Sequence record: NC_041871.1
Strand: one strand, 5' to 3'
Length of the DNA stretch: 64,000 bases
Source of the DNA: Escherichia phage Murica
In this document: positions 1-64,000 of the stretch, piece after piece
How positions within the stretch are numbered: the first letter of the stretch is position 1
Layout of the letters: each line of letters begins with the position of its first letter
Notes under the pieces: generated by a model
The model's input: the letters and a program-made list of their open reading frames with translations, nothing else
The model's database searches: none
What the model was told of the DNA's origin: nothing
Made by a program: the position numbers and the translations under genes

Positions 1-41
1 ATACAAACCCTTATAGTACAGATATTTAAGTTTTTACTGGT

Positions 42-392
42 CTAACCAGTTGTTGACATTCGAATAACTTCTTCTGGTGGCAAAACTTTGGAAAATGTGC
101 ATCTTTTACCTCTCCCTTGTGTGGATGTTTCAACCACTCCTGCACATTCTAAAGTTTTAACGCACGCTGCTGCTTTTGTTTTCTTTATCCCAACATCTGC
201 TGCAATTTTCCTTGTGCTTGGTGTGAAGCGGGAATTTCCTCCAAGCTTATACCAGTTGTGCAGGTAGCAGTATACAATCTTGTCATACAAGTCAAGAACA
301 ACAACCTCCCCAGTTGTGTCATTCAAAACTTTTGACATAGATAGTATTTCAAGGGGGACTTTAAGATATAGCAGCTTATCCCCATCTTTCAT
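42..392 (-). CDS. hypothetical protein
   Basis: 116-aa ORF co-directional with the downstream kinase/phosphatase genes; no recognisable motif. Confidence 0.4.
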   Translation of the reverse strand: MKDGDKLLYLKVPLEILSMSKVLNDTTGEVVVLDLYDKIVYCYLHNWYKLGGNSRFTPSTRKIAADVGIKKTKAAACVKTLECAGVVETSTQGRGKRCTFSKVLPPEEVIRMSTTG

Positions 393-439
393 ATCTCCTG
401 ATTCTCCTTGTGTGGCAATTTTCTTTAAAATAGCAGGGA

Positions 440-994
440 TTACTCCCTGCTGTCAATATCAAAACTCATTGCAATACGGTATGCCTCTTCTAATGGTAAG
501 AGTCTCCCCCACACATCCCAACCGACATCAAGCTGCCTGCCAAACAACTGTTGTGTGGTTCCGTGAGCATGACCGAACAGTTGGACTGATCCGTGAGGCT
601 TTCTGTTCCACTTTGCAAACTGGTAATGGCTCATACAGATCAAATTCTTGTTGTGGCGAAGCTCGTAATAATCTACAACCTCATGACCGAACTCTTTCAT
701 AATTCTGACAGTCGTCCTTGTGTCATGGTTGCCACGAACAAGAATAATATGTCCGTTCAACATATTTAGAATATCTGGAAGTAAGTTGTTGATATTCTTA
801 TCATTAGTGCACGCAATATCTCCCAGGTGGAACACAGTGTCTGCAGGTGACACAACGGAGTTCCACTCGGTGATGATTCCCGCATTCATACTGTCAAGAT
901 TGTGATCATATTGAGATCTGTGTTTTTGACATGAATCAAACTCCATGACCCGCTGGTGGAGAAAGTGCGTATCGCTTGTTACAAAGTATTTCAT
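440..994 (-). CDS. metallophosphoesterase (calcineurin/lambda-phosphatase-like)
   Basis: Ordered motifs SDTHF, HLGDIA, RGNHDT, GHAHG; start placed at in-frame ATG 992-994 (MKYF), a few nt after the kinase stop, instead of ORF-track start 1099. Confidence 0.8.
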   Translation of the reverse strand: MKYFVTSDTHFLHQRVMEFDSCQKHRSQYDHNLDSMNAGIITEWNSVVSPADTVFHLGDIACTNDKNINNLLPDILNMLNGHIILVRGNHDTRTTVRIMKEFGHEVVDYYELRHNKNLICMSHYQFAKWNRKPHGSVQLFGHAHGTTQQLFGRQLDVGWDVWGRLLPLEEAYRIAMSFDIDSRE

Positions 995-1001
995 ACATTC
1001 C

Positions 1002-1412
1002 TCATTTAAGTTTAATGCAGTTTTTAAGCTGGCGTTCCATACGATCCACAACCTTGTCTGGAACATCATGAATGCTTTTATTACCGTGGCGGTTTTCAAC
1101 CACGATTACGGTATAACTATACCCATGACTGATTGCCATGTCAACATATTCCTGCACATGTTTTTCTTTTGTAAACGTATTACTTACCACGATACGGTCG
1201 TATCCCATACGCATCATATCTTCTACGTTATCTTTGCACCATTTTGCTGCGAGTGTTACTTTACTTGCATCCCAGTTGTAATTGCCGTCATCGTCATACC
1301 AAAACATGTCATTCTCAAAATGTGGATACAGACCTTCTAAAGATAGCGCATTTGCCAGTGTTGATTTGCCAGACCCTGGCAGACCACGCACGATATATAG
1401 CATTTTAGACAT
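1002..1412 (-). CDS. P-loop kinase (polynucleotide-kinase-like)
   Basis: Walker A GLPGSGKST near the N-terminus; start ATG 1410-1412 preceded by GGAGG; ORF-track start 1469 lacks an RBS. Confidence 0.65.
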   Translation of the reverse strand: MSKMLYIVRGLPGSGKSTLANALSLEGLYPHFENDMFWYDDDGNYNWDASKVTLAAKWCKDNVEDMMRMGYDRIVVSNTFTKEKHVQEYVDMAISHGYSYTVIVVENRHGNKSIHDVPDKVVDRMERQLKNCIKLK

Positions 1413-1440
1413 AGCAATCCTCCGTTTTAATTTTAATGAT

Positions 1441-1469
1441 AGTATACCTAACTGTTTTGTTAATTTCAA
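1441..1469 (-). promoter_or_regulatory. sigma70-type promoter TTGAAA-17-TATACT for the kinase/phosphatase operon
   Basis: -35 and -10 hexamers with 17-nt spacer read on the minus strand, about 30 nt upstream of the kinase start; divergent from the RNA ligase gene. Confidence 0.55.
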
Positions 1470-1512
1470 GTGTTGACACTAGGTTATTTGTGTGGCAGGA
1501 TAGACTGACAAA

Positions 1513-2448
1513 ATGACAAATGAGGAACGTATGATGAAGTATTTTAATGCAGATGACCTAGTAGACAAAGGTCTTGTAACCAGTCGGTATTATCCAGATC
1601 TTGGATTAAAGATCTATAAATATGCCAGAAAAGTATTCTACAACGATCTGTGGCATTTGTCTCCGCGTTTACTGGAGTGCCGAGGTATTGTTGTTGGCAA
1701 TGAGGGGAATGTTGTGGCATGGCCTTTCACAAAAGTATTCAACTTAGGAGAAAACTCCACCAACCTACCGGACAGTAAACTTGTTACTGCGGTAGAGAAA
1801 AAGAACGGATTCCTCGGTGTGGTATCATCTCATAAAGGTGAACTATTGTTCTCAACAACCGGGTCTCTTGATTCCCCATATTGTAACCTCGCAAAAGAAA
1901 CCATCAGGGAGCAATGTGGTAATTTAGATCTTATCAAGAAGGTTATGGGCAATGAAAACATGACATTCATGTTTGAAATTTGCCACCCTTCAGATCCGCA
2001 TATTGTTCAGGAAGATCATGGCGCATATTTGATAGGTTGCAGATATAATGATTCTGGAATAATGCTACCAGAAGCAGCTTTAGATGGGATTGCCAAATAC
2101 CTTGGTGCAAAACGTCCTCACACTGTGCGTGAAATTCCGTTCAGCTATGCAAAAGAATTAGCTGCAGAAACAAGAGGTGAAGGGTATATGATTCGTAAGC
2201 CTTACTACCCTTATGATCTGCAGCTGAAGATCAAGTCTCCATACTATCTGGCACGGAAGGCAGTAATGAGGGGTAAAGCTTGGAAGATTTGGGATGATGA
2301 TATCTTTAAACGTGTTGACGAAGAGTTTTACGGTATGGTAAAATTTATTCGTAGCAACTATACAGAAGATGTGTGGAATTGCTTATTAGAGCAGGAGCGT
2401 CGTGAGATACTGGACTACTATTTCCACAACGAGGACTATATGCAATGA
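1513..2448 (+). CDS. RNA ligase, Rnl1 (T4 RnlA-like) family
   Basis: Blocks LECRGIVV and KVFNLGEN resemble T4 RnlA as recalled from memory; candidate motif I VEKKNGF (KxNG); alternative start ATG 1531 has a GAGGA RBS. Confidence 0.65.
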   Translation: MTNEERMMKYFNADDLVDKGLVTSRYYPDLGLKIYKYARKVFYNDLWHLSPRLLECRGIVVGNEGNVVAWPFTKVFNLGENSTNLPDSKLVTAVEKKNGFLGVVSSHKGELLFSTTGSLDSPYCNLAKETIREQCGNLDLIKKVMGNENMTFMFEICHPSDPHIVQEDHGAYLIGCRYNDSGIMLPEAALDGIAKYLGAKRPHTVREIPFSYAKELAAETRGEGYMIRKPYYPYDLQLKIKSPYYLARKAVMRGKAWKIWDDDIFKRVDEEFYGMVKFIRSNYTEDVWNCLLEQERREILDYYFHNEDYMQ

Positions 2449-2795
2449 AGAAGTGGATTGTGTGGCTGGATGATTTGAGAGATCCGTCAAATTATGGACT
2501 CCCAGACGCTATTTGGCTGAAGAATTCCTCAGAGTTTATGGATTTTATTAACGATAAGGGAAAGCTCTACAGACGCGTTTCTGAGTGGCATATGGACAAC
2601 GACCTAGGAGAAGTATTCGAAGGATACGATTGCCTATCCATGTTGGAGGAAAAATTTGTATTCGGTAAGCCTCCAGTGATTGACAACGTGAAGATTTTCG
2701 TACATACTTCTAATCCATCGGCAGCTCGTAAATTTATGCTTGCTGCTGACTCATTCAAGAAGTTTGGAATAGAGATTAAACAAAACATCTACTGA
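2445..2795 (+). CDS. hypothetical protein
   Basis: 116-aa ORF overlapping the ligase stop (ATGA); hydrophobic N-terminal strand WIVWLDD; family not identified. Confidence 0.5.
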   Translation: MKKWIVWLDDLRDPSNYGLPDAIWLKNSSEFMDFINDKGKLYRRVSEWHMDNDLGEVFEGYDCLSMLEEKFVFGKPPVIDNVKIFVHTSNPSAARKFMLAADSFKKFGIEIKQNIY

Positions 2796-2803
2796 GGACA
2801 CTT

Positions 2804-3565
2804 ATGCGACGACTGATTATTATCTCCGGTGCTGGTTTGAGCGCTGAATCTGGTATTCCCACTTTCCGATCTGGTAGCACTGCAATGTGGGAGAATTTCA
2901 GCATCGATGAGGTGTGCAACATCCACACCTTTGCCAAGAACTACTATAAGGTGCATGACTTTTACAATGCACGTCGTGTAGCTCTGGGCAGTGTTGATCC
3001 TAACCTTGCACATCTTCGGATCGCTGAGTGGTATTCCCGCTGGTCTGGTCGTGTGATCAACCTTACCACCAATGTAGATGATTTGCTGGAGCGTGCTGGT
3101 GTAAAACATGAAGATATTTTACATGTCCACGGGTATTTGCCTGAAATCACCTACGAAGATGCTGAAGGTAACGATGTAATTAAAAATATCGGATACACGG
3201 AGGTAGATACAGGCAAGTATACCTGGGTTAAGCCTAATGTAGTGTTCTTCGGTGAGGTTGCTCCTAAGTATACAGACATGTATGACCTGTTGACATCTCT
3301 CACAAGCAATGATATGGTGATCCTGGTGGGTTGTTCTAACACAGTTATTAATTTTAACTGGGAATTGTTTCCTGCTACTTGTAAAGGCACAAAACTGCTG
3401 ATTGTAAACAAGTATGACTCGCAGAGTGCAGATGGAAGTGGCATTTCACGTAGCGACCTTTATCAATATGAGGATCGCGGGATCCCTGTATGGTTTAACG
3501 GTGCTGTTGACGCTTTCTCTGATAAAGCATTTATTGAAACTGTAGAAAACTTTATGGAACTTTAA
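2804..3565 (+). CDS. Sir2-family NAD-dependent deacylase/ADP-ribosyltransferase (sirtuin)
   Basis: Sirtuin motifs GAGLSAESGIPTFR, TTNVDDL..HVHG (catalytic His), VFFGE, VGCS, N-x-D; no CxxC zinc module seen. Confidence 0.8.
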   Translation: MRRLIIISGAGLSAESGIPTFRSGSTAMWENFSIDEVCNIHTFAKNYYKVHDFYNARRVALGSVDPNLAHLRIAEWYSRWSGRVINLTTNVDDLLERAGVKHEDILHVHGYLPEITYEDAEGNDVIKNIGYTEVDTGKYTWVKPNVVFFGEVAPKYTDMYDLLTSLTSNDMVILVGCSNTVINFNWELFPATCKGTKLLIVNKYDSQSADGSGISRSDLYQYEDRGIPVWFNGAVDAFSDKAFIETVENFMEL

Positions 3566-3578
3566 AAGGAGACCTTTA

Positions 3579-4292
3579 ATGCTGAATACTAAACTGATCG
3601 ACAACCTGGAAAAACTGTCTCAGCCTGAAAACTACCTTTGGTCTGCCAACTGGGTGGAAAACTGGAACCGTGTGGCAGCTAAAGTGAAAAAATCATACAC
3701 ACCATTCGAATTACAGCTTAGCTTCATTGAGGAAGAGTTCAATGAGGTTTTGGAAGAGCTGGAGAAAGGTGATGGTGGAGATCACCTGTTAAAAGAGGCC
3801 TGCGATCTTCACGTTGTCACAAGTTATGCCGCCTATCTTGTTAATGACAATCACGAAAAGTGGTCAAACCTGTTTGATAATCCACGAGGTCTTAAGTTCA
3901 AGATCGGTGAGTTCTATGATACACTGATCGCTGCGAAAAACACATCCAAGCAAAGAGCGTCAGCTTACCGCTTAGCGGAGTTGTCAACAGCTTTGCTGTT
4001 CCAGCTTCGCGGCGATGTGTGTGGGATGATGCGGAAGGTTCTCAAATCTAATGACAGTAAGTTTGCACGGATCAACCATCTACGGCATTCACACGGTGCC
4101 AGTGCAGATATGCCTGCTGAACAACTCATCGAGTTGGAGATTAAAGATCTTGAGCGTCGTTTTGGTGGTCGCTACGAAGGTTTTGTTGCTAAGGAAGAGT
4201 TCTACAACGGTAATAAAGTTATCATATTCCTTGACAGTAAAGGTAAGATCATGAAGCCTTCGAGCTTCAAGGATGTAACAGAGTATATTTGA
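3579..4292 (+). CDS. MazG-like nucleotide pyrophosphohydrolase domain protein
   Basis: N-terminal EExxE...ExxD pattern (FIEEEFNEVLEEL ... KEACD) typical of MazG/HisE all-alpha NTP pyrophosphatases; C-terminal half unassigned. Confidence 0.45.
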   Translation: MLNTKLIDNLEKLSQPENYLWSANWVENWNRVAAKVKKSYTPFELQLSFIEEEFNEVLEELEKGDGGDHLLKEACDLHVVTSYAAYLVNDNHEKWSNLFDNPRGLKFKIGEFYDTLIAAKNTSKQRASAYRLAELSTALLFQLRGDVCGMMRKVLKSNDSKFARINHLRHSHGASADMPAEQLIELEIKDLERRFGGRYEGFVAKEEFYNGNKVIIFLDSKGKIMKPSSFKDVTEYI

Positions 4293-4298
4293 CAACAT

Positions 4299-4327
4299 AG
4301 CCGGGTAATCCCGGCTTTACTTATTAT
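4299..4327 (+). terminator. intrinsic terminator
   Basis: Hairpin AGCCGGG-taat-CCCGGCT followed by TTTACTTATTAT directly after the 3579-4292 stop. Confidence 0.6.
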
Positions 4328-4354
4328 GGAAAGTATGCAGCGAGGTAGTTAGTT

Positions 4355-4663
4355 ATGTACAAGCATTCCAGAGATCTTGAAAAAGATGCTGTGTTTGGCG
4401 ACCAGATGAAGGAGCTGATCAAACTTATAGGTAGAATGGAAGATAAGTTTGACACTAAAATCTACATCGATAGCAAGATCTTCAACCACAAAATATGGAC
4501 AAATGTGTGTGTTGGGCTACATGGTGATAAAGATATTGTAAATTTGGTTGTAATAAAGTTCATAGTGTGGCAGAATAAGACTATACGTTATTCCGATCCA
4601 CACTTACTTGTTTATCCTATAAAAGACCTACTACAGAAGGAGGACTGCAATGCCGTTATTTAA
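4355..4663 (+). CDS. hypothetical protein
   Basis: 102-aa ORF in co-directional array. Confidence 0.4.
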   Translation: MYKHSRDLEKDAVFGDQMKELIKLIGRMEDKFDTKIYIDSKIFNHKIWTNVCVGLHGDKDIVNLVVIKFIVWQNKTIRYSDPHLLVYPIKDLLQKEDCNAVI

Positions 4664-4919
4664 TCTTGCTAAACCTGTAGAAGCCCACCAGTTTGACGGA
4701 AGCTCTTCATCAGTATCTGATCTGCAACGGTGGATTGATACAGGTGTGTTTACATCGTCACCTGTTCGGACCAGAGATCTTCGTCGCATGTGTGAGCTTG
4801 TCGAGCCTTTTGGTAACCTTGTCTTGTACCAGGGAGATTGGCTAGTTGACTTTATGGGAGACTGGTTGGTAATGAGTAAAGAAGAGATGTTTAAAATTTT
4901 TAAGGAAGAGGCCGAGTAA
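4650..4919 (+). CDS. hypothetical protein
   Basis: 89-aa ORF; start overlaps the upstream gene end, stop overlaps the ligase start. Confidence 0.4.
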   Translation: MPLFNLAKPVEAHQFDGSSSSVSDLQRWIDTGVFTSSPVRTRDLRRMCELVEPFGNLVLYQGDWLVDFMGDWLVMSKEEMFKIFKEEAE

Positions 4920-6202
4920 TGCATCAAATCAAAACAACACTGTACGCACTGAACAAAGATGGCAGCTACCAACAGTGGAAAGTATTCACTGATGGCGAAA
5001 AGGTTATCGTAGAGTTTGGCAAGCTTGACGGTAAATTGCAGTACAAAGAGACGGTATGCACACCTAAGAACGTAGGTCGTGCCAATGAGACTACAGCTGA
5101 GCAACAGGCCGAGCTTGAGGCTATCAGCAAGTGGGAAAAACAAGTCCGTCTGGGGTATGTTGAAAACATGGAAGATTGCGAGCAGGGTGTTGACCTTTTA
5201 CCCATGCTGGTGCATGACTACCTGAAGCGTGGCAAGGCACTTAAATTACCTTGCTGGATCTTGCGTAAGTTAGATGGCCTTCGTCTGCTTGTTGTTTTCC
5301 AAAATGGTGAGCCTAAATTTATTTCCCGTGGTAATAAGTCCTACCCTATTCAAGGAAAGCTTTTAGAGCAACTTCGTTCTTTCCATTCTACCACTGGGAT
5401 TAAACAACTTGATGGGGAACTATACATTCATGGTCTTCCTTTGCAGAAAATAGTGTCTCTTGCTAAACGGTGGCGCACACAGGAAGAGATTCAGGCCGAG
5501 ATCGATAAAGACTATGAGGCAGATAAAAAACGCCGTCATGCCGCAATTAAGGCAGGCTTATCAACATACAAAAACTTCAACAAGGTAGATATTCCTGTCG
5601 ATGTTGAGCCTGTTCGTGATGATTTGCGTTACGGTGGGTACTGTAGCTACGATCTGGAGTATCACATTTTTGATATTCCTAGCGACAAGGTGTGGTGGGA
5701 TCCAGAAACAGAGTCTGGACGCTGCAAGGATCTTATGGATGCAGAGGATACCGTTACCACTCTGATGCTTGATCATATCAAGGTTGTTGACGCAGAGCTT
5801 GCGTACACAGTTGATCATTGCGAAGAATCTGTTGGTATATTCATGTCCGAAGGATATGAAGGTACTATCATGCGTAATTTCTGCGGTAAATACGAGTACG
5901 GTCAGCGAACATCTGAAGCATTGAAATGGAAAAAGTTCAACGACGCAGAGGTGAAAGTTATTGACGTTGAGAAAGATAAGAATGATGAAGGTGTTCTTAT
6001 CTGTGTTGACAAGGAAGGTGTTGTTGTTAAAATGAAGATGAAAGGCACGCACGAGGAGCGTAGCTATGACAGGATGCAGGAAATGATCGGCAAGTTTGTC
6101 ACCTTCAAATACCAAGCAAGGACAGAAGACAACAACTACCAATTCCCTGTCGGTATCTGCGTCCGAAATGTTAACCCAGACACTTGGGAGGTGCTTGAAT
6201 GA
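4919..6202 (+). CDS. DNA ligase
   Basis: Nucleotidyltransferase motif I KLDGLR with the adenylated Lys near residue 118; motif IV EGYEGTIMR and motif V LKWKK; cofactor not resolved. Confidence 0.8.
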   Translation: MHQIKTTLYALNKDGSYQQWKVFTDGEKVIVEFGKLDGKLQYKETVCTPKNVGRANETTAEQQAELEAISKWEKQVRLGYVENMEDCEQGVDLLPMLVHDYLKRGKALKLPCWILRKLDGLRLLVVFQNGEPKFISRGNKSYPIQGKLLEQLRSFHSTTGIKQLDGELYIHGLPLQKIVSLAKRWRTQEEIQAEIDKDYEADKKRRHAAIKAGLSTYKNFNKVDIPVDVEPVRDDLRYGGYCSYDLEYHIFDIPSDKVWWDPETESGRCKDLMDAEDTVTTLMLDHIKVVDAELAYTVDHCEESVGIFMSEGYEGTIMRNFCGKYEYGQRTSEALKWKKFNDAEVKVIDVEKDKNDEGVLICVDKEGVVVKMKMKGTHEERSYDRMQEMIGKFVTFKYQARTEDNNYQFPVGICVRNVNPDTWEVLE

Positions 6203-6325
6203 TGTAGGAAGGTTCAGTAGGTAACGGTAGCCAATTGAATGATGGTTTTCAATCGGCACATACATAACCACACTGTGTAGTGTTGTTGATCGTGTTAGTT
6301 ATGAGTAAACTGGAGAGTATGAAAA

Positions 6326-6796
6326 ATGAAACTTGATAAAAATGTTCAACGAAAAGCTTTCTTGGATATGATCGCATATTCGGAAGGCACAGATAATGGT
6401 AGGCAACCCACTAAGGATCGTGGATACGATGTCATAGTTGGTGGCAAGCTGTTTAGCGATTACAGCAAGCATCCAGGTGTGTACGTTAAGCTAAATGCTA
6501 AACTTACCTCCTCCGCTGCTGGTCGTTACCAGGTTTTGGAGAAGTTTGCTAAACACTACATGGAACAGTTAGGATTGCCAGATTTTGGCCCTGCCAGTCA
6601 GGACAAGATTGCGTTGCAACTGATCCGTGAGTGCAAGGCTCTCGCCGACATTGACGAAGGGCGTATCCACGAGGCTATCCATAAATGCCGTTCCCGCTGG
6701 GCTTCGTTACCTGGTGCTGGATATGGTCAGCATGAACAGAAGATCGAGAAGTTGATCGAGGTGTTTAAAAAGGCAGGCGGTGTTGTCCTTGATTGA
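6326..6796 (+). CDS. endolysin, lambda R-type lytic transglycosylase
   Basis: Near full-length similarity to lambda R as recalled (QRKAFLDM.AySEGTDNGRQ, GYDVIVGG.LF.DYS.HP, GAGRYQ, WASLPGAGYGQ). Confidence 0.9.
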   Translation: MKLDKNVQRKAFLDMIAYSEGTDNGRQPTKDRGYDVIVGGKLFSDYSKHPGVYVKLNAKLTSSAAGRYQVLEKFAKHYMEQLGLPDFGPASQDKIALQLIRECKALADIDEGRIHEAIHKCRSRWASLPGAGYGQHEQKIEKLIEVFKKAGGVVLD

Positions 6797-6799
6797 TCA

Positions 6800-6828
6800 T
6801 TGACATAACCACACGGACGTGGTATTGT
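6800..6828 (+). promoter_or_regulatory. sigma70-type promoter TTGACA-17-TATTGT
   Basis: Consensus -35 with 17-nt spacer upstream of ORF 6860; spacer contains short dyad CCAC-N6-GTGG. Confidence 0.5.
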
Positions 6829-6859
6829 TACCTCATAAAATGTTTAGGAGGGCTTAACC

Positions 6860-7066
6860 ATGAAAGATTTTCTGTTGGCAATTTTGTTCATGGCAGCATG
6901 TCTGGCCTGTGGTGTCGTGTTTGCAGGTGAAACAGCGTATCTTGTCGATGTATATCGGGACAATGGTAAACGTATTTGCCTTTATGAGACAAGTCAAGGT
7001 GAGCTCTACGAGCTTGTGAAACAAGGCGAGGCTGGATCTTGTCCTCGCACCCATTTCTTTGAATGA
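6860..7066 (+). CDS. small secreted protein, possible lipoprotein
   Basis: 68 aa; hydrophobic N-terminus LLAILFMAACLAC with lipobox-like MAAC; directly downstream of the endolysin. Confidence 0.4.
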   Translation: MKDFLLAILFMAACLACGVVFAGETAYLVDVYRDNGKRICLYETSQGELYELVKQGEAGSCPRTHFFE

Positions 7067-7075
7067 GGAGAATAC

Positions 7076-7540
7076 GTGGAAGACGGACGTTTAATGAAGT
7101 CTGAACGCAGGCTTATTGTGCAACTGATCCCAGAAACAGCTTGGTATAATAACCTCCGAAACGCTGTGAAGAAGAGTGAGTGGGATAAGATCCGTAAGAA
7201 GTGCTACAGAGAAGCCAACTACACTTGCGAGGTGTGCGGAGGTAAAGGCAGCAAACATCCAGTTGAGTGTCATGAACTTTACACTTTCGAAGAAGGAGTG
7301 ATCCGGCTTGTCGGACTGATAGCGTTGTGCCCAGATTGTCACACATCGGTGCATCCTGGGTTAGCAAATATCCGTGGAAAGTATGCTCAGGCAGTTAATC
7401 AGTTGGCTAAGGTGAATAAGATCACCAAGGGTATGGCAGAGGCGTATTACCGAGACTGCTTTGCAGAGTGGCGTGAGCTTAGTAAAGTTCCAGAATGGAA
7501 GACTGACTTTTCGTGGATAGAGGGTTACCTTGATGGCTAA
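7076..7540 (+). CDS. zinc-binding protein, possibly HNH-like
   Basis: CEVCGG...HPVECH...LCPDCH cysteine/histidine cluster. Confidence 0.35.
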   Translation: MEDGRLMKSERRLIVQLIPETAWYNNLRNAVKKSEWDKIRKKCYREANYTCEVCGGKGSKHPVECHELYTFEEGVIRLVGLIALCPDCHTSVHPGLANIRGKYAQAVNQLAKVNKITKGMAEAYYRDCFAEWRELSKVPEWKTDFSWIEGYLDG

Positions 7541-7823
7541 GAAACCTGTAAAAGAGAAATTTGATAAGACAGCTTTTGTATTCGATACACCTTTGGACGA
7601 TATCATCAGAGGTATGCAAGCCTTGTATCGGAAGTCTGAATCTGAGCAGCTGTCGGAATCAGAGCTTTACTGGTTAGGTTGGTGGGAGCTTAATCTACCT
7701 AAAGCTGAAAGCTCTGATCTAAAAACCGTTAAAACGTGTGCCCAAGAAAATGCTGCACTTGGAATTTACCACAAAAGAAAAAGATCAACAAAAAGCTCTC
7801 CAAGAAAGACTAAAAAGTCTTGA
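7530..7823 (+). CDS. hypothetical protein
   Basis: 97-aa ORF with basic C-terminus. Confidence 0.35.
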   Translation: MMAKKPVKEKFDKTAFVFDTPLDDIIRGMQALYRKSESEQLSESELYWLGWWELNLPKAESSDLKTVKTCAQENAALGIYHKRKRSTKSSPRKTKKS

Positions 7824-7849
7824 CAAATGAGTCTCTGATCTGATATTAT
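7820..7849 (+). promoter_or_regulatory. sigma70-type promoter TTGACA-18-TATTAT
   Basis: Consensus hexamers; followed by dyad AGTTAA-N7-TTAACT and a GGAGAA RBS before ATG 7883. Confidence 0.6.
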
Positions 7850-7882
7850 CAGTTAACTATTTATTAACTAGGAGAACTAGGT

Positions 7883-8191
7883 ATGCTTAAAATTTTTATT
7901 GTTGAAGATAAAGATATCGTCCAGTTGTATGCAAACGAGAATCACAAAGGTATGATTCTGAAGAAGGCAAAAAACCTTCATGAAAACACAATTCAACCGG
8001 GTGATGTAATTAAGATCTGTGGTTATATGATACCAGACTCCTTGATGAAAATAACCCACCACTGGGGGTCTAATCCGTTCCTTTTTGAAAAGTATTGGGA
8101 TGTTGAGTCACTTATTGCAGAGAGTGATGATGCATTTCATTACAGCATCCAACCATCTTGCAGAATAACTAACAGGAGGGGCTTTGAGTAG
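7883..8191 (+). CDS. hypothetical protein
   Basis: 102-aa ORF downstream of a consensus promoter. Confidence 0.45.
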   Translation: MLKIFIVEDKDIVQLYANENHKGMILKKAKNLHENTIQPGDVIKICGYMIPDSLMKITHHWGSNPFLFEKYWDVESLIAESDDAFHYSIQPSCRITNRRGFE

Positions 8192-9323
8192 AGAATATCC
8201 ACTTATTGAATCTGTAGATTGTCTTGCTGATCTTCTCGAACCTGACGCTATAGTTTATTATGACTTCGACCAGGTTGCATATCAAGCTGCGGCAAGTTGT
8301 GAAAAAAGGACAATTGAGGTAACACACAAAGCCTCCGGACGTAAGAAGATGTTTAAAACACGAACAGAGTTCTGGGGTCGGCAGAAGAACACCGTTGGTG
8401 GTTGGTTAAAAGCTGAGAATACCAACCGTGAAGCCGCATGTAAAAAGTCTGGTAAGGAGTTTATTCCGTGGACACGTGAAGATTTTGATGTCTTGGATAT
8501 ACAAACACCTGACCCTGTAGAGAACTGCTTGCACACAATAAAATGTAAGGCAAATGCAGTTCTTAACTATCTTGGTATTCCGGAAGAGCGATGCGTCGGG
8601 GTGTTGGGAGGCACAGGTAACTTCAGACTAGATCTTCCAATGCCGGAAAGATACAAAGCCAACCGTAACAATACCCTTCGACCACTGCTGCTTGGAGATG
8701 CAAGACAGTATCTCCAAAAGCAGTATAATGCTCAAGTGATCAACGGTATCGAGGCTGACGACTGGTTAGCTATCCAGCAATTTGAAGGTTGGAACCACTA
8801 CCAAAAAACAGGTAAGTTCAACAAGTTTATTATCTCTATTGATAAGGACCAAAGAACACTACCGGGGCTTGTGTTCGATCCTATGCGAAACGATAAGGGA
8901 GATTTTGTAAGGGAAACCCCTATGCTGATCGATAACGGTATGGGGAACATCTTCATGAAGCCTAATGGAGAGGTTGGTGGTTACGGAATGCTGTTCTTCG
9001 GATACCAAATGCTGTGTGGTGACTCTGCTGACAATATCAAGCCGTATCAAGGACTTATCGGTAAAGGTAAGTTCGGGGATGCCTCAGCATTCTACCTGCT
9101 GTCTCAGTGCAGCACTCCAAAAGAGATGTGGGTGGCTATTATTGATCAGTACAAGAAGTGGTTCCCGAAAGGTGTTGTTAAGTATACTGACTTCAATGGT
9201 ATTGATCGTAGAATTTCCGTAGGTCAATGGATGAGTATAATTTTTGACTGTTTGTATATGAAGCGAACATTCAATGATCAAACAAAACTTGTTAACGTTC
9301 TTAGAAATGTTGGAGCAATTTGA
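8184..9323 (+). CDS. flap endonuclease / 5'-3' exonuclease (RNase H-like)
   Basis: Motifs NGIEADDWLA, IISIDKD, LCGDSADNIKPYQGLIGKGK typical of 5'-3' exonuclease/FEN proteins. Confidence 0.8.
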   Translation: MSREYPLIESVDCLADLLEPDAIVYYDFDQVAYQAAASCEKRTIEVTHKASGRKKMFKTRTEFWGRQKNTVGGWLKAENTNREAACKKSGKEFIPWTREDFDVLDIQTPDPVENCLHTIKCKANAVLNYLGIPEERCVGVLGGTGNFRLDLPMPERYKANRNNTLRPLLLGDARQYLQKQYNAQVINGIEADDWLAIQQFEGWNHYQKTGKFNKFIISIDKDQRTLPGLVFDPMRNDKGDFVRETPMLIDNGMGNIFMKPNGEVGGYGMLFFGYQMLCGDSADNIKPYQGLIGKGKFGDASAFYLLSQCSTPKEMWVAIIDQYKKWFPKGVVKYTDFNGIDRRISVGQWMSIIFDCLYMKRTFNDQTKLVNVLRNVGAI

Positions 9324-9646
9324 TGACTAAAAATTCTGTAGATAGTGCAATTATGGAAGCTGTTTTTGAGGATGATCATACAACAGGGACCATTAAAACA
9401 AAAAATACATTTATTGTTGCCACAGGTATGTGGCGGTTGTATGAAGATGACACTATTGCATACATCTTGTATACTGATGATTACGCAGATGATCGTGTAT
9501 GGTCTGCTGTGTTAAAAGAGGATTGTGAGCTGATTGAGGGCGAGCGGCTATGCATGTTTACCAGCGTGGAAACAGACGTTAAGCTTTGCTCTCTTGTGCT
9601 GTTCAAAGACAAAGCTTATTCCCCAGATGAAGAGGAAACAGTATGA
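9320..9646 (+). CDS. hypothetical protein
   Basis: 108-aa acidic ORF overlapping neighbours by 4 nt. Confidence 0.4.
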   Translation: MMTKNSVDSAIMEAVFEDDHTTGTIKTKNTFIVATGMWRLYEDDTIAYILYTDDYADDRVWSAVLKEDCELIEGERLCMFTSVETDVKLCSLVLFKDKAYSPDEEETV

Positions 9647-10272
9647 GAGAAAGACTGCTGTCTATAGATCAGTCTCTTACCCACACAGCCTGCGTTGTAT
9701 GGGACGATGGAAAGCCTGTTCATAAGGTTGTGTTACGAACTCAAAGCTCATCTGCAAAAGAAAAGAAACCAGGGACGGTTTCTTTTGCAACAGCTGCTGA
9801 GCGTATTGACTGGATCTGCAAACAGGTCAGATATTATATCCACACGCACGGAGTTGACACCGTGGTTATGGAAGGGCTTTCCTTTGGATCACGCGGGGAT
9901 GCCACACGTGAACTGGCCGGGTTGTTTTACGGTCTTGAAATTATGCTTTGGGATGCCTTAGCTGATTGTGCAAATGACGGCCTGTTTAAGGTCCACACAG
10001 TGACACCAACAACTGCCAAAAAGTTTGCTCGTAGTCATCTTCCTGAAGAACTTGCTTTTGAGGAGAAGAAAAAGCTTGACAAAAAGACAGGTAAAGAGCA
10101 TACTGTGAAGAAACCTGTTACAATGGATAAAAAGTTGATGGTTAAGGCCTGCGAAGTATCTGAACCTGGGTTCCTAGACGGGATCAATTTGGTACAAGGT
10201 AAGGCCGATCTCGCAGATGCTTATTGGATAGGCAGGGCTCATCTGGAGGGATTATCGCAAAGCGTAAAATAA
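9643..10272 (+). CDS. RuvC-like nuclease (putative Holliday junction resolvase)
   Basis: N-terminal LSIDQSLTHTA, central VVMEGLSFG and C-terminal ADLADAYWIGRAHL fit the RuvC fold pattern. Confidence 0.5.
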   Translation: MRERLLSIDQSLTHTACVVWDDGKPVHKVVLRTQSSSAKEKKPGTVSFATAAERIDWICKQVRYYIHTHGVDTVVMEGLSFGSRGDATRELAGLFYGLEIMLWDALADCANDGLFKVHTVTPTTAKKFARSHLPEELAFEEKKKLDKKTGKEHTVKKPVTMDKKLMVKACEVSEPGFLDGINLVQGKADLADAYWIGRAHLEGLSQSVK

Positions 10273-10829
10273 GAAAGAAAGCTGTCAAAGCCCCAGTTCA
10301 TAACGGGTGGTTAAAAGATTCTAAGGACATAGCCAACTTTCGAAAAGAATTGTCAGAGGAGCAGGATGGTCTTGATCCGATCTTGTGCGAGCCACTTCGT
10401 AAGCCTTGTTTAGATCATGATCATCTGACTGGTCGTTGCAGGGGTGTTTTGTCTCAATGCACTAATACCTTTGAGGGGTATGTGCTTAAATACTGGATGA
10501 AATACTGTAACGAGTATACAGATTGCAGTTTATCAGAGGCGTTGCGCCGGATGGCTGACTATTTGGAGAAAGACTACAGCGACTTCCCACTCCACAAAAA
10601 CTACAGAGATGATATGACAAAGTTCTTGAGGAGATGCTCTAAAGCTACGATTATTGCACGAGCAGAATCAGATCTCAATCTTGTCATTAATCCGGAGTGC
10701 ACCAAGCATGAGGCTATTGAGTTCTACATGCAGGAGTTTATAAAGAAAACTGAGGAGAGAGATTTCTATGGGGATGAAAAAGGTATTCAATCCTTGCGAC
10801 TCAGTCCTGATCAGGATGAAATACCGTAA
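10224..10829 (+). CDS. endonuclease VII-like nuclease
   Basis: CLDHDHLTGRCRGVLSQCTN matches the EndoVII core signature; true start uncertain (overlaps upstream ORF). Confidence 0.6.
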   Translation: MDRQGSSGGIIAKRKIRKKAVKAPVHNGWLKDSKDIANFRKELSEEQDGLDPILCEPLRKPCLDHDHLTGRCRGVLSQCTNTFEGYVLKYWMKYCNEYTDCSLSEALRRMADYLEKDYSDFPLHKNYRDDMTKFLRRCSKATIIARAESDLNLVINPECTKHEAIEFYMQEFIKKTEERDFYGDEKGIQSLRLSPDQDEIP

Positions 10830-10989
10830 CTGGAAAGGTGTTGTTGCAGATCGCTGCGTTACTGAGCCTAATTTATGGTTTGGCTCTACAGAGTATCATA
10901 AAGAAGAGCAGTGGTTGATGCGTGCCTTCGATGTAGACAAGGGCGAATATCGTGACTTCGCTTTAAAAGACATTCTTCAGTTTTACTAA
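10816..10989 (+). CDS. hypothetical protein
   Basis: 57-aa ORF from ATG 10816 overlapping the EndoVII stop. Confidence 0.3.
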   Translation: MKYRNWKGVVADRCVTEPNLWFGSTEYHKEEQWLMRAFDVDKGEYRDFALKDILQFY

Positions 10990-11001
10990 GGAATCTTAAC
11001 G

Positions 11002-11985
11002 ATGATGACAAAGTTAACTCTTGAGCAAATTTTAACACTAAAGCAACAGGGATACACTAATAGACAAATTGCTCGTGAATTTTTAGGCCGTGAGTCACGT
11101 GAGAGCTGGATCCGACTACAGCTTAAACGTGCACAAGATAATATGTCAGAGATTGTAGGAGAAGCAACGGAGCGCTTCCTTGAAGAGCACAAAGGTGCTA
11201 AAGTTTGGGTGTATGATACAGAGACATCCCCAACAAACGGCTGGTTCTTTGGGCACTATAAGACCAACATTCAAACCTGCGGTATTGAAGTTATGCCCTA
11301 TATGCTAACTTTCGCAGGTAAGTGGTTAGACAGCCCTAGTGTGGTTGACTGCGCTCTTCCAGATTACAAAATGTGGGATGAAGATATTCACAATGATCTC
11401 GAATTGATTCAGGATTTGTGGTATTATCTGGATAAATGCGATGTCGCAGTAGCCCACAATTCAGGTTTTGACTGCGGGTGGGCCAACCAACGATTTGCAT
11501 TTCACGGGTTGCCTCCAACAAGCCCTTACAAAGAGGTTGACACCCTTAAAATGATCAAGAAGGCATTCCGTTTGAATGCAAACACTTTGGAGTATGCATG
11601 CAAATACTTCCAACTGGCCCGACAGAAACTGATTGATCACACATTTGAAATGTGGATCAAGTGTGTCCATGGCGATCTTGAGGCATTTAAACAGATGCGA
11701 GAGTATAATGTTGGTGATATCCTGTCTCTGGAAGGACTGTATTTGCTGGCTCGCCCGTTTGCTAAGCAGCACCCAAACATGTCATTGTACTACCAAGACG
11801 AGGAGCCAAAGGTTCGTTGCCCACGCTGTGGTGGAGAACACTTTCACGAGGAAGAAGCTTTGGCATATACTCAGCTGAGTGCATTTAAAACATACCGCTG
11901 TGAAGGTTGTGGATCTGTTGTTCGTGACCGTAACAACATCCGTACCAGAGAAGAAATGAAAAACACCCTGATTCAGATAATCTAA
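11002..11985 (+). CDS. DEDD-family 3'-5' exonuclease with N-terminal HTH and C-terminal zinc ribbon
   Basis: HTH-like LTLKQQGYTNRQIAREF; exo motifs VYDTETSP and AHNSGFD; CPRCGG...CEGCG. Confidence 0.55.
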   Translation: MMTKLTLEQILTLKQQGYTNRQIAREFLGRESRESWIRLQLKRAQDNMSEIVGEATERFLEEHKGAKVWVYDTETSPTNGWFFGHYKTNIQTCGIEVMPYMLTFAGKWLDSPSVVDCALPDYKMWDEDIHNDLELIQDLWYYLDKCDVAVAHNSGFDCGWANQRFAFHGLPPTSPYKEVDTLKMIKKAFRLNANTLEYACKYFQLARQKLIDHTFEMWIKCVHGDLEAFKQMREYNVGDILSLEGLYLLARPFAKQHPNMSLYYQDEEPKVRCPRCGGEHFHEEEALAYTQLSAFKTYRCEGCGSVVRDRNNIRTREEMKNTLIQII

Positions 11986-11993
11986 CAATTATA

Positions 11994-12021
11994 GGGAGGC
12001 TTGCGCCTCCCTTTTCCTTTT
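11994..12021 (+). terminator. intrinsic terminator
   Basis: GGGAGGC-ttgc-GCCTCCC followed by TTTTCCTTTT, 9 nt after the exonuclease stop; lies inside the ORF-track extension of the next gene. Confidence 0.8.
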
Positions 12022-12030
12022 GGAGGCACT

Positions 12031-12849
12031 TTGAGCAAGAAAGAGTCCAACGACAAATATTACACAAACCCTAAGTATGCAGAATATCTTGTTGGTAAAG
12101 TAAAAGACAAGTATGGGAATTGTGCATACGTTGAGCCTTCTGCTGGAAGGGGTTCTTTTTCAAAACTATTTTCAGAGATACTGTCGTACGATCTAGTACC
12201 AGATCCTGAATTTGAAGGACCAACACAGTGCATTCAGGCAAACTTCTTGGAGGTGCATCCTAAGGCAGATGTCTTCATAGGTAACCCACCATTTGGCAAG
12301 AATTCATCTTTAGCTTGCAAATTCTTTAACCATTGTGCATCATTGCTAGAGCTTGGCGGGGCTATAGCCTTCATCTTGCCACGGACATTTGAAAAAATAT
12401 TTTTTGCAAACAAACTGGACATGTCTATGCACCTTGTCTACAGCGAAAGGTGCCCTAAGAACTCGTTTTTACTTAATGGCAAACCTTACGACGTGCCATG
12501 TGTTTTCCAAATTTGGGAGAAAAAGGCGTGCAATAGGGATCCTGTAGAGATTGGAGAGAATAAGTTATTTTCTTTTAGCACACCGGATGACTACGACTTC
12601 TGTGTAAGACGTGTTGGGTATAACGCTGGAAAAGTATTGGGTGATGATGATCCAAAATCTGAAGAATCTACGTATTTCATAAAATCTTTAGTTGACGGTG
12701 TTGACAGAGTGTTTGCTGAATGCTATTCTTCTTTTCAAGAAGAAGCAGGTAAGACTGCTGGAATGAAGAGTATAGGCAAGAAAGAACTACAATACATTTT
12801 GGAGACCTGGTATGATCAAAAGCATAGACTTGACAAAAGAACTTACTGA
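12031..12849 (+). CDS. N6-adenine DNA methyltransferase
   Basis: YYTNP, AdoMet motif VEPSAGRGSF, catalytic NPPF; no in-frame ATG before the motifs, so start assigned to TTG 12031 four nt after GGAGG. Confidence 0.75.
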   Translation: MSKKESNDKYYTNPKYAEYLVGKVKDKYGNCAYVEPSAGRGSFSKLFSEILSYDLVPDPEFEGPTQCIQANFLEVHPKADVFIGNPPFGKNSSLACKFFNHCASLLELGGAIAFILPRTFEKIFFANKLDMSMHLVYSERCPKNSFLLNGKPYDVPCVFQIWEKKACNRDPVEIGENKLFSFSTPDDYDFCVRRVGYNAGKVLGDDDPKSEESTYFIKSLVDGVDRVFAECYSSFQEEAGKTAGMKSIGKKELQYILETWYDQKHRLDKRTY

Positions 12850-13270
12850 TGCAAAAGCTTTTGGTGAGACAGCGGTACAAAGAGGCCAGGCGATGGGACT
12901 GGCACTACCTTTCGTCTTAAAAGAGCACTTTACAGATTTTCAACTTATCAAAGGTGATAAGGGAATGCTTATCCTGGAGCATAAGTTGAGTAAGAAACGC
13001 TACAAAGTTGTTTTTAATTCTAAAGCCCCAACAAAACTTGGATTCAGAACTTACAATCTCAACCCATCCTATACTAAGGGTGTTGGAAGGGTAGAACAAC
13101 AGCATTTCAGCGCTAGAGCTTCTTTAGCTCCTTTGATGCTAAATTTCTCAGGGGTGGCTTTAGGATACCTTGATAAGAAAAGAGTTCTTCATGTCCGTTT
13201 CACAGACTTTGTAACGCTTTTAGCTAACAACGAAGTTGATGAAAAGGGACGTGTAAAAACAAACTTCTAA
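12812..13270 (+). CDS. hypothetical protein
   Basis: 152-aa ORF overlapping the methyltransferase 3' end. Confidence 0.4.
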   Translation: MIKSIDLTKELTDAKAFGETAVQRGQAMGLALPFVLKEHFTDFQLIKGDKGMLILEHKLSKKRYKVVFNSKAPTKLGFRTYNLNPSYTKGVGRVEQQHFSARASLAPLMLNFSGVALGYLDKKRVLHVRFTDFVTLLANNEVDEKGRVKTNF

Positions 13271-13285
13271 TAACGCATAGTATGA

Positions 13286-13489
13286 TTGGAGACTACAATG
13301 ACACTAAAGTTAACAATTCCAGACAGCTTTTCAGAAAACTTTATCCCAGAAATGATGGGTAAGATGCGATCATTGCTTGATCAGATTGAGGAAGCTGTTT
13401 GGGAAGACGATGCTGTAGTGGCTAACGAGCTAGTAGATAAGTGTAAAAGTATTATTGATGCAGTTGAAGAATACCACGGAGGTTTTTGA
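13286..13489 (+). CDS. hypothetical protein
   Basis: 67-aa acidic ORF. Confidence 0.3.
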   Translation: METTMTLKLTIPDSFSENFIPEMMGKMRSLLDQIEEAVWEDDAVVANELVDKCKSIIDAVEEYHGGF

Positions 13490-14103
13490 TGGATATTATT
13501 GTTCTTAACGCCCCACCCAGCAGTGGTAAGGATCACATTGCAGATCTCTTGTTGGAAGCTATTCCTAACTCACACCACCGTGAGGTTAAGGAGATGCTCT
13601 TCAGTGTGGCAATTAAGGCAGCTGGTGTAACTCCTCAACTCTGGAATGCACTTTATGACCGCCACTACAAAGAAGATCCTTGCCCTTTCTTAATGATAGA
13701 CGGCAAGCATGTTTCTCCGCGAGAGTGGATGATCCATTGTAGTGAAAATCTGATTAAACCTATCTTTGGTGAAGATGCTTTCGGTAAGGCCGCAGTCACA
13801 TCCTTGAAGAAAGATTTCCCTAAAGGTAAAGGGGTTGTTGTTTACTCCGATGGTGGATTCAAAGAGGAGCTGGCATGCCTTAGTGAGTACGCATACAGCA
13901 CAGGTGGAGATCTGTTGTTGTTCCGTATTCACCGTGTAGGATATGACTGGGGAAATGATTCCAGAACCTATCTAAGTCTGGAAAAGAACGGAATAAAAGG
14001 GGTTGAGTTTGATGTTGTAAACCCTGAAGGTGCACCTTGGGAGTGTGCATCGGAGATTGTGTGCAAGTATATTGATGCTAAAGAGGCCCAAGAAGAATGT
14101 TAA
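13486..14103 (+). CDS. deoxynucleoside monophosphate kinase-like P-loop protein
   Basis: N-terminal IIVLNAPPSSGKDHIADLL resembles the T4 gp1 dNMP kinase P-loop as recalled. Confidence 0.55.
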   Translation: MMDIIVLNAPPSSGKDHIADLLLEAIPNSHHREVKEMLFSVAIKAAGVTPQLWNALYDRHYKEDPCPFLMIDGKHVSPREWMIHCSENLIKPIFGEDAFGKAAVTSLKKDFPKGKGVVVYSDGGFKEELACLSEYAYSTGGDLLLFRIHRVGYDWGNDSRTYLSLEKNGIKGVEFDVVNPEGAPWECASEIVCKYIDAKEAQEEC

Positions 14104-14690
14104 TCGGAATTGATGTAGATCTGACACTGGTAGATTCAGGAACAGCATGGTGGGAGTGGTTGGAGCGTTTGTATGGTCCAGCCAGTAAGACAGTAGCTAA
14201 ACCTTCTAATGGGCTAATGTATTACGATCTGTCAAAGTATTGGCCTGATCGTCCCAAAGAAAACATCATAGGACCTTTTGATTTCTGGAGTGATCCGTTC
14301 CTCTACGACTTCCTTAAGCCTGAAGAGGGGGCTATTGAGGTTATGAAAGATTTGGTGGCTCGTGGTCACAAGCTTGCATTTATCTCGGTATGCAAGAAAG
14401 GTCACCTTGCATCTAAATCAAGGTTCTTAAAGCGTTGGACCAGTGATTTTATGGATCTGGACGATCACACCCAAGGCCACGGCTTCTACGCCACACATTT
14501 CAAAGGGAATGTGGCTGTAGATGTTATAATTGACGACAGGCATGAATACCTGAACCAATTCGCTTCACGACCTGAAGTTATTAAAATCCTAAAAGATACA
14601 CCTTATGAGCAATTCGAGGAGTTAAAGGTCAGTGTTGACTATACCGCTAATAGCTGGTATAAAATAGGAAAATTTTTAGAAGGTATTTGA
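14097..14690 (+). CDS. HAD-superfamily phosphatase (5'(3')-deoxyribonucleotidase-like)
   Basis: Motif I IGIDVDLTLVD (DxDxT) at the N-terminus and a VIIDD acidic motif. Confidence 0.6.
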   Translation: MLIGIDVDLTLVDSGTAWWEWLERLYGPASKTVAKPSNGLMYYDLSKYWPDRPKENIIGPFDFWSDPFLYDFLKPEEGAIEVMKDLVARGHKLAFISVCKKGHLASKSRFLKRWTSDFMDLDDHTQGHGFYATHFKGNVAVDVIIDDRHEYLNQFASRPEVIKILKDTPYEQFEELKVSVDYTANSWYKIGKFLEGI

Positions 14691-14691
14691 A

Positions 14692-14892
14692 ATGGGCAGA
14701 TGTTCTAAAGGTGGCGATCCTGTAGTCAGATACGGTGACTGGCTAGAGGTGTATGATCTAGGAGGTAAGCTAGTGTATGCCTCCAGGATCACCCAAGACA
14801 TGTGCTCCGATATGTTCAACAGATACCTTGCATTTAAGGCCAACATAAACCCAGACGAAATTTCCAAAATTAAAACAAGGAGAGCTAAATAA
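14692..14892 (+). CDS. hypothetical protein
   Basis: 66-aa ORF. Confidence 0.35.
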   Translation: MGRCSKGGDPVVRYGDWLEVYDLGGKLVYASRITQDMCSDMFNRYLAFKANINPDEISKIKTRRAK

Positions 14893-15875
14893 TGCTAAAA
14901 CTGTGCACTGCAAAGATCATTGCTGACAGCATTTCCGAGAAAGGTAAGCGCATCACCACTTTTGAGCTAGAGTATCCTCGAATTATTCACTCAGAGCTTA
15001 TGACGCACCGAGTGTTCAGCCGAAACGCCATGTCTTCCCGTGCAGTGCCTGTCGGAAAGATGCTGCAACAGATTGTGGAGAATCCGGCAATGCCAGTTCG
15101 CTTCGGTGTAAATAAGCGAGGAATGGAAGATGGTGGGGAACACGATCAAAAGATCCGTGTAGAGTACACTGATATGGAGCTAACTCCGGAAGAGTTTTGG
15201 AAAGAAGCTGCAAAAAACGCCGCTTGGCATGCAGAGAAGTTTGCCCTTGCTGGTTACCATAAGCAAGTATGTAACCGCTTAGTGGAGCCTTTTCAGCGCA
15301 TGAAAACAGTTGTAACAAGCACCGAGTGGAATAATTTTTTCCACCTCCGTTGCTGGCACGATGCGGATCCTACGATTCAGATGTTAGCTAATTGTATGTG
15401 GGAGGCTCTTGTGAATAGCACTCCTGAAATCCTTAAACCGGGTCAATGGCACACTCCATATGTAGAGCACGTTTATTTGGACGGGGAGTTTAACTACGCT
15501 GTACGTGACACAGAAGGAAAGCTCTGCATTCTCGATACTAAAGAAGCTCTGTCTATCAGTGCTAGTTGCTGTGCACAAGTATCTTATCGAAATATTGACA
15601 GCACGTTTGAAAAGGCAGACAGTGTGGCTAAAAAATTGATTGGTGGGGATCGTATTCATGCAAGCCCTTACGAGCACCAGGCAACACCTATGGATCACGA
15701 TAACGCAATGGAACGTTTAAACTACTACCTGTCTTCATGTGAAATCACACAAGACATCAGTACTTGGCAGGAAGGTGTAACCCATCAAGACCGTGATGGT
15801 AAATTCTGGTCTGCCAACTTTTGTGGGTGGGTTCAGCACAGACAACTGCTTAATAACCACTTCGTGAAAGGTTAA
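14892..15875 (+). CDS. ThyX-like flavin-dependent thymidylate synthase homolog
   Basis: THRVFSRNAMSSR fits the ThyX RHR-x7-S signature with Thr at the first Arg; 327 aa is long for ThyX. Confidence 0.5.
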   Translation: MLKLCTAKIIADSISEKGKRITTFELEYPRIIHSELMTHRVFSRNAMSSRAVPVGKMLQQIVENPAMPVRFGVNKRGMEDGGEHDQKIRVEYTDMELTPEEFWKEAAKNAAWHAEKFALAGYHKQVCNRLVEPFQRMKTVVTSTEWNNFFHLRCWHDADPTIQMLANCMWEALVNSTPEILKPGQWHTPYVEHVYLDGEFNYAVRDTEGKLCILDTKEALSISASCCAQVSYRNIDSTFEKADSVAKKLIGGDRIHASPYEHQATPMDHDNAMERLNYYLSSCEITQDISTWQEGVTHQDRDGKFWSANFCGWVQHRQLLNNHFVKG

Positions 15876-15876
15876 T

Positions 15877-15905
15877 CCTATCACAGCGATAGGTAACTTT
15901 TGTGT
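15877..15905 (+). terminator. intrinsic terminator
   Basis: CCTATC-acagc-GATAGG followed by TAACTTTTGTGTT. Confidence 0.65.
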
Positions 15906-15933
15906 TGACTAATAGTATTAGATAATCTATAAT
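15905..15933 (+). promoter_or_regulatory. sigma70-type promoter TTGACT-17-TATAAT
   Basis: Near-perfect consensus; followed by leader hairpin GGCTCAC-N7-GTGAGCC (15937-15957) and GGAGA RBS. Confidence 0.7.
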
Positions 15934-15973
15934 AATGGCTCACTTTGTTGGTGAGCCAGAAATGGAGACAGAT

Positions 15974-16435
15974 ATGAGTAATGTTATGATTCCTAAAAAG
16001 ACATTTATTTCAGTTACTTTGGATTTCCTATCTACCGTTCCCGGGTTTAACGTTCGCACACGAAACGGTCTCCGAGCTGCACTCTTTGCCGTAGGGTTTG
16101 ATTTAAAAAGTATTGATGTTCTTCGTGGAAAAAACGTTCGATGCAAAAATAAGCCAACACATTATCGAAAGGCAGATGTATTTGCTGGTGTCATGCGTGC
16201 AGACTTTAGATACCCGCAAATGTATAACGGTGTAGATATTTTAGATGTGGATAAAGCACCTGGTGAGGCAATGCTTGTTCAAGATCTTCCGTATGATATT
16301 CCTGTAGAGGATCGTGTTAATGTAAGAAAGTATACAAAACAATCTGAAAAGGCTGAAGATATTCATATTGTTGATGAACCTTTCAATTTTGAAGATCTGC
16401 ATCGCCTGGAAAAATTATTCGGTATTGAAAGCTAA
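15974..16435 (+). CDS. hypothetical protein
   Basis: ORF-track start 15935 lies 2 nt after the -10; start moved to ATG 15974 after GGAGA. Confidence 0.45.
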   Translation: MSNVMIPKKTFISVTLDFLSTVPGFNVRTRNGLRAALFAVGFDLKSIDVLRGKNVRCKNKPTHYRKADVFAGVMRADFRYPQMYNGVDILDVDKAPGEAMLVQDLPYDIPVEDRVNVRKYTKQSEKAEDIHIVDEPFNFEDLHRLEKLFGIES

Positions 16436-16445
16436 GGTGGTGAAG

Positions 16446-16676
16446 ATGAGTCATAACTCCAAGTGGAAGGATCTTGGTTTTGCAAGTCGGTCAGAGTATG
16501 TTGGTTGGCTTTGGTTCAACGGCCTGACAAACGATATTAAAATGTATGATGATGTTTATTATGACGAGTATACAGGCAAAATTATAAATATCTCTGTAGA
16601 AGAGGATACCTTTATCCAGCAAGATACTGATACCTGCCTTGATAAATACGTTGATGAAGTGGAGGAAGCAAATTGA
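16446..16676 (+). CDS. hypothetical protein
   Basis: 76-aa ORF from ATG 16446 preceded by AAGGTGG; overlaps the nrdA start. Confidence 0.4.
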   Translation: MSHNSKWKDLGFASRSEYVGWLWFNGLTNDIKMYDDVYYDEYTGKIINISVEEDTFIQQDTDTCLDKYVDEVEEAN

Positions 16677-18988
16677 TCACCAAGGTAATTAAAAGCAACG
16701 GATGTGAAGTGGCATTCGATCCAGAACGTTTAAATAAGGCAGCTATTTTCGGTGACGACGGTAACGGCAATTGGTCACATATTGCACTGGATGCATACAA
16801 ACGACTGTATGATGGATGTACAACCAAAGAAGTTAACCAAGCTATCATAGACTCCTGTGTTAGCCGTAAAGACGAAGCACATTCCCGTATGGCTGGTCGT
16901 GTTCTTATTGGTCAGATTTATAAAGAGGCTTTTGGAGGGTTTACAAAGATCCCTTCCTTACCATCATTTTACAACGACATGGTTGAGAAAGGGTATTGGG
17001 AGGATATGGGATATAGCTTTACCGAGCTAAACACTTTAGACGCTGTTATTGACCACAGTAAAGATCTCGGTTATGGCTATGCAGTCCTTAAACAGTTTCG
17101 CGACAAATACGGGATCAAGGATACTCTTAAAGACACCTTGTTTGAATCTCCCCAGATGATGTTTATGGGGATAGCAATGGCTGTCATGAAGAATATGCCG
17201 AAAGAACGTCGTATCAACGATGTTGTAAAATTATACACTTATCTGTCCGACTTAAAGATCAATGCCCCGACACCGTACTTAAACGGGCTGCGCACAGGTA
17301 AGACAGGGTATGCATCTTGTTGTGTAATAAAAGCTGACGATACAGCAAAATCTATTGGTGTGGCACGTGAAGTTGCGTACACAATGACGGTTAACCAAGC
17401 AGGTATCGGCTACTATTTATCATCAAGATCTGCAGGTGATGGTGTTCGCGGTAACACTATTAAACACATGGGTAAGATTCCATATTATCGAGGTATTGAC
17501 GCTGGGGTTAAGGAGAACAGGCAACAATCACGTGGCGGTTCTGCAACAGTATCATTCCTTGCACTAGACCCGCAGATTGATGAGCTAATCCGCTTGAGAA
17601 ACCCTATGACTGTTGCTTCAAAAAGAATCAACACCATGGACTACTCCATCGGTATTAATAGGTCGTTTATCAACCGTGTGGCTAAGAATTTAGATTGGAT
17701 GCTTGTTTCTTATAAGCACGCTCCTCAACTGCATGAGGGTATCTTCACCATGTCTATGGAGGAGTTTGATGCAGAGGTTGATCGTATTGCTAAAGATGAC
17801 AGTATCCCTAAAACATGGATCCGAGCCAGAGATCTTGCTGTTGAACTGATCACGCAGCGTACTGAGGTGGGAAGGCTGTATGTATACTGGACAGATGAGA
17901 TGAATAGACATACACCTTTTAAAGATGTGATCTATTCAAGTAACCTGTGTGCAGAAATAGCCCTCCCTACAAAAGGCTATTCAGATATGCGTAATATCTT
18001 CAAGTACGATGCTGATGATGGAGAGGTTGCATTGTGCTTCCTGTCATCTCTTGTAGCTGGAAGGGTTACTCCAGAGGAGTATGAGGATGTTGCATACTAC
18101 ACGGTGCTTATGATTGACAATGTTATGGAAATCATGACATATCCGTATGAAAATATGGAAAGCACAGTTAAAAAACGCAGATCCATCGGGGTTGGCCTTA
18201 CCAATGTTGCACATTTTATTGCCAGCCACAAGGTTACTTACGGATCTCCTGAAAGTAAACAGCTTGTTCACGATCTTGCAGAACTTCACAGCTACAGCTT
18301 GCATAAGGCAAGTTTACGGTTGGCAAAAGAGCGTGGTGTCTGCGAGTGGATGCATAAAACAAAATATCCAGAAGGTTGGTTACCAATCGACACCTATAAC
18401 AAAGAGGTCGATAGCGTGGTGAAAGATCCTTCTCTTAAACAGGATTGGGAAGGGTTACGTAAAGAAATTATTGAAAATGGTGGGCTACGTAATAGCGTTC
18501 TTGAAGCATATATGCCTAATGAAAGCTCTTCGCTGGCAACAAACACCACTAACGGGGTTTATCCTGTCCGTGAGCACATTATCTTTAAAAAGTCGCCACA
18601 AGGGCAGGTGCTGTTTATCGTTCCTGACTATGATGAGTTGAAAGAGTATTACACCTCGGCTTGGGACGTTGATACTAACGACATGATCGATATGTATGCT
18701 GTGATTCAAAAATTTACAGGTCAGGCAATCAGCGCGGATTTATACATAGATTACACCAAGTTGAAAGATGGTAAAATTTCAATGAAGGAGCAGCTAGGGT
18801 ACCTTATCCGTGCCACTAAATTCGGGATGAAGACATGGTATTATTTAAACTCCAGGGTTGGTGCTGGTGACTCATTGGCAGAGGAACTTCATGCCAAGAA
18901 ACAGGCTGAAGATGAAACCAGAAAGAACTACCCTTTGATTGCAGATAGTTCGGTTGAAGATCCGTATTGCGAAAGTTGTGCACTATAA
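16673..18988 (+). CDS. nrdA: ribonucleotide reductase class Ia alpha subunit
   Basis: 771 aa; N-terminal ATP cone (VIKSNGCEVAFDPERL), active-site SSNLCAEIALP, C-terminal YCESCAL. Confidence 0.95.
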   Translation: MITKVIKSNGCEVAFDPERLNKAAIFGDDGNGNWSHIALDAYKRLYDGCTTKEVNQAIIDSCVSRKDEAHSRMAGRVLIGQIYKEAFGGFTKIPSLPSFYNDMVEKGYWEDMGYSFTELNTLDAVIDHSKDLGYGYAVLKQFRDKYGIKDTLKDTLFESPQMMFMGIAMAVMKNMPKERRINDVVKLYTYLSDLKINAPTPYLNGLRTGKTGYASCCVIKADDTAKSIGVAREVAYTMTVNQAGIGYYLSSRSAGDGVRGNTIKHMGKIPYYRGIDAGVKENRQQSRGGSATVSFLALDPQIDELIRLRNPMTVASKRINTMDYSIGINRSFINRVAKNLDWMLVSYKHAPQLHEGIFTMSMEEFDAEVDRIAKDDSIPKTWIRARDLAVELITQRTEVGRLYVYWTDEMNRHTPFKDVIYSSNLCAEIALPTKGYSDMRNIFKYDADDGEVALCFLSSLVAGRVTPEEYEDVAYYTVLMIDNVMEIMTYPYENMESTVKKRRSIGVGLTNVAHFIASHKVTYGSPESKQLVHDLAELHSYSLHKASLRLAKERGVCEWMHKTKYPEGWLPIDTYNKEVDSVVKDPSLKQDWEGLRKEIIENGGLRNSVLEAYMPNESSSLATNTTNGVYPVREHIIFKKSPQGQVLFIVPDYDELKEYYTSAWDVDTNDMIDMYAVIQKFTGQAISADLYIDYTKLKDGKISMKEQLGYLIRATKFGMKTWYYLNSRVGAGDSLAEELHAKKQAEDETRKNYPLIADSSVEDPYCESCAL

Positions 18989-18995
18989 TTTTAAA

Positions 18996-19020
18996 GGGGC
19001 TTCGGCCCCATTTTAGAGGT
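18996..19020 (+). terminator. hairpin between nrdA and nrdB, candidate attenuator/partial terminator
   Basis: GGGGC-ttcg-GCCCC followed by ATTTTAG. Confidence 0.45.
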
Positions 19021-19027
19021 TAGAATA

Positions 19028-20116
19028 ATGGCTGTATTTAATGCTGAGAACACCGCTCATAAAACTGGTGACTATCCGCTGTTTCTAGGACAGCAAATGG
19101 GTATGTATGACTCTATCAACAAAAAATATCCACAACTGTTTGAACTATACAAAAAACAAAAAGAGCAAGATTGGGCAGAGGATGAAGTGGATTTGTCGCA
19201 ATCTATTTCAGATTTTGTAACATGCTCCAAGTCAACTTATGACGTGATGGTGCAGACCTTGATGTGGCAATGGGAGGCTGATAGCGTTGCGGCAAGATCG
19301 ATCATCTGCCTCTTTTCACCATTCATCACTAATAGTGAGCTTTTCACTCTATTGATGAAACAGTCAGAGATTGAAGTTCTTCACGCACTAACTTACTCAG
19401 AGATTGTTAGACAATGCCTCCCAAATGCCCGTGAGATTATAGAAGAGATTCAGGAAAACCAAAACGTTCTGAGCAGATCTGGCGTTATTGTCAAATACAT
19501 GCAAGAGCTTGAGGTTATTGGTGCAAAATACCGACTGGATCCTTCTAGTGTTGAAGAAGATATTGTGCGGAAATGCATTCTTAGAGCGCTTTTTGCACTT
19601 TTAGCCCTGGAAAGTATTGAGTTTATTGCAAGTTTTGCATGCACTTTCGCAGTAGCTGAACAGGGTATCTTTGTTCAGGTGGCGCAGCTTGTTCAAAAAA
19701 TCATGCTTGACGAAATGCTGCATTCGAAAGGTGATTTTGCCATCATTGATATCCTGCTTAATGATCCCGCATGGGAGAAAAGCTTCCTTGAGATAAAGGG
19801 GGAGTTAAAAGAGATTCTTGATGAAGTACGAACCAAAGAGTACGGTTGGAGTGACTATATTTTCAGCGAAGGAAGAGCGATTATAGGTCTTAACTCACCG
19901 TTGCTTAAAGAATGGGTTGACTATAACTGCTCACCGATTTATGATTACTACGACATCGACAAAGACTTTGTGCCGCCAACAAAGGACCCGCTACCGTTTA
20001 TGCAGGTGTGGATGAAACCTTCATTGCAACAGACGGCAAACCAAGAAATGTCGAACACTGACTACCGCGTCAACACAACTGTTAATGACGCTGAAGAAGA
20101 AATTTGGGAGTTTTAA
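19028..20116 (+). CDS. nrdB: ribonucleotide reductase class Ia beta subunit
   Basis: 362 aa directly downstream of nrdA; ferritin-like helix pattern with acidic C-terminal tail. Confidence 0.9.
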   Translation: MAVFNAENTAHKTGDYPLFLGQQMGMYDSINKKYPQLFELYKKQKEQDWAEDEVDLSQSISDFVTCSKSTYDVMVQTLMWQWEADSVAARSIICLFSPFITNSELFTLLMKQSEIEVLHALTYSEIVRQCLPNAREIIEEIQENQNVLSRSGVIVKYMQELEVIGAKYRLDPSSVEEDIVRKCILRALFALLALESIEFIASFACTFAVAEQGIFVQVAQLVQKIMLDEMLHSKGDFAIIDILLNDPAWEKSFLEIKGELKEILDEVRTKEYGWSDYIFSEGRAIIGLNSPLLKEWVDYNCSPIYDYYDIDKDFVPPTKDPLPFMQVWMKPSLQQTANQEMSNTDYRVNTTVNDAEEEIWEF

Positions 20117-20119
20117 TAC

Positions 20120-20398
20120 ATGAGCTGTGAAAAATCTTTTTTCTTTATTATTTACGGTAAAGATAACTGCCCACATTGTGTAAGAGCAAAAGAATTTGCA
20201 GTCAGTAAAGGTCTGCCTTTTGTATATAAGACACTTGGCGAGGGTTACACAAAAGAAGAGCTTATTGAGAAGTGCAGTCCAATCGTACCCAGAACGTTGC
20301 CGCAGATCTTCTTAGAAAGCAATCTTGAAAGTGTCCATATAGGCGGTGCCGACGATTTCATCTCTTTTGTTAAGAATGGTTTTGGAGAGAAAAAGTGA
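20120..20398 (+). CDS. glutaredoxin-like redoxin
   Basis: 92 aa with CPHC active-site motif, between nrdB and nrdD. Confidence 0.8.
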   Translation: MSCEKSFFFIIYGKDNCPHCVRAKEFAVSKGLPFVYKTLGEGYTKEELIEKCSPIVPRTLPQIFLESNLESVHIGGADDFISFVKNGFGEKK

Positions 20399-22518
20399 AA
20401 GTTGTAAAACGGGACGGTAGAGAAGAGGTCTATAACGGAATTAAGGTGATCAAGGCGGCAGAGTCCGCCTTACTTGAGTCTGGACATACTGAAGAAGAAG
20501 CTTACCGGATCGCTTGTGCGGTTAATGAAGTTGTTGCTAACAATCTACCAACCGACCAGTGCACAATCTCTGTAAAAAATATCCATATCCTTGTTGAAGA
20601 TGCTCTTATGGATATGGGTTTAAAATGTGCAGCCAGAGAATACATCCAGTATAGACAGACAAGAGATAATAACAGAGAGGCAGGTGGAAAACTGCTTGCA
20701 GATATTAGTGGCTTCTTGGATCGAACTTGTGATGAATTTACAAAAGAAAACGCAAATAAGCCTACCAATCATGTACACACTCATCGTGACCTGCTTGCAG
20801 GCATCCTTAGCAAACACCTTGCATCAACACAGATCCTGCCAGACCGTGTCTCAGAAGAGCACAATAAAGGCTTCATCCATGTGCATGATCTTGACTACTT
20901 GATCAGTCCGTTAACAAACTGTTGTTTGGTAAATTATCCAGATATGTTGGAAAACGGATTCAACATTGGTAACGCCCATGTCAGTAAGCCGAAGTCAATA
21001 GGGGTTGCAACAACAATCCTTAGCCAAATCTCTAGTGCGGTAGCTAGTGCTCAATATGGGGGTCAGACTATGAGCCATATTGATCATTATCTGGCACAGT
21101 ATGCTGAGGCGACTTATGAGAAGAACCTTAAATTTTGCCAGGAACATTGGTTGCCAGATGCTGAGACTGTTGCAATGCAGATGACAGATAAAGACGTATT
21201 TGACAGCATGCAGACTTTACTCTATCAAATCAATACGTTAACTTCTGTCAACGGGCAAACCCCATTCATCACATTAAGTTTAGGTCTGGACACCTCAGTC
21301 TTTGGTAGAATGATTACCAAAAACTACTTGAAAGTCCACAAAATGGGTCTTGGTGAAGAACGTATCACACCTGTGTTCCCTAAAGTGTTGTTCTTCCTAG
21401 AAGAGGGTGTCAACATGAACCCTGGAGATCCTAACTATGATTTGAAACGATTAGCTCTGGAATGCTCTGCAGAGCGGATTTATCCTGACTTTGTTTCTGT
21501 TCCACTAAATCGTAAAGTGACAGGCTCGACAGATGGCAAAGTAACGAGCATGGGTTGCCGGAGTTTTCTTAGCAAATACAGTGACTTGGAAACAGGCGAG
21601 GAGAAATATCTTGGCAGATTTAACTTAGGCGTTGTTAGCCTTAACCTACCAATGATTGCGGCAAAAGCTAAGACGGAAGGTGTTGATTTCTTTGCAGTTC
21701 TTGACGAATACTTGGATCTTGCATACGAGGCTCACCTTGTAAGGGTTAACCGTCTAAAAGGAACAAAGGCAGGGCAGAACCCCATCATGTGGTGTGAAGG
21801 AGCTCTTGCTCGCCTGGATCCTGAAGAGAGTGTTGATAAACTCTTCTATGACGGGTACGCTTCCATCAGTATTGGGTATATTGGTGTGTATGAAACCTGT
21901 CAGATTTTGGGTAGAGAGGGTGACAAGGCTTTAGCTCTTGGAATCCTTCAGCACATGAGAGATGCTTGTGAGCGATACAAGAAGGAAAGTAGACTAGCGT
22001 TTAGCTTGTACGGCACTCCTTCTGAGAGTCTATGCTATAAAGCTGCAACCTGTCTGGATCGTGAATATCCGGAAGTGTTGAAGCACGAGCATGAATATCT
22101 CACCAACAGTTTCCATCAGCCAGTATGGATAAATAGCTCTCCTTTTGATAAGTGGGAGTATGAGGAAGGTTTTGCTATGATCTCCTCTGGTGGCAACATC
22201 GGATACGTAGAGACACCTAACCTGAAAAACAACTTGGATGCTTTAGAGGCTCTTGTTGACTTCGGGTATAAACACATTATGTATTTTGGTATTAACCAAC
22301 CTGTGGATAAATGTCTCAAGTGTGGTTTCTCTGGTGAGTTCAGTGCAACAGCTAAAGGGTTCTGCTGCCCTGCGTGCGGATGCCACGATGAACAATATAT
22401 CTCAGTGATCCGAAGAGTGTCTGGATATCTTTCCAGTCCTAACTCCCGTCCTTACAATAAAGGTAAGCAAGCGGAAGTTATCGAGCGAGTTAAGCACTAC
22501 GGAAGTTGTGGTTGCTGA
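20395..22518 (+). CDS. nrdD: anaerobic ribonucleotide reductase (class III)
   Basis: 707 aa; C-terminal glycyl-radical motif RRVSGY and CxxC zinc cluster. Confidence 0.95.
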   Translation: MKVVKRDGREEVYNGIKVIKAAESALLESGHTEEEAYRIACAVNEVVANNLPTDQCTISVKNIHILVEDALMDMGLKCAAREYIQYRQTRDNNREAGGKLLADISGFLDRTCDEFTKENANKPTNHVHTHRDLLAGILSKHLASTQILPDRVSEEHNKGFIHVHDLDYLISPLTNCCLVNYPDMLENGFNIGNAHVSKPKSIGVATTILSQISSAVASAQYGGQTMSHIDHYLAQYAEATYEKNLKFCQEHWLPDAETVAMQMTDKDVFDSMQTLLYQINTLTSVNGQTPFITLSLGLDTSVFGRMITKNYLKVHKMGLGEERITPVFPKVLFFLEEGVNMNPGDPNYDLKRLALECSAERIYPDFVSVPLNRKVTGSTDGKVTSMGCRSFLSKYSDLETGEEKYLGRFNLGVVSLNLPMIAAKAKTEGVDFFAVLDEYLDLAYEAHLVRVNRLKGTKAGQNPIMWCEGALARLDPEESVDKLFYDGYASISIGYIGVYETCQILGREGDKALALGILQHMRDACERYKKESRLAFSLYGTPSESLCYKAATCLDREYPEVLKHEHEYLTNSFHQPVWINSSPFDKWEYEEGFAMISSGGNIGYVETPNLKNNLDALEALVDFGYKHIMYFGINQPVDKCLKCGFSGEFSATAKGFCCPACGCHDEQYISVIRRVSGYLSSPNSRPYNKGKQAEVIERVKHYGSCGC

Positions 22519-22522
22519 TTCT

Positions 22523-22553
22523 TGACAAAAGCCACAAGGATGTGGCATATTAT
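22523..22553 (+). promoter_or_regulatory. promoter with embedded palindromic operator
   Basis: TTGACA 22523-22528; -10 options CATATT/TATTAT at 17-19 nt; perfect dyad GCCACA-AGGA-TGTGGC (22531-22546) in the spacer. Confidence 0.5.
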
Positions 22554-22581
22554 TGACACACAGTGAGCTAGGAGGTGCAGT

Positions 22582-22698
22582 ATGTCATCAGGTATTTATA
22601 AAATTTGCAAGTGCGGCTGTAGTTGCAATCTTCGTTGGTGCAAGGCACTAGACGATTTTATTTGGCATTGCCCTAAATGTGATGCGGAGTATCTATGA
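22582..22698 (+). CDS. small cysteine-rich zinc-ribbon protein (38 aa)
   Basis: ATG 22582 after GGAGG; CKCGCSC...CPKCD; stop TGA overlaps the nrdG ATG; below ORF-track cutoff. Confidence 0.45.
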   Translation: MSSGIYKICKCGCSCNLRWCKALDDFIWHCPKCDAEYL

Positions 22699-23168
22699 AC
22701 ATTGTCGGATACGCAGAAATATCTTACACCGAAGGGCCAGGTATTAGAACTGCCTTGTGGGTATCTGGGTGCCCACACGCTTGCCCTGGTTGCTTTAATC
22801 AGGCATTTTGGTCAAAAGATAAGGGGAGGGAGTTCACTGAAGAAGACTTGCAAAAAATCTTGTCAGGTTTAGATAACCCGTCTGTGTGCGGTATCTCTCT
22901 GCTGGGTGGAGAACCCTTAGCATACTATAATGAGCCAGATATTATTAGCCTGATGGAGAAAATTAAGGAAAAATTTGGTGACAAGAAAACTATTCTTGTA
23001 TATACTGGGTTCACATTTGACCATATCTCTAGTGATGTTCTTAAACTGGCTGATATCATCATTGACGGTAAGTATGTAAAAGATTTACCAACCAAGAAAC
23101 CGTTCCGAGGCAGTGATAACCAAAGAATGTTTAAAAAAGTATCAGGCGGTTGGGTTCAGGTAGACTAG
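22695..23168 (+). CDS. nrdG: anaerobic RNR activating enzyme (radical SAM)
   Basis: CPHACPGC (CxxxCxxC) motif near the N-terminus; follows nrdD. Confidence 0.9.
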   Translation: MNIVGYAEISYTEGPGIRTALWVSGCPHACPGCFNQAFWSKDKGREFTEEDLQKILSGLDNPSVCGISLLGGEPLAYYNEPDIISLMEKIKEKFGDKKTILVYTGFTFDHISSDVLKLADIIIDGKYVKDLPTKKPFRGSDNQRMFKKVSGGWVQVD

Positions 23169-23171
23169 TTG

Positions 23172-23201
23172 TTGACAAAGCTTTGTTTAGATAGGTATAA
23201 T
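23172..23201 (+). promoter_or_regulatory. sigma70-type promoter TTGACA-18-TATAAT
   Basis: Consensus hexamers followed by GAGGAGG RBS. Confidence 0.65.
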
Positions 23202-23232
23202 TATCGTAAAATGAAAGCAGAGGAGGTGCCAA

Positions 23233-23346
23233 ATGGCTAAAAAAGCCTTGAAGAAGGCGTACAAGAAAGAGATTGCGCTTGAGCTTAAGAAAAAACACAA
23301 GCGTGAAAAGAAACATCATGAAGATGAAGAGGGGGTGCAACAGTGA
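23233..23346 (+). CDS. small lysine-rich protein (37 aa)
   Basis: ATG 23233 after GAGGAGG; MAKKALKKAYKKEIALELKKKHKREKKHHEDEEGVQQ; stop overlaps next start. Confidence 0.4.
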   Translation: MAKKALKKAYKKEIALELKKKHKREKKHHEDEEGVQQ

Positions 23347-23693
23347 CACAAGAACGTATCGATTTGGCTAATAAGTTTGTAGATCTCATTTTGCCACGGT
23401 TAGTTACTCAACATGCAGATGCTATTTCTACTAATCTTGATGGCTTACGCCTAATGCTGAATCGCACAGATGACCCTCGTATTCGGGCTGATTTAGAAGC
23501 CTCTGCCAACAAACTGGAAAAGTTCTTGCAAGTAGACACGCAAGAAGCCTTGCACAAGATTATGGTGGAAGGTTTCTCTAAAGAATTTACCATTAAAGAG
23601 CTTAAGGAGCTGATCCACCAAGAAGAGATGAATATCCGAGTTCAGGCTGTTGCAAGCAGCATGGAAGCGGCTATTGAAAAACTGTTGCAGTAA
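23343..23693 (+). CDS. hypothetical protein
   Basis: 116-aa helical ORF; GTG start per ORF track. Confidence 0.4.
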   Translation: MTQERIDLANKFVDLILPRLVTQHADAISTNLDGLRLMLNRTDDPRIRADLEASANKLEKFLQVDTQEALHKIMVEGFSKEFTIKELKELIHQEEMNIRVQAVASSMEAAIEKLLQ

Positions 23694-23731
23694 AAGTACT
23701 TGGCACATCTCAATCTGAAAGGAGTCCCAAC

Positions 23732-24520
23732 ATGGGTCGAGCTAAAGAAACAAAACGCATGCGTGATGAAGCTAGAGAGGCTCGCAAATCTGATCGCCTG
23801 CGTAAGGCTGCTGAGAAATTTGCTGACGAAAGAGAGCACACCGCTCCAGCTCTCCGACCAATGAATAAGAAGCAGCAAAAGTATCTTGATTATCTAGGGT
23901 CACGTAAGATTATTATTGTAAACGGTGTGTTTGGATCCGGTAAGACATTCATGGCATCTGCATATGCAGGTGATCTTCTGCGTAAGAACGAGATTGATAA
24001 GATTATTGTTGCACGTCCTTACGTTCAGACAGGAAAGACTTCAGGATTTAAACCTGGAAATGCAATGCAGAAACTGTGGCCCTATCTTCGAAGCATGATG
24101 GACACGATTTGTCGTCGTGTTGGCAAAGGTGCTTTTGCCGCAATGCTGGGAGACGGTCAGAACAGCCGTATCGAGATTTGTGAAGTTGAAAGCATTCGTG
24201 GTCGTAGTTTCGATGAGCGATGCTTTGTCCTGATTGACGAGGCACAGCAAACTAACCCTGAAGAAATGTTGTCAATTATCACAAGGATCTCTGATCAAGC
24301 CACCCTTGTAATTATGGGTGATAATAGCCAACGTGACATCCCTGGTAAATCTGGCCTTGCATGGGTGACGGATTTCTTTACTCGTCATCCAGATCCTGAG
24401 GTTGGAATGATCAGCTTTGATAGTCCAGACGATGTCGTTCGTTCCGGGTTGGGTCGTCAGATCGCACTCAATCTTATTGATGATCGTGCAAATCATATTT
24501 GGACCCCTGTTTCCGAGTAA
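23732..24520 (+). CDS. phoH: PhoH-like ATPase
   Basis: Walker A GVFGSGKT and Walker B-like VLIDEAQ in PhoH arrangement. Confidence 0.85.
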   Translation: MGRAKETKRMRDEAREARKSDRLRKAAEKFADEREHTAPALRPMNKKQQKYLDYLGSRKIIIVNGVFGSGKTFMASAYAGDLLRKNEIDKIIVARPYVQTGKTSGFKPGNAMQKLWPYLRSMMDTICRRVGKGAFAAMLGDGQNSRIEICEVESIRGRSFDERCFVLIDEAQQTNPEEMLSIITRISDQATLVIMGDNSQRDIPGKSGLAWVTDFFTRHPDPEVGMISFDSPDDVVRSGLGRQIALNLIDDRANHIWTPVSE

Positions 24521-24564
24521 TACAGAAGGGTGGTTATTCCACCCTTAAATATCTAAAACAGTTG

Positions 24565-24593
24565 TTGACAAATAGGTAAGCTTTAGATATTAT
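24565..24593 (+). promoter_or_regulatory. sigma70-type promoter TTGACA-17-TATTAT
   Basis: Consensus hexamers; flanks resemble the promoter at 23172. Confidence 0.65.
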
Positions 24594-24621
24594 TATCGGA
24601 CAAAACAGAGAGAAGGACAGT

Positions 24622-24933
24622 ATGGCTACAATACAAGAGAAACTGAATAAAATATACTGCCTGTTTGTCTATAACGGCGAGACAATTTTGGCAAATAAGG
24701 GATCCAAGAATGTGTGGACCAAGGACAGCGGTGGTAATATAATTAACTTAGCGTTGCTACGTGAGCGCCGACACAGATTCTTTATCGAGTCTAGAATTAT
24801 TGAAAGCAGCACTTGCTACAGAACAGGCGATAAAGTAATTGTTGACAATGATACGTGGTATGTGGTAGACTGGCAATCATTGAGTTGTGATGCTTCTGAC
24901 AATCGTAAGTATTCCATAGTGATTGCTAAATAA
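24622..24933 (+). CDS. hypothetical protein
   Basis: 103-aa ORF downstream of a consensus promoter. Confidence 0.45.
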   Translation: MATIQEKLNKIYCLFVYNGETILANKGSKNVWTKDSGGNIINLALLRERRHRFFIESRIIESSTCYRTGDKVIVDNDTWYVVDWQSLSCDASDNRKYSIVIAK

Positions 24934-24993
24934 AGGTAAATGTGAATCAGGTTTAAATAAATAGCTTTCAACTTCCAATATTAAGGATTTCTC

Positions 24994-26043
24994 ATGAATT
25001 TAACACCTCGCAGAACCATGGTACACGGCATGAAAGAAAAACAGAACGGTTTCGAACCTATGAGTAATAAAATGTTTGGTATGCCGGGCGGTATCATGGA
25101 AACATACAGCTACCCAACACCTGTTGTTGACCACGTTCTTTATATCGACGATTTGGAAGACTTACAAGATCATATGTCTCGCCTGCAGACGATCCGTATG
25201 GCTCAGCCTGAAGAAAGCATTCGAGTGATCATTAACAGCCCTGGTGGTTGCGTGCACATTGCGATGGCTTATCTGCAGGCATTCCGCGAGTCTCAGGCAA
25301 GCGTTGTTGCACATGCTGAAGGAATGTGCTGCTCTGCGGGAACAATCTTATGGCTGGGTTGCAAAGAACGCACTGTGGCTCCGGACACAGAGTTTATGTT
25401 CCACTACTATCAAGGTGGCACTTATGGTAACGGTGTGAACATGAATACTCAGGTCAGCTACTGGAAAAAACGTTTTGAACGCCTGATTGAAAAATACTAC
25501 GGTGGGGTGCTGACAGAAGATGAGATCGCATCCATCACAGCTGGTGGCGAAGTGTGGTTGGACGGAGAAGAGCTGGCAGCACGCACTGGAGCTATTATTC
25601 TGGATGAAGGCAACATACAACGCATCCAGAACGGACAAAAACCGAAAAAGCTTCTGGCAAAAGGTGATGAAGAAGGCGTGTTAGGTGAAGCAGGTCTCCC
25701 GGAGATTCACCAGTGCACATCTTTAGATGAGTTAGTTCATGCTGTTGAATCTGCAAAAGCGGGTGGTTCGAAAGGTGATGTTCACACTGTGTTCCTGAAT
25801 CTGCAGATGGAAAGTGGCGAGACCGTCAGAATTGCCCTGGGTGAGATTACTTCAGAAGATCTGCAGAGATTCTCTGTCGTTGAACTTCAGGATATTCTGT
25901 CTCAATTGAAGACTACTCTGAACGGCGGTGAAGAGGTTAAGGTGAAAGATAAGACTCGCAAGCGTCTGGTGGACAATATTATTAAAACAGCAAAAGAGCT
26001 CAATGAAAAAATCCTGGGTGCAGGAATTGTCGAAGAAGCTTAA
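24994..26043 (+). CDS. ClpP/S14-like serine peptidase homolog with long C-terminal extension
   Basis: INSPGGCVHIAMA and GMCCSAGTIL resemble ClpP oxyanion and catalytic Ser motifs; 349 aa with about 150 extra C-terminal residues. Confidence 0.5.
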   Translation: MNLTPRRTMVHGMKEKQNGFEPMSNKMFGMPGGIMETYSYPTPVVDHVLYIDDLEDLQDHMSRLQTIRMAQPEESIRVIINSPGGCVHIAMAYLQAFRESQASVVAHAEGMCCSAGTILWLGCKERTVAPDTEFMFHYYQGGTYGNGVNMNTQVSYWKKRFERLIEKYYGGVLTEDEIASITAGGEVWLDGEELAARTGAIILDEGNIQRIQNGQKPKKLLAKGDEEGVLGEAGLPEIHQCTSLDELVHAVESAKAGGSKGDVHTVFLNLQMESGETVRIALGEITSEDLQRFSVVELQDILSQLKTTLNGGEEVKVKDKTRKRLVDNIIKTAKELNEKILGAGIVEEA

Positions 26044-26054
26044 ACATTAATTCT

Positions 26055-26080
26055 AAAGCCCTCTTCGGAGGGCTTTTATG
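26055..26080 (+). terminator. intrinsic terminator
   Basis: AAAGCCCTC-ttcg-GAGGGCTTT followed by TAT. Confidence 0.7.
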
Positions 26081-26094
26081 ATCTGGAGATTTGC

Positions 26095-26628
26095 ATGACT
26101 TGTGCTAGAAAACCTGATGAACAACGTAACGCCTACGATGAGTATGTGACACCGGAGTGGTGTGCAGAAGGGCTGTATGACCTTATTCAGTTCCCAGAAG
26201 ACTGGACCTACTTAGAGCCTTGCAGGAATAGTGCCTCAGGTGTGTTCTACTCCCGTATGCCGTTAGGATCTGCATGGGGAGAAATACAAGAAGGTGTTGA
26301 CTATCTGAATACAGAATACAACCATGTTGACTGTATTATCACCAACCCACCATACAGCCTGGCTCGTGAGTTTGTAGACAAGGCGTTGAAAGATGCTGAC
26401 GTAGTTATTATGCTTTTGCGTCTTAATTTTCTGGAAAGCAAAGCCAGATTTGAATGGTGGCTTGATAATGCACCTACTACTGTGATCACAATATCTAAGC
26501 GTCCATCATTTCAATCAAACGGCAGAACTGACGGGCAAGCATATGCATATTTTGTGTGGGATAAGAAAAACCGTTTAGACTTGCCGCCGTTTATGTGGTT
26601 GGCACCCCCAGAGGTAGACCTGAAATGA
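26095..26628 (+). CDS. small DNA N6-adenine methyltransferase (Dam-like phage type)
   Basis: YVTPEW, EPCRNSASGVF and catalytic ITNPPYS (NPPY) in a 177-aa protein. Confidence 0.7.
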   Translation: MTCARKPDEQRNAYDEYVTPEWCAEGLYDLIQFPEDWTYLEPCRNSASGVFYSRMPLGSAWGEIQEGVDYLNTEYNHVDCIITNPPYSLAREFVDKALKDADVVIMLLRLNFLESKARFEWWLDNAPTTVITISKRPSFQSNGRTDGQAYAYFVWDKKNRLDLPPFMWLAPPEVDLK

Positions 26629-26909
26629 AAATGAGTGCTAAGGACAAATTACACCATCTAGCGCTAAAACGCCCTGTAACGCTCCCTGACGAACTTAACT
26701 CCATTTATGATGCGATTGTAGGGGAGATACAAAATAAAGCGTTAGCAGGCTTTCTGGGGTGCGGATTTTCGATAAATCTACCCTCGCATCTCTCAGATTA
26801 CTTCCCGCACATTGTTGGAGATTTAAGGGCAGGAGGTCTGCAGGTAGATGTTGTTGGCATCTCCCCAGAGAAAAATAATACGGTTGCCTACTTGACAGTA
26901 ACCTGGTAG
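26625..26909 (+). CDS. hypothetical protein
   Basis: ATG 26625 overlapping the methyltransferase stop. Confidence 0.35.
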   Translation: MKMSAKDKLHHLALKRPVTLPDELNSIYDAIVGEIQNKALAGFLGCGFSINLPSHLSDYFPHIVGDLRAGGLQVDVVGISPEKNNTVAYLTVTW

Positions 26910-26945
26910 TTGTGTATTGTTGTTTTCAACAAGAGGGGGTCATTT

Positions 26946-27185
26946 ATGTACAAGTCATTTTCAATCTACTCAAGACAGGCGAAACACTACACAGAGATCC
27001 TGATCACTCAGAAAAAATCTGTGGAAGGTGAGTGGGAATATCACCATAAAATGTTGCGTCCAGACTGGGTTTTTGATAGACTTATTGCTATGATCCCTCT
27101 CGGAGAAGTATACCCTCTGACAGCCCATCGCGATGCTTGGGATTTAATTGATTACATAGATTCATTTAAGGAGCCTAGATTATGA
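26946..27185 (+). CDS. hypothetical protein
   Basis: ATG 26946 after a GGGGG-containing RBS. Confidence 0.35.
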   Translation: MYKSFSIYSRQAKHYTEILITQKKSVEGEWEYHHKMLRPDWVFDRLIAMIPLGEVYPLTAHRDAWDLIDYIDSFKEPRL

Positions 27186-27580
27186 AGATTGAGATTACTA
27201 AAGAAGGTAAGAAAGTGTCCGGCAACTATGCAACAGTAATTCGGGATTTAATGTTTGAAGCCACCAAGATCGGTACATCTAAAGTTGGTCAAACTGTTAG
27301 TGTGAAAAGTAATATCTCCACAGGAGAGAAGGTATTCATTGTGGTCAAAGGGCAGGATCCCGTGGAAGGAACAGTGGGCCGAGGTGGCTACCTGTGCATT
27401 TCTGAAGAGCCGCGTATGTTAGTGGCTGACGCTACTATGGGTGGGAAACGTGTGTGCGAGGCGGATGAGGTAATGATTATCCAACCTGTTGATCCAGATG
27501 ACCCAGCAACTTGGGTGGTAGGAAATGAAATCTTCTCTTTAGAAGAGTTATCCTTCCCAGCACCGCGCTCTGTTCAGTAA
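27182..27580 (+). CDS. small acidic protein, MK-I/V-E/K paralog family (probable)
   Basis: N-terminus MKIEIT; ATGA overlap with upstream gene. Confidence 0.4.
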   Translation: MKIEITKEGKKVSGNYATVIRDLMFEATKIGTSKVGQTVSVKSNISTGEKVFIVVKGQDPVEGTVGRGGYLCISEEPRMLVADATMGGKRVCEADEVMIIQPVDPDDPATWVVGNEIFSLEELSFPAPRSVQ

Positions 27581-27617
27581 TAATTTATCTTACCAGGGAC
27601 GGTAGGTAGGAGGTAGC

Positions 27618-27851
27618 ATGAAAGTTAAATTTCTTACAGATTTAGGGTACCCTTCCTTGGTTGACTGTGTTGGTAAAATTGTGGAAGCAAAACGGCTATC
27701 TGCAAACGAGAATGTTGTCCTGGTTAAAGGGAAGGATTTACTAGCTGCAGGTGCAGAGTCTGGCAGGATCTCTCCTGATTATATGTATTACCTATCTTTA
27801 AGTAATCTGCCAGAGCGAGGCGGTAAAGGCCTTGAAGTTGTGGAGGAGTGA
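27618..27851 (+). CDS. small acidic protein, MKVK paralog family
   Basis: MKVKFL...VGKIVEA...LVKGKDLLAAGAE...LEVVEE aligns with ORFs 31177 and 31394. Confidence 0.5.
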   Translation: MKVKFLTDLGYPSLVDCVGKIVEAKRLSANENVVLVKGKDLLAAGAESGRISPDYMYYLSLSNLPERGGKGLEVVEE

Positions 27852-28381
27852 CAGGTATGCTTCTGATTAACTGGGAAGACCTCTATGGGGACAAAGACCC
27901 TGTTGCGTTTGTTGATCGTAGGTGGAGATACACTGAAGAACAACTGGCGGCAAAAAATTTAACTGCAAAACGCAGAAAGATCATCCAGTGCAAGTACAAA
28001 TACGCACAGTTTGCTGCAAAAGTGTCTCCACAAATCGAGAGCTTTGTGCTTAAATTGTATGACGAGTACCTCAAATTCAAATTGGATTTTGTGCAGGTGT
28101 ACCGTGCACAGGTACGACCAGATACCAACATATGTAGATGGAAGGTTGTTTGTGAAGGTAAAGATTTGCCGCTCAGCTTGACAATTGAGTGGCGTTATGG
28201 GTATCATGAGTGTGGTCTGTATGATATTTGGGATGTCATTGTAGATCCTGCTAAGCATCTGAACACAGAGGAGCTGGAATATATCAATAAGGTTATTCTC
28301 GATATGTTTTTCAGCTACACACATGAAAACTCTGAGAAAGAACGGGATAATTTTCTTGACACCCTCAGCGACCATTTGTAG
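27848..28381 (+). CDS. hypothetical protein
   Basis: 177-aa ORF. Confidence 0.4.
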   Translation: MTGMLLINWEDLYGDKDPVAFVDRRWRYTEEQLAAKNLTAKRRKIIQCKYKYAQFAAKVSPQIESFVLKLYDEYLKFKLDFVQVYRAQVRPDTNICRWKVVCEGKDLPLSLTIEWRYGYHECGLYDIWDVIVDPAKHLNTEELEYINKVILDMFFSYTHENSEKERDNFLDTLSDHL

Positions 28382-28411
28382 TATACAATTTAACCTACAA
28401 AGGGAGGACCA

Positions 28412-28639
28412 ATGAGTATAAATGTTGTGCTAATAGGTTACCTGGTAATGTCCGTTATAACAGCGGTATTCTTGACAGGTGTATGCATCGTGTCCAGACG
28501 AAGGGTGAAGTTTGATGATTTTATCACCATCATCACTGCTGCACCTTTTTGGCCTGTTGTTATCTTCATCGTAATAATGTGCCTAGTTGATTACTACAAG
28601 AATATCAGGAAGGAGAGTAGGGATGGAGACCGCACCTAA
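28412..28639 (+). CDS. small membrane protein with two predicted TM helices
   Basis: Hydrophobic stretches VVLIGYLVMSVITAVFLTGVCIV and IITAAPFWPVVIFIVIMCLV, basic loop and C-terminus; holin-like topology but not next to the endolysin. Confidence 0.45.
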   Translation: MSINVVLIGYLVMSVITAVFLTGVCIVSRRRVKFDDFITIITAAPFWPVVIFIVIMCLVDYYKNIRKESRDGDRT

Positions 28640-28858
28640 AACTATCTATACTGTTCTTAAAGAGATTGCGTTCTACGCAGATCTTAGCCAGGCACCTTTA
28701 TGGGAAAAGAGCATGTATTTAAAATGGTGCGTTAATTTAGGGAGACCTTCCAGTGTTTCAAGCCATGTTTATTGAGATGCTATCTGGGATATTGTTACTA
28801 GTAGCCATCTTAGGTGGTGCAGTTCTGATGTATAACTATCTTGAAAAAGGAGACAGCA

Positions 28859-29044
28859 ATGGTAAAAAATAAATCTTTAGAGCAGGCTGAAAACCTTCTC
28901 CACGAGCTGGTAAAGGAGTGGAAAGTTGAATACTCAGATTTTAATGCACGAGAGGGTGAAGATTATTGGCCTACGGAGCGCTCAGAGGGCGAATGGTATC
29001 AAGATTTTATAGAGTGGTTATATCAGACGTGCGATGAGGGGTGA
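28859..29044 (+). CDS. hypothetical protein
   Basis: ATG 28859 after GGAGA; ORF-track start 28841 is TTG. Confidence 0.35.
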   Translation: MVKNKSLEQAENLLHELVKEWKVEYSDFNAREGEDYWPTERSEGEWYQDFIEWLYQTCDEG

Positions 29045-29511
29045 CGATGTTTGTTAAATATGTAAAAACGTGCCTCAACAGTCTTGGCAGAGAGCATTGG
29101 TACACCTTGCTTGAAAAAGGGGAAATTTTAACAAAATCTGGAAAGATAACTTTGATACCTCTTGATAGTAAAGGTAAAGACCCGTCACGACTTGTTATAG
29201 ATGATTACGTTACAGGTGTGACGTTCGAGGTCTCTGTGGAGAGGTTAATACGCAGAGCTGGCGGCCCTTATGACCGAAGAGAGTATGTTTTCGATTCCGT
29301 TACAGAGATGGGGGAGCATCCGTCTTTAATGTTCAGGATGGTAATCAGAGATATGAGGTCATCTATAGATAGGATCGTAAAGGACATTAAGGAACCTTTT
29401 AGAGTAAAAGTTAAGAAGTTTTTCGATTCTAAGATTAACATACTCGCCGTTGCACTAGGTGTAGTTCAACTTCTGTTAATTTTGCACTATTTTGAACTAC
29501 TATTTAAGTAG
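29041..29511 (+). CDS. hypothetical protein with C-terminal hydrophobic helix
   Basis: 156 aa; C-terminal ILAVALGVVQLLLILHYF. Confidence 0.4.
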   Translation: MTMFVKYVKTCLNSLGREHWYTLLEKGEILTKSGKITLIPLDSKGKDPSRLVIDDYVTGVTFEVSVERLIRRAGGPYDRREYVFDSVTEMGEHPSLMFRMVIRDMRSSIDRIVKDIKEPFRVKVKKFFDSKINILAVALGVVQLLLILHYFELLFK

Positions 29512-29521
29512 TAGTTGAGAT

Positions 29522-29542
29522 ATGGCACAAAGGATGTGCCAT
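29522..29542 (+). promoter_or_regulatory. palindromic operator-like site
   Basis: Perfect dyad ATGGCACA-AAGGA-TGTGCCAT; same architecture as the dyad at 22531-22546. Confidence 0.45.
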
Positions 29543-29573
29543 AGTGAAATAAACTAAGAAAGAGGTAGAGAGA

Positions 29574-29921
29574 ATGCCAAAGATTAAAACGTTATTACTG
29601 TGGGTAGCTGTTTTAGCTTTTATAGGGTACTGGACTTGGGAAACTGAATTAAAAGATATCGGATATACCAGTCTTGAGAGCAAGGCGTGCATTGGCATAA
29701 CCGATGCGTTCAGGCAAAATGCTATGGATCACGAATGTGTTGATGCAGATATAGATGAGAAACTGTCTAAGGACAAAGATTTTTACCATGGGCATGCTTT
29801 ACTTGATAGTGGTGACACTGTAGAGTTCTGGTCGTGGTTTCGTGAAGATGGAACAATAAAAACAGCAGTAAAGATCTCTAACAAAGAGTTAATGCTGTTG
29901 CAGCAAAAGGAGGCTCAATGA
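29574..29921 (+). CDS. hypothetical protein with N-terminal signal-anchor
   Basis: 115 aa; hydrophobic segment LLLWVAVLAFIGYW. Confidence 0.4.
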   Translation: MPKIKTLLLWVAVLAFIGYWTWETELKDIGYTSLESKACIGITDAFRQNAMDHECVDADIDEKLSKDKDFYHGHALLDSGDTVEFWSWFREDGTIKTAVKISNKELMLLQQKEAQ

Positions 29922-30205
29922 TCTGGATATCCTATGCTGATGGCACCATGCTGTATACTGCAGGTACCAGATATGAAGTTCAGGAGAACGATAAAAAATT
30001 TATCGTAAAAACATTTGACAAGGACGACAACCTTTTGCTAGAATTGACTTACAAAGTTGGAGAGGTATCCAATATCCAGTTGGATTGTGGTCATAAAGAT
30101 AATCCACTCAAAAAACCTGGAGTAGGTAAGGCTTCAGAAGAACGTCTGTCTCGTATTGCAGAAAGCGTTTCTCCCCAAAAATCTAAGAAGAGGACTAGAA
30201 AATGA
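29918..30205 (+). CDS. hypothetical protein
   Basis: 95-aa ORF with ATGA overlap. Confidence 0.4.
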   Translation: MIWISYADGTMLYTAGTRYEVQENDKKFIVKTFDKDDNLLLELTYKVGEVSNIQLDCGHKDNPLKKPGVGKASEERLSRIAESVSPQKSKKRTRK

Positions 30206-30396
30206 AAAACTTACGTTTTAACACTTATTACTACAACACATTGAATGATTTGTATTATATTGTTCGAAGTAAAAGTCCTGAAACAGTCCTATTCTGCCGC
30301 GAACCTTTCAAAGGGGAGGAAGTAGAGTCTGAGATGAATGTTAGCCAGATCACCTCTTTGTTGCTCTCAGGCGCAATGGAAGAAGCAATATTCTAA
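30202..30396 (+). CDS. hypothetical protein
   Basis: 64-aa ORF with ATGA overlap. Confidence 0.35.
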   Translation: MKNLRFNTYYYNTLNDLYYIVRSKSPETVLFCREPFKGEEVESEMNVSQITSLLLSGAMEEAIF

Positions 30397-30414
30397 ACCA
30401 GGCAGGAGGGTTTT

Positions 30415-30603
30415 ATGAAGCACTATTGCCTGTCTGGTAGAATGGGTGCAGATTGTGATTGGGTTTTCTTAAAACTTGTCAGCATTCGAGAGTTCATCCC
30501 AGAGGAAGAGCAAGAAAGCGAGCTGATGTCATGGATCAACCATTACGGTAACACTTTTCGGCATGTTAAGGTAGAAGAGTTGCCAAGCGAGGCTGAATTA
30601 TGA
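30415..30603 (+). CDS. hypothetical protein
   Basis: 62-aa ORF after AGGAGGG RBS. Confidence 0.4.
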   Translation: MKHYCLSGRMGADCDWVFLKLVSIREFIPEEEQESELMSWINHYGNTFRHVKVEELPSEAEL

Positions 30604-30896
30604 AACTTTTTGAGTGGTTTAAAAAGTTTAAATATAAAGCTGTAGCCATCGTGCCGTGGTCCATTCAGTGGGTTGATGAAGGTGGTCTACCGATACCTGG
30701 TGACAAAGATACTGGGTACTGGATTATGATGGAGAACGGGTTTGGAAAGCGAAAGTATACGTGCACAAACTCTACTCGATCTGCACTTAATAGAGTGCCC
30801 GGTTACAAACTTATGGTTGTGTGGAAAATGTCAGGCGTGCCTCCAGCCAATGCTCAATTTCTTACTGACAATCCGACCACGGTAGAGGGAGATTGA
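30600..30896 (+). CDS. hypothetical protein
   Basis: 98-aa ORF with ATGA overlap. Confidence 0.4.
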   Translation: MKLFEWFKKFKYKAVAIVPWSIQWVDEGGLPIPGDKDTGYWIMMENGFGKRKYTCTNSTRSALNRVPGYKLMVVWKMSGVPPANAQFLTDNPTTVEGD

Positions 30897-31180
30897 TAAT
30901 GAAAAAGATTAACAGTAGTGAAGTAGAGTTTAAACTTGTCGGAAAAGGCACTTACTGGGAAGTTCGTCAAAAGGTATATTTGTTCGGTCTTATTCCCTAC
31001 TGGTCTAAATTCTACTGGGGAGCTAACGAGTTGGGAAGATATGCCACCAAATCAATGGCACTTATTGGTATAGCAGAGTACATTGCAGCCCGAGACAGGG
31101 TTGGAACCACTTATTACTACACTGCTGACGATATTCGTAACAGTGTTTACGTCCCACAACCACCTGATGGAGACCGTTGA
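30893..31180 (+). CDS. hypothetical protein
   Basis: 95-aa ORF with overlapping start. Confidence 0.4.
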   Translation: MIMKKINSSEVEFKLVGKGTYWEVRQKVYLFGLIPYWSKFYWGANELGRYATKSMALIGIAEYIAARDRVGTTYYYTADDIRNSVYVPQPPDGDR

Positions 31181-31404
31181 TGAAAGTTAAAGTTTTAGAT
31201 TCAAGCTTCTATATTGGTCAGGAGCCTTTAGTAGGAAAAGTGTTTACTGCTGTCCCTAACGAAGATTACCCTGACCTTTTAAAAATAAAAGGAGCAGATC
31301 TTATTGCCGCTGGTGCATCTCAGGAATGCTTTGACAGTCAGTGGACCTATAACTTTGCCCTAGGTGAGGATGTAGAGGTAGTGGAGGACGATCATGAAGG
31401 TTAA
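31177..31404 (+). CDS. small acidic protein, MKVK paralog family
   Basis: MKVKVLDSSFYIGQ..VGKV..IKGADLIAAGA..VEVVED. Confidence 0.5.
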   Translation: MMKVKVLDSSFYIGQEPLVGKVFTAVPNEDYPDLLKIKGADLIAAGASQECFDSQWTYNFALGEDVEVVEDDHEG

Positions 31405-31648
31405 AATTCTTGATTCTAACGTCTACTTGGGGCAATCCTTCCTGAATGGAAAGGTCGTTCCTGCGGTATACTTTGAAGGGTTGCCGTGGGATGATCCTGT
31501 GCGGCAACATCACAATTATGTAGGCCACAACGTGGTGTTTATCTTGGGATCAGACCTGATCACCGCTGGTGCACCTGAATATTATTTCGGGGAAGAGTCC
31601 TACTATGCCTTTGGGGTAGGGTCAGATGCAGATATTGTAGAGCTGTGA
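31394..31648 (+). CDS. small acidic protein, MKVK paralog family
   Basis: MKVKILDSNVYLGQ..NGKV..GSDLITAGA..DIVEL. Confidence 0.5.
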   Translation: MKVKILDSNVYLGQSFLNGKVVPAVYFEGLPWDDPVRQHHNYVGHNVVFILGSDLITAGAPEYYFGEESYYAFGVGSDADIVEL

Positions 31649-31660
31649 TGGGTAACCGTT

Positions 31661-32059
31661 GTGAAAAATAAACTGTTTAAAGTTACAATGAAAATTCGCG
31701 GGGCTTGGAGCGTAAAGCAAGGGCGTATTCCAGAATTTGAGAAAGACTTCTACGTAGTCTCCACCTCTGAGGAGGCTGCATGCTGGCAGGCTGGCTATGC
31801 CTATGCAAGAACCTGGTACGAAGGATACCAGACTGGGGGCTATGACGGAGAAATTATCAGCAAGGGTGTAGAAGAAATTAATGTGTTGACAAGTGAAAAA
31901 GTTTTTGTTATAGTGCATCCAGATTCCAGAGTGAAGCATTACTGGAATGCCAGAACAAAAACTTGGACACCGTTTGCAGATTCTGCTACGCCACTTTTAA
32001 ACCAGAAAGCTCTTGACTCTGCCCCAAGTTATGGGGTTGTTGAAGAAAAGCTAAACTGA
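31661..32059 (+). CDS. hypothetical protein, paralog of ORF 33870
   Basis: Shares KVFVIVHPDSRVKHYWNARTKTWTP with KFVMRHPHSNIAYYWDVLNNEWTP of ORF 33870. Confidence 0.5.
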   Translation: MKNKLFKVTMKIRGAWSVKQGRIPEFEKDFYVVSTSEEAACWQAGYAYARTWYEGYQTGGYDGEIISKGVEEINVLTSEKVFVIVHPDSRVKHYWNARTKTWTPFADSATPLLNQKALDSAPSYGVVEEKLN

Positions 32060-32076
32060 AACAGTGAGGTGTCACC

Positions 32077-32367
32077 ATGATGGATTTAATTCTAAATATT
32101 GATAACGCAGGAGAGTTTAAAGACGATGGTGTAACAAGCATGGACAAACCCTGCTCTGCTAAGGTTGACTCAAAATGGACCTACAAGTTTGACGGAGAGA
32201 TCTTCGCAAATGATGAGAAGGTTGTAGATGCTGCAGCCATTTTAAACGCTCTAGGGTACGACCCTGTGAATTCTTTGATCAAGGATCCTGTTGAGTTTGC
32301 AGAGTATGTTCGAAAAATGGCAGATCTTGCTGTGGATATTTTAAAAACTATCGACAACAAGCTGTAA
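32077..32367 (+). CDS. hypothetical protein
   Basis: 96-aa acidic ORF. Confidence 0.4.
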   Translation: MMDLILNIDNAGEFKDDGVTSMDKPCSAKVDSKWTYKFDGEIFANDEKVVDAAAILNALGYDPVNSLIKDPVEFAEYVRKMADLAVDILKTIDNKL

Positions 32368-32373
32368 AAACTG

Positions 32374-32402
32374 TTGACACAACGCTTCAGATTTAGTATC
32401 AT
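32374..32402 (+). promoter_or_regulatory. sigma70-type promoter TTGACA-17-TATCAT
   Basis: Consensus -35 with 17-nt spacer upstream of ORF 32452. Confidence 0.55.
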
Positions 32403-32451
32403 TGTTTTCAAAGAGAGATAGTTATTCCCTCTTCCTTAAAAGGAACACGTT

Positions 32452-32751
32452 ATGCAAATTGAAATCACTGGCAACAATGTAGAAATCACAGAAGGTATGG
32501 TATCTTTTATTTCCCGCAAAATGTCCAAGCTGGAGCGTTTACATCCCTCTGTTAACTATGCACGTGTGAGTGTAAAAGTTGAAAATGATCACCAGGAAGT
32601 TATGGCGTTCATTTTTGACAATTCTGGAAAAGAAGTTATTGCCAAGGCTAAAGGCAGTGATGCTTACGAGGCAACTGACCGTATGGTAGATGTTGCAGCA
32701 CGTCAGCTGGCTAAATGCGGTGGAAAGAAAGGTAAGGGGAAGGCAAAGTAA
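32452..32751 (+). CDS. small protein, possible MK-I/V-E paralog
   Basis: MQIEITGNNVEIT N-terminus; glycine/lysine-rich C-terminus. Confidence 0.4.
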   Translation: MQIEITGNNVEITEGMVSFISRKMSKLERLHPSVNYARVSVKVENDHQEVMAFIFDNSGKEVIAKAKGSDAYEATDRMVDVAARQLAKCGGKKGKGKAK

Positions 32752-32780
32752 AGATTGACTTTGGAGAATGAGGTGCTACA

Positions 32781-32882
32781 ATGGGTGTGATTAAGAAATT
32801 AGTCCCAAATGTAGAGATTGCATGCTTTGAAATTATGTTTGCAATCGCAGTTGTAGTTAATGTGTTAGGTTACGGCTATTAA
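32781..32882 (+). CDS. small hydrophobic peptide (33 aa)
   Basis: ATG 32781 after GGAG..GAGG; single TM-like segment; below ORF-track cutoff. Confidence 0.3.
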   Translation: MGVIKKLVPNVEIACFEIMFAIAVVVNVLGYGY

Positions 32883-32908
32883 TATCAAATAATTGAGGAG
32901 ACCTCTAA

Positions 32909-33178
32909 ATGAAAATTAAATTATTCCAAACTGAGCTGGCAGACAAAAATTGTGGACTGGTTGAAGGCATGATTGTTGAAGCACAACCAGTGGACTATAT
33001 GAAGGTGGTTCGTGATGCCCTAGGTGAAGGTTTTGATCTGATGGAGCCAGCTCTGCGAGAAGATGTTATCGAGATGGCTAAAAAGCACACACCTGAAGGT
33101 TTGGTGGTGTTTGTTGCACCGGGTAACGGAGAAGAGTTGATTGTAACTCCTGATGTGTATGAGATTGTAGAGGAATAA
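32909..33178 (+). CDS. small acidic protein, MK-I/V-K paralog family
   Basis: MKIKLFQTEL...EIVEE. Confidence 0.45.
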   Translation: MKIKLFQTELADKNCGLVEGMIVEAQPVDYMKVVRDALGEGFDLMEPALREDVIEMAKKHTPEGLVVFVAPGNGEELIVTPDVYEIVEE

Positions 33179-33197
33179 TCCTGCTTGGATTAGCATA

Positions 33198-33228
33198 CTT
33201 CCTCGCTAAGGAAGATTTGTAATTATTT
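33198..33228 (+). terminator. intrinsic terminator-like hairpin
   Basis: CTTCCT-cgcta-AGGAAG followed by ATTTGTAATTATTTG. Confidence 0.5.
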
Positions 33229-33269
33229 GTGGGAAAGGAGTCCCAATCTCTTACCAGAGGTGATACTAT

Positions 33270-33533
33270 ATGATTGTTTATTTTAAAACTTCAGGTGGAT
33301 ACCCTGATTCTCAAAGCTTGATCGGAAAAACGTGCACAGCATACTCACCTCTTGATGAGGAGGTAAGCGATATTTTACGAAATATGTATCGGATTGACCC
33401 CCAAGAAGCCTTTGATCAAAACCTTGTATTTGTCAAGGGCTCAGATATGAAGTCTTTGGGAGCATTCCCTGAAGCAGATGATGATGCCGTTTATTCGTTC
33501 ATGACTCCTTTTGAAGCTATGGTTGTTGGGTGA
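33270..33533 (+). CDS. small acidic protein, paralog family member
   Basis: GYPDSQSLIGKT...VFVKGSDMKSLGA aligns with the MKVK family core. Confidence 0.45.
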   Translation: MIVYFKTSGGYPDSQSLIGKTCTAYSPLDEEVSDILRNMYRIDPQEAFDQNLVFVKGSDMKSLGAFPEADDDAVYSFMTPFEAMVVG

Positions 33534-33537
33534 TAAT

Positions 33538-33870
33538 ATGAAAGTACGCTTTATTGGTGAAACAATTCCTGTGCATCTCCGGTCGCCTGAGGATTCTGCA
33601 GATCTTGCATCTCAAAAGGCGAGAGGTTATGATAAGAAAGTAACCTCAACCGATGTAGTGCTTGAGGCTACTAGTCTACCTGACCCTGCTGCATTCTTTA
33701 ATCATTATGGGTACTATTTCAGCAATCTGATGAATATCGGTGAGCTTGTGTTTATTAGTGGTGGAGAAATTGTTAGCAAGCTTGGCGGCGATCCGGATAT
33801 CTTTCATGAAACCTGTCCTTTTGCATTTGTGGTAGGTTCAGATGTGGAAGTTATTGAGGAGGTGCGGTAA
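33538..33870 (+). CDS. small acidic protein, MKVR paralog family
   Basis: Start moved to ATG 33538 (MKVRFIGE); ends VGSDVEVIEEVR. Confidence 0.45.
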   Translation: MKVRFIGETIPVHLRSPEDSADLASQKARGYDKKVTSTDVVLEATSLPDPAAFFNHYGYYFSNLMNIGELVFISGGEIVSKLGGDPDIFHETCPFAFVVGSDVEVIEEVR

Positions 33871-34265
33871 TGGTAAGCCTATACCGTGTTGAGTATAGCT
33901 CAGATACTGTATACAACGTAAGAAGCAAAGATCGCAGCGACAGAGTGCAAGAAATGTATGTTCTTGCCGACAGTCCGTTATCTGCAGCGTTCAAGGCAGG
34001 GGCTCTTGCATCTCGTTGGAAATTTGAAGGTGGATCTTTCTATGAAGAAACCCTTGAAGATTCTGTTGTTATTTCTTCTGTAGAGGTTTCAGATGACTAC
34101 GAAGGGAAAAAGTTCGTAATGCGGCACCCACACAGCAACATTGCGTACTACTGGGATGTTCTGAACAACGAGTGGACCCCAGATCTTCAGAAGGCTACTG
34201 TGCTAACACCGTTTTTGGCAGATAAGTTCCCACCAGAAGGTAATTTATCCGCACTGTTTCAGTAA
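33870..34265 (+). CDS. hypothetical protein, paralog of ORF 31661
   Basis: Shared HP-S..YW...WTP core with ORF 31661. Confidence 0.5.
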   Translation: MVSLYRVEYSSDTVYNVRSKDRSDRVQEMYVLADSPLSAAFKAGALASRWKFEGGSFYEETLEDSVVISSVEVSDDYEGKKFVMRHPHSNIAYYWDVLNNEWTPDLQKATVLTPFLADKFPPEGNLSALFQ

Positions 34266-34273
34266 TTTTCTTG

Positions 34274-34311
34274 CACACAGGTGTTGACAACGCCAACCCT
34301 GTGTGAAATAA
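34274..34311 (+). promoter_or_regulatory. promoter with -35 hexamer in a hairpin loop
   Basis: Inverted repeat CACACAGG-N16-CCTGTGTG encloses TTGACA (34283-34288); AATAAT 17 nt downstream. Confidence 0.45.
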
Positions 34312-34341
34312 TACCTTCATCTTAACAAGACAGGGGACCGA

Positions 34342-34602
34342 TTGATGAAGATTAAATTGAAAAACCTTGAAACGGCAGAGATTCAGGACGGTGTTGATTT
34401 CCGTTCTAAAGATGGTGACATCTTAGAGGTAAATATTCCAACCTACGAGCTGATTAAAGGTTTTGGCAACGTTCCGGAAGAGGATATTACAGAAATTCTT
34501 ATGATGTTGATTCTTGACGGAACTGTGTTTGTAGGTGAAGGTGAGAACGCTATTGCAATCCCAGGCCATTTTTATGAAGTAGTTGACGAAGAGGTGCTGT
34601 AA
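34342..34602 (+). CDS. small acidic protein, MK-I/V-K paralog family
   Basis: MMKIKLKNLE...YEVVDEEVL. Confidence 0.45.
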   Translation: MMKIKLKNLETAEIQDGVDFRSKDGDILEVNIPTYELIKGFGNVPEEDITEILMMLILDGTVFVGEGENAIAIPGHFYEVVDEEVL

Positions 34603-34953
34603 ATGAAAGTAGAAATTACCGGTTTTGATGTGAATGTGGTTCCGGAAGATATTTTAGCTAAACTTCCAGAAGGTTTTGGTAACGGCGTTGTGGTGGATGC
34701 TGTTCCTCCTACCAAAGACATTCTGCTGCAGTATGGTGTAGCAGAGGAAGATGTCGATAAAGTTCTTACAATGATGGCAATCGATCGTGTTGTCGTTGTT
34801 AAAGGTCTCGATAATTTTGAGAGTGATCCCCTGATTATTCGTGGAGATGACTACAAAATCATCGATAATGAAGGCCAAGAGTTCTATGAACCTTGTGCAG
34901 AAGATATTCTTAACTTATTACTGGAAGCAGGTACCGAAGAGGAGGACGAATAA
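34603..34953 (+). CDS. small acidic protein, MKVE paralog family (probable)
   Basis: MKVEITGFDVNVV; acidic C-terminus. Confidence 0.45.
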   Translation: MKVEITGFDVNVVPEDILAKLPEGFGNGVVVDAVPPTKDILLQYGVAEEDVDKVLTMMAIDRVVVVKGLDNFESDPLIIRGDDYKIIDNEGQEFYEPCAEDILNLLLEAGTEEEDE

Positions 34954-35282
34954 TGAAGATTGACCCGTTACTGAAGGCTCGTGCAGAAAAAGCGTACACC
35001 ATTAAGCTGACCAACCTGGTTCCTACTTGTCATCCAGATGTAGGTTGGCCTGAAGGTCTGGTAGAGGGGACTGTAACAGCTGCATACCTCCCTAACATCA
35101 AATACCTTATGGAAATCTTGGAGCTGGATGAGGAAACGGCAGAAGAGTTCCAGTTGGACATGAAACAAAGTGGGACTCTGGTTATTCACGGGTGGTATAA
35201 TACTAAAGACGCAGAAGACCCTCTTGTAACTTCTAATCTGGCATATGAAATCTTAGGACCTTTGAACCTGGGGGAAGACTAA
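34953..35282 (+). CDS. small acidic protein
   Basis: 109-aa ORF with ATGA overlap; N-terminus MKIDPL. Confidence 0.4.
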   Translation: MKIDPLLKARAEKAYTIKLTNLVPTCHPDVGWPEGLVEGTVTAAYLPNIKYLMEILELDEETAEEFQLDMKQSGTLVIHGWYNTKDAEDPLVTSNLAYEILGPLNLGED

Positions 35283-35569
35283 TGAAAGATCTGGTTAAGA
35301 TTAAGATTAAAGATACCAACGGCGAACTCAGCCATTTTGGAATTAATGATGGTGACGAGCTGATCGCACACCTGCCTACCAAGGAAGTTGTAAGCAAAGC
35401 AGTTGCCGGAGAAGAAGATGCAATGCAGGCTGCAGGTGTGGATGAAAACTATGTAGCCATGTGCATGTGCCGAGACCAGGTTGTTCTGTATAAAGCGTAT
35501 CGACCAAACGGAGCCACGGAGTGGCTTGTATTCCGACCCGAAGGATATGAAATCTTAGAGGCACTATGA
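35282..35569 (+). CDS. small acidic protein
   Basis: 95-aa ORF with ATGA overlap. Confidence 0.4.
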   Translation: MKDLVKIKIKDTNGELSHFGINDGDELIAHLPTKEVVSKAVAGEEDAMQAAGVDENYVAMCMCRDQVVLYKAYRPNGATEWLVFRPEGYEILEAL

Positions 35570-35649
35570 TAAATCTTGCCAAGGTTGCAACGGCACTGTT
35601 AATTATTTGCTGGTCAGTAACCTTAACACTGTGTCTTGTATTTCAGTAA
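35566..35649 (+). CDS. small hydrophobic peptide (27 aa)
   Basis: ATG overlaps upstream stop; MINLAKVATALLIICWSVTLTLCLVFQ; below ORF-track cutoff. Confidence 0.3.
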   Translation: MINLAKVATALLIICWSVTLTLCLVFQ

Positions 35650-35658
35650 GGTGCTTAT

Positions 35659-35922
35659 ATGAACATCCTGATGTGGGTTGTAGCAGTGGCGTTTGTTGCA
35701 TGTTTTTGCTGCTGGGTTGCGGTGAGGATTTCTGTAGCTACCCTTCGGAAGTTGGGGTTCTCAGAGTGGGATATTAATATCCTTTCTTTTCGCAATGAAA
35801 CAATCTCAGCCGCCCTGCTCTGTAAGAAATTCAAGTGGGAACCTTGCGAGGTCATGAACTATCTAAGAACGGGAGATATCCCTGAAAGATTTAAAAAAGT
35901 TCTTGACGACAAGGATAAATGA
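35659..35922 (+). CDS. small membrane protein
   Basis: 87 aa; N-terminal TM segment ILMWVVAVAFVACFCCWVAV. Confidence 0.4.
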   Translation: MNILMWVVAVAFVACFCCWVAVRISVATLRKLGFSEWDINILSFRNETISAALLCKKFKWEPCEVMNYLRTGDIPERFKKVLDDKDK

Positions 35923-36077
35923 TAGTATAGTGACTAACAAGAGGTGAGGAATGACTGATTTTACTGAAGCTTTAATGATGGCCTTGTCTGTTTTAGCGCT
36001 ATCGGTGTGTTTTGGGGCGTTATTCACATCTCTGGTTAAAGTTTTACATACAGTATTATTACCCAAGGAGCGCAGTA

Positions 36078-36329
36078 ATGACGAAGATTGACTTAAATGC
36101 TGGAGACCATGTTGTTGTCAAATGCATCGGAGATTATCTTGGATTCACAATCGGCAATACTTACGAGGCGGTAGTGGCGAAGGTTTACCATGATAAAGTC
36201 CTCAGTCTTGTATTTGACTGCGATGATGATGGGGATGACCGATACGTCTGTGAGGTGCTGGCACGAGACGATAGTGAAGACCAGAAATTCCTGGTTATTG
36301 AACTGAACGGTATTTTTGTAGAACGTTAA
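36078..36329 (+). CDS. small acidic protein
   Basis: ATG 36078 after AAGGAG; ORF-track start 36012 has no RBS. Confidence 0.4.
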   Translation: MTKIDLNAGDHVVVKCIGDYLGFTIGNTYEAVVAKVYHDKVLSLVFDCDDDGDDRYVCEVLARDDSEDQKFLVIELNGIFVER

Positions 36330-36357
36330 TTTAAAACAACATAAGGAGACTCTTACT

Positions 36358-36663
36358 ATGGCTAAATCTAAAGTTGAACTGTTCACCTCTCTTCCTTCTG
36401 ACACTGCAGAGCGTGATCGCCTTCGCAAAACAATCGAAGAACTGGTAGAACTCCAACTTCAGATTAAAGATCTGAAAGATGCCATTAAGGATATCATTCT
36501 CGTTGAGAAGCAGGATCACCTGTATTCTCCTAAATTCATCAAATCTCTGGTGGCTACCGAGTTCGATATTCGCTATGAGGCTGAAAAACGTCGCGCTAAA
36601 ATCGAAGAAGAGGTTGAGCACATGTCTGAGGCAGACATTCTGTTCAAACGCTCTGTAGAATAA
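36358..36663 (+). CDS. coiled-coil protein
   Basis: 101 aa, charged heptad-like pattern; strong AAGGAGA RBS and terminator immediately downstream. Confidence 0.5.
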   Translation: MAKSKVELFTSLPSDTAERDRLRKTIEELVELQLQIKDLKDAIKDIILVEKQDHLYSPKFIKSLVATEFDIRYEAEKRRAKIEEEVEHMSEADILFKRSVE

Positions 36664-36672
36664 TGACAAAGA

Positions 36673-36697
36673 GAGGGGCTTGGGCCCCTCTTTTTAC
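36673..36697 (+). terminator. intrinsic terminator
   Basis: GAGGGGC-ttgg-GCCCCTC followed by TTTTTACT. Confidence 0.8.
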
Positions 36698-36718
36698 TAT
36701 CTATGAAGGAGATTTGAG

Positions 36719-37045
36719 ATGGGTATACCAATCACTGTAAAAGAATTGAATGAGCGTGATGCAGGCGGTCTATGGCCTGCACGAAAAATCCGCTGCGTCT
36801 ATATGAAAGAGAATCTTGAACATCTTGATCAACAGATCAAGGTCGGTGATATTTTTGAGGTCTTCTATTCCAATCGTCGTAACTGGGAAACCATTCAACC
36901 TTCTGGTTTTGTTCTTGCCAAACTTGACACTGGAGAAGTGATTATCCCTGGGTTGGATATTGTCTTCGAAATTATCCAGGAGTGGGATCCGGATAAGATT
37001 AGATACGAAGAGTTATTCGGTAAAGGTATTATCAAACCTGTGTGA
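36719..37045 (+). CDS. hypothetical protein
   Basis: 108-aa ORF. Confidence 0.4.
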   Translation: MGIPITVKELNERDAGGLWPARKIRCVYMKENLEHLDQQIKVGDIFEVFYSNRRNWETIQPSGFVLAKLDTGEVIIPGLDIVFEIIQEWDPDKIRYEELFGKGIIKPV

Positions 37046-37353
37046 GGTGGATTATGTCTACAAAGGCGGCTAAATACTCCTACATGCCATCAACCTCTGC
37101 AGAGGTAGACTTTAGTTTCGATGTGTTTCCACTGTTTGAGGTGGTTCTGGCATACCCAACAATACTATCTACTCCTGAATCACTTGTACCTGTTAAGTTG
37201 CAGAACGCTATGCATTCTATGCACTACAACAATAAATGTAGGCACAGATGGTGTCAGGACGAGGAAAAAGATTTGGATAGTTTGAGGGATTTTGACAGTC
37301 ACCTTTTGACACCTTTCAGCTACTCCAACCTTGATAAGCCCTCATGGGTATAG
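37042..37353 (+). CDS. hypothetical protein
   Basis: 103-aa ORF with overlapping start. Confidence 0.4.
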   Translation: MRWIMSTKAAKYSYMPSTSAEVDFSFDVFPLFEVVLAYPTILSTPESLVPVKLQNAMHSMHYNNKCRHRWCQDEEKDLDSLRDFDSHLLTPFSYSNLDKPSWV

Positions 37354-37377
37354 CAAAATATCAAATTTAAGACACCT

Positions 37378-37405
37378 AGGACGCTCTGTGGCGTCCTTTT
37401 CTTTA
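37378..37405 (+). terminator. intrinsic terminator
   Basis: AGGACGC-tctgtg-GCGTCCT followed by TTTCTTTATCT. Confidence 0.75.
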
Positions 37406-37566
37406 TCTGGTGCACGATTGCATACCTTGGACAGATAATCTCGTTACAGAGCGTTTAAGAGCTTTCTACAAACAAGTCTCTCTTTCGAGCGTAGCGAGAA
37501 CGCACGTCCGTTTTGACCAAAATCACCATACGCTCGGATTTTAACCAAACCCTCGCGGCGTTGCTG

Positions 37567-37595
37567 TTGACACATTACCGCTCCCGTGATAGTAT
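37567..37595 (+). promoter_or_regulatory. sigma70-type promoter TTGACA-17-TAGTAT
   Basis: Consensus -35 with 17-nt spacer upstream of the small ORF at 37616. Confidence 0.55.
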
Positions 37596-37615
37596 CCACA
37601 CACAGTTTGGAGAAT

Positions 37616-37717
37616 ATGGAATACACAATGAGAACATTGTCTGAAGTTTTAGTGGTGATCCTGATGATCATTACTTCCATAGCGGCTGTTGCCGGAATAC
37701 TCACGGGTGGAACATGA
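37616..37717 (+). CDS. small hydrophobic peptide (about 30 aa)
   Basis: Single TM-like segment LVVILMIITSIAAVAGIL; stop overlaps ATG of ORF 37714; start ambiguous (37616 or 37628). Confidence 0.3.
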   Translation: MEYTMRTLSEVLVVILMIITSIAAVAGILTGGT

Positions 37718-37926
37718 TCAACACACATGCACCTGAAGAGACATCCAAAGGAGTGACCATATGTCCCTTGGCTGAGCCAGTTAGAGAGGAAAACTTAGAT
37801 TCTGAGGACTCTTCATCTTCGTCCCAGACAGATCCTGAGGCTGATGACCTGACGTGGGAGGACATCGTAGATATCTGGTTCTCTATTATGCCTGAGCACG
37901 AAGAGTTCAGAGGTGGTAGACTATGA
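37714..37926 (+). CDS. small acidic protein
   Basis: 70 aa, serine/acidic-rich. Confidence 0.4.
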   Translation: MINTHAPEETSKGVTICPLAEPVREENLDSEDSSSSSQTDPEADDLTWEDIVDIWFSIMPEHEEFRGGRL

Positions 37927-38046
37927 AGCACCGAGCCCACACAGGTTCCTCATGCTAAAGCATGGCCTGAAGAGGCAAACGTGTATAATTCCTGTGCATT
38001 GTGACGTATAAAACCCGTTCACACTCTCATTTCCAGAGGAGATTTT

Positions 38047-38262
38047 ATGAAGATAGAAATATTTGGTGGAGCTGACAACACTCGTGGCCTGATTTACCTG
38101 GAATTCGATGAATCATACCTGCCAGAGGTGTTAAATATAGACTCTGTTGCTGAGGCTTTGGGAGTAAACCCTAAAGAACTCCACTCTTGTGCTGAGATCG
38201 ATGGTTGGGAAGAGACCATGAACATTGATTTCAGTGAAGTAGAGGATGAACCGCTGGACTGA
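38047..38262 (+). CDS. small acidic protein, MKIE paralog family (probable)
   Basis: MKIEIFGGADNTRGLIYLEF; last plus-strand gene before the non-coding gap. Confidence 0.45.
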   Translation: MKIEIFGGADNTRGLIYLEFDESYLPEVLNIDSVAEALGVNPKELHSCAEIDGWEETMNIDFSEVEDEPLD

Positions 38263-39739
38263 CACACAATTAGCTGCCCGGCTAAAGTGCTGGAGCACCT
38301 ACAATACATCTTTCAACTAAATTTCCCACCACCACAATCACTTACCTTCCACACATGACTGTTTGCTTGTTTAGTGAGCAGTCATGCCTTGACATTCTTG
38401 CCTATCCTGATAAAATTAAGTTCTTCTCTTTTCTTTTACCGAGTAATTCGGGTTTTCTGTTCTCTTCGGTTTGAAGGGGTATGGAGATACACCTGAGTGA
38501 ACATGGTGAACAACCGAACATTTGGCTATGGCATTAGCATGGCGAAGCGGACGGGTGACGAAAGAGGGGCCGGAGGACACCAGTCACTGCCATATGATAT
38601 ATGGGTGATAACCTGAAGAGTCTGAATAAGTGTTTAAGTACCAGTCAGAGGAAAAGGTGAATGGTAGCCGAAGGGGGAGGGGGGTTTCTTGTATCTTTAA
38701 TTTGTATATTATGTATACACTCGTAAACCAATCTCATCTGAATCTGTTTACCACACAAAGTAGATAGGGACAAATATCACCTATTAAACTTGAATTATTT
38801 ATAGAAAATACCACAACACCACTTAAGTCTTTGATTTTACACACAAATCCTACAGATATTCAACCTCTATATTTAACATATTCATAACATATTCCATACT
38901 CTACCTGTCTGATCAATTTACCCAACCACATCCTCCATATTTTCCCTGTCTGTACCACCCCTGCCCCGCCGGGAGTCCCGTCATATCTGGCTTTCCAGCA
39001 AATATCACACCCACAAATATCATTGCCTGAAGAGGGTTTCATCCCATAGTACATGCCTTACCTGAAGAGCGCTTCATACACCACGTAAATTTTTTAATTT
39101 ACCCCCCCTCCCCGCCGCCGGAGTGGTCGGCTTTTCCCACACAGGCCTGAAGAGTCAGCCAGAAATATCTGAACAGGTCCAGTTATACCACGATTTTGAC
39201 CTGACCGACAGGAGTGCTGCCAGGCGGACGGAATGGGAATACTTCTCATTCTTATAATAATTCTCAAATATCGAGGCAGTGAGGCAAATTAATAGGTGAG
39301 GCCGTTCACACAGTGGCACAACATTTGCAATCTATTTTGTGAGGGTGAATGAGAATACCTATCATTGTGAGAACTGTTATCATTACGGGCAATTTAACAT
39401 AATACCCATTATGCGCACCACTGGCGATCCATACAGGGATTGATAACATGAGTTACAGTTTACGCATATAACAATCATATTTCTTACTATTTGTGTGGGA
39501 TATAGTTAGCAGCCGATAGATTAGATATTGACCTGTGGACTTCCAACCGTCTAGACGTCTAAACGCCCACACAACAAGGATTATACATACATTACTGAAT
39601 GTAAACAGGGCCGCAAAAATGCTACCATACCAGATTGTAAATTTTTCATGCAGCACTTGACAAAGAGGAGAAAAACTTGTCTGACACAATATGACATACT
39701 GGGCACATTAAACACACTTTAGACTTAATTGACATGCCT

Positions 39740-39862
39740 GACTGTTTACGCTGTCACTATTCACGCTATTACTATTCACTCCCTTTACTGTTCACGCTCT
39801 TACTGTTTACATGCTTAATGGTTTACATGACCAATAGTTTACATAGCTAACTATTTACATGG
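39740..39862. repeat. array of eight tandem 15-17-bp iterons
   Basis: Head-to-tail units ending TT(T/C)AC(G/A/T) with 15-16-bp period (e.g. ctgtcactattcacg, ctattactattcact, ctcttactgtttacatg, ccaatagtttacatag). Confidence 0.75.
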
Positions 39863-39871
39863 AAATGATAA

Positions 39872-40153
39872 GCCATGCCATTCGTTTGCATGATAACTAT
39901 TAGCAAGTTAATAATCTTTCGCTGGCTATGCCAGGTGACCTTTGGTCACCCCTTCGGGTGTTTCTATGACATAATATAAAAGCAGGGCAACTATTAGAAG
40001 ATCTATAGTTGCCTTGCTTGTTATGTCATGATTAACTAAATACAAGGCAACTATGATCTGATTAATAGTTTGCAAACAAACTATCACGGGGGGTGATGGT
40101 TACTGCTTTTATATTATGTCGCGACTCCGTCGCGCCATGCCATTCGTTTGCAT
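39872..40153. repeat. 262-bp dyad-rich element bounded by exact 20-bp direct repeats
   Basis: GCCATGCCATTCGTTTGCAT at 39872-39891 and 40134-40153; internal inverted repeats GGTGACC-ttt-GGTCACC, GGCAACTAT..ATAGTTGCC, GACATAATATAAAAGCA / TGCTTTTATATTATGTC. Confidence 0.75.
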
Positions 40154-40765
40154 AGTTGCCTTATTGTTACAGATAAAATAATTGTATTGTTAATTATTTC
40201 TTATCTTTCTCTTAGTCATCTAATGATTCCAGTCAGTATAGTAATGTACAGTAAACATTAGACGACTAAAGATTTATATGCTTATAATAACTTACAGTGA
40301 CAATTTCGGACTGTTTACGAAAAATGTTGACACCTGAGCCGATTTATGTTATGCAGTTTACACGAATAATTATTTTATGCAGGTATTGACTATTCCGTTA
40401 TTCTATGGTCGGAATAAATACTTAGCAGTCTATAGAATGGTGACGCTACGTGAATTCTGGAATTTAGTGGCTATAGTTATACCCGATTTTTCACGTAGAA
40501 CACGCTTTTGTGGTTATGTAAGTGTATGACTTATAAAGATTTTTAGTTGTTGACAAGACACTGAAGATATGCATCAGGTTAAATTTTGTGCAATAGCTGC
40601 ATTACGTGCAATTTTGGAAGGAAAAACGTGTAAAAATGGCCCTGCTACCACACAATGAAAGATTATGCAATAGCTATTTTATATGTATGTTTGTACAGTG
40701 TGTGGGATTGATGGCTAGTCAATTATTCCACTTGCCAGGTGGGGACGTTTGTGGTAGGAGAAATA

Positions 40766-40798
40766 CAGACAAAAAGAAAGGGGCCTTTTAAAGCCCCT
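40766..40798 (-). terminator. intrinsic terminator for minus-strand gene 40817-41236
   Basis: Minus strand: AGGGGC-N8-GCCCCT followed by TTCTTTTTGTC. Confidence 0.7.
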
Positions 40799-40816
40799 GA
40801 TAGTTTAGTTAAGAAA

Positions 40817-41236
40817 TTATAATGATTCGTATATTTCATAGATTCGATTTGCCAGGTCGTTACGGTAGCGGAATTTTTCCTCACGTTTGATCATCAGATC
40901 TTTAAAGCCATATTCTTTAAGCACTTCATTAACTTTATGGCGGCATACCTTCATATTATCCTGTGCGTCACCAATAAACTTGTTGCTATGGTGCATGGCT
41001 TTAATTTCTTCTTCCAGGACCAGGGCAACTATGCGGACCGGATCAAGCTGATAGGCGGTAACATCAATGCGGCATTGTAAACGGCTTTTTACGTCTGCCA
41101 CCGGATATACTGCAACCTCTTCCCCGTCAACATTGACAATAATTAGTTTACCATCGATTTCGAATCCTTTCGCCGCCGGACCGTGACAAAAAGCGTTATC
41201 AAAGCTATATGCCGGATTATTAGATTTAATGTTCAT
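40817..41236 (-). CDS. hypothetical protein
   Basis: 139-aa ORF with promoter upstream and terminator downstream. Confidence 0.5.
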   Translation of the reverse strand: MNIKSNNPAYSFDNAFCHGPAAKGFEIDGKLIIVNVDGEEVAVYPVADVKSRLQCRIDVTAYQLDPVRIVALVLEEEIKAMHHSNKFIGDAQDNMKVCRHKVNEVLKEYGFKDLMIKREEKFRYRNDLANRIYEIYESL

Positions 41237-41285
41237 GGTGTTTTTACCTCTTAGTTAATTTTCTTACAACTTCCCTTCAAAAAAG

Positions 41286-41314
41286 AATATAGCAAAACTG
41301 CCGATCCTTGTCAA
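41286..41314 (-). promoter_or_regulatory. sigma70-type promoter TTGACA-17-TATATT (minus strand)
   Basis: Consensus hexamers upstream of gene 40817-41236. Confidence 0.6.
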
Positions 41315-41381
41315 CCAAGGATAGCATAATTTTTATGTGATCAAGGGGCTTTATTGCCCCCTGATCGTGCAACTTGTTGTA

Positions 41382-41645
41382 TTATTTGTTACTCATCCAG
41401 TTTTCCCAGGCTGCCTGATAATCTGCCTCACTGCGGCGGATCTCTTCTTGCTCTTCAAGTCGGATCTCTTCTTCCAGGTACCCCAAGATATCGGCTTTCT
41501 TGGTCTGGCGTAACATCCAATCATCTTTTTTACGGGTAAAGATCTTATATGCTTTCTCGCAAACCTCTTTTTTGCTACCTTTTTGGACTTCAAGAACTTT
41601 GTAGGCCATGTACTGAACTAGTTTAAGCTGATCAAGACGTTTCAT
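41382..41645 (-). CDS. hypothetical protein
   Basis: 87-aa charged ORF. Confidence 0.4.
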   Translation of the reverse strand: MKRLDQLKLVQYMAYKVLEVQKGSKKEVCEKAYKIFTRKKDDWMLRQTKKADILGYLEEEIRLEEQEEIRRSEADYQAAWENWMSNK

Positions 41646-41705
41646 GATGTTTACCTCTTTGTGTGGTTCTGATTAGTGGGCCTCCCGGCCCGTGTCATTA
41701 TCTTA

Positions 41706-41978
41706 TTACTTACGGCGGCAGAATTCAAGCGTTTTTAATTGATAATCTTCCTCAGCCTGGAGTACAACCGCCTCGATCATTTCGTTGGCATTGTTGAAGC
41801 CATACCCTTTAGCGAACTCGTCCGCACCACCTTCGTGATCATGTTCTGCGTTCATCGCTTCCACAAAATGGAATTCCAAATTGTTGAGGTAGGGGCTTGA
41901 TGTGCCGTCTTCTTTTTCGATGAGATCCCAAATAGCATTAAAACGTGATTCGACTTCTTGATTAATCCAGCTTGACAT
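41706..41978 (-). CDS. hypothetical protein
   Basis: 90-aa acidic ORF with AAGAGAGGAAAA RBS. Confidence 0.45.
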   Translation of the reverse strand: MSSWINQEVESRFNAIWDLIEKEDGTSSPYLNNLEFHFVEAMNAEHDHEGGADEFAKGYGFNNANEMIEAVVLQAEEDYQLKTLEFCRRK

Positions 41979-42032
41979 AGTGTTTTCCTCTCTTCTGGTT
42001 GTTGTGTGGGCACCTTTGCCCCTTCAAGATAA

Positions 42033-42061
42033 ATGTTACCCCACCCCATGGCAGATGTCAA
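42033..42061 (-). promoter_or_regulatory. sigma70-type promoter TTGACA-17-TAACAT (minus strand)
   Basis: Upstream of gene 41706-41978; second candidate TTGACT-17-TATTCT at 42138-42166. Confidence 0.5.
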
Positions 42062-42196
42062 CGGTTTTTATAGTTCTTATATGACAGGCAGGCCTGGTGA
42101 TTGTCTCCCCCTGTTCCCAAGTGCCGCCCGTTTAATAAGAATAGCAAAAGGGGCCGAACAAGTCAACCCCAAAATCAGTACCAAAACACTTTTTAT

Positions 42197-42508
42197 TTAT
42201 ACGGTCCGGTCATTGGCCTTTGTCCAGGACCTGGCGATCCGTTTCCCAGTCACCTGGAACGGAGACTGCATTGTGTGTAATGAATCCAGCGTAAGGGAGG
42301 ACCGTTTACGGCGTATCTTCAGGATCGCCAATGTATTGTCCATCTCACGGCCAGGTCCTGGGCGGTATGGAGTGCCTCCAGCGTTAAGGTTGATGATCTC
42401 ATGTATTGAGATCCGGCGTTGTTTTGCTTCCGCATCTTTGAAGATAGCCAGCGGTGGCGCTATACGTTGCCGATACCAATCTAAAACGGTTGGCGTAATA
42501 GCGATCAT
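42197..42508 (-). CDS. hypothetical basic protein
   Basis: 103 aa; start overlaps upstream stop. Confidence 0.4.
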   Translation of the reverse strand: MIAITPTVLDWYRQRIAPPLAIFKDAEAKQRRISIHEIINLNAGGTPYRPGPGREMDNTLAILKIRRKRSSLTLDSLHTMQSPFQVTGKRIARSWTKANDRTV

Positions 42509-42696
42509 ATTTTACCCCCTATGTAGTCAGGTCGGTTTTTCTCTGTCATGCGCTTTAGCAATTCGTGCATGTTACTTATAGCTTGTAGTGTATCCTCTTC
42601 CAGGCTTGAATCAACATAATCAGGATCGTCTATGACCTTTCTATGATTATGATAACGCAGTACCGCCAATACCTTTCTAACTTGTTCAGTATTCAT
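42505..42696 (-). CDS. hypothetical protein
   Basis: 63-aa ORF. Confidence 0.35.
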   Translation of the reverse strand: MNTEQVRKVLAVLRYHNHRKVIDDPDYVDSSLEEDTLQAISNMHELLKRMTEKNRPDYIGGKI

Positions 42697-42712
42697 TTTA
42701 CATCTCCCTTAC

Positions 42713-43003
42713 TTATTGTTGGCGGTTTACGTAAGCTTTACCGTTTACCGTCATCGGCAAATCTTCCAGGTCTGGATCTTCCTTAAGGTCGCGAGCAAGT
42801 TCACCGCACCGGATACCCTCGAATCCGTAGTACTCTGTTGTACCGTCATTAAAAGTTTTAGTGGCAAGGCATAAGCGATAAGTAACCCCGATTCGATTGA
42901 CGGCATGAATATCCGTTAGATTAACCTCTTTTGCCAGCTCATTAGCCATTGCAGGCGCACTAAGTCCAACAACCAGGGCAACCACTGCGATCATCTTTTT
43001 CAT
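42713..43003 (-). CDS. secreted (periplasmic) small protein
   Basis: N-terminal signal peptide MKKMIAVVALVVGLSAPAMA with AxA cleavage site; two Cys in mature part. Confidence 0.5.
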   Translation of the reverse strand: MKKMIAVVALVVGLSAPAMANELAKEVNLTDIHAVNRIGVTYRLCLATKTFNDGTTEYYGFEGIRCGELARDLKEDPDLEDLPMTVNGKAYVNRQQ

Positions 43004-43094
43004 TGTGCCTATCCTCTTTCTGCTACGTTTAAGGCGGCGGTAACCGCCTGTTTATGATTTGTTGGTTAATTTTCGGGTATCGGTATAAATTAAA

Positions 43095-43310
43095 CTATGC
43101 GGTACGCTCAACTATAACAACGGTTTGGGGGATCTCCCCTTCCACCACTAGTAAGGCCTTTTTCTGCGTGATAGATATCTTTACCCGTTGCAGCGTGGCG
43201 GTGAAGTCTTTCATTTCGTCACGCGGTGTTTTAGTGCAGTACCAGATCTCAGGCTTGCCGATCTGTAAGTTGCGTAAAAATTCTGTTTTGCCCGTTTTGT
43301 TAGTGATCAT
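43095..43310 (-). CDS. hypothetical protein
   Basis: 71-aa ORF. Confidence 0.35.
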   Translation of the reverse strand: MITNKTGKTEFLRNLQIGKPEIWYCTKTPRDEMKDFTATLQRVKISITQKKALLVVEGEIPQTVVIVERTA

Positions 43311-43501
43311 TTGCCAACCTCACCCGATACCGTTGGAAGACAAGATCATATTAGACATGGTTGCAATCAGGCCAATACCCAGGGCAATAATCAAGATCGC
43401 TGCATCGATTAATTTCTGTTTCATGGTGTTTATTCTCTTCTGTTAGTAACCTTATTCATGGGGCCGCTACCACAGCCCCAGGGTAAGGCGGCTATGTGCT
43501 T

Positions 43502-43747
43502 TTAGTGTTTCATTCCAACCATCGCGGCACGGATCGCCGTAGTGCTGTACTTGAAGCCGTCCGGGGTCTTATCTTGTCCGGTTAGCTCCAGAAAAAGCAT
43601 CATATCCCGCGCCGCATCATTACGATTAGCATTAGCGTTAATAAAGCCTTGGGCCAACCGGTACAATGACTCATCGTTATTAATCCAAAGGCTTACATTC
43701 CAATGAGTTTTGTTTTTGTAACCGTTATAACCTTTATTGCTTTTCAT
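43502..43747 (-). CDS. hypothetical protein
   Basis: 81-aa ORF. Confidence 0.4.
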   Translation of the reverse strand: MKSNKGYNGYKNKTHWNVSLWINNDESLYRLAQGFINANANRNDAARDMMLFLELTGQDKTPDGFKYSTTAIRAAMVGMKH

Positions 43748-43839
43748 GGTGTTTACCTCTTCTTTGTTCCGGGGTGGCGGATCATTCTACCACCTTATGT
43801 ATTATGCTTTGTTAGATGGTTGTTTGTTGTCAAACTATT

Positions 43840-44019
43840 TTAACGATAATCATCGTACGCTTTATTAACCTGGCGAATATAACATTCAAAAGCTAGATCA
43901 ATAGATTCATATTCACGGATATACTCACCATAGGAAACCACATACATTTCTATAGCTTCCTCATATGCGAGGAGAATAGAATCTAAGCCTACGATCTCGG
44001 TCTTTGCAATAATAGCCAT
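43840..44019 (-). CDS. small acidic protein (59 aa)
   Basis: ATG 44017-44019 after GAGGATAAAAATC; downstream of promoter 44071-44098; below ORF-track cutoff. Confidence 0.35.
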   Translation of the reverse strand: MAIIAKTEIVGLDSILLAYEEAIEMYVVSYGEYIREYESIDLAFECYIRQVNKAYDDYR

Positions 44020-44070
44020 GATTTTTATCCTCTTTGTGGTTGGTGGGGCTTGTTGCTCCCTTTGATTTAT

Positions 44071-44098
44071 ATATTACAGTTTTATATGGTCATGTCAA
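44071..44098 (-). promoter_or_regulatory. sigma70-type promoter TTGACA-16-TAATAT (minus strand)
   Basis: Consensus -35; adjacent to A10T5 homopolymer tract 44107-44121. Confidence 0.5.
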
Positions 44099-44104
44099 CT
44101 ATTT

Positions 44105-44332
44105 TCAAAAAAAAAATTTTTCTGCTGTGATATTCTTCCCGGTAGGGTTCGCTACTTTCAAAATTTTATCATGCACTGGACGCCCAAAAGAATAAGCGCC
44201 GTACACAGTAAACCAATAATCGCCGTCAGGTTGTACTATTACCGCCGCATATGGTACGCCTTTTTCGTTTTTGCTGACAAAATAGATCACATTGCCATTA
44301 ATAGCCTCAGCGCGTTTAATTTGTTCCATCAT
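44105..44332 (-). CDS. hypothetical protein
   Basis: 75-aa ORF. Confidence 0.4.
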   Translation of the reverse strand: MMEQIKRAEAINGNVIYFVSKNEKGVPYAAVIVQPDGDYWFTVYGAYSFGRPVHDKILKVANPTGKNITAEKFFF

Positions 44333-44386
44333 GATGATTTACCTCTCTTTATTTTCATAATTGGGGCCTTTTCGGCCCCGCCAGGT

Positions 44387-44671
44387 TTATTTATTGATAG
44401 CGTGCAGCGGGAAAGCTACGCCAGGTTGATAAATAACCTTTACAACCTCATCAGGACAAAAGAAGTTGCAGAACTCACCGCAGTAGGCCTCATCCTCTTT
44501 CAACTCTTCATTAACATACTCAAAAAAGTAGTCGATGCTTGGATAATCCTGGCCGGGATTATAGTCAACCATCGTTAATAATAACTCTTGATCATTCCGT
44601 AGGATATGCATACCCGCTTTTAAGTATTTTGCTTCCATTTCTACTACATCGCCAGCGGTAACAATAGCCAT
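44387..44671 (-). CDS. hypothetical protein
   Basis: 94-aa acidic ORF. Confidence 0.4.
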   Translation of the reverse strand: MAIVTAGDVVEMEAKYLKAGMHILRNDQELLLTMVDYNPGQDYPSIDYFFEYVNEELKEDEAYCGEFCNFFCPDEVVKVIYQPGVAFPLHAINK

Positions 44672-44873
44672 GATTTTAACTCCTATCTATCTGGTCAATG
44701 ATTGGGGGCCTCCCCCCTCGACAACTCTTATTATCCATATTGTCGGGAATGATGCAAGTACTTCTTTAAAAATTTTTTAAGCGCCTTAGGGCCGTTGTAA
44801 CGTCAAAACAATAAAGGCTATGCGATTGCATAGCCTGCTAGTGTTTAGGTCGCTGTAGGCCCTGCCTGGGGCC

Positions 44874-45224
44874 TTATTTTGCATTCTTGCCTGTATTGCC
44901 GCCACGGTACCAGCGTTTGCGGTGAAAATGGTAATAATCCCCCTCGGCATTAAACATCAGATGATTTTCAATAACCAGCTTACGAAGGTGGGCCGGATCT
45001 TGTTCCATTCTTGCCAGATTCCGGCGGCTGTTACGTAAACGGATAAATTCCATATTCAGGCCGTTGATTGCAGCATGGATGTTAAAGTAACCACCTTTGA
45101 GACGTTCACGCATGGCGTTAAGCTCAACACAATATACAGATTTCTCACAAATCAAGGTATTAGCTAGGGCGCGGACCTGGGCAAGGGGGTTAAGCTCATT
45201 AAGGTAATATAATTTAACTTTCAT
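44874..45224 (-). CDS. hypothetical basic protein
   Basis: 116-aa ORF. Confidence 0.4.
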   Translation of the reverse strand: MKVKLYYLNELNPLAQVRALANTLICEKSVYCVELNAMRERLKGGYFNIHAAINGLNMEFIRLRNSRRNLARMEQDPAHLRKLVIENHLMFNAEGDYYHFHRKRWYRGGNTGKNAK

Positions 45225-45241
45225 AAAATCACCTGTTGAAA

Positions 45242-45550
45242 TTAGTTTGAGAAAACATCGTTCACAATAGCGATCACAATGCCGCTCACCTTGTCACGGT
45301 CAACAATGCACAAATCACCATAGATCATGTGGTAGTCTGGATGATCTTTCACAGAATAGTCAATAAGTGTTTTCTTGTCATCCAGCTTCGTAACTTCCAT
45401 TCTCATAACGATATGAGAATCATCAAAGGCATTATTCCGAAAAGTCATAGCCTGACCGCCAGGGCACCCAGTGATCTCCACTTCCACACCATCTACGATC
45501 TGACCATCAAAGAAATAAAGATTATTAGCCTGGATAAACATGTCTATCAC
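45242..45550 (-). CDS. hypothetical protein
   Basis: 102-aa ORF with AAGGAG RBS, downstream of 45-bp element copy 1. Confidence 0.45.
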   Translation of the reverse strand: MIDMFIQANNLYFFDGQIVDGVEVEITGCPGGQAMTFRNNAFDDSHIVMRMEVTKLDDKKTLIDYSVKDHPDYHMIYGDLCIVDRDKVSGIVIAIVNDVFSN

Positions 45551-45587
45551 TCCTTGTTAACTGCGTGGTATTTTAACAGGGTTTAAA

Positions 45588-45632
45588 TTTACTTTATTGA
45601 TGGCCCTGGAGTCAAGGCCATCTAAAAATAAA
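45588..45632 (-). promoter_or_regulatory. conserved 45-bp promoter/hairpin element, copy 1
   Basis: Minus strand TTATTTTTA-GATGGCC-ttgactccag-GGCCATC-AATAAAGTAAAT; TTGACT in the loop, 18-nt spacer, TAAATT. Confidence 0.55.
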
Positions 45633-45634
45633 TT

Positions 45635-45835
45635 TTACAGGCCTACAATCTCTTTGATTCGTTTAACCGCTGCCTCAGCGCCTTGGGGGTAAAAATTATG
45701 GTAACCAATCACGCGAGTGATACTAATCGCCGTTTGATGATCTTCATAGTCGCCCTTGAAGATTTCTTGACCGTCAATCAGCACGGCAATTTTTTCTTCT
45801 TTTTTGAAGTTAATAACGCGGATATTGTTGCTCAT
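45635..45835 (-). CDS. hypothetical protein
   Basis: 66-aa ORF with AGGAG RBS. Confidence 0.45.
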   Translation of the reverse strand: MSNNIRVINFKKEEKIAVLIDGQEIFKGDYEDHQTAISITRVIGYHNFYPQGAEAAVKRIKEIVGL

Positions 45836-45978
45836 TTTGTTTCTCCTTTCTGGTTTTTGTGGTGGTGGGGATTAGCTCCCCCCGTTGATTGTTATTATCC
45901 ACATTCCGGACCGGATTGCAACACCCCGGAAGAAAATTTTTTTTTTTTTTAAAGATAGGCCCCCATGATCGGGGGCCG

Positions 45979-46098
45979 TTATCAGTTACTTACAGCGATA
46001 AAATACATCCCTACGCCTAACAATATTTCAAGGGCGATGATCTCAAGCCATACCATAGCACGGCGCGCCTTATCGGTGCGGGGCTTATCCTTGGTTGT
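45979..46098 (-). CDS. small hydrophobic peptide (39 aa)
   Basis: ATG after GGGAGGGGG; single TM-like segment; followed by hairpin GGCCCCC-atcat-GGGGGCC; below ORF-track cutoff. Confidence 0.3.
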
Positions 46099-46121
46099 CA
46101 TCGTCTCCCCCTTCCCTCCTG

Positions 46122-46343
46122 TTAGCAGTTACGTGGTTTGCAATGGCCCCCAGGAGTATTATCACCACGCACATTGCAAGAAAAATTATCTCTGTCGTTG
46201 TTCGATCCATTGTTATAAAATTCCTCAAGATCAGGCCTGAAAATAAAGCGTTCGTTATTGAATCCGTCACGCCAGGCGGCTGGCTTCAAATCTTCACTAA
46301 AGGGATTAATTAACGTGGCATTATTTAAACGGTTGGCCCACAT
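46122..46343 (-). CDS. hypothetical protein
   Basis: 74 aa from internal ATG; competes with an overlapping out-of-frame TM ORF (46085-46210). Confidence 0.3.
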   Translation of the reverse strand: MWANRLNNATLINPFSEDLKPAAWRDGFNNERFIFRPDLEEFYNNGSNNDRDNFSCNVRGDNTPGGHCKPRNC

Positions 46344-46692
46344 ATTTTCTATTCCTCTCAAATAGGCGATCCGCCTCAGTTAAACATATCTCATGGGCTT
46401 GATCTCTGGTTTTAGCCTCATCAAAAACCTGTTGTGCCAGGCTGCAGCGTAGGGAGACTGGAAGATCACTATAATAGGCGTTGACAAACGTTTGAGCGTC
46501 GTACAGGTCTGAAAATACTTTACCCTTTCTATTATTCCCCTTGTCAACAATTGCAAGGATAACCAATACAATAGTTGCGACTACCCCCAGGAAAATAGAT
46601 ATAATAAACCATAAAAAGGCGGATCTTCCCATCTTGCCAGCGATCCAGGCGTTAAACAAGGCAACCAATACAGCCAAAATAATAAATTCCAT
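46321..46692 (-). CDS. membrane protein with two predicted TM helices
   Basis: Start moved to ATG 46692 after AAAAGAGG; FIILAVLVALFNAWIAG and AFLWFIISIFLGVVATIVLVILAIV. Confidence 0.5.
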   Translation of the reverse strand: MEFIILAVLVALFNAWIAGKMGRSAFLWFIISIFLGVVATIVLVILAIVDKGNNRKGKVFSDLYDAQTFVNAYYSDLPVSLRCSLAQQVFDEAKTRDQAHEICLTEADRLFERNRKYVGQPFK

Positions 46693-46756
46693 TCTATGTA
46701 CCTCTTTTACAGTTCTGATTAACAATAAGGCGGCAAATATGCCGCCTGTTACCTGA

Positions 46757-47137
46757 TTAAAAATTATCGCCGTAAATCTTTCCGCTTTCTACCCATACCA
46801 CCACGCGAGGCATACTATCCCACACGTCTTGTTTTAGATTGAGCGCGTGCAATTCTTCGGTGGTGCTCATACCGGGCACGGGCTGATTGTATACTGCAAA
46901 ACGACCGCCTGCATAATCATAGGCCAGGGTTAAATCACACTGGATCATCTTTTTGATCATGGCATTAAGCATGGCGTTAGCCGCATATTGATCACGTTTT
47001 AAAGGCAACTCTTTGATTAGTTTGCGATAGTTTTCGATATGGTCGCACACTGTTTCACGTGGAAGATCTTTCATATCCTCGCGAAAGGTAACCAGGTTAA
47101 ACATAACGGTGTCAATGGCTTTAGTGGTGCTTTTCAT
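46757..47137 (-). CDS. hypothetical protein
   Basis: 126-aa ORF. Confidence 0.45.
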   Translation of the reverse strand: MKSTTKAIDTVMFNLVTFREDMKDLPRETVCDHIENYRKLIKELPLKRDQYAANAMLNAMIKKMIQCDLTLAYDYAGGRFAVYNQPVPGMSTTEELHALNLKQDVWDSMPRVVVWVESGKIYGDNF

Positions 47138-47225
47138 GATGTTTTCCTCTTTGTTTTGTGTGGGGCAAACGTCTTGCCCCTTGAGTTTTAATATAGCAGG
47201 TTTTTAGGTTATTGCAACACTTTAT

Positions 47226-47849
47226 TTATGAAAAAGTCATCTCGCCATATTCATCCACATCAAACCGCCAATCATTGGCCTCGATAAGGCCGATCAGGTT
47301 TTCGGTAGTAAATTGTTCAAGATAAGCTTGCTCCAGGTCTACGTAAACCTTGCGGGATAGCTCCCGTACCGTCTCGGTGATCAGCTCTTCCAGCTCTTCA
47401 ACTTTGTCCTCTTGCTTGGTGGTCAGGTCTAGCCAATTAGTATCGATGCACCCTCCTATTGTGTTTTCGTGGTGATAATGGCTAAACGGGATACGTTCAA
47501 CACTGGCTGATAGTTCGCCATCGTGCATTGTGCCGAACAAGTGACGAATTGATCGGAACTTGGTCAGGGCCTTTACTTTACGCAAGAATTTTTCTAAATC
47601 CACGTTTTCCGCACTGATTGACGCGCCGTCACCCTGGCACCAAAAGCCTGACCAATGTACTTCGGTATCTTCAAGGCCATACTCTGGAAAAACATATTCT
47701 TTATAGTATTCAATTACACTTTCTGCAAAAAAGTTATCCCCGCTGTGTTCTTCTCTTTCGCGTACCATTTCAATGGCTTTTTCTTTTTGTTCGTCGGTCA
47801 GCACGTCGAAAGATAAATTGTAACCTGTGGTAATGTTAACGGTGGTCAT
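47226..47849 (-). CDS. hypothetical acidic protein
   Basis: 207-aa ORF downstream of promoter 47908-47935 and a leader hairpin. Confidence 0.5.
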   Translation of the reverse strand: MTTVNITTGYNLSFDVLTDEQKEKAIEMVREREEHSGDNFFAESVIEYYKEYVFPEYGLEDTEVHWSGFWCQGDGASISAENVDLEKFLRKVKALTKFRSIRHLFGTMHDGELSASVERIPFSHYHHENTIGGCIDTNWLDLTTKQEDKVEELEELITETVRELSRKVYVDLEQAYLEQFTTENLIGLIEANDWRFDVDEYGEMTFS

Positions 47850-47877
47850 GATATTTTCTCCTGTTTTCTTTGTTAGT

Positions 47878-47896
47878 GGCGGGAAGTTTTCCCGCC
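47878..47896 (-). promoter_or_regulatory. conserved 5'-leader hairpin
   Basis: GGCGGGAA-N3-TTCCCGCC between the -10 and the RBS of gene 47226-47849; near-identical at 50390-50408. Confidence 0.5.
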
Positions 47897-47907
47897 TATG
47901 TTTTTTA

Positions 47908-47935
47908 ATTATACTTATTGAGATTTACTTGTCAA
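47908..47935 (-). promoter_or_regulatory. sigma70-type promoter TTGACA-16-TATAAT (minus strand)
   Basis: Consensus hexamers. Confidence 0.65.
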
Positions 47936-48185
47936 CACTATTTTTTAAATTATTGTGGCGCAAAATGTTTAAAATCTTCTCAACGTCATCAACACGGCGG
48001 CAATTTTTAAACGCTACCAATTGCCCCATGATTTTAATCACTGGGCGGCCTTGCCAGTGCCCCTGAAGAAAGCGCGCCTTGACTTTATCGGTGGAACTAT
48101 CACGCCACCAAATAGCCTTGTTGTTGCAGTAGTAAAAATTATTCAGGATAACATCAACTTTATCAAAATTTTTTAATTTACGCAT
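47925..48185 (-). CDS. hypothetical protein
   Basis: 86-aa ORF; stop lies within the downstream promoter. Confidence 0.4.
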   Translation of the reverse strand: MRKLKNFDKVDVILNNFYYCNNKAIWWRDSSTDKVKARFLQGHWQGRPVIKIMGQLVAFKNCRRVDDVEKILNILRHNNLKNSVDK

Positions 48186-48363
48186 GGCGTTTACTCCTTT
48201 CTCTCTTTGATGTGGTTAGTATAGCTAACCTGTTGACGATGTCGATGATATTTTTAACGCCACAAAACGGCCCTGGGCGATGTTTTCAGGTTAAAGGGGG
48301 CGATTGCATAGGTGGGGGCCTTTTTGGCACTTATAGGGCCAACCAGGGGCGCTATTCGTAGGA

Positions 48364-48395
48364 TAGAAATAAAAAGCCCCGCACAATGGCGGGGC
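48364..48395 (-). terminator. intrinsic terminator (minus strand)
   Basis: Minus strand GCCCCGC-N6-GCGGGGC followed by TTTTTATTTC, just after the stop of gene 48404-48601. Confidence 0.75.
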
Positions 48396-48403
48396 GTTGG
48401 TTG

Positions 48404-48601
48404 TTATTTGTCTTTATGGCGGTATCGTTCTGCCTGTCGTTCACGTTCCAAAAGCAGGCCCGGTAATTTGCGATCATAGTGATTCCTCCAGATCTTCCCG
48501 AACCTTTTCGGCTTATTCAGTTTATTGTTACGCTGGCGGCGTTCCGGCAGCTCTTCGGAATCGTGGGGGCGCTTTACAATTTTTTCGAAATTAATTTTCA
48601 T
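48404..48601 (-). CDS. hypothetical basic protein
   Basis: 65-aa Arg/Lys-rich ORF. Confidence 0.4.
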   Translation of the reverse strand: MKINFEKIVKRPHDSEELPERRQRNNKLNKPKRFGKIWRNHYDRKLPGLLLERERQAERYRHKDK

Positions 48602-48945
48602 AAATTTCCCCCTTTACTGATTTCAATATTTGCCTGAATCGCCCGGATACGCCGTTTTATAACCTCCTGATCCTTGCAATCATATCCCCAAAAGTCTACG
48701 ATCTTTGCGCCTCCGGCCTTTAGGCGGTATAGTGTTTCTTGCATCTTGTAAGCTGGGATCGGTCGCGGTGTTACCTGGTCGCCTCTCTCATCTTTGTACT
48801 TGATTATGTAGTCTTCGTTGTCGTTGAATACCCAAAATGGGTATTCTGTGAGCGCGTTGCTATCTTTTTCGTTTTTAGATTGGATCTTGTTTACAATTAA
48901 AGCCGTAGCAATAGCGCCAATAATAAAACTAGCCCCGCTGATCAT
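48598..48945 (-). CDS. hypothetical protein with N-terminal TM segment
   Basis: ISGASFIIGAIATALIV N-terminus. Confidence 0.45.
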   Translation of the reverse strand: MISGASFIIGAIATALIVNKIQSKNEKDSNALTEYPFWVFNDNEDYIIKYKDERGDQVTPRPIPAYKMQETLYRLKAGGAKIVDFWGYDCKDQEVIKRRIRAIQANIEISKGGNL

Positions 48946-49019
48946 GTACTTTCTCCTTTCATGGTGTTAATAAATTATCTTTATAGATGGCCCTGCAGCC
49001 AGGACCACCGAAAAAATAA

Positions 49020-49265
49020 CTATTTCACAATGCCTACAAAACAGATCCCGCCTTCACCTATATAAGCAATATCGGTCACTTTGTAGTTGGTCAAGATCTG
49101 TTTATTCAGATCATTAATAAAATCGGTCATTGCGTTGGTGTAGTTGTCTTCCGTATCTAAGGCATAATCCCAGGTGTAAACCTTTTTACGTCCGAAGCCT
49201 TTTACCATGATACGGGCGCTTTTGGTGTTGGTAGGGGCATAATATTTGGTGATTAGTGCTGCCAT
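49020..49265 (-). CDS. hypothetical protein
   Basis: 81-aa ORF with TAGGAG RBS, downstream of element copy 2. Confidence 0.45.
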   Translation of the reverse strand: MAALITKYYAPTNTKSARIMVKGFGRKKVYTWDYALDTEDNYTNAMTDFINDLNKQILTNYKVTDIAYIGEGGICFVGIVK

Positions 49266-49306
49266 GGTTTTAACTCCTATGCATTAGTTCAGTGTTAACA
49301 GTATAA

Positions 49307-49352
49307 AGTTTACTTTATTGATGGCCCTGGAGTCAAGGCCATCTAAAAATAA
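49307..49352 (-). promoter_or_regulatory. conserved 45-bp promoter/hairpin element, copy 2
   Basis: Identical core to copies 1 and 3; TTGACT-18-TAAACT on the minus strand. Confidence 0.55.
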
Positions 49353-49354
49353 TC

Positions 49355-49696
49355 TTACTCGTTTTCTTCCAGCTCCGCAAGCTCTTCTTTTGCTTCTTCC
49401 AACTCTGTCTGCAATTCCTGGTATTCTTCATCGTCCTCAATATCCAGGCTGTCGATGTAGTCGCTAAATCCGCAGCGGTAAGCGATAGGATCTAGCTCCT
49501 TGAGGATACGCGACGGAAGAAAAGAAATGTTTCCGATCATAATTTCGCCGTAGATCTCGTCCAACCATTCATCATAGTTTTCGTCGTACTTGTCCTCGTC
49601 GATTTCAAAGTTATCGATCTTGTCCTCAAGGTCTGCGATCTGTTTTTTCAGTGCGGCAACCTGAATAGCTTTTTCTGCGGCGGTCATAGTAGTCAT
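49355..49696 (-). CDS. acidic coiled-coil protein
   Basis: 113 aa, very acidic; AAAAGGAGAAAAA RBS. Confidence 0.45.
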   Translation of the reverse strand: MTTMTAAEKAIQVAALKKQIADLEDKIDNFEIDEDKYDENYDEWLDEIYGEIMIGNISFLPSRILKELDPIAYRCGFSDYIDSLDIEDDEEYQELQTELEEAKEELAELEENE

Positions 49697-49747
49697 GGTG
49701 TTTTTCTCCTTTTGTGTGTTCTGGGAAGTTTTCCCGTTTATGTGTTT

Positions 49748-49775
49748 AGTATACTGATCTAAGTTAGCTTGTCAA
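49748..49775 (-). promoter_or_regulatory. sigma70-type promoter TTGACA-16-TATACT (minus strand)
   Basis: Consensus hexamers upstream of gene 49355-49696; leader hairpin variant CTGGGAAGTTTTCCCG at 49721-49736. Confidence 0.6.
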
Positions 49776-49895
49776 TTAAAAGTTTAAGAAAAATTTTGCG
49801 ACACTGTTGGCGCTACCCATCAACATTTGCGCCAGGATGTAACCAATGATGCAAACGATAATAGTTACCTTTGTGTGCTGGCGTGTAGTACTCAT
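49776..49895 (-). CDS. small hydrophobic peptide (39 aa)
   Basis: ATG 49893-49895 after AAAGGGGGC; TM-like segment; stop abuts the -35 of the next promoter; below ORF-track cutoff. Confidence 0.35.
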   Translation of the reverse strand: MSTTRQHTKVTIIVCIIGYILAQMLMGSANSVAKFFLNF

Positions 49896-49927
49896 CTTCA
49901 AGCCCCCTTTTTAGCTTAACTGGGATT

Positions 49928-49973
49928 AGTTTACTTTATTGATGGCCCTGGAGTCAAGGCCATCTAAAAATAA
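49928..49973 (-). promoter_or_regulatory. conserved 45-bp promoter/hairpin element, copy 3
   Basis: Same core as copies 1 and 2; immediately after the stop of gene 49976-50371. Confidence 0.55.
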
Positions 49974-49975
49974 AC

Positions 49976-50371
49976 TTAGTAAGTTTTCAGTACTTTCCCG
50001 TCCAGTCTGTCAAGCTGGATCTCGATAGCTGCAGAAAACCTATTATAAACCACATCGCCCATGGAGTCCAGCCAATCTATGACGTTATACACCTGCTCTT
50101 TATTCTTGCAAGTCCGGATCCGTTTCATTACGTAAGACGGATCAATATTAGTGCTCTCGTTGTTGTGGTCATGCGCCTGGCCTGCTGCATTAGTTATAGA
50201 TTTTACAACCACCTGAAAGGGCTTTAAGGTGCCTTTTGCGTTCATCTCACGCGCTTTTGCGGCGCGGTTGTTATATGTTACACAACGGCGGCAAATGTTG
50301 ACCAAATGCATATCAATAATTTTTTCATCGTTTGCCAGTTCGTTCATGATGCGGCGTACGTTCTTATTCAT
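49976..50371 (-). CDS. hypothetical protein
   Basis: 131-aa ORF with promoter and leader hairpin upstream. Confidence 0.45.
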   Translation of the reverse strand: MNKNVRRIMNELANDEKIIDMHLVNICRRCVTYNNRAAKAREMNAKGTLKPFQVVVKSITNAAGQAHDHNNESTNIDPSYVMKRIRTCKNKEQVYNVIDWLDSMGDVVYNRFSAAIEIQLDRLDGKVLKTY

Positions 50372-50389
50372 GATCTTTTTCCTTTGTGT

Positions 50390-50408
50390 TGGCGGGAAAC
50401 ATTCCCGC
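50390..50408 (-). promoter_or_regulatory. conserved 5'-leader hairpin
   Basis: GGCGGGAA-aca-TTCCCGCC between promoter and RBS of gene 49976-50371. Confidence 0.5.
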
Positions 50409-50418
50409 CTTTTGTGCC

Positions 50419-50446
50419 TAGTTTACTTGAATTTTGCAGCGTGTCA
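50419..50446 (-). promoter_or_regulatory. sigma70-type promoter TTGACA-16-TAAACT (minus strand)
   Basis: Consensus -35. Confidence 0.55.
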
Positions 50447-50453
50447 ATGATTT

Positions 50454-50852
50454 TTATTCGTGGGCGCATGTTACAATGTGCTTTTTATAGCCTAGATGAT
50501 CAGCAAGTGCCGACAAAAACTCTTCTTCATAGATCCAGCCGTTGGCAGTGATCCCCATAGCATTTAATGCGCTCTCAAGTGCTGCGTTAGCTTTATCATA
50601 ACCGTATCCGCTGGCCTTGCCGCCAGTATAACCGTACTTATTGTTCTTGCTGTCGTGCATCCAAAAGACGCAATAATGAGTATTACCGCTGGAGGCGGCA
50701 TAATACCGGATCTCAGCTACTTCGTGCAAATTATTGTCATCGTCCAGGCCCACCAGATTATAAGCCTTATAAAATCCACGATCACGGCGGCAGTTCTTGA
50801 CATCAGAAAAAGAAAAGTCCGCATTATCAAAATTAAAGGTGGTGGTTTTCAT
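50454..50852 (-). CDS. hypothetical protein
   Basis: 132-aa ORF. Confidence 0.45.
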   Translation of the reverse strand: MKTTTFNFDNADFSFSDVKNCRRDRGFYKAYNLVGLDDDNNLHEVAEIRYYAASSGNTHYCVFWMHDSKNNKYGYTGGKASGYGYDKANAALESALNAMGITANGWIYEEEFLSALADHLGYKKHIVTCAHE

Positions 50853-50916
50853 GATTTTATCCTCTTAGTGTCTTTTGTGCTTTTAGTGTATTTGGTGTCG
50901 TACTATATGTCAATAC

Positions 50917-51114
50917 TTATTTTTTATTAAACCAGTGGTTGATCTGGCCTTTTGTCAGGGCGCAACGATTAAGCTGTTGCCGGGTATAGCTCTGACCACG
51001 ACGGAATTTATAAAGGCCTTGCCCGTTGTTGATGGTTACATCCACCCGGCAAATCACTTGATCCGTGACCACCTGGCGAGTGTTGCGACGTACTTTGATT
51101 CCGTAGGCGTTCAT
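50917..51114 (-). CDS. hypothetical basic protein
   Basis: 65-aa ORF with AAAGAGGATAAAAAATC RBS; TTGACA-containing promoter-like sequence upstream. Confidence 0.4.
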   Translation of the reverse strand: MNAYGIKVRRNTRQVVTDQVICRVDVTINNGQGLYKFRRGQSYTRQQLNRCALTKGQINHWFNKK

Positions 51115-51458
51115 GATTTTTTATCCTCTTTGTTAATTAGTGCGGTGTTGTTCACCTTGCGATAATAAGAATAACAAGAACTGCCCGAGCTGTCAACCAT
51201 TATGTAAAATTATTTTTTTGGGTAGAATTCTCCAGCCGCCACCCCTGCCAGGTTTGCAAGCTTTCACTCTCCCACCTGGTCAGTTAGGTCCTGCTAGGGC
51301 TGGCCCCGCCAGGTTGCAGCAGTTGACGCACTATGTTAGAAAAATTTTTTGAAAAGTGTTGACAACGGCCCCACCAGGTGGCACAATATACCTATCGAAA
51401 GGACGGCAGGCACCGGTGACGGGGGAGACAACCACTGGGGATGGGCGCTGCATAAAAT

Positions 51459-51477
51459 GAGAACGGTTATCATTATC
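51459..51477. promoter_or_regulatory. Fur-box-like AT-rich palindrome, site 1
   Basis: GAGAACGGTTATCATTATC; 11-nt TTATCATTATC identical to one arm of the Fur box consensus GATAATGATAATCATTATC. Confidence 0.4.
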
Positions 51478-51502
51478 ATTTAAAAATTTATGCAAAAAAT
51501 CC

Positions 51503-51533
51503 TTGCTTTCTTTGTCCTGTGTGATACTATAAT
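51503..51533 (+). promoter_or_regulatory. candidate promoter inside non-coding island
   Basis: TTGCTT-16-TGaTACTAT (extended -10) overlapping TATAAT at 51528-51533; no ORF downstream. Confidence 0.35.
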
Positions 51534-51594
51534 AACAAGCCGGGGCAACAGGGGCCGGGAGACAATCACCGGGCCTGCCCGTTATTCTGCAAAC

Positions 51595-51613
51595 GAGAAT
51601 GATTATCATTCAA
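51595..51613. promoter_or_regulatory. Fur-box-like AT-rich palindrome, site 2
   Basis: GAGAATGATTATCATTCAA; 13-nt AATGATTATCATT identical to the Fur box consensus core. Confidence 0.4.
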
Positions 51614-52215
51614 AATTCTAAATGAGAACTCCTCGCATTTAATAAATTTAATTAGCACGCTAATTACACTCCGTAACAATTTACTATAAAATAGTATCCA
51701 CTAAAATATTCCCATATAGAAATTTTAAAAATCCATTTCTGAAAACGAAAAATCGATTTCGTCCCTAAAAATTTCAGGCCTAGATCCGGAACGATTTCCA
51801 GAAAATCCGATTCAGAAAACGAAAAACAGATCGAGTACTGAGAAATTTATCGAGAAAAATTTTCAGAAAATCCAAGCCCTGAAATGAAAAGTAGATCGAG
51901 TACCTGGAAAGCTGCACCGCAACTTCAAGATAGTGGTTAGATTGTTACCATAGAAGGTCAAGGGTAAGTGGAGGAAGTTCTAGTAGAGGGAGGTTAGCAT
52001 GTGTGGGAAATCTATAATGGTGGCCTGGAATATGGTGCAAACGATAGGATGAGTTATTCAGCTTGTCGCGCCTACTCTGAAAAATCCATTTTAGTTTTCG
52101 ATCCATTTTCTGATTTTCTAAGAATTTTAAAATATCCGGCCCGGTGAAATATCAAAAGGAGGAAATCCATTTTAGAAATCCTCCTTATACTTGATATGCC
52201 AGGAATTTTCAAGTA

Positions 52216-52545
52216 TCAGCTGTCTTTGTTTTTAGGTTTGTACATGCGCAGAGGTATGGTCTTTGTAACATTCCATTTCCTCAACCCTTCCCAGCTCCAG
52301 TTGTGGGCGTGATACCCGGTTATGCATGCACTGCTGGCGTGATCATAAGCATAAGAGAACGCTATGTGCACCAGGTGGGGCCAGTCCTTCCACGGCTGTG
52401 GACCGTAAGCCTTTCTCCAACACCGACACAAACTAATTGTCTCAAGAATAGGGAGAATAACAATTCCATATACCACCACCAGAATGGTCAGTGCAATGAT
52501 TGTCAGGAAGACATACCCTGCAGTTGAAATGATGATCTCTGTCAT
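52216..52545 (-). CDS. membrane protein
   Basis: N-terminal hydrophobic segments IIISTAGYVFLTIIALTILVVVYGIVILPIL. Confidence 0.45.
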   Translation of the reverse strand: MTEIIISTAGYVFLTIIALTILVVVYGIVILPILETISLCRCWRKAYGPQPWKDWPHLVHIAFSYAYDHASSACITGYHAHNWSWEGLRKWNVTKTIPLRMYKPKNKDS

Positions 52546-52745
52546 TTGTCGTCCCCTTTCTTACGAATATAGATGTGAGAGCCTGCCTGTATATAAATTT
52601 CTCGACCATCCTCTGCAAAGATATGAAATACACGATCACCTTCGTACTCGATACGAGATATCTTCATAATGGTCTTTCCACCTGGGATACGGATCTCGTC
52701 CCCCACAGCGATGTTCCATGCAGATTTAAGCTTAAACATCTGCAC
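52542..52745 (-). CDS. hypothetical protein
   Basis: 67-aa ORF with overlapping start. Confidence 0.4.
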   Translation of the reverse strand: MQMFKLKSAWNIAVGDEIRIPGGKTIMKISRIEYEGDRVFHIFAEDGREIYIQAGSHIYIRKKGDDK

Positions 52746-52977
52746 CCTCCTTTGGGAACTTGAACTCTGGCATAGCCATATACGCTACAACAGGGTTGTG
52801 ATCAAAGTAGAACTGACCGTTAATTATCCCGGTTTTGTCCACATAGTTACCAGATCCTGCAAGAACAACCTCGCAAGCTCCGAAATCCACATTGCCATCC
52901 TCATCAGCCATGGCTACGATATACTTTCCAAGAGGCATGTTTTTAACGCCGTCTACAAATGTCCACTCTGTGTTCAT
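52732..52977 (-). CDS. hypothetical protein
   Basis: 81-aa ORF. Confidence 0.4.
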   Translation of the reverse strand: MNTEWTFVDGVKNMPLGKYIVAMADEDGNVDFGACEVVLAGSGNYVDKTGIINGQFYFDHNPVVAYMAMPEFKFPKEGADV

Positions 52978-52986
52978 ACTTTACCC

Positions 52987-53319
52987 TTAAGGTAGCCAGT
53001 AAACAATCTCACCTTTCAGCTTCATATCGTTTCCAACATAAATTTCCCAGCCATCCATCTTAGCAACTGTAGGCCCAAAGTCATCCGCACCCCTTACCTC
53101 TTTCCAGGCTCCGTAGTCAGGTTGCCAGATATAGAATCCACCTTCTTTGTCCCATGCTCCGTACACTACGTTTAACAAGTTTCCCATTGCAACAATGGTG
53201 GGCCGTGGGAATAATACATCTACAGATGCGCCACAATTTCGGGTATCTTTTAAGTTGCAATCCCAAAAGATGTCTGCCAGTGTGGCGGCGATAGCTTTAC
53301 GTCTTTCCAAAGTTACCAT
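52987..53319 (-). CDS. hypothetical protein
   Basis: 110-aa ORF. Confidence 0.4.
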   Translation of the reverse strand: MVTLERRKAIAATLADIFWDCNLKDTRNCGASVDVLFPRPTIVAMGNLLNVVYGAWDKEGGFYIWQPDYGAWKEVRGADDFGPTVAKMDGWEIYVGNDMKLKGEIVYWLP

Positions 53320-53329
53320 GGCACGATAC

Positions 53330-53521
53330 TCACTTGTTGTTAAGAAGTTCTAAAACTTTCTGTTTTACTTTATCAAGATCTGTTGATTCAAAAACTGTGC
53401 GATATCCCCAACTTTGCCCGTAGGAGTGACTGCAATCCCCGTAGCACCATTGCTCAATTTGATAGTATTCAAGGAAGGGGTGCTGTCTAACTATGATACC
53501 ATCCCGGTTAAAAATTACCAT
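53330..53521 (-). CDS. hypothetical protein
   Basis: 63-aa ORF. Confidence 0.35.
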   Translation of the reverse strand: MVIFNRDGIIVRQHPFLEYYQIEQWCYGDCSHSYGQSWGYRTVFESTDLDKVKQKVLELLNNK

Positions 53522-53584
53522 AATACATCACTCTCTGTTAGTTTATGCATATATTATACACTGCAGTTTTCAGATGTCAATCTT

Positions 53585-53836
53585 TTACAGGTTACTCCAG
53601 TATAATCGGCATTTACATTTTGGGCAATGAGGTTCTTTTATGTAATAACCATCAGTCTTTGGAACACTTTTTGGTGCAGTTTTAAGATTGTACCTGGTAA
53701 AACATCGGAAGCAGGTTACCTCTCCCACCTGTTGATCGTTGATCCACTCACCAGAGTAAAGCTCTTTCTTGTTTCTCATAATTCTCTCCCAAATCCTCTG
53801 CAATCTTATACCAAAATCTCCAGCCAGAAAGCACAC
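53585..53836 (-). CDS. zinc-ribbon protein
   Basis: CFRC...CPKCKC cysteine pairs. Confidence 0.4.
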   Translation of the reverse strand: MCFLAGDFGIRLQRIWERIMRNKKELYSGEWINDQQVGEVTCFRCFTRYNLKTAPKSVPKTDGYYIKEPHCPKCKCRLYWSNL

Positions 53837-54031
53837 GGGAACACCTTGAGGATTGAATATTTACTTGGCTCGGAAGTTCTTTTTCCGTATGGTAGGTAGA
53901 AATACCCCCCCTGCAGATTCGAATATAGCTCCTTCGGTTGTATCTACCACAGCAAGAATTAAGATTTTAGTCTCCACAGTGCTCTCCTCTCTTAGTTGTT
54001 GTGGAAACTATATCACCTCAGAAGATGGTCG

Positions 54032-54490
54032 TCAACACTTTTTGTACTCTACTACAACCACATCAATATCTGTGGTTGCAAGATTAATTACATCTTCTAC
54101 ATGTTCCCACTTTAGACCGCCAATACCGCATCCAATTTTAGGAATGTAGAACGGCAATGACACACCTTTGAATACCTCGTTGACTCGCTCAAAACCTTTC
54201 ATTATTGAGAAGTATTCAGCATTGGGCCCTGGGTAGAACTGGGTATACAGGTTGATTCCATATACGACCCTGTTCTTGGCAAAATGCTCCCAACAAGAAA
54301 ACATACCCAGCTTGTCCAGATTACCATAGGCAGTCTCTTTGTCGGCTGCCAGTGCTTGAGGGAACTCACGGGCAATATCTTTCGCTATGCCTGCACCCAT
54401 TGTATGAAAGCAGTTACAACCGTGGATCAGGTGACCAGCACCGCTCTTAAAAAGGGAGATTAAATCTCCCGCTACAGTATCAATAATCAC
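54032..54490 (-). CDS. macrodomain protein, TARG1/OARD1-like (ADP-ribose removing)
   Basis: LIHGCNCFHTMGAGIAKDI and IPKIGCGIGGLKWEHVEDVI resemble TARG1 blocks as recalled from memory. Confidence 0.65.
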   Translation of the reverse strand: MIIDTVAGDLISLFKSGAGHLIHGCNCFHTMGAGIAKDIAREFPQALAADKETAYGNLDKLGMFSCWEHFAKNRVVYGINLYTQFYPGPNAEYFSIMKGFERVNEVFKGVSLPFYIPKIGCGIGGLKWEHVEDVINLATTDIDVVVVEYKKC

Positions 54491-54905
54491 GGTATGTCAG
54501 CTCCTCTTCCGCAATTTCAAAAAACTCATCCCAACCTTGTGGCATATTTGAGTTGCCGAAGTGGCTTTCATAGTAAAGGTTCTCACCACTTGGGAGATAG
54601 AAATCTGTTACCTCGTAGAATCCACAATCGTCGCACTCGCCTTCTTCAAACTTGGCCTCAACCTTAATACCTAGGAAGGTGAAAAGTTTATGGATATCTT
54701 CAGTTTCGAACTCCCAGTAGATATTGTTTTCCGCATCGGTGTAGAACTGGATCAGCAGACCATTATCCAGTTTACCAAAATATTCTGTGAAGTAACTACC
54801 TTCCCAGAAATCTTTATGACAAATAATATCCATGCGCTTGCCCATGATAAAGGTGTGGGCGTTTTGGGCATCGTCACGAATCAGTTTTGGCATTTCATAG
54901 ATCAT
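54480..54905 (-). CDS. hypothetical acidic protein
   Basis: 141-aa ORF overlapping the macrodomain gene start. Confidence 0.4.
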   Translation of the reverse strand: MIYEMPKLIRDDAQNAHTFIMGKRMDIICHKDFWEGSYFTEYFGKLDNGLLIQFYTDAENNIYWEFETEDIHKLFTFLGIKVEAKFEEGECDDCGFYEVTDFYLPSGENLYYESHFGNSNMPQGWDEFFEIAEEELTYRDY

Positions 54906-54973
54906 CTTAGTTCTCCGGGTTCAACAGGTGGTGGTGCTACAGGAAGATCATAAAACATAGCTATCACAGTCTC

Positions 54974-55171
54974 TTACACAGGAATTGCTTCAAACAGGCC
55001 GTTATCTATACCGTCCTTCAGATAGAGATTATATTCTATGTCGGTATCTGTATAAAGGGCAGCATCCAGCATTCTATCTGTGAGTCCATCCATTGGGTGG
55101 AGAAACCACCACCCACGCCAGTCAAAGTAACAGCCTGGTGCATCTTCTCTTACACGGATTCGATAAATCAT
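54974..55171 (-). CDS. hypothetical protein
   Basis: 65-aa ORF. Confidence 0.35.
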   Translation of the reverse strand: MIYRIRVREDAPGCYFDWRGWWFLHPMDGLTDRMLDAALYTDTDIEYNLYLKDGIDNGLFEAIPV

Positions 55172-55267
55172 GGGCAGTGGCCTCCTGTTAGTTATACATC
55201 CCAGTTTTCTTCGTTCATCACGTCCTCCCGTTCTATGAAGTTATAATTGCACACCTTTCCACCTGTG

Positions 55268-55684
55268 TCAACAGAAAACTTCAACAAACTCTTCCACAGT
55301 TTTAATGTCGTGGGAAAAAGGTTTACGGCTATAACGGGCAATAGCACTATCAACCACCGCCCGGTACTCCAAATCTTCAGAATATTTCATGAAGCATTGC
55401 AGCGTCTCTGGGCAGATAGCTAAATAGCTCCACCACCCTTCTTCAGATTGGTAGTCGAATCCCATACTTTCCAACCATGAAGCATATACTCCTGCACCCT
55501 CAAGCCAGTGAGTATTTTCATCCAGAAACTTGTTAATAGACATGTGAGCTTCTAAGCATTTATCCAGCTCTTTTCCGTTAACCAGCCACGCACTGACCGT
55601 GGCGCATCCAAGGTCTACAGATTGAGTTGACAGGTTGTATTGGTCATAGTTCTCAGGTTTAACAATGATATCTTCTAATGTCAT
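55268..55684 (-). CDS. hypothetical protein
   Basis: 138-aa acidic ORF. Confidence 0.4.
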   Translation of the reverse strand: MTLEDIIVKPENYDQYNLSTQSVDLGCATVSAWLVNGKELDKCLEAHMSINKFLDENTHWLEGAGVYASWLESMGFDYQSEEGWWSYLAICPETLQCFMKYSEDLEYRAVVDSAIARYSRKPFSHDIKTVEEFVEVFC

Positions 55685-55746
55685 TTTTTAGATCTCCTTA
55701 TACAAAAATGCCCCACCCTTTCAGGCAGGGCTATGTTAACTAAATG

Positions 55747-56973
55747 TTAAAATGGGATGTCATCATCAAAGACGTACTGTGCTGGATTCTGATCCATTGG
55801 GTCATCTTCCGCATCATTTACAGGAGGAGCGTCTACAGTGTTTTGCTGTGGAGCTGCTTCCTGTTTGGCAGCCTGAGGTTCTTGATGGTCAGTGGACTCA
55901 GCACCGTTCTTGATCCAATCGTACAACGGCTCAGCTAGATTAGTCAAGACATCTTTTGCTTCTGCAGTAATTGCCACTGCAAAATCATCAACTTTCGTTT
56001 TCTTGTCAATACGGCGACAAGCGTTCAACACCGCATTACCGACACTGGCACCTACTTCATCTTCAGTTCGGTTGGTGGCTTGAGCATACTCTTTCTTAAG
56101 CTCAATGGTGACTACGTGCAGTGTTTTAGCCACGCCCAGTGGGTCGTCTACCTTAAACCCGCGATCCAGGATGATCTGCAACGCATTGATGCTATGCCCC
56201 GTTTCCACACCGATAGGGTCGTAAGAGGATTTACGCTTGCCACCAGAGCCTTGAGTGCCGTTCTCTGCCTTAGGAGGATAGGCCTTGAAACCACTGATAA
56301 TGTTTCCGGTGTCTTTGTCAACAATGGCTGCAACACGACCACCTACCACCAGGTCTTTAAGCTGCTCATCAGTTACAACCATAGCACCTTCGCCAATCTT
56401 GTGGTCATTAACAGTAACCACGTTGCCAACAATCTGAGTCACATCACCATAGATGCGTAAAACGTCCTGATTGGCATTCTGCTGAGGTTTCTGCTTCTGG
56501 CCTTGTGATTGTGCACCTTGTTGCTGTTTTTGCTGCTGAGTCGCTGCTGGAGCCTCTCCTGCACCCAGCTTGACCATCTTAGCCAGTGAGCCTTTGTAAT
56601 AGGTCTTACCGTTATGCTCGTTTGCCTTCAAAGGAATATTTACGATCCATCCCGGCGTTACGGTTTCCCACTTGTCATCAATTTTAACAGAGACAGAGTC
56701 TTGATGACCAGGTTTAAGCAGCTTATCACCCATGCTGATCCAAACTTCTTCACCACCTTGAAGCAGGTTATCAGAGGAATCCAGTTCAGAAATCAGTAAA
56801 GAGATGGTGTGGCTGGATTCAATTTTCTTACCTTGCCACACAGTGGTTTTAATACCTGTTGTAGGATCAGCACCTTTGATAGGCTTGATGCTGACACGTT
56901 TAATCATGCCGTGAGCCAGTAAAACAGTTTCACGCGGATTCATCGGGTTAGCGAATTGTTGAATAACGCTCAT
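55747..56973 (-). CDS. ssb: single-stranded DNA-binding protein with host-type acidic tail
   Basis: C-terminus DDDIPF identical to the enterobacterial SSB tip; Gln-rich linker; extra central domain (408 aa). Confidence 0.6.
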   Translation of the reverse strand: MSVIQQFANPMNPRETVLLAHGMIKRVSIKPIKGADPTTGIKTTVWQGKKIESSHTISLLISELDSSDNLLQGGEEVWISMGDKLLKPGHQDSVSVKIDDKWETVTPGWIVNIPLKANEHNGKTYYKGSLAKMVKLGAGEAPAATQQQKQQQGAQSQGQKQKPQQNANQDVLRIYGDVTQIVGNVVTVNDHKIGEGAMVVTDEQLKDLVVGGRVAAIVDKDTGNIISGFKAYPPKAENGTQGSGGKRKSSYDPIGVETGHSINALQIILDRGFKVDDPLGVAKTLHVVTIELKKEYAQATNRTEDEVGASVGNAVLNACRRIDKKTKVDDFAVAITAEAKDVLTNLAEPLYDWIKNGAESTDHQEPQAAKQEAAPQQNTVDAPPVNDAEDDPMDQNPAQYVFDDDIPF

Positions 56974-57338
56974 TATTTGTCTCCTTGTTCTTCGTTAGTG
57001 TTTGCCGTGTGTGCAAACCCTGCTTGAATTAATTTGTCCTGAACTTGAGCCAACAGCCCCATTGCAAAACTTGTGGTCCCAGAGAGGGCCATCAGCATAT
57101 CTCGTTGTTGAGCTACCCAACCTAAGGCATAGTCCAAACGACGATATTTTTCTTCTTCACGCAGAGCTTGAAATAATTGTTCAGCCTCTGGTTGTTGTGT
57201 GAGCTCCTGAAGTCTTCCCATGAAAGAAGAAAGCACTAGTAGAAGAGACACTTGATCTTTACTTAACCCTAAGAAAAATTCTTGAGGTTGTTCTTGCTCG
57301 TTCATCGCAACCGACGCTTGATCGTTCATTTGTTCCAT
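56973..57338 (-). CDS. hypothetical protein
   Basis: 121-aa ORF; start overlaps the SSB gene. Confidence 0.4.
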   Translation of the reverse strand: MEQMNDQASVAMNEQEQPQEFFLGLSKDQVSLLLVLSSFMGRLQELTQQPEAEQLFQALREEEKYRRLDYALGWVAQQRDMLMALSGTTSFAMGLLAQVQDKLIQAGFAHTANTNEEQGDK

Positions 57339-57421
57339 TATGGAATCTCCGATTTTATTTGAACAACATAGAAGGAGACACTATTTTAGCATCCCCTTCT
57401 GCAAATTACAATAGGTATTTG

Positions 57422-57667
57422 TTAGCCAATCACTTCGAAAGTTCCCCAATTCCCGTCCAGCAGGCAGGTGATCGGATCCCCATCGTCGTCAAAGATTTCA
57501 AAGTTTTCAGCATCCAGGATGTGGCCCTCGAACACAATACTTTCGTCGCCACCACCAGAAATAACAGCGTATTCCTTACCTTGAGTCAAGTTTTGACACC
57601 CTTTGCCACCAAAACCTACTTCAACACAACGTACTTTCTGTCCTGCGCGAGCAACTACTTCAGTCAT
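57422..57667 (-). CDS. hypothetical protein
   Basis: 81-aa Gly-rich ORF. Confidence 0.4.
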   Translation of the reverse strand: MTEVVARAGQKVRCVEVGFGGKGCQNLTQGKEYAVISGGGDESIVFEGHILDAENFEIFDDDGDPITCLLDGNWGTFEVIG

Positions 57668-57684
57668 CTTAAGGTCTCCTGATA

Positions 57685-58005
57685 TTAATCGTCAAGTTCA
57701 AAATAGATTTTAACAGCTTCATCAAAGATTGGAATCCCAATGTTGTTGATAAGCTGCCAAACTACCATATCTTTACCTGGATCTGGGAGAATGTCAACCT
57801 TTCTCCATGCGCTGTATATCCAGTTCGGACCACCTTCTGCACTAACTGGCAGATTTTCACCAGCCTCCTGCAGATACTTATACAGCAAAAGATATTCTGG
57901 ATACTCTAGAACACTGTCCTCTGTAGTATATAGCAGTTCACGGTATACTTTTAAGAACCCTGCTGGGGTAATGTTTTCAGTCTTCATTTGCCGCTTCTCC
58001 TGCAT
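57685..58005 (-). CDS. hypothetical protein
   Basis: 106-aa ORF. Confidence 0.4.
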   Translation of the reverse strand: MQEKRQMKTENITPAGFLKVYRELLYTTEDSVLEYPEYLLLYKYLQEAGENLPVSAEGGPNWIYSAWRKVDILPDPGKDMVVWQLINNIGIPIFDEAVKIYFELDD

Positions 58006-58369
58006 TCATCAGGTCTGCCATAGCGTCACCTACGAAGAGAACAACCACATCGTTGACAGCGTCAGCATCATCTTTATTGACGTTGCTGAATTTAGGACAC
58101 ACCGCAATGATCATATAGACACCGTTACCAACCTGAACTGTCCGTGTGGTGCACATCATGGCGGTATTTGTGCCTTCTTTGAAGGCGAAGCCTTGAAGAC
58201 GCTCCTCTAAAGTGTTACCGGTAGATTTCAGAAGCGCCAGCTCGTCCAAGGCATAGATGATATCTCCGGAAGTTAGTGTTGCCTTTCCATCAGACACCAT
58301 AATAACTCCATCAGCACCGTCAAGCTTAGAGGCTTCAAAGATATCAATATCCCAAATATTTTTCATCAC
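57977..58369 (-). CDS. hypothetical protein
   Basis: 130-aa ORF. Confidence 0.4.
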   Translation of the reverse strand: MMKNIWDIDIFEASKLDGADGVIMVSDGKATLTSGDIIYALDELALLKSTGNTLEERLQGFAFKEGTNTAMMCTTRTVQVGNGVYMIIAVCPKFSNVNKDDADAVNDVVVLFVGDAMADLMNAGEAANED

Positions 58370-58686
58370 GCTTCCTCGTCGTCTAAAGAGTTGAAGATTT
58401 CACCGAAGTATTCTAAGACTTCTAGCTCCCGTGTGGTGCAGAAAACACAGTCACCGTTGTCATCCTCGATAACGGCCTCTTTACCCAGCACATCTACTTC
58501 AAGTTTATCGTTCAACAGGACAGCCCCTGTGTAAACTTTGTCGGCTGTGCAGTCCCGAAAAGCAGAGTCTTTCTCCAGATAGTCTGGCTTAACCTTGGCT
58601 TTAATTCGTTGGTATTGTTTGGTCATTGCTGTGGTCCCCTTTCGTTTTGATAGGGCCATTATATTAGGCTCCATCACTGTTGTCAA
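58366..58686 (-). CDS. hypothetical protein, tandem paralog of ORF 58690
   Basis: Shares SAFRDCTADKVYTGA and DNGDCVFCTTRE blocks with the adjacent ORF. Confidence 0.45.
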   Translation of the reverse strand: MTTVMEPNIMALSKRKGTTAMTKQYQRIKAKVKPDYLEKDSAFRDCTADKVYTGAVLLNDKLEVDVLGKEAVIEDDNGDCVFCTTRELEVLEYFGEIFNSLDDEEA

Positions 58687-58689
58687 GTA

Positions 58690-58944
58690 TTAATGTTCAG
58701 GTTTTACAAAAACTACTTCATTAACAGTGCACCAGACAGAGTCTCCTTCATCATCTTTAAAGGTAAGGCACTGTGCTGAGTTTTCCAGCTCATCGATCTC
58801 TTCTTGTGATAAAGGGGCCCCTTCTTCCAGGAGGGCTTTTACCAGAGGGTTCTCACAAAACTCTGCTTCATAAATTGCACCGACTGTGCAATCTTTAAAA
58901 GCTCGGTCATTTGCAACGCATTCTGACTTCAAAGTAATTTTCAT
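58690..58944 (-). CDS. hypothetical protein, tandem paralog of ORF 58366
   Basis: RAFKDCTVGAIYEA and DEGDSVWCTVNE blocks. Confidence 0.45.
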   Translation of the reverse strand: MKITLKSECVANDRAFKDCTVGAIYEAEFCENPLVKALLEEGAPLSQEEIDELENSAQCLTFKDDEGDSVWCTVNEVVFVKPEH

Positions 58945-59020
58945 CTTAGCAGTCTCCTTAGTTATTTAAAAATCAACACTCTGTTTGTGCGAAGCATCTT
59001 ATATCTAATCTTACTTCTTG

Positions 59021-59419
59021 TCAATGGCTATTTTCAATCAGCCACACAGGGTCTAGGTAAATTTGTTGGCGTGTTGCCCAATGACAAACTTCATTGTACA
59101 TCTGAATCTCTTTGTCAGTCAGTTCACGAATAGGCTCATCTATACCCTCATTTTTGTGGTAATCCCAGTCGGCATCGATTTCCCACAACCATGACTTGTT
59201 GTCACCACGCTTACGCACACAGAAGTCACCGGGACGGCCTGCCAATGCATTTAAGAACTCGTTCTCCGCTCGCTCCTGAAGAATACTAAGGAGCAAAACG
59301 TTGGAGCATGACCGTAAAATATGCTTCAGCTCACAATCATCAATCTCAACTTCAATACGTTGTTTGACTGTGTGGGTACCTTTTACTAACATCCTACCTC
59401 CTCTAAACGAACTCTGCAA
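59021..59419 (-). CDS. hypothetical protein
   Basis: 132-aa ORF. Confidence 0.4.
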   Translation of the reverse strand: MQSSFRGGRMLVKGTHTVKQRIEVEIDDCELKHILRSCSNVLLLSILQERAENEFLNALAGRPGDFCVRKRGDNKSWLWEIDADWDYHKNEGIDEPIRELTDKEIQMYNEVCHWATRQQIYLDPVWLIENSH

Positions 59420-59597
59420 GAGTTGTGTTGTTCACTGCACCGCAGTAAATGGAGTATCCCAGCCCATTAGAGTGCAGAAACCACGGCGTGCCGAAATTAT
59501 CTTTCACGTAGACATCACCGTTGTTTGTAAAGGGCCAATATTCTTCCCCAAGGGTAAAATACCTATTCATACCTTCAGCAAGATACTTTACTTTCAT
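59403..59597 (-). CDS. hypothetical protein
   Basis: 64-aa ORF. Confidence 0.35.
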   Translation of the reverse strand: MKVKYLAEGMNRYFTLGEEYWPFTNNGDVYVKDNFGTPWFLHSNGLGYSIYCGAVNNTTLAEFV

Positions 59598-59821
59598 AGG
59601 TCCTCTTCAACAACTACAAACTTGGCAAGCAAAGTGGTTCCGTAGATATGATACTCACCGTTTGCCAGGTGAGAGATATACCAGGCAACCCCTTCCTCGT
59701 CTTTAATCATTTTGTTTGCACGAGCTTTATCGTAATAAACCTCGTAGGTCTTTCCTTCTTTAAAGAAGGACAGGTCTGTCATCTTTTCTTCTACAAAAGT
59801 AGCTTTAACCAAAGTTGTCAT
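59594..59821 (-). CDS. hypothetical protein
   Basis: 75-aa ORF. Confidence 0.4.
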   Translation of the reverse strand: MTTLVKATFVEEKMTDLSFFKEGKTYEVYYDKARANKMIKDEEGVAWYISHLANGEYHIYGTTLLAKFVVVEEDL

Positions 59822-60192
59822 TGATCGGTCTCCTTCTTGTTAAGTCTGAATACTGCAATAATAGCATTCCCAAGGTGCAGTGTCAAATCATTTCCAAGAT
59901 ACCACAACATTCCACGGTCATCTTTAATGAAAGGGTAACAATCTGGTGCCTTCCAGACATTGTACACTTTCCCAACCTGAAAGAAATCAGGCCCTGTTGG
60001 GATTTTGGTGCCAGGCCACACTTGAGATACCTGAACACACTCCACCTGCATAATAACAGGGATAGTCATAGATGTAAATGTTTTTGTTGGTTCTACTACC
60101 ATAAAAATCCCCTCTTTGCTCAACAGCACCTCCCTGTGCTGATAGTTTACATTAGTGACAATCACCCCAGTTCCGACCACACAAGTATTCAC
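59818..60192 (-). CDS. hypothetical protein
   Basis: 124-aa ORF directly downstream of the polymerase gene. Confidence 0.4.
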   Translation of the reverse strand: MNTCVVGTGVIVTNVNYQHREVLLSKEGIFMVVEPTKTFTSMTIPVIMQVECVQVSQVWPGTKIPTGPDFFQVGKVYNVWKAPDCYPFIKDDRGMLWYLGNDLTLHLGNAIIAVFRLNKKETDQ

Positions 60193-62929
60193 CTGTGATC
60201 TGGAATGGAACGCCCATCATTTTAGAAGCTTGCCAGAAGCAATGCACCACCATTTCACCCACAGGGCTCCAGATAAGTTCAAGCTTTCCGTCATCGTTCA
60301 GGATAGGATCGTACACCGTGTTTCCGTCTCTGTCAACCACTTCGTTTCCGTTTTCATCCTTGCGTGCCTTTTTGTACTTATGACCGTCAAACACATGAAG
60401 TTTGGCCTCCTGCTCTGCCTTAAATGCTTCCAATTCTTCAATTGTGTCGAAGGTGTACACAGTCTTATACTTAGGCGTGTCAGGGACCTGAAGTTGGTAC
60501 TCATCATGGTAATAAATAATACGACGAACACCTTCATCGTACCACCCACGCTTCACCATTTGGTGGTGCATGAGTATCCCAACTAAGTCACACAACGATG
60601 CACCACCATTTTGTTGGTATGCATTAAGTAAAGAGTGTTTAGATCGGGTCCAGATAGCATGACCATCAAAAGAGTAGATAAACTTCTTACCCGTTGCTTC
60701 CCAGAATTTCTCCAGATCCTCTTTACGCCCTTTAAGACCAGGGTTGGCATCCCAAAGCGCATCGATTACCCTTTGCCCCAACTCTGGGGAGATATCCAGC
60801 ATGTCTGCAACTTTATCTTTTTGTGCCCCATACATAACCCCGTACGTGATAGGTTTACCGTCGTTACGAGACACCTCTCTACCTGCTACTTTCGTATATG
60901 CCTCAGCATTGTTTTGGTGGGCATCCCCGTTACTTACAACATCGTAATACAGGCCGTTGTCGAACTCAAAGGCACCCCAAGCCCCGATAAGCTGCTCTAA
61001 GTTGGACCCGTCAATACCGATCTCAAAGTATCCTGGAGGAACACCCCACAGACTGCGCATCTCTTTACCCATAACCACTTTAGGAGATGGTTTAGGCATG
61101 TTTGCACAAATACTGTGTTTCTGTCGGGAAGTGTTTGTTAATCCAGAACTTTTAGCAGGAAGCTTATGGTCAATCTTCAAACGTGGGTGATTAAGAAGAC
61201 CAGTATCAACCTTATCCTCCTTGATTGGATCAAGGACCGATCTGCGGTTTCGCAATGATAACCACAAGACAATATCTTTAGCCATCTCTCCGTTCAATTT
61301 TTCAAGATTTGGGCATAGGTGTCCAAACGTATCTTTCAGCTGCGGAGAAGTAATAAGTGCTCTGGCTTTTCTACGTATTTTCCCGAATACTTCCTTTTTA
61401 ATCCTTTCGGAGTTAGGAAAGCTTCGGAACTTGTGCACGGTTGTCTGAAACTTAGCATCAGTTTTGTTCCAGAAGTTGATAATCAGGTCACAATACTCTG
61501 ACTCTAAAAGCTCGTCCATGTATGCATATACTCGTGCATCAACATCTGCATCAGGTAGAGCTTTCTTCTTGCTGTCTTTAGTTACATCCTTAGTTCTCCA
61601 CATTGTCGGAAGCCAACCAGCACTGATCAGGTATCGCTTAATGTCGTCCTGATTGCTGATTTTCATAGGTATCTTGCAGTCCGGCATTCGCTTCTGCTGT
61701 AGATCACTTATTGCCTGATCCATCAGCTCTTTAGGTAAAGGTTGTGGTGTGGAAGTGCCCTTAATATAGCCTCTCAAGAAATCAGCCATCTTATCAGGGT
61801 CTTTGCAGCCCATCTCTTCACACCATTTTATCCCCATCTTGCTGACATCTCCTGTGGAGGTAAATGCTCGCTTAGGCGGGGCTTTGAACTCCAAAGCACT
61901 CATGTCCACAGGATAGCCAAGCTTATCTTTTAACCATTTCCAACCATTGTTGGAGATTGTCCCATCTTGGTTAAACGGCTTTTCAGGGAACTTGGGCCGC
62001 TGAGACATTGACAGCTCTTTTAAAGGAAGTTGAGGTTCAACACGATCAGCGATTTCTTTCATCCACGCATCGCAACGGTCACGTAAAGCAATAGCTCCAT
62101 CTATGTCGAAGTATACACCCTGACGGGCCTGCAGCTCCATCAGGAAGTGCTGCAGCATGCCTCGGCGTAATGCGTTCTTCCAGGTGATTTTCTTGAACCC
62201 TTTCGGCTTCTCTTTGGCTGGATCGTACATAAAGTTCTGCATGTCAGATTTGCCGTAGAATACACCTTTTGATTCCGCTACCAGCTCTTTCCAGAGCAGC
62301 TCCTGGATGATAACGTCCTCGAATACACGATCCACATACTTCCACAACGGAAGATCGCGCCAGTCATCAATTTGAACTTTCTGGTTACCAAGGGCGTAGC
62401 CCCATGCCATAAGGCCGTGAGGACCAACAGGCTGCATTTTCTTAGTAACCGGGTTGAATACAGAGTCCGGACAACCTTTTGGTAAAGGGCGATCAGGCCA
62501 CAAGATTCTGCTCATCGCCAACGTATCAAACAGGTTAACCTGGTGGTCGTTGATAGTCCCCATGCATTTAGGATCACGGAACATATCAAAATGAATACCG
62601 GATAATCTTTCCATCAGCATAAAGTCATAACTGTAGCAGTTATGGCAGTTCAAAGCTGTTGGTGACCAGTCGGAATTGCCTGTAAGCCAACCTTCCAACT
62701 CCGAAAAATCTGCTATGCGAACTTCAAAATCTTTATGAAGAGTTTTCTTTGCCAGAATAAAGTTCTTAGCCTTCTCTATATCCTCTTCGGAGTAGTGTGT
62801 GCGGTCATTTAGAGGAAGGAACAGCATAAAACGGTTCTTATTCAGCTCTTTAAACAGGCCGCAGTGATAATAAAGATCTGGATCTTCCAGCAAACCGGAT
62901 GACTCAAAGTCGAACGACCACATGCTCAT
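60152..62929 (-). CDS. DNA polymerase, family A, with 3'-5' proofreading exonuclease
   Basis: 925 aa; exo motif SFDFESSG near N-terminus; motif B RNDGKPITYGVMYGA; motif C YYHDEYQ. Confidence 0.9.
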   Translation of the reverse strand: MSMWSFDFESSGLLEDPDLYYHCGLFKELNKNRFMLFLPLNDRTHYSEEDIEKAKNFILAKKTLHKDFEVRIADFSELEGWLTGNSDWSPTALNCHNCYSYDFMLMERLSGIHFDMFRDPKCMGTINDHQVNLFDTLAMSRILWPDRPLPKGCPDSVFNPVTKKMQPVGPHGLMAWGYALGNQKVQIDDWRDLPLWKYVDRVFEDVIIQELLWKELVAESKGVFYGKSDMQNFMYDPAKEKPKGFKKITWKNALRRGMLQHFLMELQARQGVYFDIDGAIALRDRCDAWMKEIADRVEPQLPLKELSMSQRPKFPEKPFNQDGTISNNGWKWLKDKLGYPVDMSALEFKAPPKRAFTSTGDVSKMGIKWCEEMGCKDPDKMADFLRGYIKGTSTPQPLPKELMDQAISDLQQKRMPDCKIPMKISNQDDIKRYLISAGWLPTMWRTKDVTKDSKKKALPDADVDARVYAYMDELLESEYCDLIINFWNKTDAKFQTTVHKFRSFPNSERIKKEVFGKIRRKARALITSPQLKDTFGHLCPNLEKLNGEMAKDIVLWLSLRNRRSVLDPIKEDKVDTGLLNHPRLKIDHKLPAKSSGLTNTSRQKHSICANMPKPSPKVVMGKEMRSLWGVPPGYFEIGIDGSNLEQLIGAWGAFEFDNGLYYDVVSNGDAHQNNAEAYTKVAGREVSRNDGKPITYGVMYGAQKDKVADMLDISPELGQRVIDALWDANPGLKGRKEDLEKFWEATGKKFIYSFDGHAIWTRSKHSLLNAYQQNGGASLCDLVGILMHHQMVKRGWYDEGVRRIIYYHDEYQLQVPDTPKYKTVYTFDTIEELEAFKAEQEAKLHVFDGHKYKKARKDENGNEVVDRDGNTVYDPILNDDGKLELIWSPVGEMVVHCFWQASKMMGVPFQITGEYLCGRNWGDCH

Positions 62930-62987
62930 ATACAGTTCTCCTTAAAGGGGAGGCGGTTGTACTACCCCTCCCACTCTTTGTTAAACA

Positions 62988-64000
62988 TTAAAAAGGTGTT
63001 TCATCATCCTCAAAACCAGGGACCGGATCAGAGGATGGATCATCGTATTGGAGGTCTTCCTGCGTGTCAATAGGCTTGACAGTGGGTGTTACAACCTTAT
63101 CAGCCACAACCTTGCCCATAGGTGTTTCTACAACTGCATGCTCCTGATCCTCAAACATAGCCTGAGGTCTCCAAACAACCTCCCCACCTTCTCCGTCTGT
63201 AAACATCTGCATTTCTTTGTCCCAGTACCAATTACTGGCATCATGGAACTTACCTGTATGCGGATCCATAACTAAAGTGTCAGCAATACCTAAAGTTTTT
63301 GCTGGACGGTTTTTAAGACCTACCAGACGGACACGTCCACGAGAACGATCCACCATTTCTTCGGCCTCGACACCTATGACTACCCAACTCAACTGTTCAA
63401 GCCCAGCCGATCCTCGCAAATTCTCTTTTCGCACAGGATACCAGAAAGGTAATGGGTTACCATCCTTGTCCTTAGGGGGCACAATCTCTGTACGTTTGAG
63501 GTGAGCGATCACCAAGATAAACACGTTAAACTGCTTACAAAACGCAGCCAGTTGGGTCATAGCCATGTCCAGTTCTTTTCGCTCATCCTTAACATTAAGC
63601 CCTGAAATTACCATGGACAGGTGATCCAGCACAATATAACGACAATGGTACAGGCAAACCATTTGCTTAAGCTTGGTAATCAACTCGTCCACTGGAATAG
63701 ACCCGAAATGTTTGAACACTTTGATTTTTCCAGCTTTTGCCCATGATTGGTGAATCTCTGCGTGTTCTTGATCAGTTAAAAACTGGCTAGGATCTTCAAC
63801 AAACTCTTTAACATCAAACCCTAACTGGTTTGCATACAAGGAGTTAATTGCTTCCTCTGGGTCCTCCTCAAGATGAATCATGCATAGACGATCATCCTCT
63901 TCATAGTCATCGGCCTTCGGGCATGTCGGGTCCATTAGGTATCTTGCAATACAGTGTTCCAGTTTTTTAGCCACGGTTGTTTTACCGCCGCCTGATGGAC
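62988..64000 (-). CDS. DnaB-like replicative helicase, partial (N-terminus beyond window end)
   Basis: Reading frame continues upstream of ATG 63974 through Walker A SGGGKTT to the window edge; Walker B IVLDHLS; acidic C-terminus ending DDETPF. Confidence 0.75.
   Translation of the reverse strand, partial: PSGGGKTTVAKKLEHCIARYLMDPTCPKADDYEEDDRLCMIHLEEDPEEAINSLYANQLGFDVKEFVEDPSQFLTDQEHAEIHQSWAKAGKIKVFKHFGSIPVDELITKLKQMVCLYHCRYIVLDHLSMVISGLNVKDERKELDMAMTQLAAFCKQFNVFILVIAHLKRTEIVPPKDKDGNPLPFWYPVRKENLRGSAGLEQLSWVVIGVEAEEMVDRSRGRVRLVGLKNRPAKTLGIADTLVMDPHTGKFHDASNWYWDKEMQMFTDGEGGEVVWRPQAMFEDQEHAVVETPMGKVVADKVVTPTVKPIDTQEDLQYDDPSSDPVPGFEDDETPF

Follow-up and report, generated by a model that had tools for sequence, protein, structure and literature searches.

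The window analyzed here, 64,000 nt of the Escherichia phage Murica genome, comes from an rV5-like Vequintavirus and is 99.5% identical at the DNA level to database phages. It holds an array of ten small genes, all on the plus strand, and in related phages the orthologs of the array ORFs carry the label "hypothetical protein". The ORFs that a sequence-only reading had listed in this region are indeed present at their positions, all on the plus strand. Genes for a ClpP-like protease, a PhoH-like protein, a methyltransferase and an HPF-like factor are found in the neighborhood. From the array region, gp133 alone has been reported in rV5 virions, and the virion proteins reported for rV5 include none of the ten array proteins (PMC3606486). 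The array genes are part of a non-structural block.

Genes are named below by their first nucleotide and assigned to one of two families, F1 and F2. The leave-one-out (LOO) E-values come from HMM searches in which each member was omitted in turn and all 473 ORFs of the window were searched.

24994-26043, ClpP-like protease, phage-encoded
27618-27851, plus strand, F1, 77 aa; rV5 gp122/ORF127; phrog_5009 E 8e-36; LOO E 3.6e-7
31180-31404, plus strand, F1, 74 aa; rV5 gp135; phrog_5009 E 1.7e-38; LOO E 3.4e-18; the modeled F1 protein
31394-31648, plus strand, F1, 84 aa; rV5 gp136; phrog_5009 E 3.6e-32; LOO E 1.9e-17
32452-32751, HPF-like gene (PF02482, E 3.3e-15), adjoining 32909
32755-32782, plus strand, predicted sigma-70-like site (consensus scan only, 10/12 with TG), upstream of the 32909-33270-33538 group
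32909-33178, plus strand, F2, 89 aa; rV5 gp141; LOO E 8.7e-4; C-terminus EIVEE
33270-33533, plus strand, F1, 87 aa; rV5 gp142; phrog_5009 E 1.2e-4; LOO E 5.7e-5
33538-33870, plus strand, F1, 110 aa, with two large insertions; rV5 gp143; LOO E 9.5e-7
34284-34312, plus strand, predicted sigma-70-type promoter (TTGACA-17-AATAAT with TG upstream; consensus scan 11/12), ahead of the F2 tandem run
34345-34602, plus strand, F2, 85 aa; rV5 gp145; LOO E 5.2e-5; the modeled F2 protein
34603-34953, plus strand, F2, 116 aa; rV5 gp146; LOO E 2.5e-6
34953-35282, plus strand, F2, 109 aa; rV5 gp147; LOO E 0.17, still the top non-training match
35282-35569, plus strand, F2, 95 aa; LOO E 5.3e-5

The F2 tandem run comprises four genes and opens with 34345; its gene junctions, judged from the coordinates, measure 0 to 1 nt. 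The promoter predicted at 34284-34312 corresponds in position to promoter P150 of the rV5 annotation, which precedes the orthologous gene there. The array may be expressed by host RNA polymerase from such sigma-70-type promoters, and adjacent genes in the tandem runs may be tightly coupled in translation. No transcriptome was found for this genus, and temporal class is read from the promoter consensus alone.

Two sequence families of five genes

The array had been described as one family of at least ten ORFs. Its ten genes are paralogs beyond what chance would give, but they fall into two sequence families of five, F1 (27618, 31180, 31394, 33270 and 33538) and F2 (32909, 34345, 34603, 34953 and 35282). 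Every omitted F1 member was the top non-training match of its profile (E 3e-18 to 6e-5 in 473 ORFs), and four of the five F2 members were recovered at E 2.5e-6 to 9e-4. Of all ten, 34953 is the weakest, although its alignment with the other F2 members spans the full length. In all, profiles built from the members recovered nine of the ten genes (E 3e-18 to 9e-4).

F1 proteins carry the block GK..A…KG.DL.AAGA, which is absent from F2, where a helical insert is present. The more specific form GK[VI]..A..[VI]KG.DL[IL]AAGA, previously ascribed to the family at large, is clear in 27618 and 31180 and near-complete in 31394, while 33270 and 33538 have degenerate versions. Neither 32909 nor the ORF at 34342 has it, though both had been counted among the clearest members. 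The pattern met in F1 alignments is MKVKLL..GY...GKV..A ... G.DLI.AGA ... Y.F..G.E.E[IV][IV]EE over 65-90 residues. The genes 31180 and 31394 overlap by 11 nt and their products match each other in blastp (E 1.5e-14); 31394 has an insertion between beta2 and beta3, where 33270 has an insert of about 20 residues. The protein 33538 matches the F1 profile at P 8.9e-17, and a PHROG HMM search gave no direct phrog_5009 match for it. A separate subtype is represented by 27618, whose beta4-beta5 insertion LPERGGKG is common to a lambdoid-prophage homolog and which is 43% identical to prophage protein P0031. In F2, 34603 (net charge -21) ends in a helical tail that is acidic, and the rV5 reference record divides the ortholog of 35282 into gp148/gp149.

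The shared ends of the proteins are real and non-random. The start MK[VI][KERD][IFVL] occurs in 10 of the 473 window ORFs, nine of them inside the array region, and the acidic C-terminus [ED][VI][VI][ED][EDL] in six, every one F1 or F2. An MKVK-type start is also seen on an unrelated minus-strand ORF, and the HPF-like gene opens with a similar strand, MQIEIT. The array had been drawn out to positions 27182 and 38262, but the boundary ORFs share only the N-terminal strand motif, with profile P-values within or near the control range. Membership is unsupported both for 27182-27580 (plus strand, 132 aa, phrog_5748), which has in common the MKIEI start alone (P 0.048 for F1, 0.052 for F2), and for 38047-38262 (plus strand, 71 aa, phrog_12108; P 0.035 for F1, 0.0064 for F2). 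The latter F2 value is the best among 24 control genes and not significant; 38047 is possibly a very distant family member.

Some records of 32909 orthologs bear the label "sigma 54 modulation factor". The protein is similar in size to the PF02482 hibernation factors/sigma-54 modulation proteins and its gene adjoins the true HPF-like gene. However, a search at E<=1 gave no PF02482 match for 32909 and no Pfam match at all, S30AE included, and blastp detects no similarity to 32452. Identification as a ribosome hibernation factor was therefore rejected, and the label is an annotation error.

Predicted fold and the relationship between F1 and F2

The AlphaFold model of 31180 (pLDDT 89.7) has five strands and one short helix (E2-5, E21-26, E33-37, H38-43, E56-61, E65-69). 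That of 34345 (pLDDT 81.5) also has five strands, beta2 and beta3 being separated by a helical hairpin (E2-5, E26-30, H34-38, H45-58, E61-63, E70-72, E77-81). Structure prediction had been suggested as a check, and strand order is identical in the two models, one per family. The array proteins are predicted to be small (74-116 aa), acidic, single-domain beta-barrels.

Many small uncharacterized phage proteins of a viral structure library match the F1 model (TM 0.65-0.87), among them an 87-aa protein of Shigella phage CM1 (TM 0.80), which, going by its length only, is probably the 33270 ortholog. Foldseek against the PDB gave nothing below E 0.69 for this model. The only kinds of solved structure in its match list are SH3-like small beta-barrels (ribosomal uL24/KOW, eL21, Spt5/NusG KOW, SH3), at E 0.69 or worse, TM 0.36-0.48 and 8-17% identity, which is not significant. 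These barrels are like F1 in having five short strands in about 70 residues, but the F1 model differs in having its short helix after strand 3, and the sequence contains neither a KOW nor an SH3 motif. The likeness of the modeled fold is better taken as resemblance than as membership.

The acidity ascribed to the family was confirmed, the median pI being 4.49 for F1 and 4.34 for F2 as compared to 5.36 for 24 neighboring genes. With pI values of 4.05-5.4 and net charges down to -21, the proteins could be DNA or nucleic-acid mimics whose acidic surfaces titrate DNA-binding host proteins in the manner of Ocr, ArdA and Arn. We consider this very unlikely. Ocr/ArdA-like mimics have an elongated acidic DNA-like surface, whereas the fold predicted here is a compact five-stranded barrel; no sequence or fold match to known mimics was obtained in the PDB, and several unrelated neighboring genes are equally acidic. 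In addition, an Ocr-like anti-restriction role is disfavored because the Vequintavirinae are reported to be exceptionally susceptible to restriction-modification and commonly hit by Abi systems (PMC8594841).

Whether F1 and F2 are related was judged from several comparisons. The outcome of hhalign depends on the match-column settings: with the first sequence as master for match columns, P is 3.7e-5 and the probability 58-80% (68-70% when secondary-structure scoring is omitted), and with the default column choice, P is 0.004-0.013 and the probability 3-8%. Searched singly against the F1 profile, three of the five F2 genes outscore all 24 control genes, and the shared terminal motifs are nearly confined to F1 and F2 genes (473 ORFs), the exceptions being in the N-terminal start. 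The G.DLI.AGA helix of F1 is absent in F2, and the helical hairpin of F2 occupies the site at which several F1 members have insertions. HMM searches gave no match of F2 genes to the F1/phrog_5009 family, and the Foldseek match lists of the two models have only two weak targets in common. Since the profile-profile comparison reaches P ~4e-5 and a probability of 58-80% at best, descent of F1 and F2 from one common ancestor is probable, not proven.

Relatives, conservation and selection

F1 belongs to the widespread uncharacterized family phrog_5009/13367, which has the same length, motif pattern and fold and no function attached. At E<=1e-3, 43 clusters of this wider family, fused two- and three-domain forms included, were found among 1.84 billion representatives. 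Of 39 aligned members, 38 match phrog_5009 and 21 match phrog_13367, and Y11, G38 and G45 are each at least 90% conserved. Searches for relatives in Pfam, NCBIfam, PADLOC (defense proteins) and PDB sequences found none. PHROGs places the remaining seven array genes in separate single-lineage families (13920, 13661, 11868, 12359, 12155, 12457 and 12794) and for this reason shows neither the ten-member array nor the F1-F2 link.

The likeness among the array genes might in principle be composition plus a generic "MKVK" strand start, without any real family. The N-terminal motif is indeed generic, since it is also carried by 27182, 38047 and the minus-strand ORF mentioned above, and the HPF-like gene begins in a similar way. 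However, leave-one-out profiles give no unrelated ORF an E-value better than 0.1, the AlphaFold models are confident and consistent with each other, the PHROG grouping is independent, and a wide external family has the same full-length pattern. The explanation is hardly credible for the array as a whole, and within each subfamily it is refuted, the F1-F2 link, 27182 and 38047 being left aside. The recovery by profiles and the common five-strand order speak for a real family rather than compositional bias.

Outside the array, phages with a relative, both temperate and virulent, mostly have a single copy and occasionally two, located in accessory regions; among them are lambdoid and P22-like prophages and T4-like phages. 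The homolog lies between the Q antiterminator and holin genes in lambdoid prophages, between recombination genes and integrase in two prophages, and between gene 32 and frd in a T4-like Moonvirus; a Proteus phage has two copies. The prophage copy is present in 13 of 5,426 complete E. coli genomes. The three prophage flanks for which there are Pfam domain calls show neither ClpP nor HPF genes.

Six vequintaviruses have the complete set of ten genes in synteny, and the array genes occur in 116-117 of about 121 related records. A divergent locus (L013) has all ten in the same order at 35-83% identity, in a lineage where ClpP is only 69% identical. Diversifying selection had been proposed, with dN/dS across related phages as the means to check it. 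Gene-wide dN/dS (pooled Nei-Gojobori counts, six genomes) is 0.04-0.21 for F1 and 0.06-0.32 for F2, no higher than in the neighbors (0.01-0.40), and together with the synteny, which extends to the divergent lineage, this does not support the proposal. The expansion is old, and each copy is, gene-wide, under purifying, not diversifying, selection.

Large virulent phages are well known to have multigene families of small early or accessory proteins, mostly without known function. Similarly to the array, these consist of short, acidic, non-structural ORFs that are clustered in tandem and have host-type promoters. The array differs from them in that its copies are of ancient origin, belong to the core genes of the genus and evolve under purifying selection, and in that the same domain is also a single-copy accessory gene in temperate phages.

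Possible roles of the array proteins

Anti-defense cargo is usually variable in presence. If the array proteins were anti-defense effectors in an arms race, along the lines of the sequence-only reading, each paralog would inhibit a different bacterial immune system and positive selection would diversify the family. The proteins are small, acidic and non-structural, the relatives in temperate phages are patchy and sit in classic accessory (moron) slots, recombinant chimeras between paralogs are known (P0009, P0015 and P0028), and at the 34345 locus one related phage has a divergent allele of 52% identity. Still, all ten genes are core to the genus, with dN/dS like that of their neighbors and synteny in the divergent lineage, and the reported susceptibility of the Vequintavirinae to restriction-modification and Abi (PMC8594841) also speaks against such a role, which in our judgment is unlikely.

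Alternatively, the proteins could be phage-internal subunits, chaperones or regulators of replication, transcription, translation control or proteolysis, for example adaptors for the ClpP-like protease at 24994-26043. Core conservation, purifying selection and the neighboring protease, PhoH-like, methyltransferase and HPF-like genes would suit this, and the conserved acidic C-terminus could serve as a common docking handle. Yet homologs occur singly in prophages and unrelated phages, with neither ClpP nor HPF in the three prophage flanks, and one internal partner hardly explains ten diverged copies; we find this account improbable. Strong purifying selection and core status as such fit a phage-internal role and host-protein binding equally well.

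The array proteins have no catalytic motif or known domain, and our best guess is that they are specialized protein binders on a constant scaffold. The chances seem about even that the array is an old, stably inherited ten-member barrel family in two subfamilies whose products act as stoichiometric binders. The conserved barrel would form the constant scaffold together with the acidic C-terminal strand ([IV][IV]EE), which is conserved as well. Three variable loops (residues 6-20, the beta2-beta3 insertion site and residues 46-55), which stand out against the conserved core in the wider-family alignment, may give each paralog its specificity for different host or defense proteins. The searches found no homolog of known function supporting binding, a target or a phenotype.

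A more specific version of the binder reading, tentative and rather doubtful, is that the ten genes form a repertoire on one tiny barrel scaffold. The constant acidic C-terminal strand would dock to one shared partner, which might be a protease of the host or the phage or some other central machine, and the three hypervariable loops would direct each paralog to a different host or defense target. If so, each relative that prophages and T4-like phages have as a single copy would be one module of this system, and the fusions of two or three domains would be its avidity versions.

Phages of the rV5 type belong to the E. coli phages that are isolated most often and are therapy candidates, and about one third of their genes, the whole array block included, are without assigned function. 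Here ten "hypothetical proteins" are reduced to one or two families with a confidently modeled fold, tied to a family spread over temperate and virulent enterobacterial phages, and each of their copies is old and maintained in its own right. The mis-annotation "sigma 54 modulation factor", which had been propagated, is corrected, and the default assumption that tandem small-gene families of phages are fast-evolving anti-defense genes is tempered. The family is tractable for interaction and deletion studies, and solving a single structure or identifying a single partner would provide an annotation for proteins of many phage genomes.

Membership of the paralog array

Records of rV5-like E. coli myophages (genus Vequintavirus) match the region 27182-38262 at 99.5% identity, and at least 80% of it is spanned by 114 database records. 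All its real genes are on the + strand, nearly all are annotated as hypothetical, and the array described here lies downstream of genes that encode a ClpP-like protease and a DNA methyltransferase. The name 'Campylobacter phage' is carried by eighteen records (MG065635, MG065653 and 16 others), most with Campylobacter jejuni as the host, which share 98-99.5% identity with E. coli rV5-like phages here; probably the host label is wrong or the preparations were contaminated.

The sequence-only reading had proposed a single family of small acidic paralogs in this region. Local all-against-all blastp of 34 proteins from the region separates two clusters, one of five genes (F1; E 1.5e-14 to 1e-2) and one of three, 34345, 34603 and 35282 (E 2.5e-4 to 5e-3), to which 32909 and 34953 were added through alignments (F2; genes are named by their start coordinates). 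Leave-one-out profile HMMs, built from the other four genes of a family and their database homologs, were run against all 473 window ORFs with a length of 40 aa or more. Every time, the left-out gene came out as the top non-training match, and the best unrelated ORFs gave E 0.1 or worse:

F1 genes, + strand, starting at 27618, 31180, 31394, 33270 and 33538: E, from best to worst, 3.4e-18, 1.9e-17, 3.6e-7, 9.5e-7 and 5.7e-5
F2 genes, + strand, starting at 32909, 34345, 34603, 34953 and 35282: E 2.5e-6, 5.2e-5, 5.3e-5 and 8.7e-4, and 0.17 for 34953

The rV5 counterparts of the ten genes are gp122, gp135, gp136, gp141, gp142, gp143, gp145, gp146, gp147 and gp148/149. PHROGs independently places 27618, 31180 and 31394 together in phrog_5009. 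F1 and F2 form a real and tidy paralog array, but not one sequence family. The internal block GK..A..KG.DL.AAGA, thought to be common to all members, is confined to F1, and it is missing from 32909 and 34342 (here 34345), two of the genes regarded as the clearest members. The terminal motifs are non-random: the N-terminal strand motif opens 10 of the 473 ORFs, nine of them in the region, and the acidic C-terminal motif closes six, all belonging to F1 or F2. Acidity was also borne out (pI 4.05-5.4 for all ten). The ORFs 27182 and 38047, which mark the boundaries of the proposed array, have only the start motif in common with it; their profile scores, like that of the further candidate 36078, are inside or near the control range, and none of the three is supported as a member. 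An 83-aa protein of Shigella phage CM1, which may be the 36078 ortholog, matched the F2 model with a TM of 0.53 (Foldseek).

Scans of all ten proteins against Pfam, NCBIfam and PADLOC gave no meaningful match. Several GenBank records label orthologs of 32909 (window 32909-33178; database loci L001 8729-8998 and L007 10226-10495) 'sigma 54 modulation factor'; since the 32909 protein has no S30AE match, the label seems to have been carried over in error from the neighbouring gene.

Predicted fold and the relationship of F1 and F2

One protein of each family was modelled with AlphaFold2, using alignments of paralogs and homologs as input:

31180 (F1): pLDDT 89.7; strands 2-5, 21-26, 33-37, 56-61 and 65-69; helix 38-43 (the DLIAAG block)
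34345 (F2): pLDDT 81.5; strands 2-5, 26-30, 61-63, 70-72 and 77-81; helices 34-38 and 45-58

Both models have five strands in identical order, and the helical hairpin of F2 between strands 2 and 3 occupies the insertion site of the F1 members 31394, 33270 and 33538. Foldseek of the F1 model against the PDB gave no significant match (best E 0.69); the weak list contains SH3-like barrels (uL24/KOW, eL21, Spt5 and SH3 domains; TM 0.36-0.48), a predicted resemblance that we treat as a lead only. The sole sequence-profile match in the PDB, a designed ankyrin-like repeat at the LL.AGAD turn (E 0.16), was read as a local motif coincidence. When the F1 model was compared with the viral predicted-structure library, it had numerous matches among small phage proteins that are uncharacterised (TM 0.65-0.87), including those of Cronobacter CS01, Citrobacter Merlin, RB49, Sf20, pSf-1, VpV262 and Klebsiella ZCKP1, as well as an 87-aa protein of Shigella phage CM1 that, judged on length, is probably the 33270 ortholog. 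For the F2 model, an 86-aa protein of Vibrio phage Vc1 matched best (TM 0.74, E 4e-5).

The outcome of profile comparison by hhalign varies with the settings. With default match columns only the first 27 columns of F1 and F2 were aligned (P 0.004-0.013, probability 3-8%). P was 2.8e-4 when global mode was used on an enriched F2 alignment. With the first sequence as master, strands 1, 2, 3 and 5 were aligned with the F2 helices as an insertion (P 3.7-3.9e-5, probability 58-80%, or 68-70% without secondary-structure scoring). Against the F1 profile, none of 24 unrelated control genes from the region reached a P below 0.024, and three single F2 genes had P 0.0018, 0.012 and 0.022. Post hoc rank-enrichment tests (P 2e-5 and 0.006) are no more than suggestive of a link. 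The Foldseek match lists of the two models overlap only weakly. We consider common ancestry of F1 and F2 fairly likely; they probably form a single superfamily with a confidently predicted small-barrel fold.

Distribution and evolution

Word index searches of 5.8 billion proteins retrieved vequintavirus contigs almost exclusively, and 43 clusters at E<=1e-3 emerged when 1.84 billion representatives were searched exhaustively by HMM. Most of these proteins are 63-87 aa long and match over their full length the pattern MKVKLLNDGGY.G ... GKV..A ... G.[DE]LI.AGA ... Y.F..G.E.E[IV][IV]EE. Fused forms carry two (P0106, P0123) or three domains (P0097); the multi-domain relatives P0097, P0123, P0118 and P0119 gave no informative Pfam match. 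The seven matches in P0098 (1140 aa), an acidic FNLDSA.DSDFDLVIVKG repeat protein, were spurious. Among 39 aligned members, 38 match phrog_5009 and 21 phrog_13367, and none matches Pfam. Outside vequintaviruses the genes occupy accessory, non-structural slots throughout:

Lambdoid E. coli prophages (P0031, 43% identity to 27618): between the Q antiterminator and holin
Morganella prophage and one other prophage: between recombination genes (RecT/YqaJ or Erf/SSB) and NinX, MT-A70 and integrase
T4-like Moonvirus: between gene 32 and frd
Proteus phage: two copies, upstream of holin

The P0031-type copy was found on 13 of 5,426 complete E. coli chromosomes. A conserved neighbour pair was considered and rejected: 27857-28381 (174 aa, directly downstream of 27618) and the gene directly upstream of P0031 (L003 7726-8004, 92 aa) have in common only the seven residues Y.YHECG (E 0.007), and as they belong to different PHROGs the likeness is probably due to chance. 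One or two copies are the norm elsewhere, and the set of five F1 and five F2 genes is characteristic of the rV5 lineage. Paralogs go unmentioned in the rV5 genome paper, and literature searches on the phrog identifiers and on Vequintavirus anti-defence, paralogs and transcriptomes returned no mention of these genes or of a ten-copy array. The family is partly catalogued, as phrog_5009, yet uncharacterised.

Paralog identities of 19-47% within F1 and 25-29% within F2 point to old duplications. Six vequintaviruses have the complete set of ten in collinear order, with pooled Nei-Gojobori dN/dS of 0.04-0.21 (F1), 0.06-0.32 (F2) and 0.01-0.40 (neighbours). The divergent lineage L013 (ClpP 69% identical) retains the order of all ten, at 35-83% identity, like their neighbours, and tblastn found 31180 in 116 and 34345 in 117 phage records, close to the full number of related records. 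At the gene level the paralogs are core genes under purifying selection and not under the diversifying selection suggested earlier.

Some exchange also seems to occur. Chimeric ORFs in public assemblies (P0009, P0015, P0028) combine an N-terminal half from 31180 with a C-terminal half from 31394, implying deletion between tandem paralogs, and in another of this set a prophage-type N-terminus precedes the C-terminus of 31180; these ORFs reflect either paralog recombination or assembly artefacts. In two records 34345 is represented by a 52%-identical allele. A second paralog pair, 31661-32059 (132 aa) and 33870-34265 (131 aa), both phrog_7379 (blastp E 2e-8), lies directly downstream of two F1 genes each time (31180-31394-31661 and 33270-33538-33870). 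This repeated order, together with an LP.DP insertion common to the second F1 gene of both blocks (31394, 33538), suggests an ancient three-gene segmental duplication. In L013 an extra 98-aa gene (10810-11106, Pfam Phage_P22_Y8K6) between the phrog_7379 gene and the F2 run indicates that the array tolerates insertion of temperate-phage-type accessory genes.

Expression and possible function

The rV5 authors assigned the array genes to the transcription unit of genes 82-163 and annotated sigma-70-type promoters P144 and P150. Promoter-like sites from a consensus scan, together with other features of the region, are:

32374-32402: promoter-like site matching P144, the strong sigma-70-like promoter of the next gene
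32452-32751, + strand: ribosome hibernation factor homolog, mid-array (Pfam Ribosomal_S30AE, E 3e-15)
32755-32782: further promoter-like site
34284-34312: promoter-like site matching P150
36358-36663, + strand: 101-aa coiled-coil protein, phrog_639 'transcriptional regulator', weak GapR-like Pfam match (E 0.04), highly conserved, with 91% identity even in L013
36668-36693: GC-rich hairpin, at the place of a terminator annotated in rV5

Within the F2 run, 34603 follows directly on 34345, and at each of the two junctions after that the genes share 1 base; with the 11-nt overlap of 31180 and 31394, this suggests translational coupling. Beyond 38262 the GC skew changes sign and no ORF of at least 150 aa occurs until 42033, in agreement with the transcription-direction switch and largely non-coding stretch described for rV5 (here about 38300-42000). 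The window contains no tRNA genes, and a literature search found no transcriptome for the genus.

Virion mass spectrometry of rV5 reported gp133 as the sole protein from this region (PMC3606486). The gene at 29047-29511 (154 aa, phrog_7821 'virion structural protein') is rV5 ORF133, with the RefSeq locus tag gp128. A phage-internal role of the paralogs would fit their conservation, but is improbable given the scattered single copies in unrelated phages. Arms-race anti-defence effectors also seem an unlikely explanation, weakened by the core status and low dN/dS of the genes and by the reported susceptibility of Vequintavirinae to restriction-modification (PMC8594841). DNA mimicry, to which only the acidity points, is very doubtful.

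Each of the ten proteins consists of one small domain and has no catalytic motif. In the alignment of 39 members, conservation falls chiefly on core and turn residues and on the acidic C-terminal strand, which, by eye, ends in [IVLM][IVLMQ]E in about three out of four sequences, and variation and insertions are concentrated in three loops. These features and the fused relatives favour, with about even confidence on our part, the reading that the proteins act as stoichiometric binders, in which a constant scaffold would present loops that are specific to each paralog and directed at host or defence proteins.

What the first reader, a model, noticed from the sequence alone, without database searches (positions are those of the whole stretch)
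28412..37717. Several very small hydrophobic peptides interleaved with the acidic paralogs
Short TM-like ORFs with RBS or start-stop overlaps occur at 28412-28639, 32781-32882, 35566-35649 and 37616-37717, with similar ones on the minus strand (45979-46098, 49776-49895). All but the first are below the 60-aa ORF cutoff. Such peptides often act as membrane-targeted effectors such as holins, antiholins or superinfection-exclusion factors.
Basis: partly seen in the sequence, partly recalled or inferred. Interest (0 to 1): 0.4.

Follow-up and report, generated by a model that had tools for sequence, protein, structure and literature searches.

The report
Tiny membrane-protein genes in rV5-like phage
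The short hydrophobic reading frames are real, and most are conserved genes for very small membrane proteins of an rV5-like E. coli phage; most were already listed as "membrane protein" in 2013, none has a known function, and nothing found here shows that they are holins.

Summary
The window comes from an rV5-like Vequintavirus. Four more of the same kind sit among them (28753-28872, 35659-35922, 35951-36091, 43320-43424).

Comparison with 13-16 relatives, including three divergent lineages, gives a protein-coding substitution pattern for A, B, E, F, G and H. The pattern is moderate for D and I, and absent for C. C's last 72 nt are invariant at the nucleotide level, and a conserved promoter overlaps its start codon.

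Most are already public. rV5 Table S3 (2013) lists gp129 "putative holin" (A) and gp131, gp145, gp156, gp181 and gp193 "membrane protein".

Two points are new:
- D (35566-35649, 27 codons) is encoded in all 116 Vequintavirus records but is annotated nowhere.
- G, rather than the 101-138-aa ORF that several records annotate across it, is the conserved frame.

The peptides match no holin, toxin or defence family and are not paralogs of one another. They lie 22 kb or more from the soluble endolysin. A, F and G have conserved sigma-70 promoters directly upstream.

Best reading: early-expressed accessory inner-membrane proteins, not a lysis cassette. The finding is ordinary and of low interest.

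The parts
28412..28639 (+). A: 75-aa protein with two TM segments and a charged C-tail; ortholog of rV5 gp129 'putative holin'
   Evidence: syn/nonsyn p = 1e-5; homologs only on Vequintavirus-size contigs; loop and TMD2, KFDDFITIITAAPFWPVV..MCLVD, nearly invariant; remote homologs keep the same synteny, never beside a lysin; rV5 Table S3.
28753..28872 (+). B: 39-aa single-TM protein (GTG start; ATG in some relatives); = rV5 gp131 'membrane protein'.
   Evidence: 24 syn: 8 nonsyn, p = 2.5e-10; 37-aa ortholog in divergent contig L029; phrog_15251.
32781..32882 (+). C: 33-codon hydrophobic ORF after the HPF gene; = rV5 gp145 'membrane protein'. Coding status ambiguous
   Evidence: p = 0.09; frames not discriminated; 1 synonymous difference where about 8 are expected versus L005, p = 1.4e-4; promoter -10 overlaps its ATG.
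32755..32782 (+). P_C: sigma-70 promoter TTGACT-16-TACAAT with extended -10; predicted start near 32789, inside C
   Evidence: -35 invariant; -10 becomes TATAAT in L021 and L005 while the spacer varies.
32811..32912 (+). Nucleotide-invariant block covering C's last 24 codons and the leader of gene 32909-33178
   Evidence: at least 96/100 identity to L005, whose overall identity is 84.8%; no significant RNA fold; no Rfam match.
35566..35649 (+). D: 27-codon single-TM ORF; start overlaps the upstream stop (ATGA) and it ends 9 nt before E. Annotated nowhere
   Evidence: 11 syn: 9 nonsyn, 0 stops, p = 0.004; 27 codons and NTGA overlap in three lineages; neutral simulation open and as hydrophobic 0.23%; 116/116 records; not annotated; not in the protein collection; no PHROG.
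35659..35922 (+). E: 87-aa protein with an N-terminal TM and a helical C-terminal domain; = rV5 gp155
   Evidence: p = 2e-17; Vequintavirus only; all-helical model, pLDDT 62.5.
35951..36091 (+). F: 46-aa single-TM protein, acidic N-terminus and charged C-tail; = rV5 gp156 'membrane protein'.
   Evidence: p = 1e-4; phrog_16755.
35903..35931 (+). P_F: sigma-70 promoter TTGACG-17-TATAGT inside the 3' end of E, upstream of F
   Evidence: hexamers kept in all lineages; spacer variable.
37616..37717 (+). G: 33-aa single-TM protein; stop overlaps the start of the acidic 70-aa gene 37714-37926 (ATGA)
   Evidence: p = 2e-4; overlapping frame n.s.; G present in 16/16 relatives, C-terminally truncated in one; the long overlapping ORF is open in about half; phrog_34195; deposited for BASEL phages, JES2013, SYGMH1.
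37567..37595 (+). P_G: sigma-70 promoter TTGACA-17-TAGTAT with extended -10; starts the G transcription unit
   Evidence: -35 invariant, -10 kept or improved, spacer variable in all lineages.
37378..37397 (+). Intrinsic terminator after gene 37042-37353, ending the preceding unit
   Evidence: ORFs in 37354-37600 show no coding signature.
28356..28384 (+). P_A: sigma-70 promoter TTGACA-17-TAGTAT directly upstream of A
   Evidence: -35 invariant in the relatives that could be aligned.
45982..46101 (-). H: 39-aa protein with a basic N-tail and C-terminal TM; = rV5 gp181; overlaps the upstream TM gene 46085-46270 by 17 nt and is followed by a GC hairpin
   Evidence: p = 2e-4; phrog_13629.
49776..49895 (-). 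I: 39-aa single-TM protein; = rV5 gp193; preceded by a copy of the repeated hairpin/promoter element; absent in some relatives
   Evidence: absent in L022 and L006; p = 0.005; phrog_16391.
43320..43424 (-). J: 34-aa single-TM ORF, shorter counterpart of rV5 gp173 'membrane protein'
   Evidence: phrog_14631; too few variants to test.
6326..6796 (+). Context: the endolysin (= rV5 gp89), soluble, no N-terminal TM/SAR; 22 kb upstream of A
   Evidence: rV5 gp89, PF00959 per the paper; sequence; Pfam gave no hit at E <= 0.001 here, so the assignment rests on the paper and a motif I recall.

Best explanation
**What they are.** These are genuine, independently evolved genes for very small inner-membrane proteins. 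There are about ten in the window, of 27-87 aa, mostly one TM helix with almost no soluble part. They belong to the two clusters of small accessory genes of an rV5-like Vequintavirus.

**Shown here.**
- They are conserved as ORFs, and most have a protein-coding substitution pattern.
- They are embedded in operons by RBS or by start-stop overlap with neighbouring acidic proteins.
- A, F and G sit directly behind conserved sigma-70-type promoters.
- They are restricted to Vequintavirus and its close relatives, and they are not paralogs of each other.

**Inferred.**
- They are made early, by host RNA polymerase.
- They insert into the inner membrane. C, D, G, H, I and J would be N-in with the TM at or close to the C-terminus; B, E and F would be N-out/C-in.
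- They act as other proteins under 50 aa do, by binding a larger host or phage membrane protein. That would mean host-envelope takeover or exclusion of competing phages, not forming the lysis hole.

**Exceptions.**
- A (two TM) remains the only holin-like candidate, and a weak one.
- C may be a conserved 5' leader or promoter region rather than a peptide gene.
For: - **Identity of the genome:**
- **ORF integrity and peptide conservation:** 13-16 relatives.
- **Codon-pattern test with off-frame and antisense controls:**
- **D:** deep conservation in three lineages plus neutral simulation; present in 116/116 records.
- **B:** ortholog in a more divergent contig.
- **G:** present in all relatives while the overlapping frame is not.
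- **Promoters:** hexamers conserved with variable spacers; no late-type motif upstream.
- **Endolysin:** distant and soluble.
- **No family membership:**
- **Not paralogs; topologies differ:**
- **Accessory nature:** I is absent and G truncated in some genomes, and rV5 gp170 appears to have no counterpart in this window (compare).
- **Precedent (my own knowledge, not tested):** proteins under 50 aa with one TM usually act by binding larger membrane proteins, for example MgrB-PhoQ, AcrZ-AcrB, SgrT-PtsG and phage M LysM-MurJ.
Against: - There is no expression, localisation or phenotype data for any of these peptides.
- Timing is inferred only from promoter sequence, and the rV5 paper notes sigma-70-like promoters all over the genome (PMC3606486).
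- The holin of rV5-like phages is still unidentified (PMC6658697), so one of these genes could be it.
- C lacks a coding signature.
- The evidence for D and I is only moderate (p about 0.004-0.005, few variable sites).
- The mechanistic part, binding a larger membrane protein, rests on analogy alone.
Confidence: 0.55

Rival explanations
1. Lysis-timing proteins. One or more of the peptides is the missing holin, pinholin or antiholin of rV5-like phages. It would accumulate in the inner membrane and trigger, or delay, hole formation for the soluble endolysin.
For: - The holin of rV5-like phages is not identified (PMC6658697), and related genera also lack a clear one.
- A has two TM segments and a Lys/Arg-rich tail, and was proposed as the holin in PMC3606486.
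- Lysis genes are scattered in this group: the spanins lie beside TerL and the lysin is elsewhere.
- The endolysin is soluble, so a canonical holin is required.
Against: - No match to any holin family.
- A is never adjacent to a lysin, even in divergent syntenic relatives.
- A has a conserved sigma-70 promoter immediately upstream and no late motif, and it has no dual-start motif.
- The basic loop RRRVK suggests the loop is cytoplasmic, that is an N-out/C-out topology, unlike class II holins.
- CPT annotators left the ortholog as hypothetical.
- The 27-46-aa peptides are, by my recollection, smaller than characterised holins, and some are dispensable.
Confidence: 0.13
2. Not functional peptides. 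Some of the frames exist for nucleotide-level or translational reasons. C would be a conserved promoter and 5' leader of the next operon. D would be a relay ORF that merely couples translation of E to the upstream gene.
For: - **C:** no coding signature. Its last 72 nt are invariant although about 8 synonymous differences are expected against L005. The conserved promoter P_C has its -10 over C's ATG, so P_C transcripts would start inside C. CPT and ECP32 annotators did not call it.
- **D:** it is exactly bracketed by the upstream stop and E's RBS. Its sequence evolves fast (50% nucleotide identity and pN/pS 0.6 against L005).
Against: - **C:** it has a strong, well-spaced RBS and can still be translated from the HPF read-through transcript. 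The leader shows no significant RNA structure (z = 0.02) and no Rfam match.
- **D:** hydrophobicity and the exact 27-codon length are retained through near-saturating divergence (0.23% of neutral simulations). A pure relay ORF has no reason to stay hydrophobic. Its in-frame syn/nonsyn excess gives p = 0.004.
Confidence: 0.15
3. Chance ORFs. T-rich frames between real genes give hydrophobic short ORFs that mean nothing.
For: TM-like short ORFs are frequent by chance: 39 of 576 in this window. Each ORF is short, so an open frame is weak evidence on its own.
Against: - Enrichment in coding-strand gaps (p = 7e-6).
- Frame-specific synonymous excess.
- Conservation across lineages with 50-85% nucleotide identity.
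- RBS and start-stop coupling.
Confidence: 0.03

Closest known systems
rV5 gp129, gp131, gp145, gp156, gp181 and gp193 (Kropinski et al. 2013, Virol J 10:76, Table S3) and their orthologs in about 116 Vequintavirus genomes; PHROGs 10061, 15251, 15151, 16755, 34195, 13629, 16391
   Same: They are the same genes: orthologous position, length and sequence. They were already labelled 'putative holin' (gp129) or 'membrane protein, 1 TMD'.
   Different: D (35566-35649) is not in that list, nor in any annotation checked. G is not in rV5, LL12, A51.2 or HMD-6, which annotate an overlapping 101-138-aa frame that is neither conserved nor coding-like.
Class II holins / pinholins (for example phage 21 S68; candidate CB7_82 in Certrevirus)
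   Same: A has two TM segments, 75-78 aa and a charged C-terminal tail.
   Different: No sequence family match, not beside a lysin, no dual start, a sigma-70 promoter directly upstream, and a basic loop that suggests the opposite topology. The other peptides have one TM and are only 27-46 aa.
T4 early membrane proteins Imm and Sp (superinfection exclusion) and Ac (from memory)
   Same: Small membrane proteins encoded among early accessory genes of a large virulent myovirus.
   Different: Imm and Sp are 83 and 97 aa. There is no sequence similarity, and no exclusion phenotype is known for rV5-like phages.
Bacterial and ssRNA-phage micro-membrane proteins that bind larger membrane proteins (MgrB, AcrZ, SgrT, KdpF; phage M LysM, 37 aa, inhibitor of MurJ) (from memory)
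   Same: Size (27-46 aa), a single TM helix with minimal tails, and fast sequence evolution with hydrophobicity retained.
   Different: No homology, and no partner protein is known. This is a functional analogy only.
Type I toxins (Hok, TisB, Ibs, Ldr and others)
   Same: Small hydrophobic single-TM peptides.
   Different: No NCBIfam or Pfam match. There is no antisense RNA gene arrangement; the peptides sit inside sense operons with translational coupling.

Membership tests
Holin (any class) | At least one TM domain and a small size (by my recollection about 60-150 aa) | tested here: inconclusive
   A: two TM, 75-78 aa, so met. B, C, D, F, G, H and I have one TM but only 27-46 aa, below the size of holins I know of. 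The size range is from memory.
Holin (any class) | Hydrophilic, highly charged (basic) C-terminal cytoplasmic tail | tested here: inconclusive
   A: tail DYYKNIRKE(KKE)SRDGDRT, charged but near neutral (+5/-4 here). B and F have short mixed-charge tails. C, D, G and H end at or within one residue of the TM helix, so not met.
Holin (any class) | Gene in or next to the lysis cassette (endolysin/spanins) | tested here: not met
   The endolysin is at 6326-6796, 22 kb or more from every candidate. The gene beside A that BASEL labels 'putative glycosidase' has no supporting Pfam, PDB or PHROG hit. Divergent syntenic loci also lack a lysin next to A. This is not decisive, because T4 t is also separate from e.
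Holin (any class) | Sequence membership in a described holin family | tested here: not met
   No Phage_holin or other holin hit in Pfam (E <= 1) or NCBIfam (E <= 1); the PHROG families are all 'unknown function'.
Holin (any class) | Late expression and lethal, timed hole formation | not testable with these tools
   Indirect only: conserved sigma-70 promoters lie directly upstream of A, F and G, and no late-type motif does. Needs time-resolved RNA-seq and induction or complementation assays.
Superinfection-exclusion proteins (T4 Imm/Sp type) | Early-expressed inner-membrane protein that blocks DNA entry of a second phage | not testable with these tools
   Membrane character and inferred early promoters are compatible. 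There is no sequence similarity to any named family. The phenotype was not tested.
Type I toxin / small membrane toxin | Family match, plus a cis-encoded antisense RNA or a stand-alone locus | tested here: not met
   No NCBIfam, Pfam or Rfam match. The genes are translationally coupled inside sense operons.
Conserved protein-coding small ORF | ORF intact across relatives, with a synonymous excess specific to its frame | tested here: met
   Met for A, B, E, F, G and H (p <= 2e-4) and for D and I (p about 0.004-0.005). Not met for C (p = 0.09). Untestable for J.

The most novel reading that the evidence does not exclude
The battery of about ten unrelated micro-membrane proteins would be a set of early phage effectors. 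It includes the never-annotated 27-aa D, which is translationally coupled to an acidic paralog. Each effector would bind and switch off a different host inner-membrane machine, or would tether its acidic neighbour to the membrane. Alternatively, one of them (most plausibly A) is the long-missing holin of Vequintavirus, belonging to a new holin family.
Probability: 0.12. Interest if true: 0.55.

Novelty: already known. Interest (0 to 1): 0.22.

Why it matters
Small membrane proteins are among the least understood phage gene products, and rV5-like phages are used for typing and therapy of E. coli O157, so their unknown early genes are of practical interest. For this finding the gain is mostly in annotation quality:
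- One conserved 27-codon gene (D) is missed in every deposited Vequintavirus genome.
- One widely copied 101-138-aa ORF, annotated across G, is probably wrong.
- One annotated "membrane protein" (C) may instead be a regulatory leader.

The finding opens no new biological question beyond the known one of where the holin of this phage group is.

Tried and rejected
- **IMG/VR scans for relatives:** only three useful contigs, so I used GenBank records instead.
- **The 'putative glycosidase' next to A as a possible lysin partner:** no support in Pfam, PDB or PHROGs.
- **Remote homology for A with a 16-sequence profile against 1.84 billion proteins:** only three further small two-TM proteins, all in syntenic Vequintavirinae-like contigs and none beside a lysin.
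- **Homologs of E:** Vequintavirus only.
- **Klebsiella Mydovirus locus sharing gene 36358-36663:** no synteny and no equivalent peptides.
- **Rfam over the whole window and an RNA fold of C's conserved block:** nothing.
- **tRNA scan:** none.
- **AlphaFold model of E:** low confidence (pLDDT 62.5), so no fold search was run.
- **Paralogy among the peptides:** rejected; best z about 4 among 55 compositionally biased pairs.
- **Late-promoter motifs near the genes:** none.
- **Literature searches on small phage membrane proteins, superinfection exclusion and Vequintavirus transcriptomes:** nothing specific.
- **First calibration script:** timed out and was rerun.

Full report
**Source and context.** Window 28000-38000 matches 120 phage records at 90-99.5% identity, all of them Vequintavirus (rV5-like E. 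coli myoviruses of about 137 kb). At the DNA level the region is conserved only inside this genus. Genes run on the + strand up to about 38.3 kb. An ORF-free stretch follows, and then a cluster of small genes on the minus strand. [quoted passage not shown]

**Observation.** They have ATG starts, RBS or 4-nt start-stop overlaps, and hydrophobic cores well above the classical TM threshold. Of the two minus-strand ORFs, 49776-49895 is correct and 45979-46098 should read 45982-46101. The list was incomplete. 28753-28872 (39 aa), 35659-35922 (87 aa), 35951-36091 (46 aa) and 43320-43424(-) (34 aa) are the same kind of gene. I call the ten ORFs A to J in the order given in the parts list.

**Chance.** TM-like short ORFs are not rare by chance: 39 of the 576 ORFs of 25-60 aa in the window qualify. 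They are enriched among ORFs that fit the gaps between coding-strand genes, 16/77 against 23/499 (Fisher p = 7e-6).

**Conservation.**
- I collected 13-16 relatives spanning 99% down to about 50-85% local identity. They include three divergent lineages: IMG/VR contig L005/L007, Logan contig L034, and L029/L032 for the A-B neighbourhood.
- Every ORF is intact in nearly all relatives. The exceptions are a frameshift of A in one unverified assembly, an ATA start for C in one, a truncated G in ECP32, and I missing in ECP32 and in an IMG/VR contig.
- Classifying each variable column as synonymous or nonsynonymous, against a neutral expectation of about 0.22, gives in-frame p-values of A 1e-5, B 2.5e-10, C 0.09, D 0.004, E 2e-17, F 1e-4, G 2e-4, H 2e-4 and I 0.005.
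- The other two frames of each ORF, antisense ORFs and neighbouring dubious ORFs are not significant in their own frame. Three accepted neighbouring genes give p-values from 6e-4 to 7e-29.
- Neighbouring genes give pS 0.50 against L005 and about 0.30 against L021-23, with pN 0.03-0.07.

**D (35566-35649).**
- It is full length in 116 of 116 Vequintavirus records.
- It is always 27 codons in three lineages, and its start always overlaps the upstream stop (ATGA or GTGA). The peptides are MINLAKVATALLIICWSVTLTLCLVFQ, MMNIAKVATALFIICWVVTSILCLIFH and MMNMSKVVTAALVITIISTVLLCVFGH.
- Window and L005 share only 50% nucleotide identity here. In neutral simulations with the same number of changes, the frame stays open and as hydrophobic in 0.23% of trials.
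- It is not annotated in any of ten annotation sets, has no PHROG, and its exact sequence is absent from the 15-billion-protein collection. At 27 codons it probably falls below the minimum gene length that gene callers accept.

**G (37616-37717).**
- rV5 (gp162), LL12, A51.2 and HMD-6 annotate a 101-138-aa ORF in another frame across this position.
- That frame is open in only about half of the relatives. It is closed in the window and shows no coding signature.
- G is present in all 16 relatives, C-terminally truncated in ECP32, and in most of them it ends in ATGA on the start of the conserved 70-aa acidic gene.
- G has its own promoter and follows a terminator.

**C (32781-32882).**
- Its first 10 codons vary, with nonsynonymous changes. 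Its last 72 nt, plus about 30 nt downstream, are nucleotide-invariant in all relatives. Against L005 there is 1 change where about 8 synonymous differences are expected (p = 1.4e-4).
- A conserved extended -10 promoter (TTGACT-16-TACAAT, TATAAT in L005 and L021) places its -10 over C's ATG, so its transcripts would begin inside C.
- An intact ORF is therefore no evidence of coding here. C may be a leader or regulatory region, a peptide gene, or both.
- The block has no significant predicted RNA structure and no Rfam match.
- Such highly conserved blocks make up about 7% of 100-nt windows against L005, so this one is unusual but not unique.

**What is already known.**
- rV5 Table S3 lists gp129 "putative holin, 2 TMD" (A), gp131 (B), gp145 (C), gp156 (F), gp181 (H) and gp193 (I) as "membrane protein, 1 TMD".
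- The paper's text argues that gp129 is the holin because it alone has two TMDs and a basic tail.
- All except D fall in small PHROG families of unknown function, and G, C, F, H and I are deposited as hypothetical proteins.
[quoted passage not shown] Related genera report the same difficulty.

**Function.**
- No peptide matches Pfam, NCBIfam, PADLOC or a PHROG with a known function.
- They are not paralogs of each other, and their predicted topologies differ.
- A's family occurs only in Vequintavirus-like genomes. Its loop and TMD2 are nearly invariant, and its remote relatives keep the PhoH-ClpP-...-A-B synteny with no lysin nearby.
- The endolysin (6326-6796) is soluble and lies 22 kb upstream of A.
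- The -35 and -10 hexamers of sigma-70 promoters directly upstream of A, F and G, and overlapping C's start, are conserved while their spacers vary. No T4-late-like motif lies near these genes.
- Some of the genes are dispensable in nature.
- Together this favours early-expressed accessory inner-membrane proteins over a lysis cassette. The step from there to [quoted passage not shown] is inference by analogy.

**Verdict.** The holin idea applies at most to A, is already published, and gains no support here. Most of the finding is already annotated. The new points are the missed gene D, the corrected frame at G, and the ambiguity of C.

Noticed in passing
window 38300-40800: The ORF-free region between the + and - small-gene clusters is the most conserved part of the window against divergent relatives. 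Blocks with at least 96/100 identity lie at 38409-39019, 39389-39689 and 40049-40419, where overall identity to L005 is 84.8%. It has no tRNA and no Rfam family. It could hold an origin, structured RNAs or regulatory DNA.
   Followed up: partly
window 45573-45635, 49295-49366, 49916-49988 (minus strand): A 45-60-nt intergenic element occurs three times. Its core, TTTATTTTTAGATGGCCTTGACTCCAGGGCCATCAATAAAGTAAA, forms a strong hairpin (MFE -31.2 kcal/mol, z = -3.8) with a TTGACT -35-like hexamer in the loop. From memory it resembles the promoter-early stem-loop cassettes of T4-type phages. One copy lies directly upstream of small ORF I.
   Followed up: partly
window 32811-32912: A nucleotide-invariant block downstream of promoter P_C covers the 3' two-thirds of ORF C and the leader of gene 32909-33178. 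The constraint exceeds what protein coding explains, and its cause is unknown.
   Followed up: partly
window 37513-37926 and 37410-37544: The 101-138-aa ORF annotated in rV5 (gp162), LL12, A51.2 and HMD-6, and the 44-aa ORF annotated in BASEL phages (bas58_0138), show no coding signature. The stretch 37354-37600 looks non-coding and holds a terminator at 37378-37397 and a promoter at 37567-37595.
   Followed up: yes
window 27848-28381: The 177-aa protein labelled 'putative glycosidase' in BASEL records has no Pfam or PDB match, and its only PHROG hit is a family of unknown function. The label appears unsupported.
   Followed up: yes
window 6860-7066: The 68-aa gene just after the endolysin begins with a signal-peptide or lipoprotein-like segment (MKDFLLAILFMAACLACGVVFAG...). 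It is a small exported protein next to the lysin with no family match.
   Followed up: no
whole window versus GenBank MG0656xx records: The closest record (99.5%) is 'Campylobacter phage C12', and 18 'Campylobacter phage' records match. The ones fetched are flagged UNVERIFIED, carry no annotation and are classified as Vequintavirus. The host labels look wrong, since these are E. coli rV5-like phages.
   Followed up: no
window 46085-46270(-) and 46321-46725(-): H is the last gene of a run of three membrane-protein genes: 134 aa with TM, 61 aa with TM, then H at 39 aa. The last two overlap by 17 nt, and a GC-rich hairpin follows the run.
   Followed up: no
window 28623-28775: The small ORF between A and B (rV5 gp130, 50 aa; listed here from its TTG start at 28587) shows a modest coding signature (p = 0.006). 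It overlaps both neighbours, so A, gp130, B and gp132 form a chain of overlapping genes.
   Followed up: partly
window 29041-29511, 30415-30603, 34953-35282: According to rV5 Table S3, gp133 (with one TMD), gp137 and gp152 (an acidic paralog) from this cluster of early-looking genes were detected in virions by mass spectrometry. That is unexpected for host-takeover genes.
   Followed up: no

Follow-up and report, generated by a model that had tools for sequence, protein, structure and literature searches.

A one-strand array of CCTGAAG-core motifs adjoins the predicted terminal repeat of Escherichia phage Murica and recurs in related genera

The window analysed here is a 64,000-nt stretch of the genome of Escherichia phage Murica (NC_041871.1). 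The region of interest is 88–98% identical to ∼120 Vequintavirus records (rV5-like Escherichia coli myophages), and in rV5 it corresponds to a gap of ∼2.5–2.6 kb between the convergent genes ORF163 and ORF164. In the rV5 paper the gap appears, without explanation, as a grey ‘non-coding’ box, and the word ‘repeat’ is absent from that paper (PMC3606486). The neighbouring ORFs match only families of unassigned function (Pfam, PHROGs), except for a 101-aa ORF (36358–36663) that matches a ‘transcriptional regulator’ family; the homolog of this regulator is not syntenic in PVP-SE1, KB57 or CR3. The features discussed below are as follows (window coordinates; S1–S6 are copies of the 9-mer CCTGAAGAG).

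37732–37740, + strand: S1 (CCTGAAGAG); TCTGAAGAG at this position in most relatives
37936–37945, + strand: CCCACACAGG, 20 nt upstream of S2
37966–37974, + strand: S2 (CCTGAAGAG), between two small ORFs; kept in the divergent contig L242
38047–38262, + strand: conserved 71-aa ORF, function not assigned (PHROG 12108)
38350–39090, + strand: non-coding block with S3, S4 and S5, ∼97–100% identical even in L242
38389–38416, + strand: strong sigma-70-type promoter-like site (TTGACA, 16 nt, TAAAAT, with TG before; 11/12 matches)
38612–38620, + strand: S3 (CCTGAAGAG), invariant in 15/15 relatives
39026–39034, + strand: S4 (CCTGAAGAG); the preceding three bases vary among relatives and the motif is constant
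39061–39069, + strand: S5 (CCTGAAGAG), forming with S4 a 20-nt direct repeat (TTrCCTGAAGAGsGyTTCAT), 35 nt apart
39101–39135, + strand: C-rich tract, CTCC/GGAG-type hairpin and T run; the kind is conserved in Seunavirus and Mydovirus, and the KPP-1 stem differs (TTCCCC/GGGGAA)
39136–39145, + strand: CCCACACAGG, abutting S6
39146–39154, + strand: S6 (CCTGAAGAG); counterparts of CCTGAAGAGTCAGCC in KPP-1 (CCTGAAGTGTCAGCC) and GAP31 (CCTGAAGAGTCAGCC)
39207–39222, + strand: GACAGGAGTGCTGCCA module directly before the repeat boundary; one copy here, two to three in Gotham, L242 and others
39223–39681, no strand assigned: predicted direct terminal repeat of 459 bp, placed by homology to the annotated Gotham repeat (95% identical over 459 nt)
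39314–39329, + strand: sigma-54-type −24/−12 element inside the terminal repeat, TGGCAC-AACAT-TTGCA, a perfect TGGCAC-N5-TTGCA
39741–39861, + strand: iteron-like array of ACTGTTYACGC / GTTTACATG units with a 15–16-nt period, highly variable among relatives

An exact search of both strands found eight copies of CCTGAAGAG in the window, all on the + strand; the − strand of the whole window has none. Six of them (S1–S6) fall within 37732–39154 (1.4 kb), and the remaining two (14319 and 21820) are in + strand genes, where they are read in frame as CCT-GAA-GAG (Pro-Glu-Glu). A first-pass annotation, made from the sequence, had reported five plus-strand copies in about 1.2 kb of non-coding DNA (starting at 37966, 38612, 39026, 39061 and 39146). 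All five are exact, and the copy at 37732 had been missed. The same annotation noted a shared sequence upstream of two copies, and this sequence, CCCACACAGG, is indeed present, 20 nt before 37966 and immediately before 39146. Its description of the interval as non-coding needs amendment: the conserved 71-codon ORF (38047–38262) lies inside and is the sole conserved coding part, and the remainder has no conserved ORF.

The number of copies is far beyond chance, as the annotation had claimed: 0.5 copies of CCTGAAGAG are expected in the whole window on both strands vs eight observed, and none of 100 dinucleotide-preserving shuffles reached eight (the maximum was four). The copies are also concentrated. 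The density of YCTGAAGNG is 3.3 per kb in 37400–39222, vs 0.11 per kb in 1–37399 and zero in 39223–64000, so that the motif density in the array is ∼30-fold that elsewhere in the window. Of the nine copies of CCTGAAGAG in the complete rV5 genome (137,947 bp), five cluster in the homologous 1.2 kb, and each of the remaining four is in a gene, on its sense strand. Given these window densities and rV5 counts, the motif is not spread at a similar density through the genome on both strands. The spacings between S1 and S6 are irregular (234, 646, 414, 35 and 85 bp), and the flanks of the copies are unrelated, with the exception of S4 and S5.

Each of 14 GenBank relatives within Vequintavirus has four or five of the five core copies (S2–S6), all on the + strand. 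Variation among these 14 relatives touches 3 of 630 motif cells (0.5%), whereas the non-coding DNA around the array differs at 6.4% and the 10-nt flanks of the copies at 4.1%. Directly upstream of S4 and S6 the bases vary, and the motif is constant. A column permutation test of the motif against random 9-mers gave P ∼0.065, which is not significant, since the relatives are close. A more distant comparison is provided by L242, a divergent metagenomic contig (81–87% identical) that came from IMG/VR pattern scans, in which the other matches were almost all chance or coding-repeat matches. L242 keeps all five core copies, and it has a 46-nt insertion after S2 and a 65-nt replacement between S5 and S6. 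Insertions also make the distance from S6 to the repeat boundary differ between close relatives. The block that contains S3, S4 and S5 is conserved above the neighbouring ORF and begins at the sigma-70-type promoter-like site (38389–38416); a further promoter is predicted at 37567.

The position of the array relative to the genome ends can be proposed by homology. The Gotham record has a 459-bp terminal repeat annotated at the record end, and terminal repeats of 458/459 bp have been reported for vequintaviruses (PMC7471380, PMC6563267), e.g. a 458-bp terminal repeat in EdH4 and HdK5 (PMC6563267). In the mydovirus KPP-1, a direct terminal repeat of 514 bp (116,316–116,829) was located by twofold coverage and PhageTerm, with T7-type packaging (PMC9862379). 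The KPP-1 repeat is located in the homologous convergent gap, and both of its boundaries align with those proposed here: the left boundary (marked by a slash) is GTGCTA/GACGGACAG in KPP-1 vs GTGCTGCCA/GGCGGACGG in the window, the homologous left boundary in KPP-1 and the seunaviruses reading GACGGACA, and the right boundary of the KPP-1 repeat is within 1–2 bases of the same aligned position. In addition, several GenBank records start or stop inside this gap. By contrast, restriction digests in earlier work had led to two relatives, PVP-SE1 and PhiTE, being described as circularly permuted (PMC3475682). By this homology, both physical genome ends of Murica are predicted to be at the 39223–39681 repeat.

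With the repeat mapped to 39223–39681, the array would stop 69 bp before a physical genome end. Its place would thus be the final 1.5 kb of unique sequence ahead of the right-hand repeat copy, which in a concatemer is just upstream of the junction. Copy starts are 1257 bp (S2), 611 bp (S3) and 77–197 bp (S4–S6) from the boundary, and no + strand copy of the motif is found from the boundary to 40780 (39223–40780).

Homologous gaps were reached by DNA search from the KPP-1 gap in the seunaviruses PVP-SE1, 4MG and GAP31 and in further mydoviruses. All of these gaps have a common layout: the last rightward gene, a short non-coding stretch and the boundary motif GACGGACA. The + strand copies of CCTGAAG in the pre-boundary stretches are as follows.

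PVP-SE1, 666 nt, + strand: four CCTGAAG
4MG, 368 nt, + strand: two CCTGAAG
GAP31, 410 nt, + strand: three CCTGAAG
KPP-1, 334 nt, + strand: one CCTGAAG
The window, gap at 38263–39222, 960 nt, + strand: four CCTGAAG

In total, the five stretches have 14 + strand copies vs 0.148 expected from composition (∼100-fold), although the five genomes are related and the 14 copies are not 14 independent events; the − strand of the five stretches has no CCTGAAG. Two more mydoviruses have YCTGAAG in the pre-repeat gap, three in K18PH07C1 (where a fourth site reads CCTTAAG) and four in KpS8. Since the next two bases vary (AG, TG, CG, GG, CT), the shared core is YCTGAAG, mostly followed by N-G. Between the genera, the copies differ in number, in position and in flanks. 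For example, a homologous hairpin, GGGTTGAC-loop-GTCAGCCC, has the loop CTGAAGW in KPP-1 and GAP31 and GTAAACT in 4MG and PVP-SE1. Retention of a cluster despite turnover of its single copies is what one would expect if the array consisted of functional recognition sites.

No + strand copy is found past the boundary in any of the five genomes. In KPP-1, K18PH07C1 and KpS8, however, the repeat itself contains two conserved copies in inverted orientation, so a strict polarity does not hold for all genomes. The array itself, with its enrichment, its strand polarity and its conserved motif, was observed next to the repeat in three genera: in Vequintavirus, Seunavirus and Mydovirus alike, a motif cluster precedes the homologous GRCGGAC boundary. 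This recurrence across genera is the strongest evidence that the array may be functional.

The closest likeness that we know of is in phage T7, whose terminal repetition is 160 bp. CCTAAAG occurs there as 11 top-strand copies in the first 340 bp, three inside the repeat and eight just after it (checked on the T7 sequence), and the 110 bp that lead up to the right repeat have two exact copies as well as variants; no CCTAAAG is found on the other strand. These arrays were reportedly named SRL and SRR by Dunn and Studier in 1983, and we know of no established function for them. The two systems share a 7-nt core that is one base apart (CCTAAAG in T7, CCTGAAG here), many copies on one strand of non-coding DNA adjoining a short direct terminal repeat, irregular spacing and variable flanks. 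They differ in that the T7 arrays flank the repeat on both sides, extend inside it and have a spacing of 13–30 bp, whereas the array described here is on one side only and extends over 1.4 kb, with no + strand copy in or past the repeat in Vequintavirus and Seunavirus. The phages are also unrelated, a 137-kb myovirus here vs a 40-kb podovirus with its own RNA polymerase, and the likeness of the two cores may be coincidental. Several short repeats beside a cleavage site are also found in cos and pac phages, where they bind protein and give packaging its polarity; binding of the small terminase subunit has been demonstrated for the R1–R3 sites of lambda cosB, the hexamers of P1 pac and the pacL/pacR boxes of SPP1. 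Those sites, however, lie within ∼100–200 bp of the cut, while the sites here spread to 1.26 kb, and the genome ends here would be direct terminal repeats, as opposed to cohesive or headful ends. Arrays of this kind have been known from T7 since the 1980s; a description of the present array was not found in the literature searched, and the array is, in that literature, undescribed.

We tentatively interpret the CCTGAAG(A)G array as a set of oriented protein-binding sites for concatemer maturation or packaging (with a rough probability of 40%), a function that we infer only from the position of the array. Under this interpretation, a single copy of the 459-bp repeat would link successive genomes head to tail in replicating DNA, and the array would be on the right-arm side of the concatemer junction, S2–S6 being 77–1257 bp before the start of the repeat. 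The DNA-maturation machinery of the phage would load on the CCTGAAG(A)G sites, and their single orientation would set the side of the cut and the direction of packaging. The candidate loader is a recognition subunit of the terminase (the packaging recognition component is the most likely) or an accessory protein; the rV5 record has no annotation for a small terminase subunit. The predicted parts of this scheme are that a protein binds, which protein it is and that the process served is packaging. The local contexts of the copies are mixed (hairpin loops, stems and no structure), which suggests recognition of sequence rather than of one RNA fold. Recognition of this kind would most simply occur on double-stranded DNA. 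The dispersal of the array counts against the packaging interpretation, with S2 and S3 1.26 and 0.61 kb from the boundary; lambda cosB, for comparison, lies within ∼150 bp of the cut, and the terminase recognition sites known to us are nearer than S2 and S3. Further points against it are the variable distance between S6 and the boundary, the non-significant permutation test, the inverted copies in the mydovirus repeats, the circular permutation described for PVP-SE1 and PhiTE, and the missing annotation of a small terminase subunit.

Among other interpretations, it is possible, though doubtful, that a transcription regulator binds the copies and thereby controls promoters around the junction, in one of two ways. 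They could be upstream activator (enhancer-like) sites for a sigma-54-type promoter in the repeat, where the element at 39314–39329 is 168 bp downstream of S6. This element is the sole match in the rV5 genome and is invariant in 15 out of 15 vequintaviruses with variable flanks (the version in L242 is TGGCAT-GGCTT-TTGCA), and three seunaviruses have TGGCACG-ATGA-TTGCA 84 nt inside the boundary, vs 91 nt here. Such an element in a virulent phage is not unprecedented, since a sigma-54-like promoter has been reported in phage YuA (PMC10914365). But KPP-1, K18PH07C1 and KpS8 keep the motif cluster and do not have the element, no IHF consensus was found between the array and the element, and none of the rV5 ATPases tested passed the Sigma54_activat threshold as an enhancer-binding protein (gp004 has only generic P-loop matches, below threshold). 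Alternatively, the copies could be activator sites in the −35 region of sigma-70 promoters of the small ORFs, as CATAAT or TATAAT is found 9–10 nt after S2 and S4 in most relatives. However, a −10-like hexamer at this fixed distance follows only two of the six copies, so a fixed promoter geometry was dropped, and in L242 the 46-nt insertion parts S2 from its −10-like hexamer. Against both versions, the motif is non-palindromic, unlike typical activator sites, and the mature left end would have the repeat without the array upstream. To our knowledge the motif resembles no E. coli activator site. It is also conceivable, as a long shot, that the array and the sigma-54-type promoter together form a transcription-coupled maturation signal, with a motif-bound protein activating or positioning a poised host sigma-54 RNA polymerase at the junction. 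If so, the polymerase complex or its transcript would mark the site of the terminase cut or of repeat duplication, and the arrangement would be a host-polymerase counterpart of the pause of T7 RNA polymerase at the T7 concatemer junction.

The motif may instead act in RNA, as a site where CCUGAAG is recognised or processed by an RNA-binding protein or nuclease, or as a pairing sequence. The + strand would then be the untranslated tail of the rightward transcription unit, together with transcripts from the promoters at 37567 and 38389, and judging from gene orientation and predicted promoters, all copies are on the strand transcribed into the region. The block with S3–S5 is more conserved than the adjacent coding DNA, several copies are in the loops of small hairpins (such as GGGTTGAC-CTGAAGW-GTCAGCCC in KPP-1 and GAP31), and PhiTE encodes a functional non-coding RNA, pseudo-ToxI (PMC3475682). 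We nevertheless consider this reading unlikely. The structural context is inconsistent, the same hairpin having the loop CGTAAAC in 4MG and PVP-SE1; upstream of S6 there is a terminator-like hairpin followed by a T run; and the conserved inverted copies in the mydovirus repeats would be antisense. Rfam gave no match at the gathering score in the window and nothing relevant at E-values up to 10 in 37000–41500, and predicted folding is no better than that of shuffles (z = −1.5 for 38423–38705 and +0.3 for 38423–39145), on which ground a large structured non-coding RNA was rejected. A hammerhead ribozyme was considered as well (CUGAAGA fits the CUGANGA core) and rejected: inspection by eye showed no stem II/GAAA partner, and Rfam gave no match.

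A role in replication, with the copies as sites for loading of a helicase-primase or for priming, or as auxiliary origin sites by the iteron-like array, seems quite improbable. The iteron-like array begins 60 bp past the terminal repeat, and several motif copies are followed by GTC (CCTGAAGAGTC, CCTGAAGTGTC). T7-type primase recognition sites have GTC as their core, and a primase/helicase of the general T7 type is annotated in rV5. GTC follows only some of the copies, however, and the iteron region varies freely among close relatives, which the motif does not. Like iterons, the copies are short direct repeats in one orientation in non-coding DNA; unlike iterons (∼17–22 bp, regular and clustered), they have a core of 7–9 bp at spacings of 35 to 646 bp, and this irregularity makes an iteron-type reading fit poorly. 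The copies are also 0.6–1.9 kb from the iteron-like array, across the terminal repeat and on its opposite side, and 39741–39861 is the better iteron candidate. It is very improbable that the cluster has no function and is a by-product of local duplication or composition. S4 and S5 do lie within one 20-nt local duplication, and genes have CCTGAAG fairly often on their sense strand (0.3 per kb), but S4 and S5 are the only copies with related flanks, the flanks vary far more than the motif does, and the cluster recurs on one strand in three genera at non-homologous positions, ∼100-fold above expectation. Two other candidates were rejected. The motif is purine-rich and often follows a CACACA leader motif, as a remnant of a translation start might, but no properly spaced start codons are found, except that a 7-codon frame follows S2. 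Protection from RecBCD in the manner of Chi was discarded as E. coli Chi (GCTGGTGG) differs from the motif and is absent from the region.

The first-pass annotation had offered several functions for such an array, namely sites for a terminase small subunit or a nicking enzyme, or binding sites for a replication or partition protein. The terminus-related option is the one that we favour. It has gained strong positional and comparative support, and in this part the earlier interpretation holds up; replication of the iteron type fits poorly and partition is without support in a lytic phage.

Members of the Vequintavirinae are common phages of E. coli, Salmonella and Klebsiella and are widely proposed for therapy and biocontrol. 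Their ‘non-coding’ region has been unexplained since the rV5 genome paper, and by homology the physical genome ends can now be placed inside it. The array revives the old question of what the CCTAAAG arrays of T7 do. A conserved, oriented motif array beside the ends is a concrete candidate for the signal that directs packaging or maturation in the group. Phage engineering, packageable vectors and the opening of assembled genomes at their physical ends could all draw on such a signal, and it would help in understanding how short direct terminal repeats are formed outside the T7 group.

The non-coding block between 38350 and 39090 is more conserved than the neighbouring protein-coding ORF, and stays ~97–100% identical even in a relative that is otherwise 81–87% identical. 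RNA folding prediction for this block was unexceptional. The features of the block, and those following it into the 459-bp terminal repeat (39223–39681), are listed here by window position:

38389–38416, strong sigma-70-type promoter at the start of the block
38439–38451, small terminator-like hairpin, 25 nt after this promoter
38771, 38999 and 39014, plus strand, three copies of CAAATATCA ahead of the repeat
39101–39135, C-rich tract, then a small hairpin (PVP-SE1, L263 ~1865–1895; KPP-1, L141 ~3870–3895)
39207–39222, module CAGGAGYGCTGCC, adjoining the repeat boundary (Gotham, L006 ~2995–3054; also in L242, a divergent metagenomic relative)
39314–39329, plus strand, perfect match to the sigma-54-type promoter element TGGCAC-N5-TTGCA, within the repeat

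Two further short motifs recur in this region. CACACA(A) is over-represented in the whole window (32 plus-strand and 35 minus-strand copies, e.g. at 41665, 42008, 47162 and 49718 on the minus strand and across 37597–39568 on the plus strand). Very often only a few bases separate it from a gene's ribosome-binding site, which lies 3' of it, and some copies directly follow a hairpin. Within 37.5–39.3 kb nine copies are on the plus strand and none on the minus strand; several of the nine stand ahead of CCTGAAG copies, as is also the case in other genera. The second motif, CAAATATCA, has one copy elsewhere in the window, on the minus strand, and at the homologous positions Mydovirus and Seunavirus carry AAAATATC(A). 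The C-rich tract and hairpin upstream of the last CCTGAAG copies are kept in three genera; the stem is TTCCCC/GGGGAA in KPP-1 versus CCCTCC/GGAGGG, which looks like a compensatory change.

There is one copy of module CAGGAGYGCTGCC in the window and in rV5, and there are two to three in Gotham, magaca, S127, ECP26, LL12, JEP1 and L242; this difference is an insertion/deletion polymorphism exactly at the presumed cut site. L242 also has a 46-nt insertion (1163–1208) immediately after S2, the second CCTGAAG copy of the array (aligned past window position 37974), with a palindrome, GGTGACCTAGTCACC, inside and AAGAG at either side, resembling a small inserted element. In this region, 19 GenBank records of 'Campylobacter phage' (MG0656xx, host C. 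jejuni), at least one of them flagged UNVERIFIED, are 90–95% identical to the E. coli Vequintaviruses; their host label is probably wrong.

The sigma-54-type element occurs once in the rV5 genome and is kept in every Vequintavirus examined. The Seunaviruses PVP-SE1, 4MG and GAP31 have it with another spacer at an equal distance inside the repeat boundary, and it is missing from three Mydoviruses. It is directed toward an iteron-like array, the first of several repeated structures past the terminal repeat:

39741–39861, plus strand, iteron-like array of ~8 units ACTGTTYACGC / GTTTACATG, period 15–16 nt
39872–39891 and 40134–40153, perfect 20-nt direct repeat (GCCATGCCATTCGTTTGCAT)
39968–39985 and 40103–40120, perfect 18-nt inverted repeat, arms 117 nt apart
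39980–40170, several palindromic units GGCAACTAT

The array, whose first unit lies 60 bp past the repeat, is a candidate origin of replication. No other stretch varies as much between close relatives, which here align to the window at 30–50% identity.

Published reports on Vequintavirinae genome ends disagree (PMC7471380, PMC6563267, PMC9862379, PMC3475682). Short direct terminal repeats were described from sequencing coverage for Gotham, EdH4, HdK5 and KPP-1 (PMC7471380, PMC6563267, PMC9862379), and PVP-SE1 and PhiTE were described from restriction digests as 'terminally redundant and circularly permuted' (PMC3475682). Despite the latter report, PVP-SE1 shares both the boundary motif and the array of motif copies.
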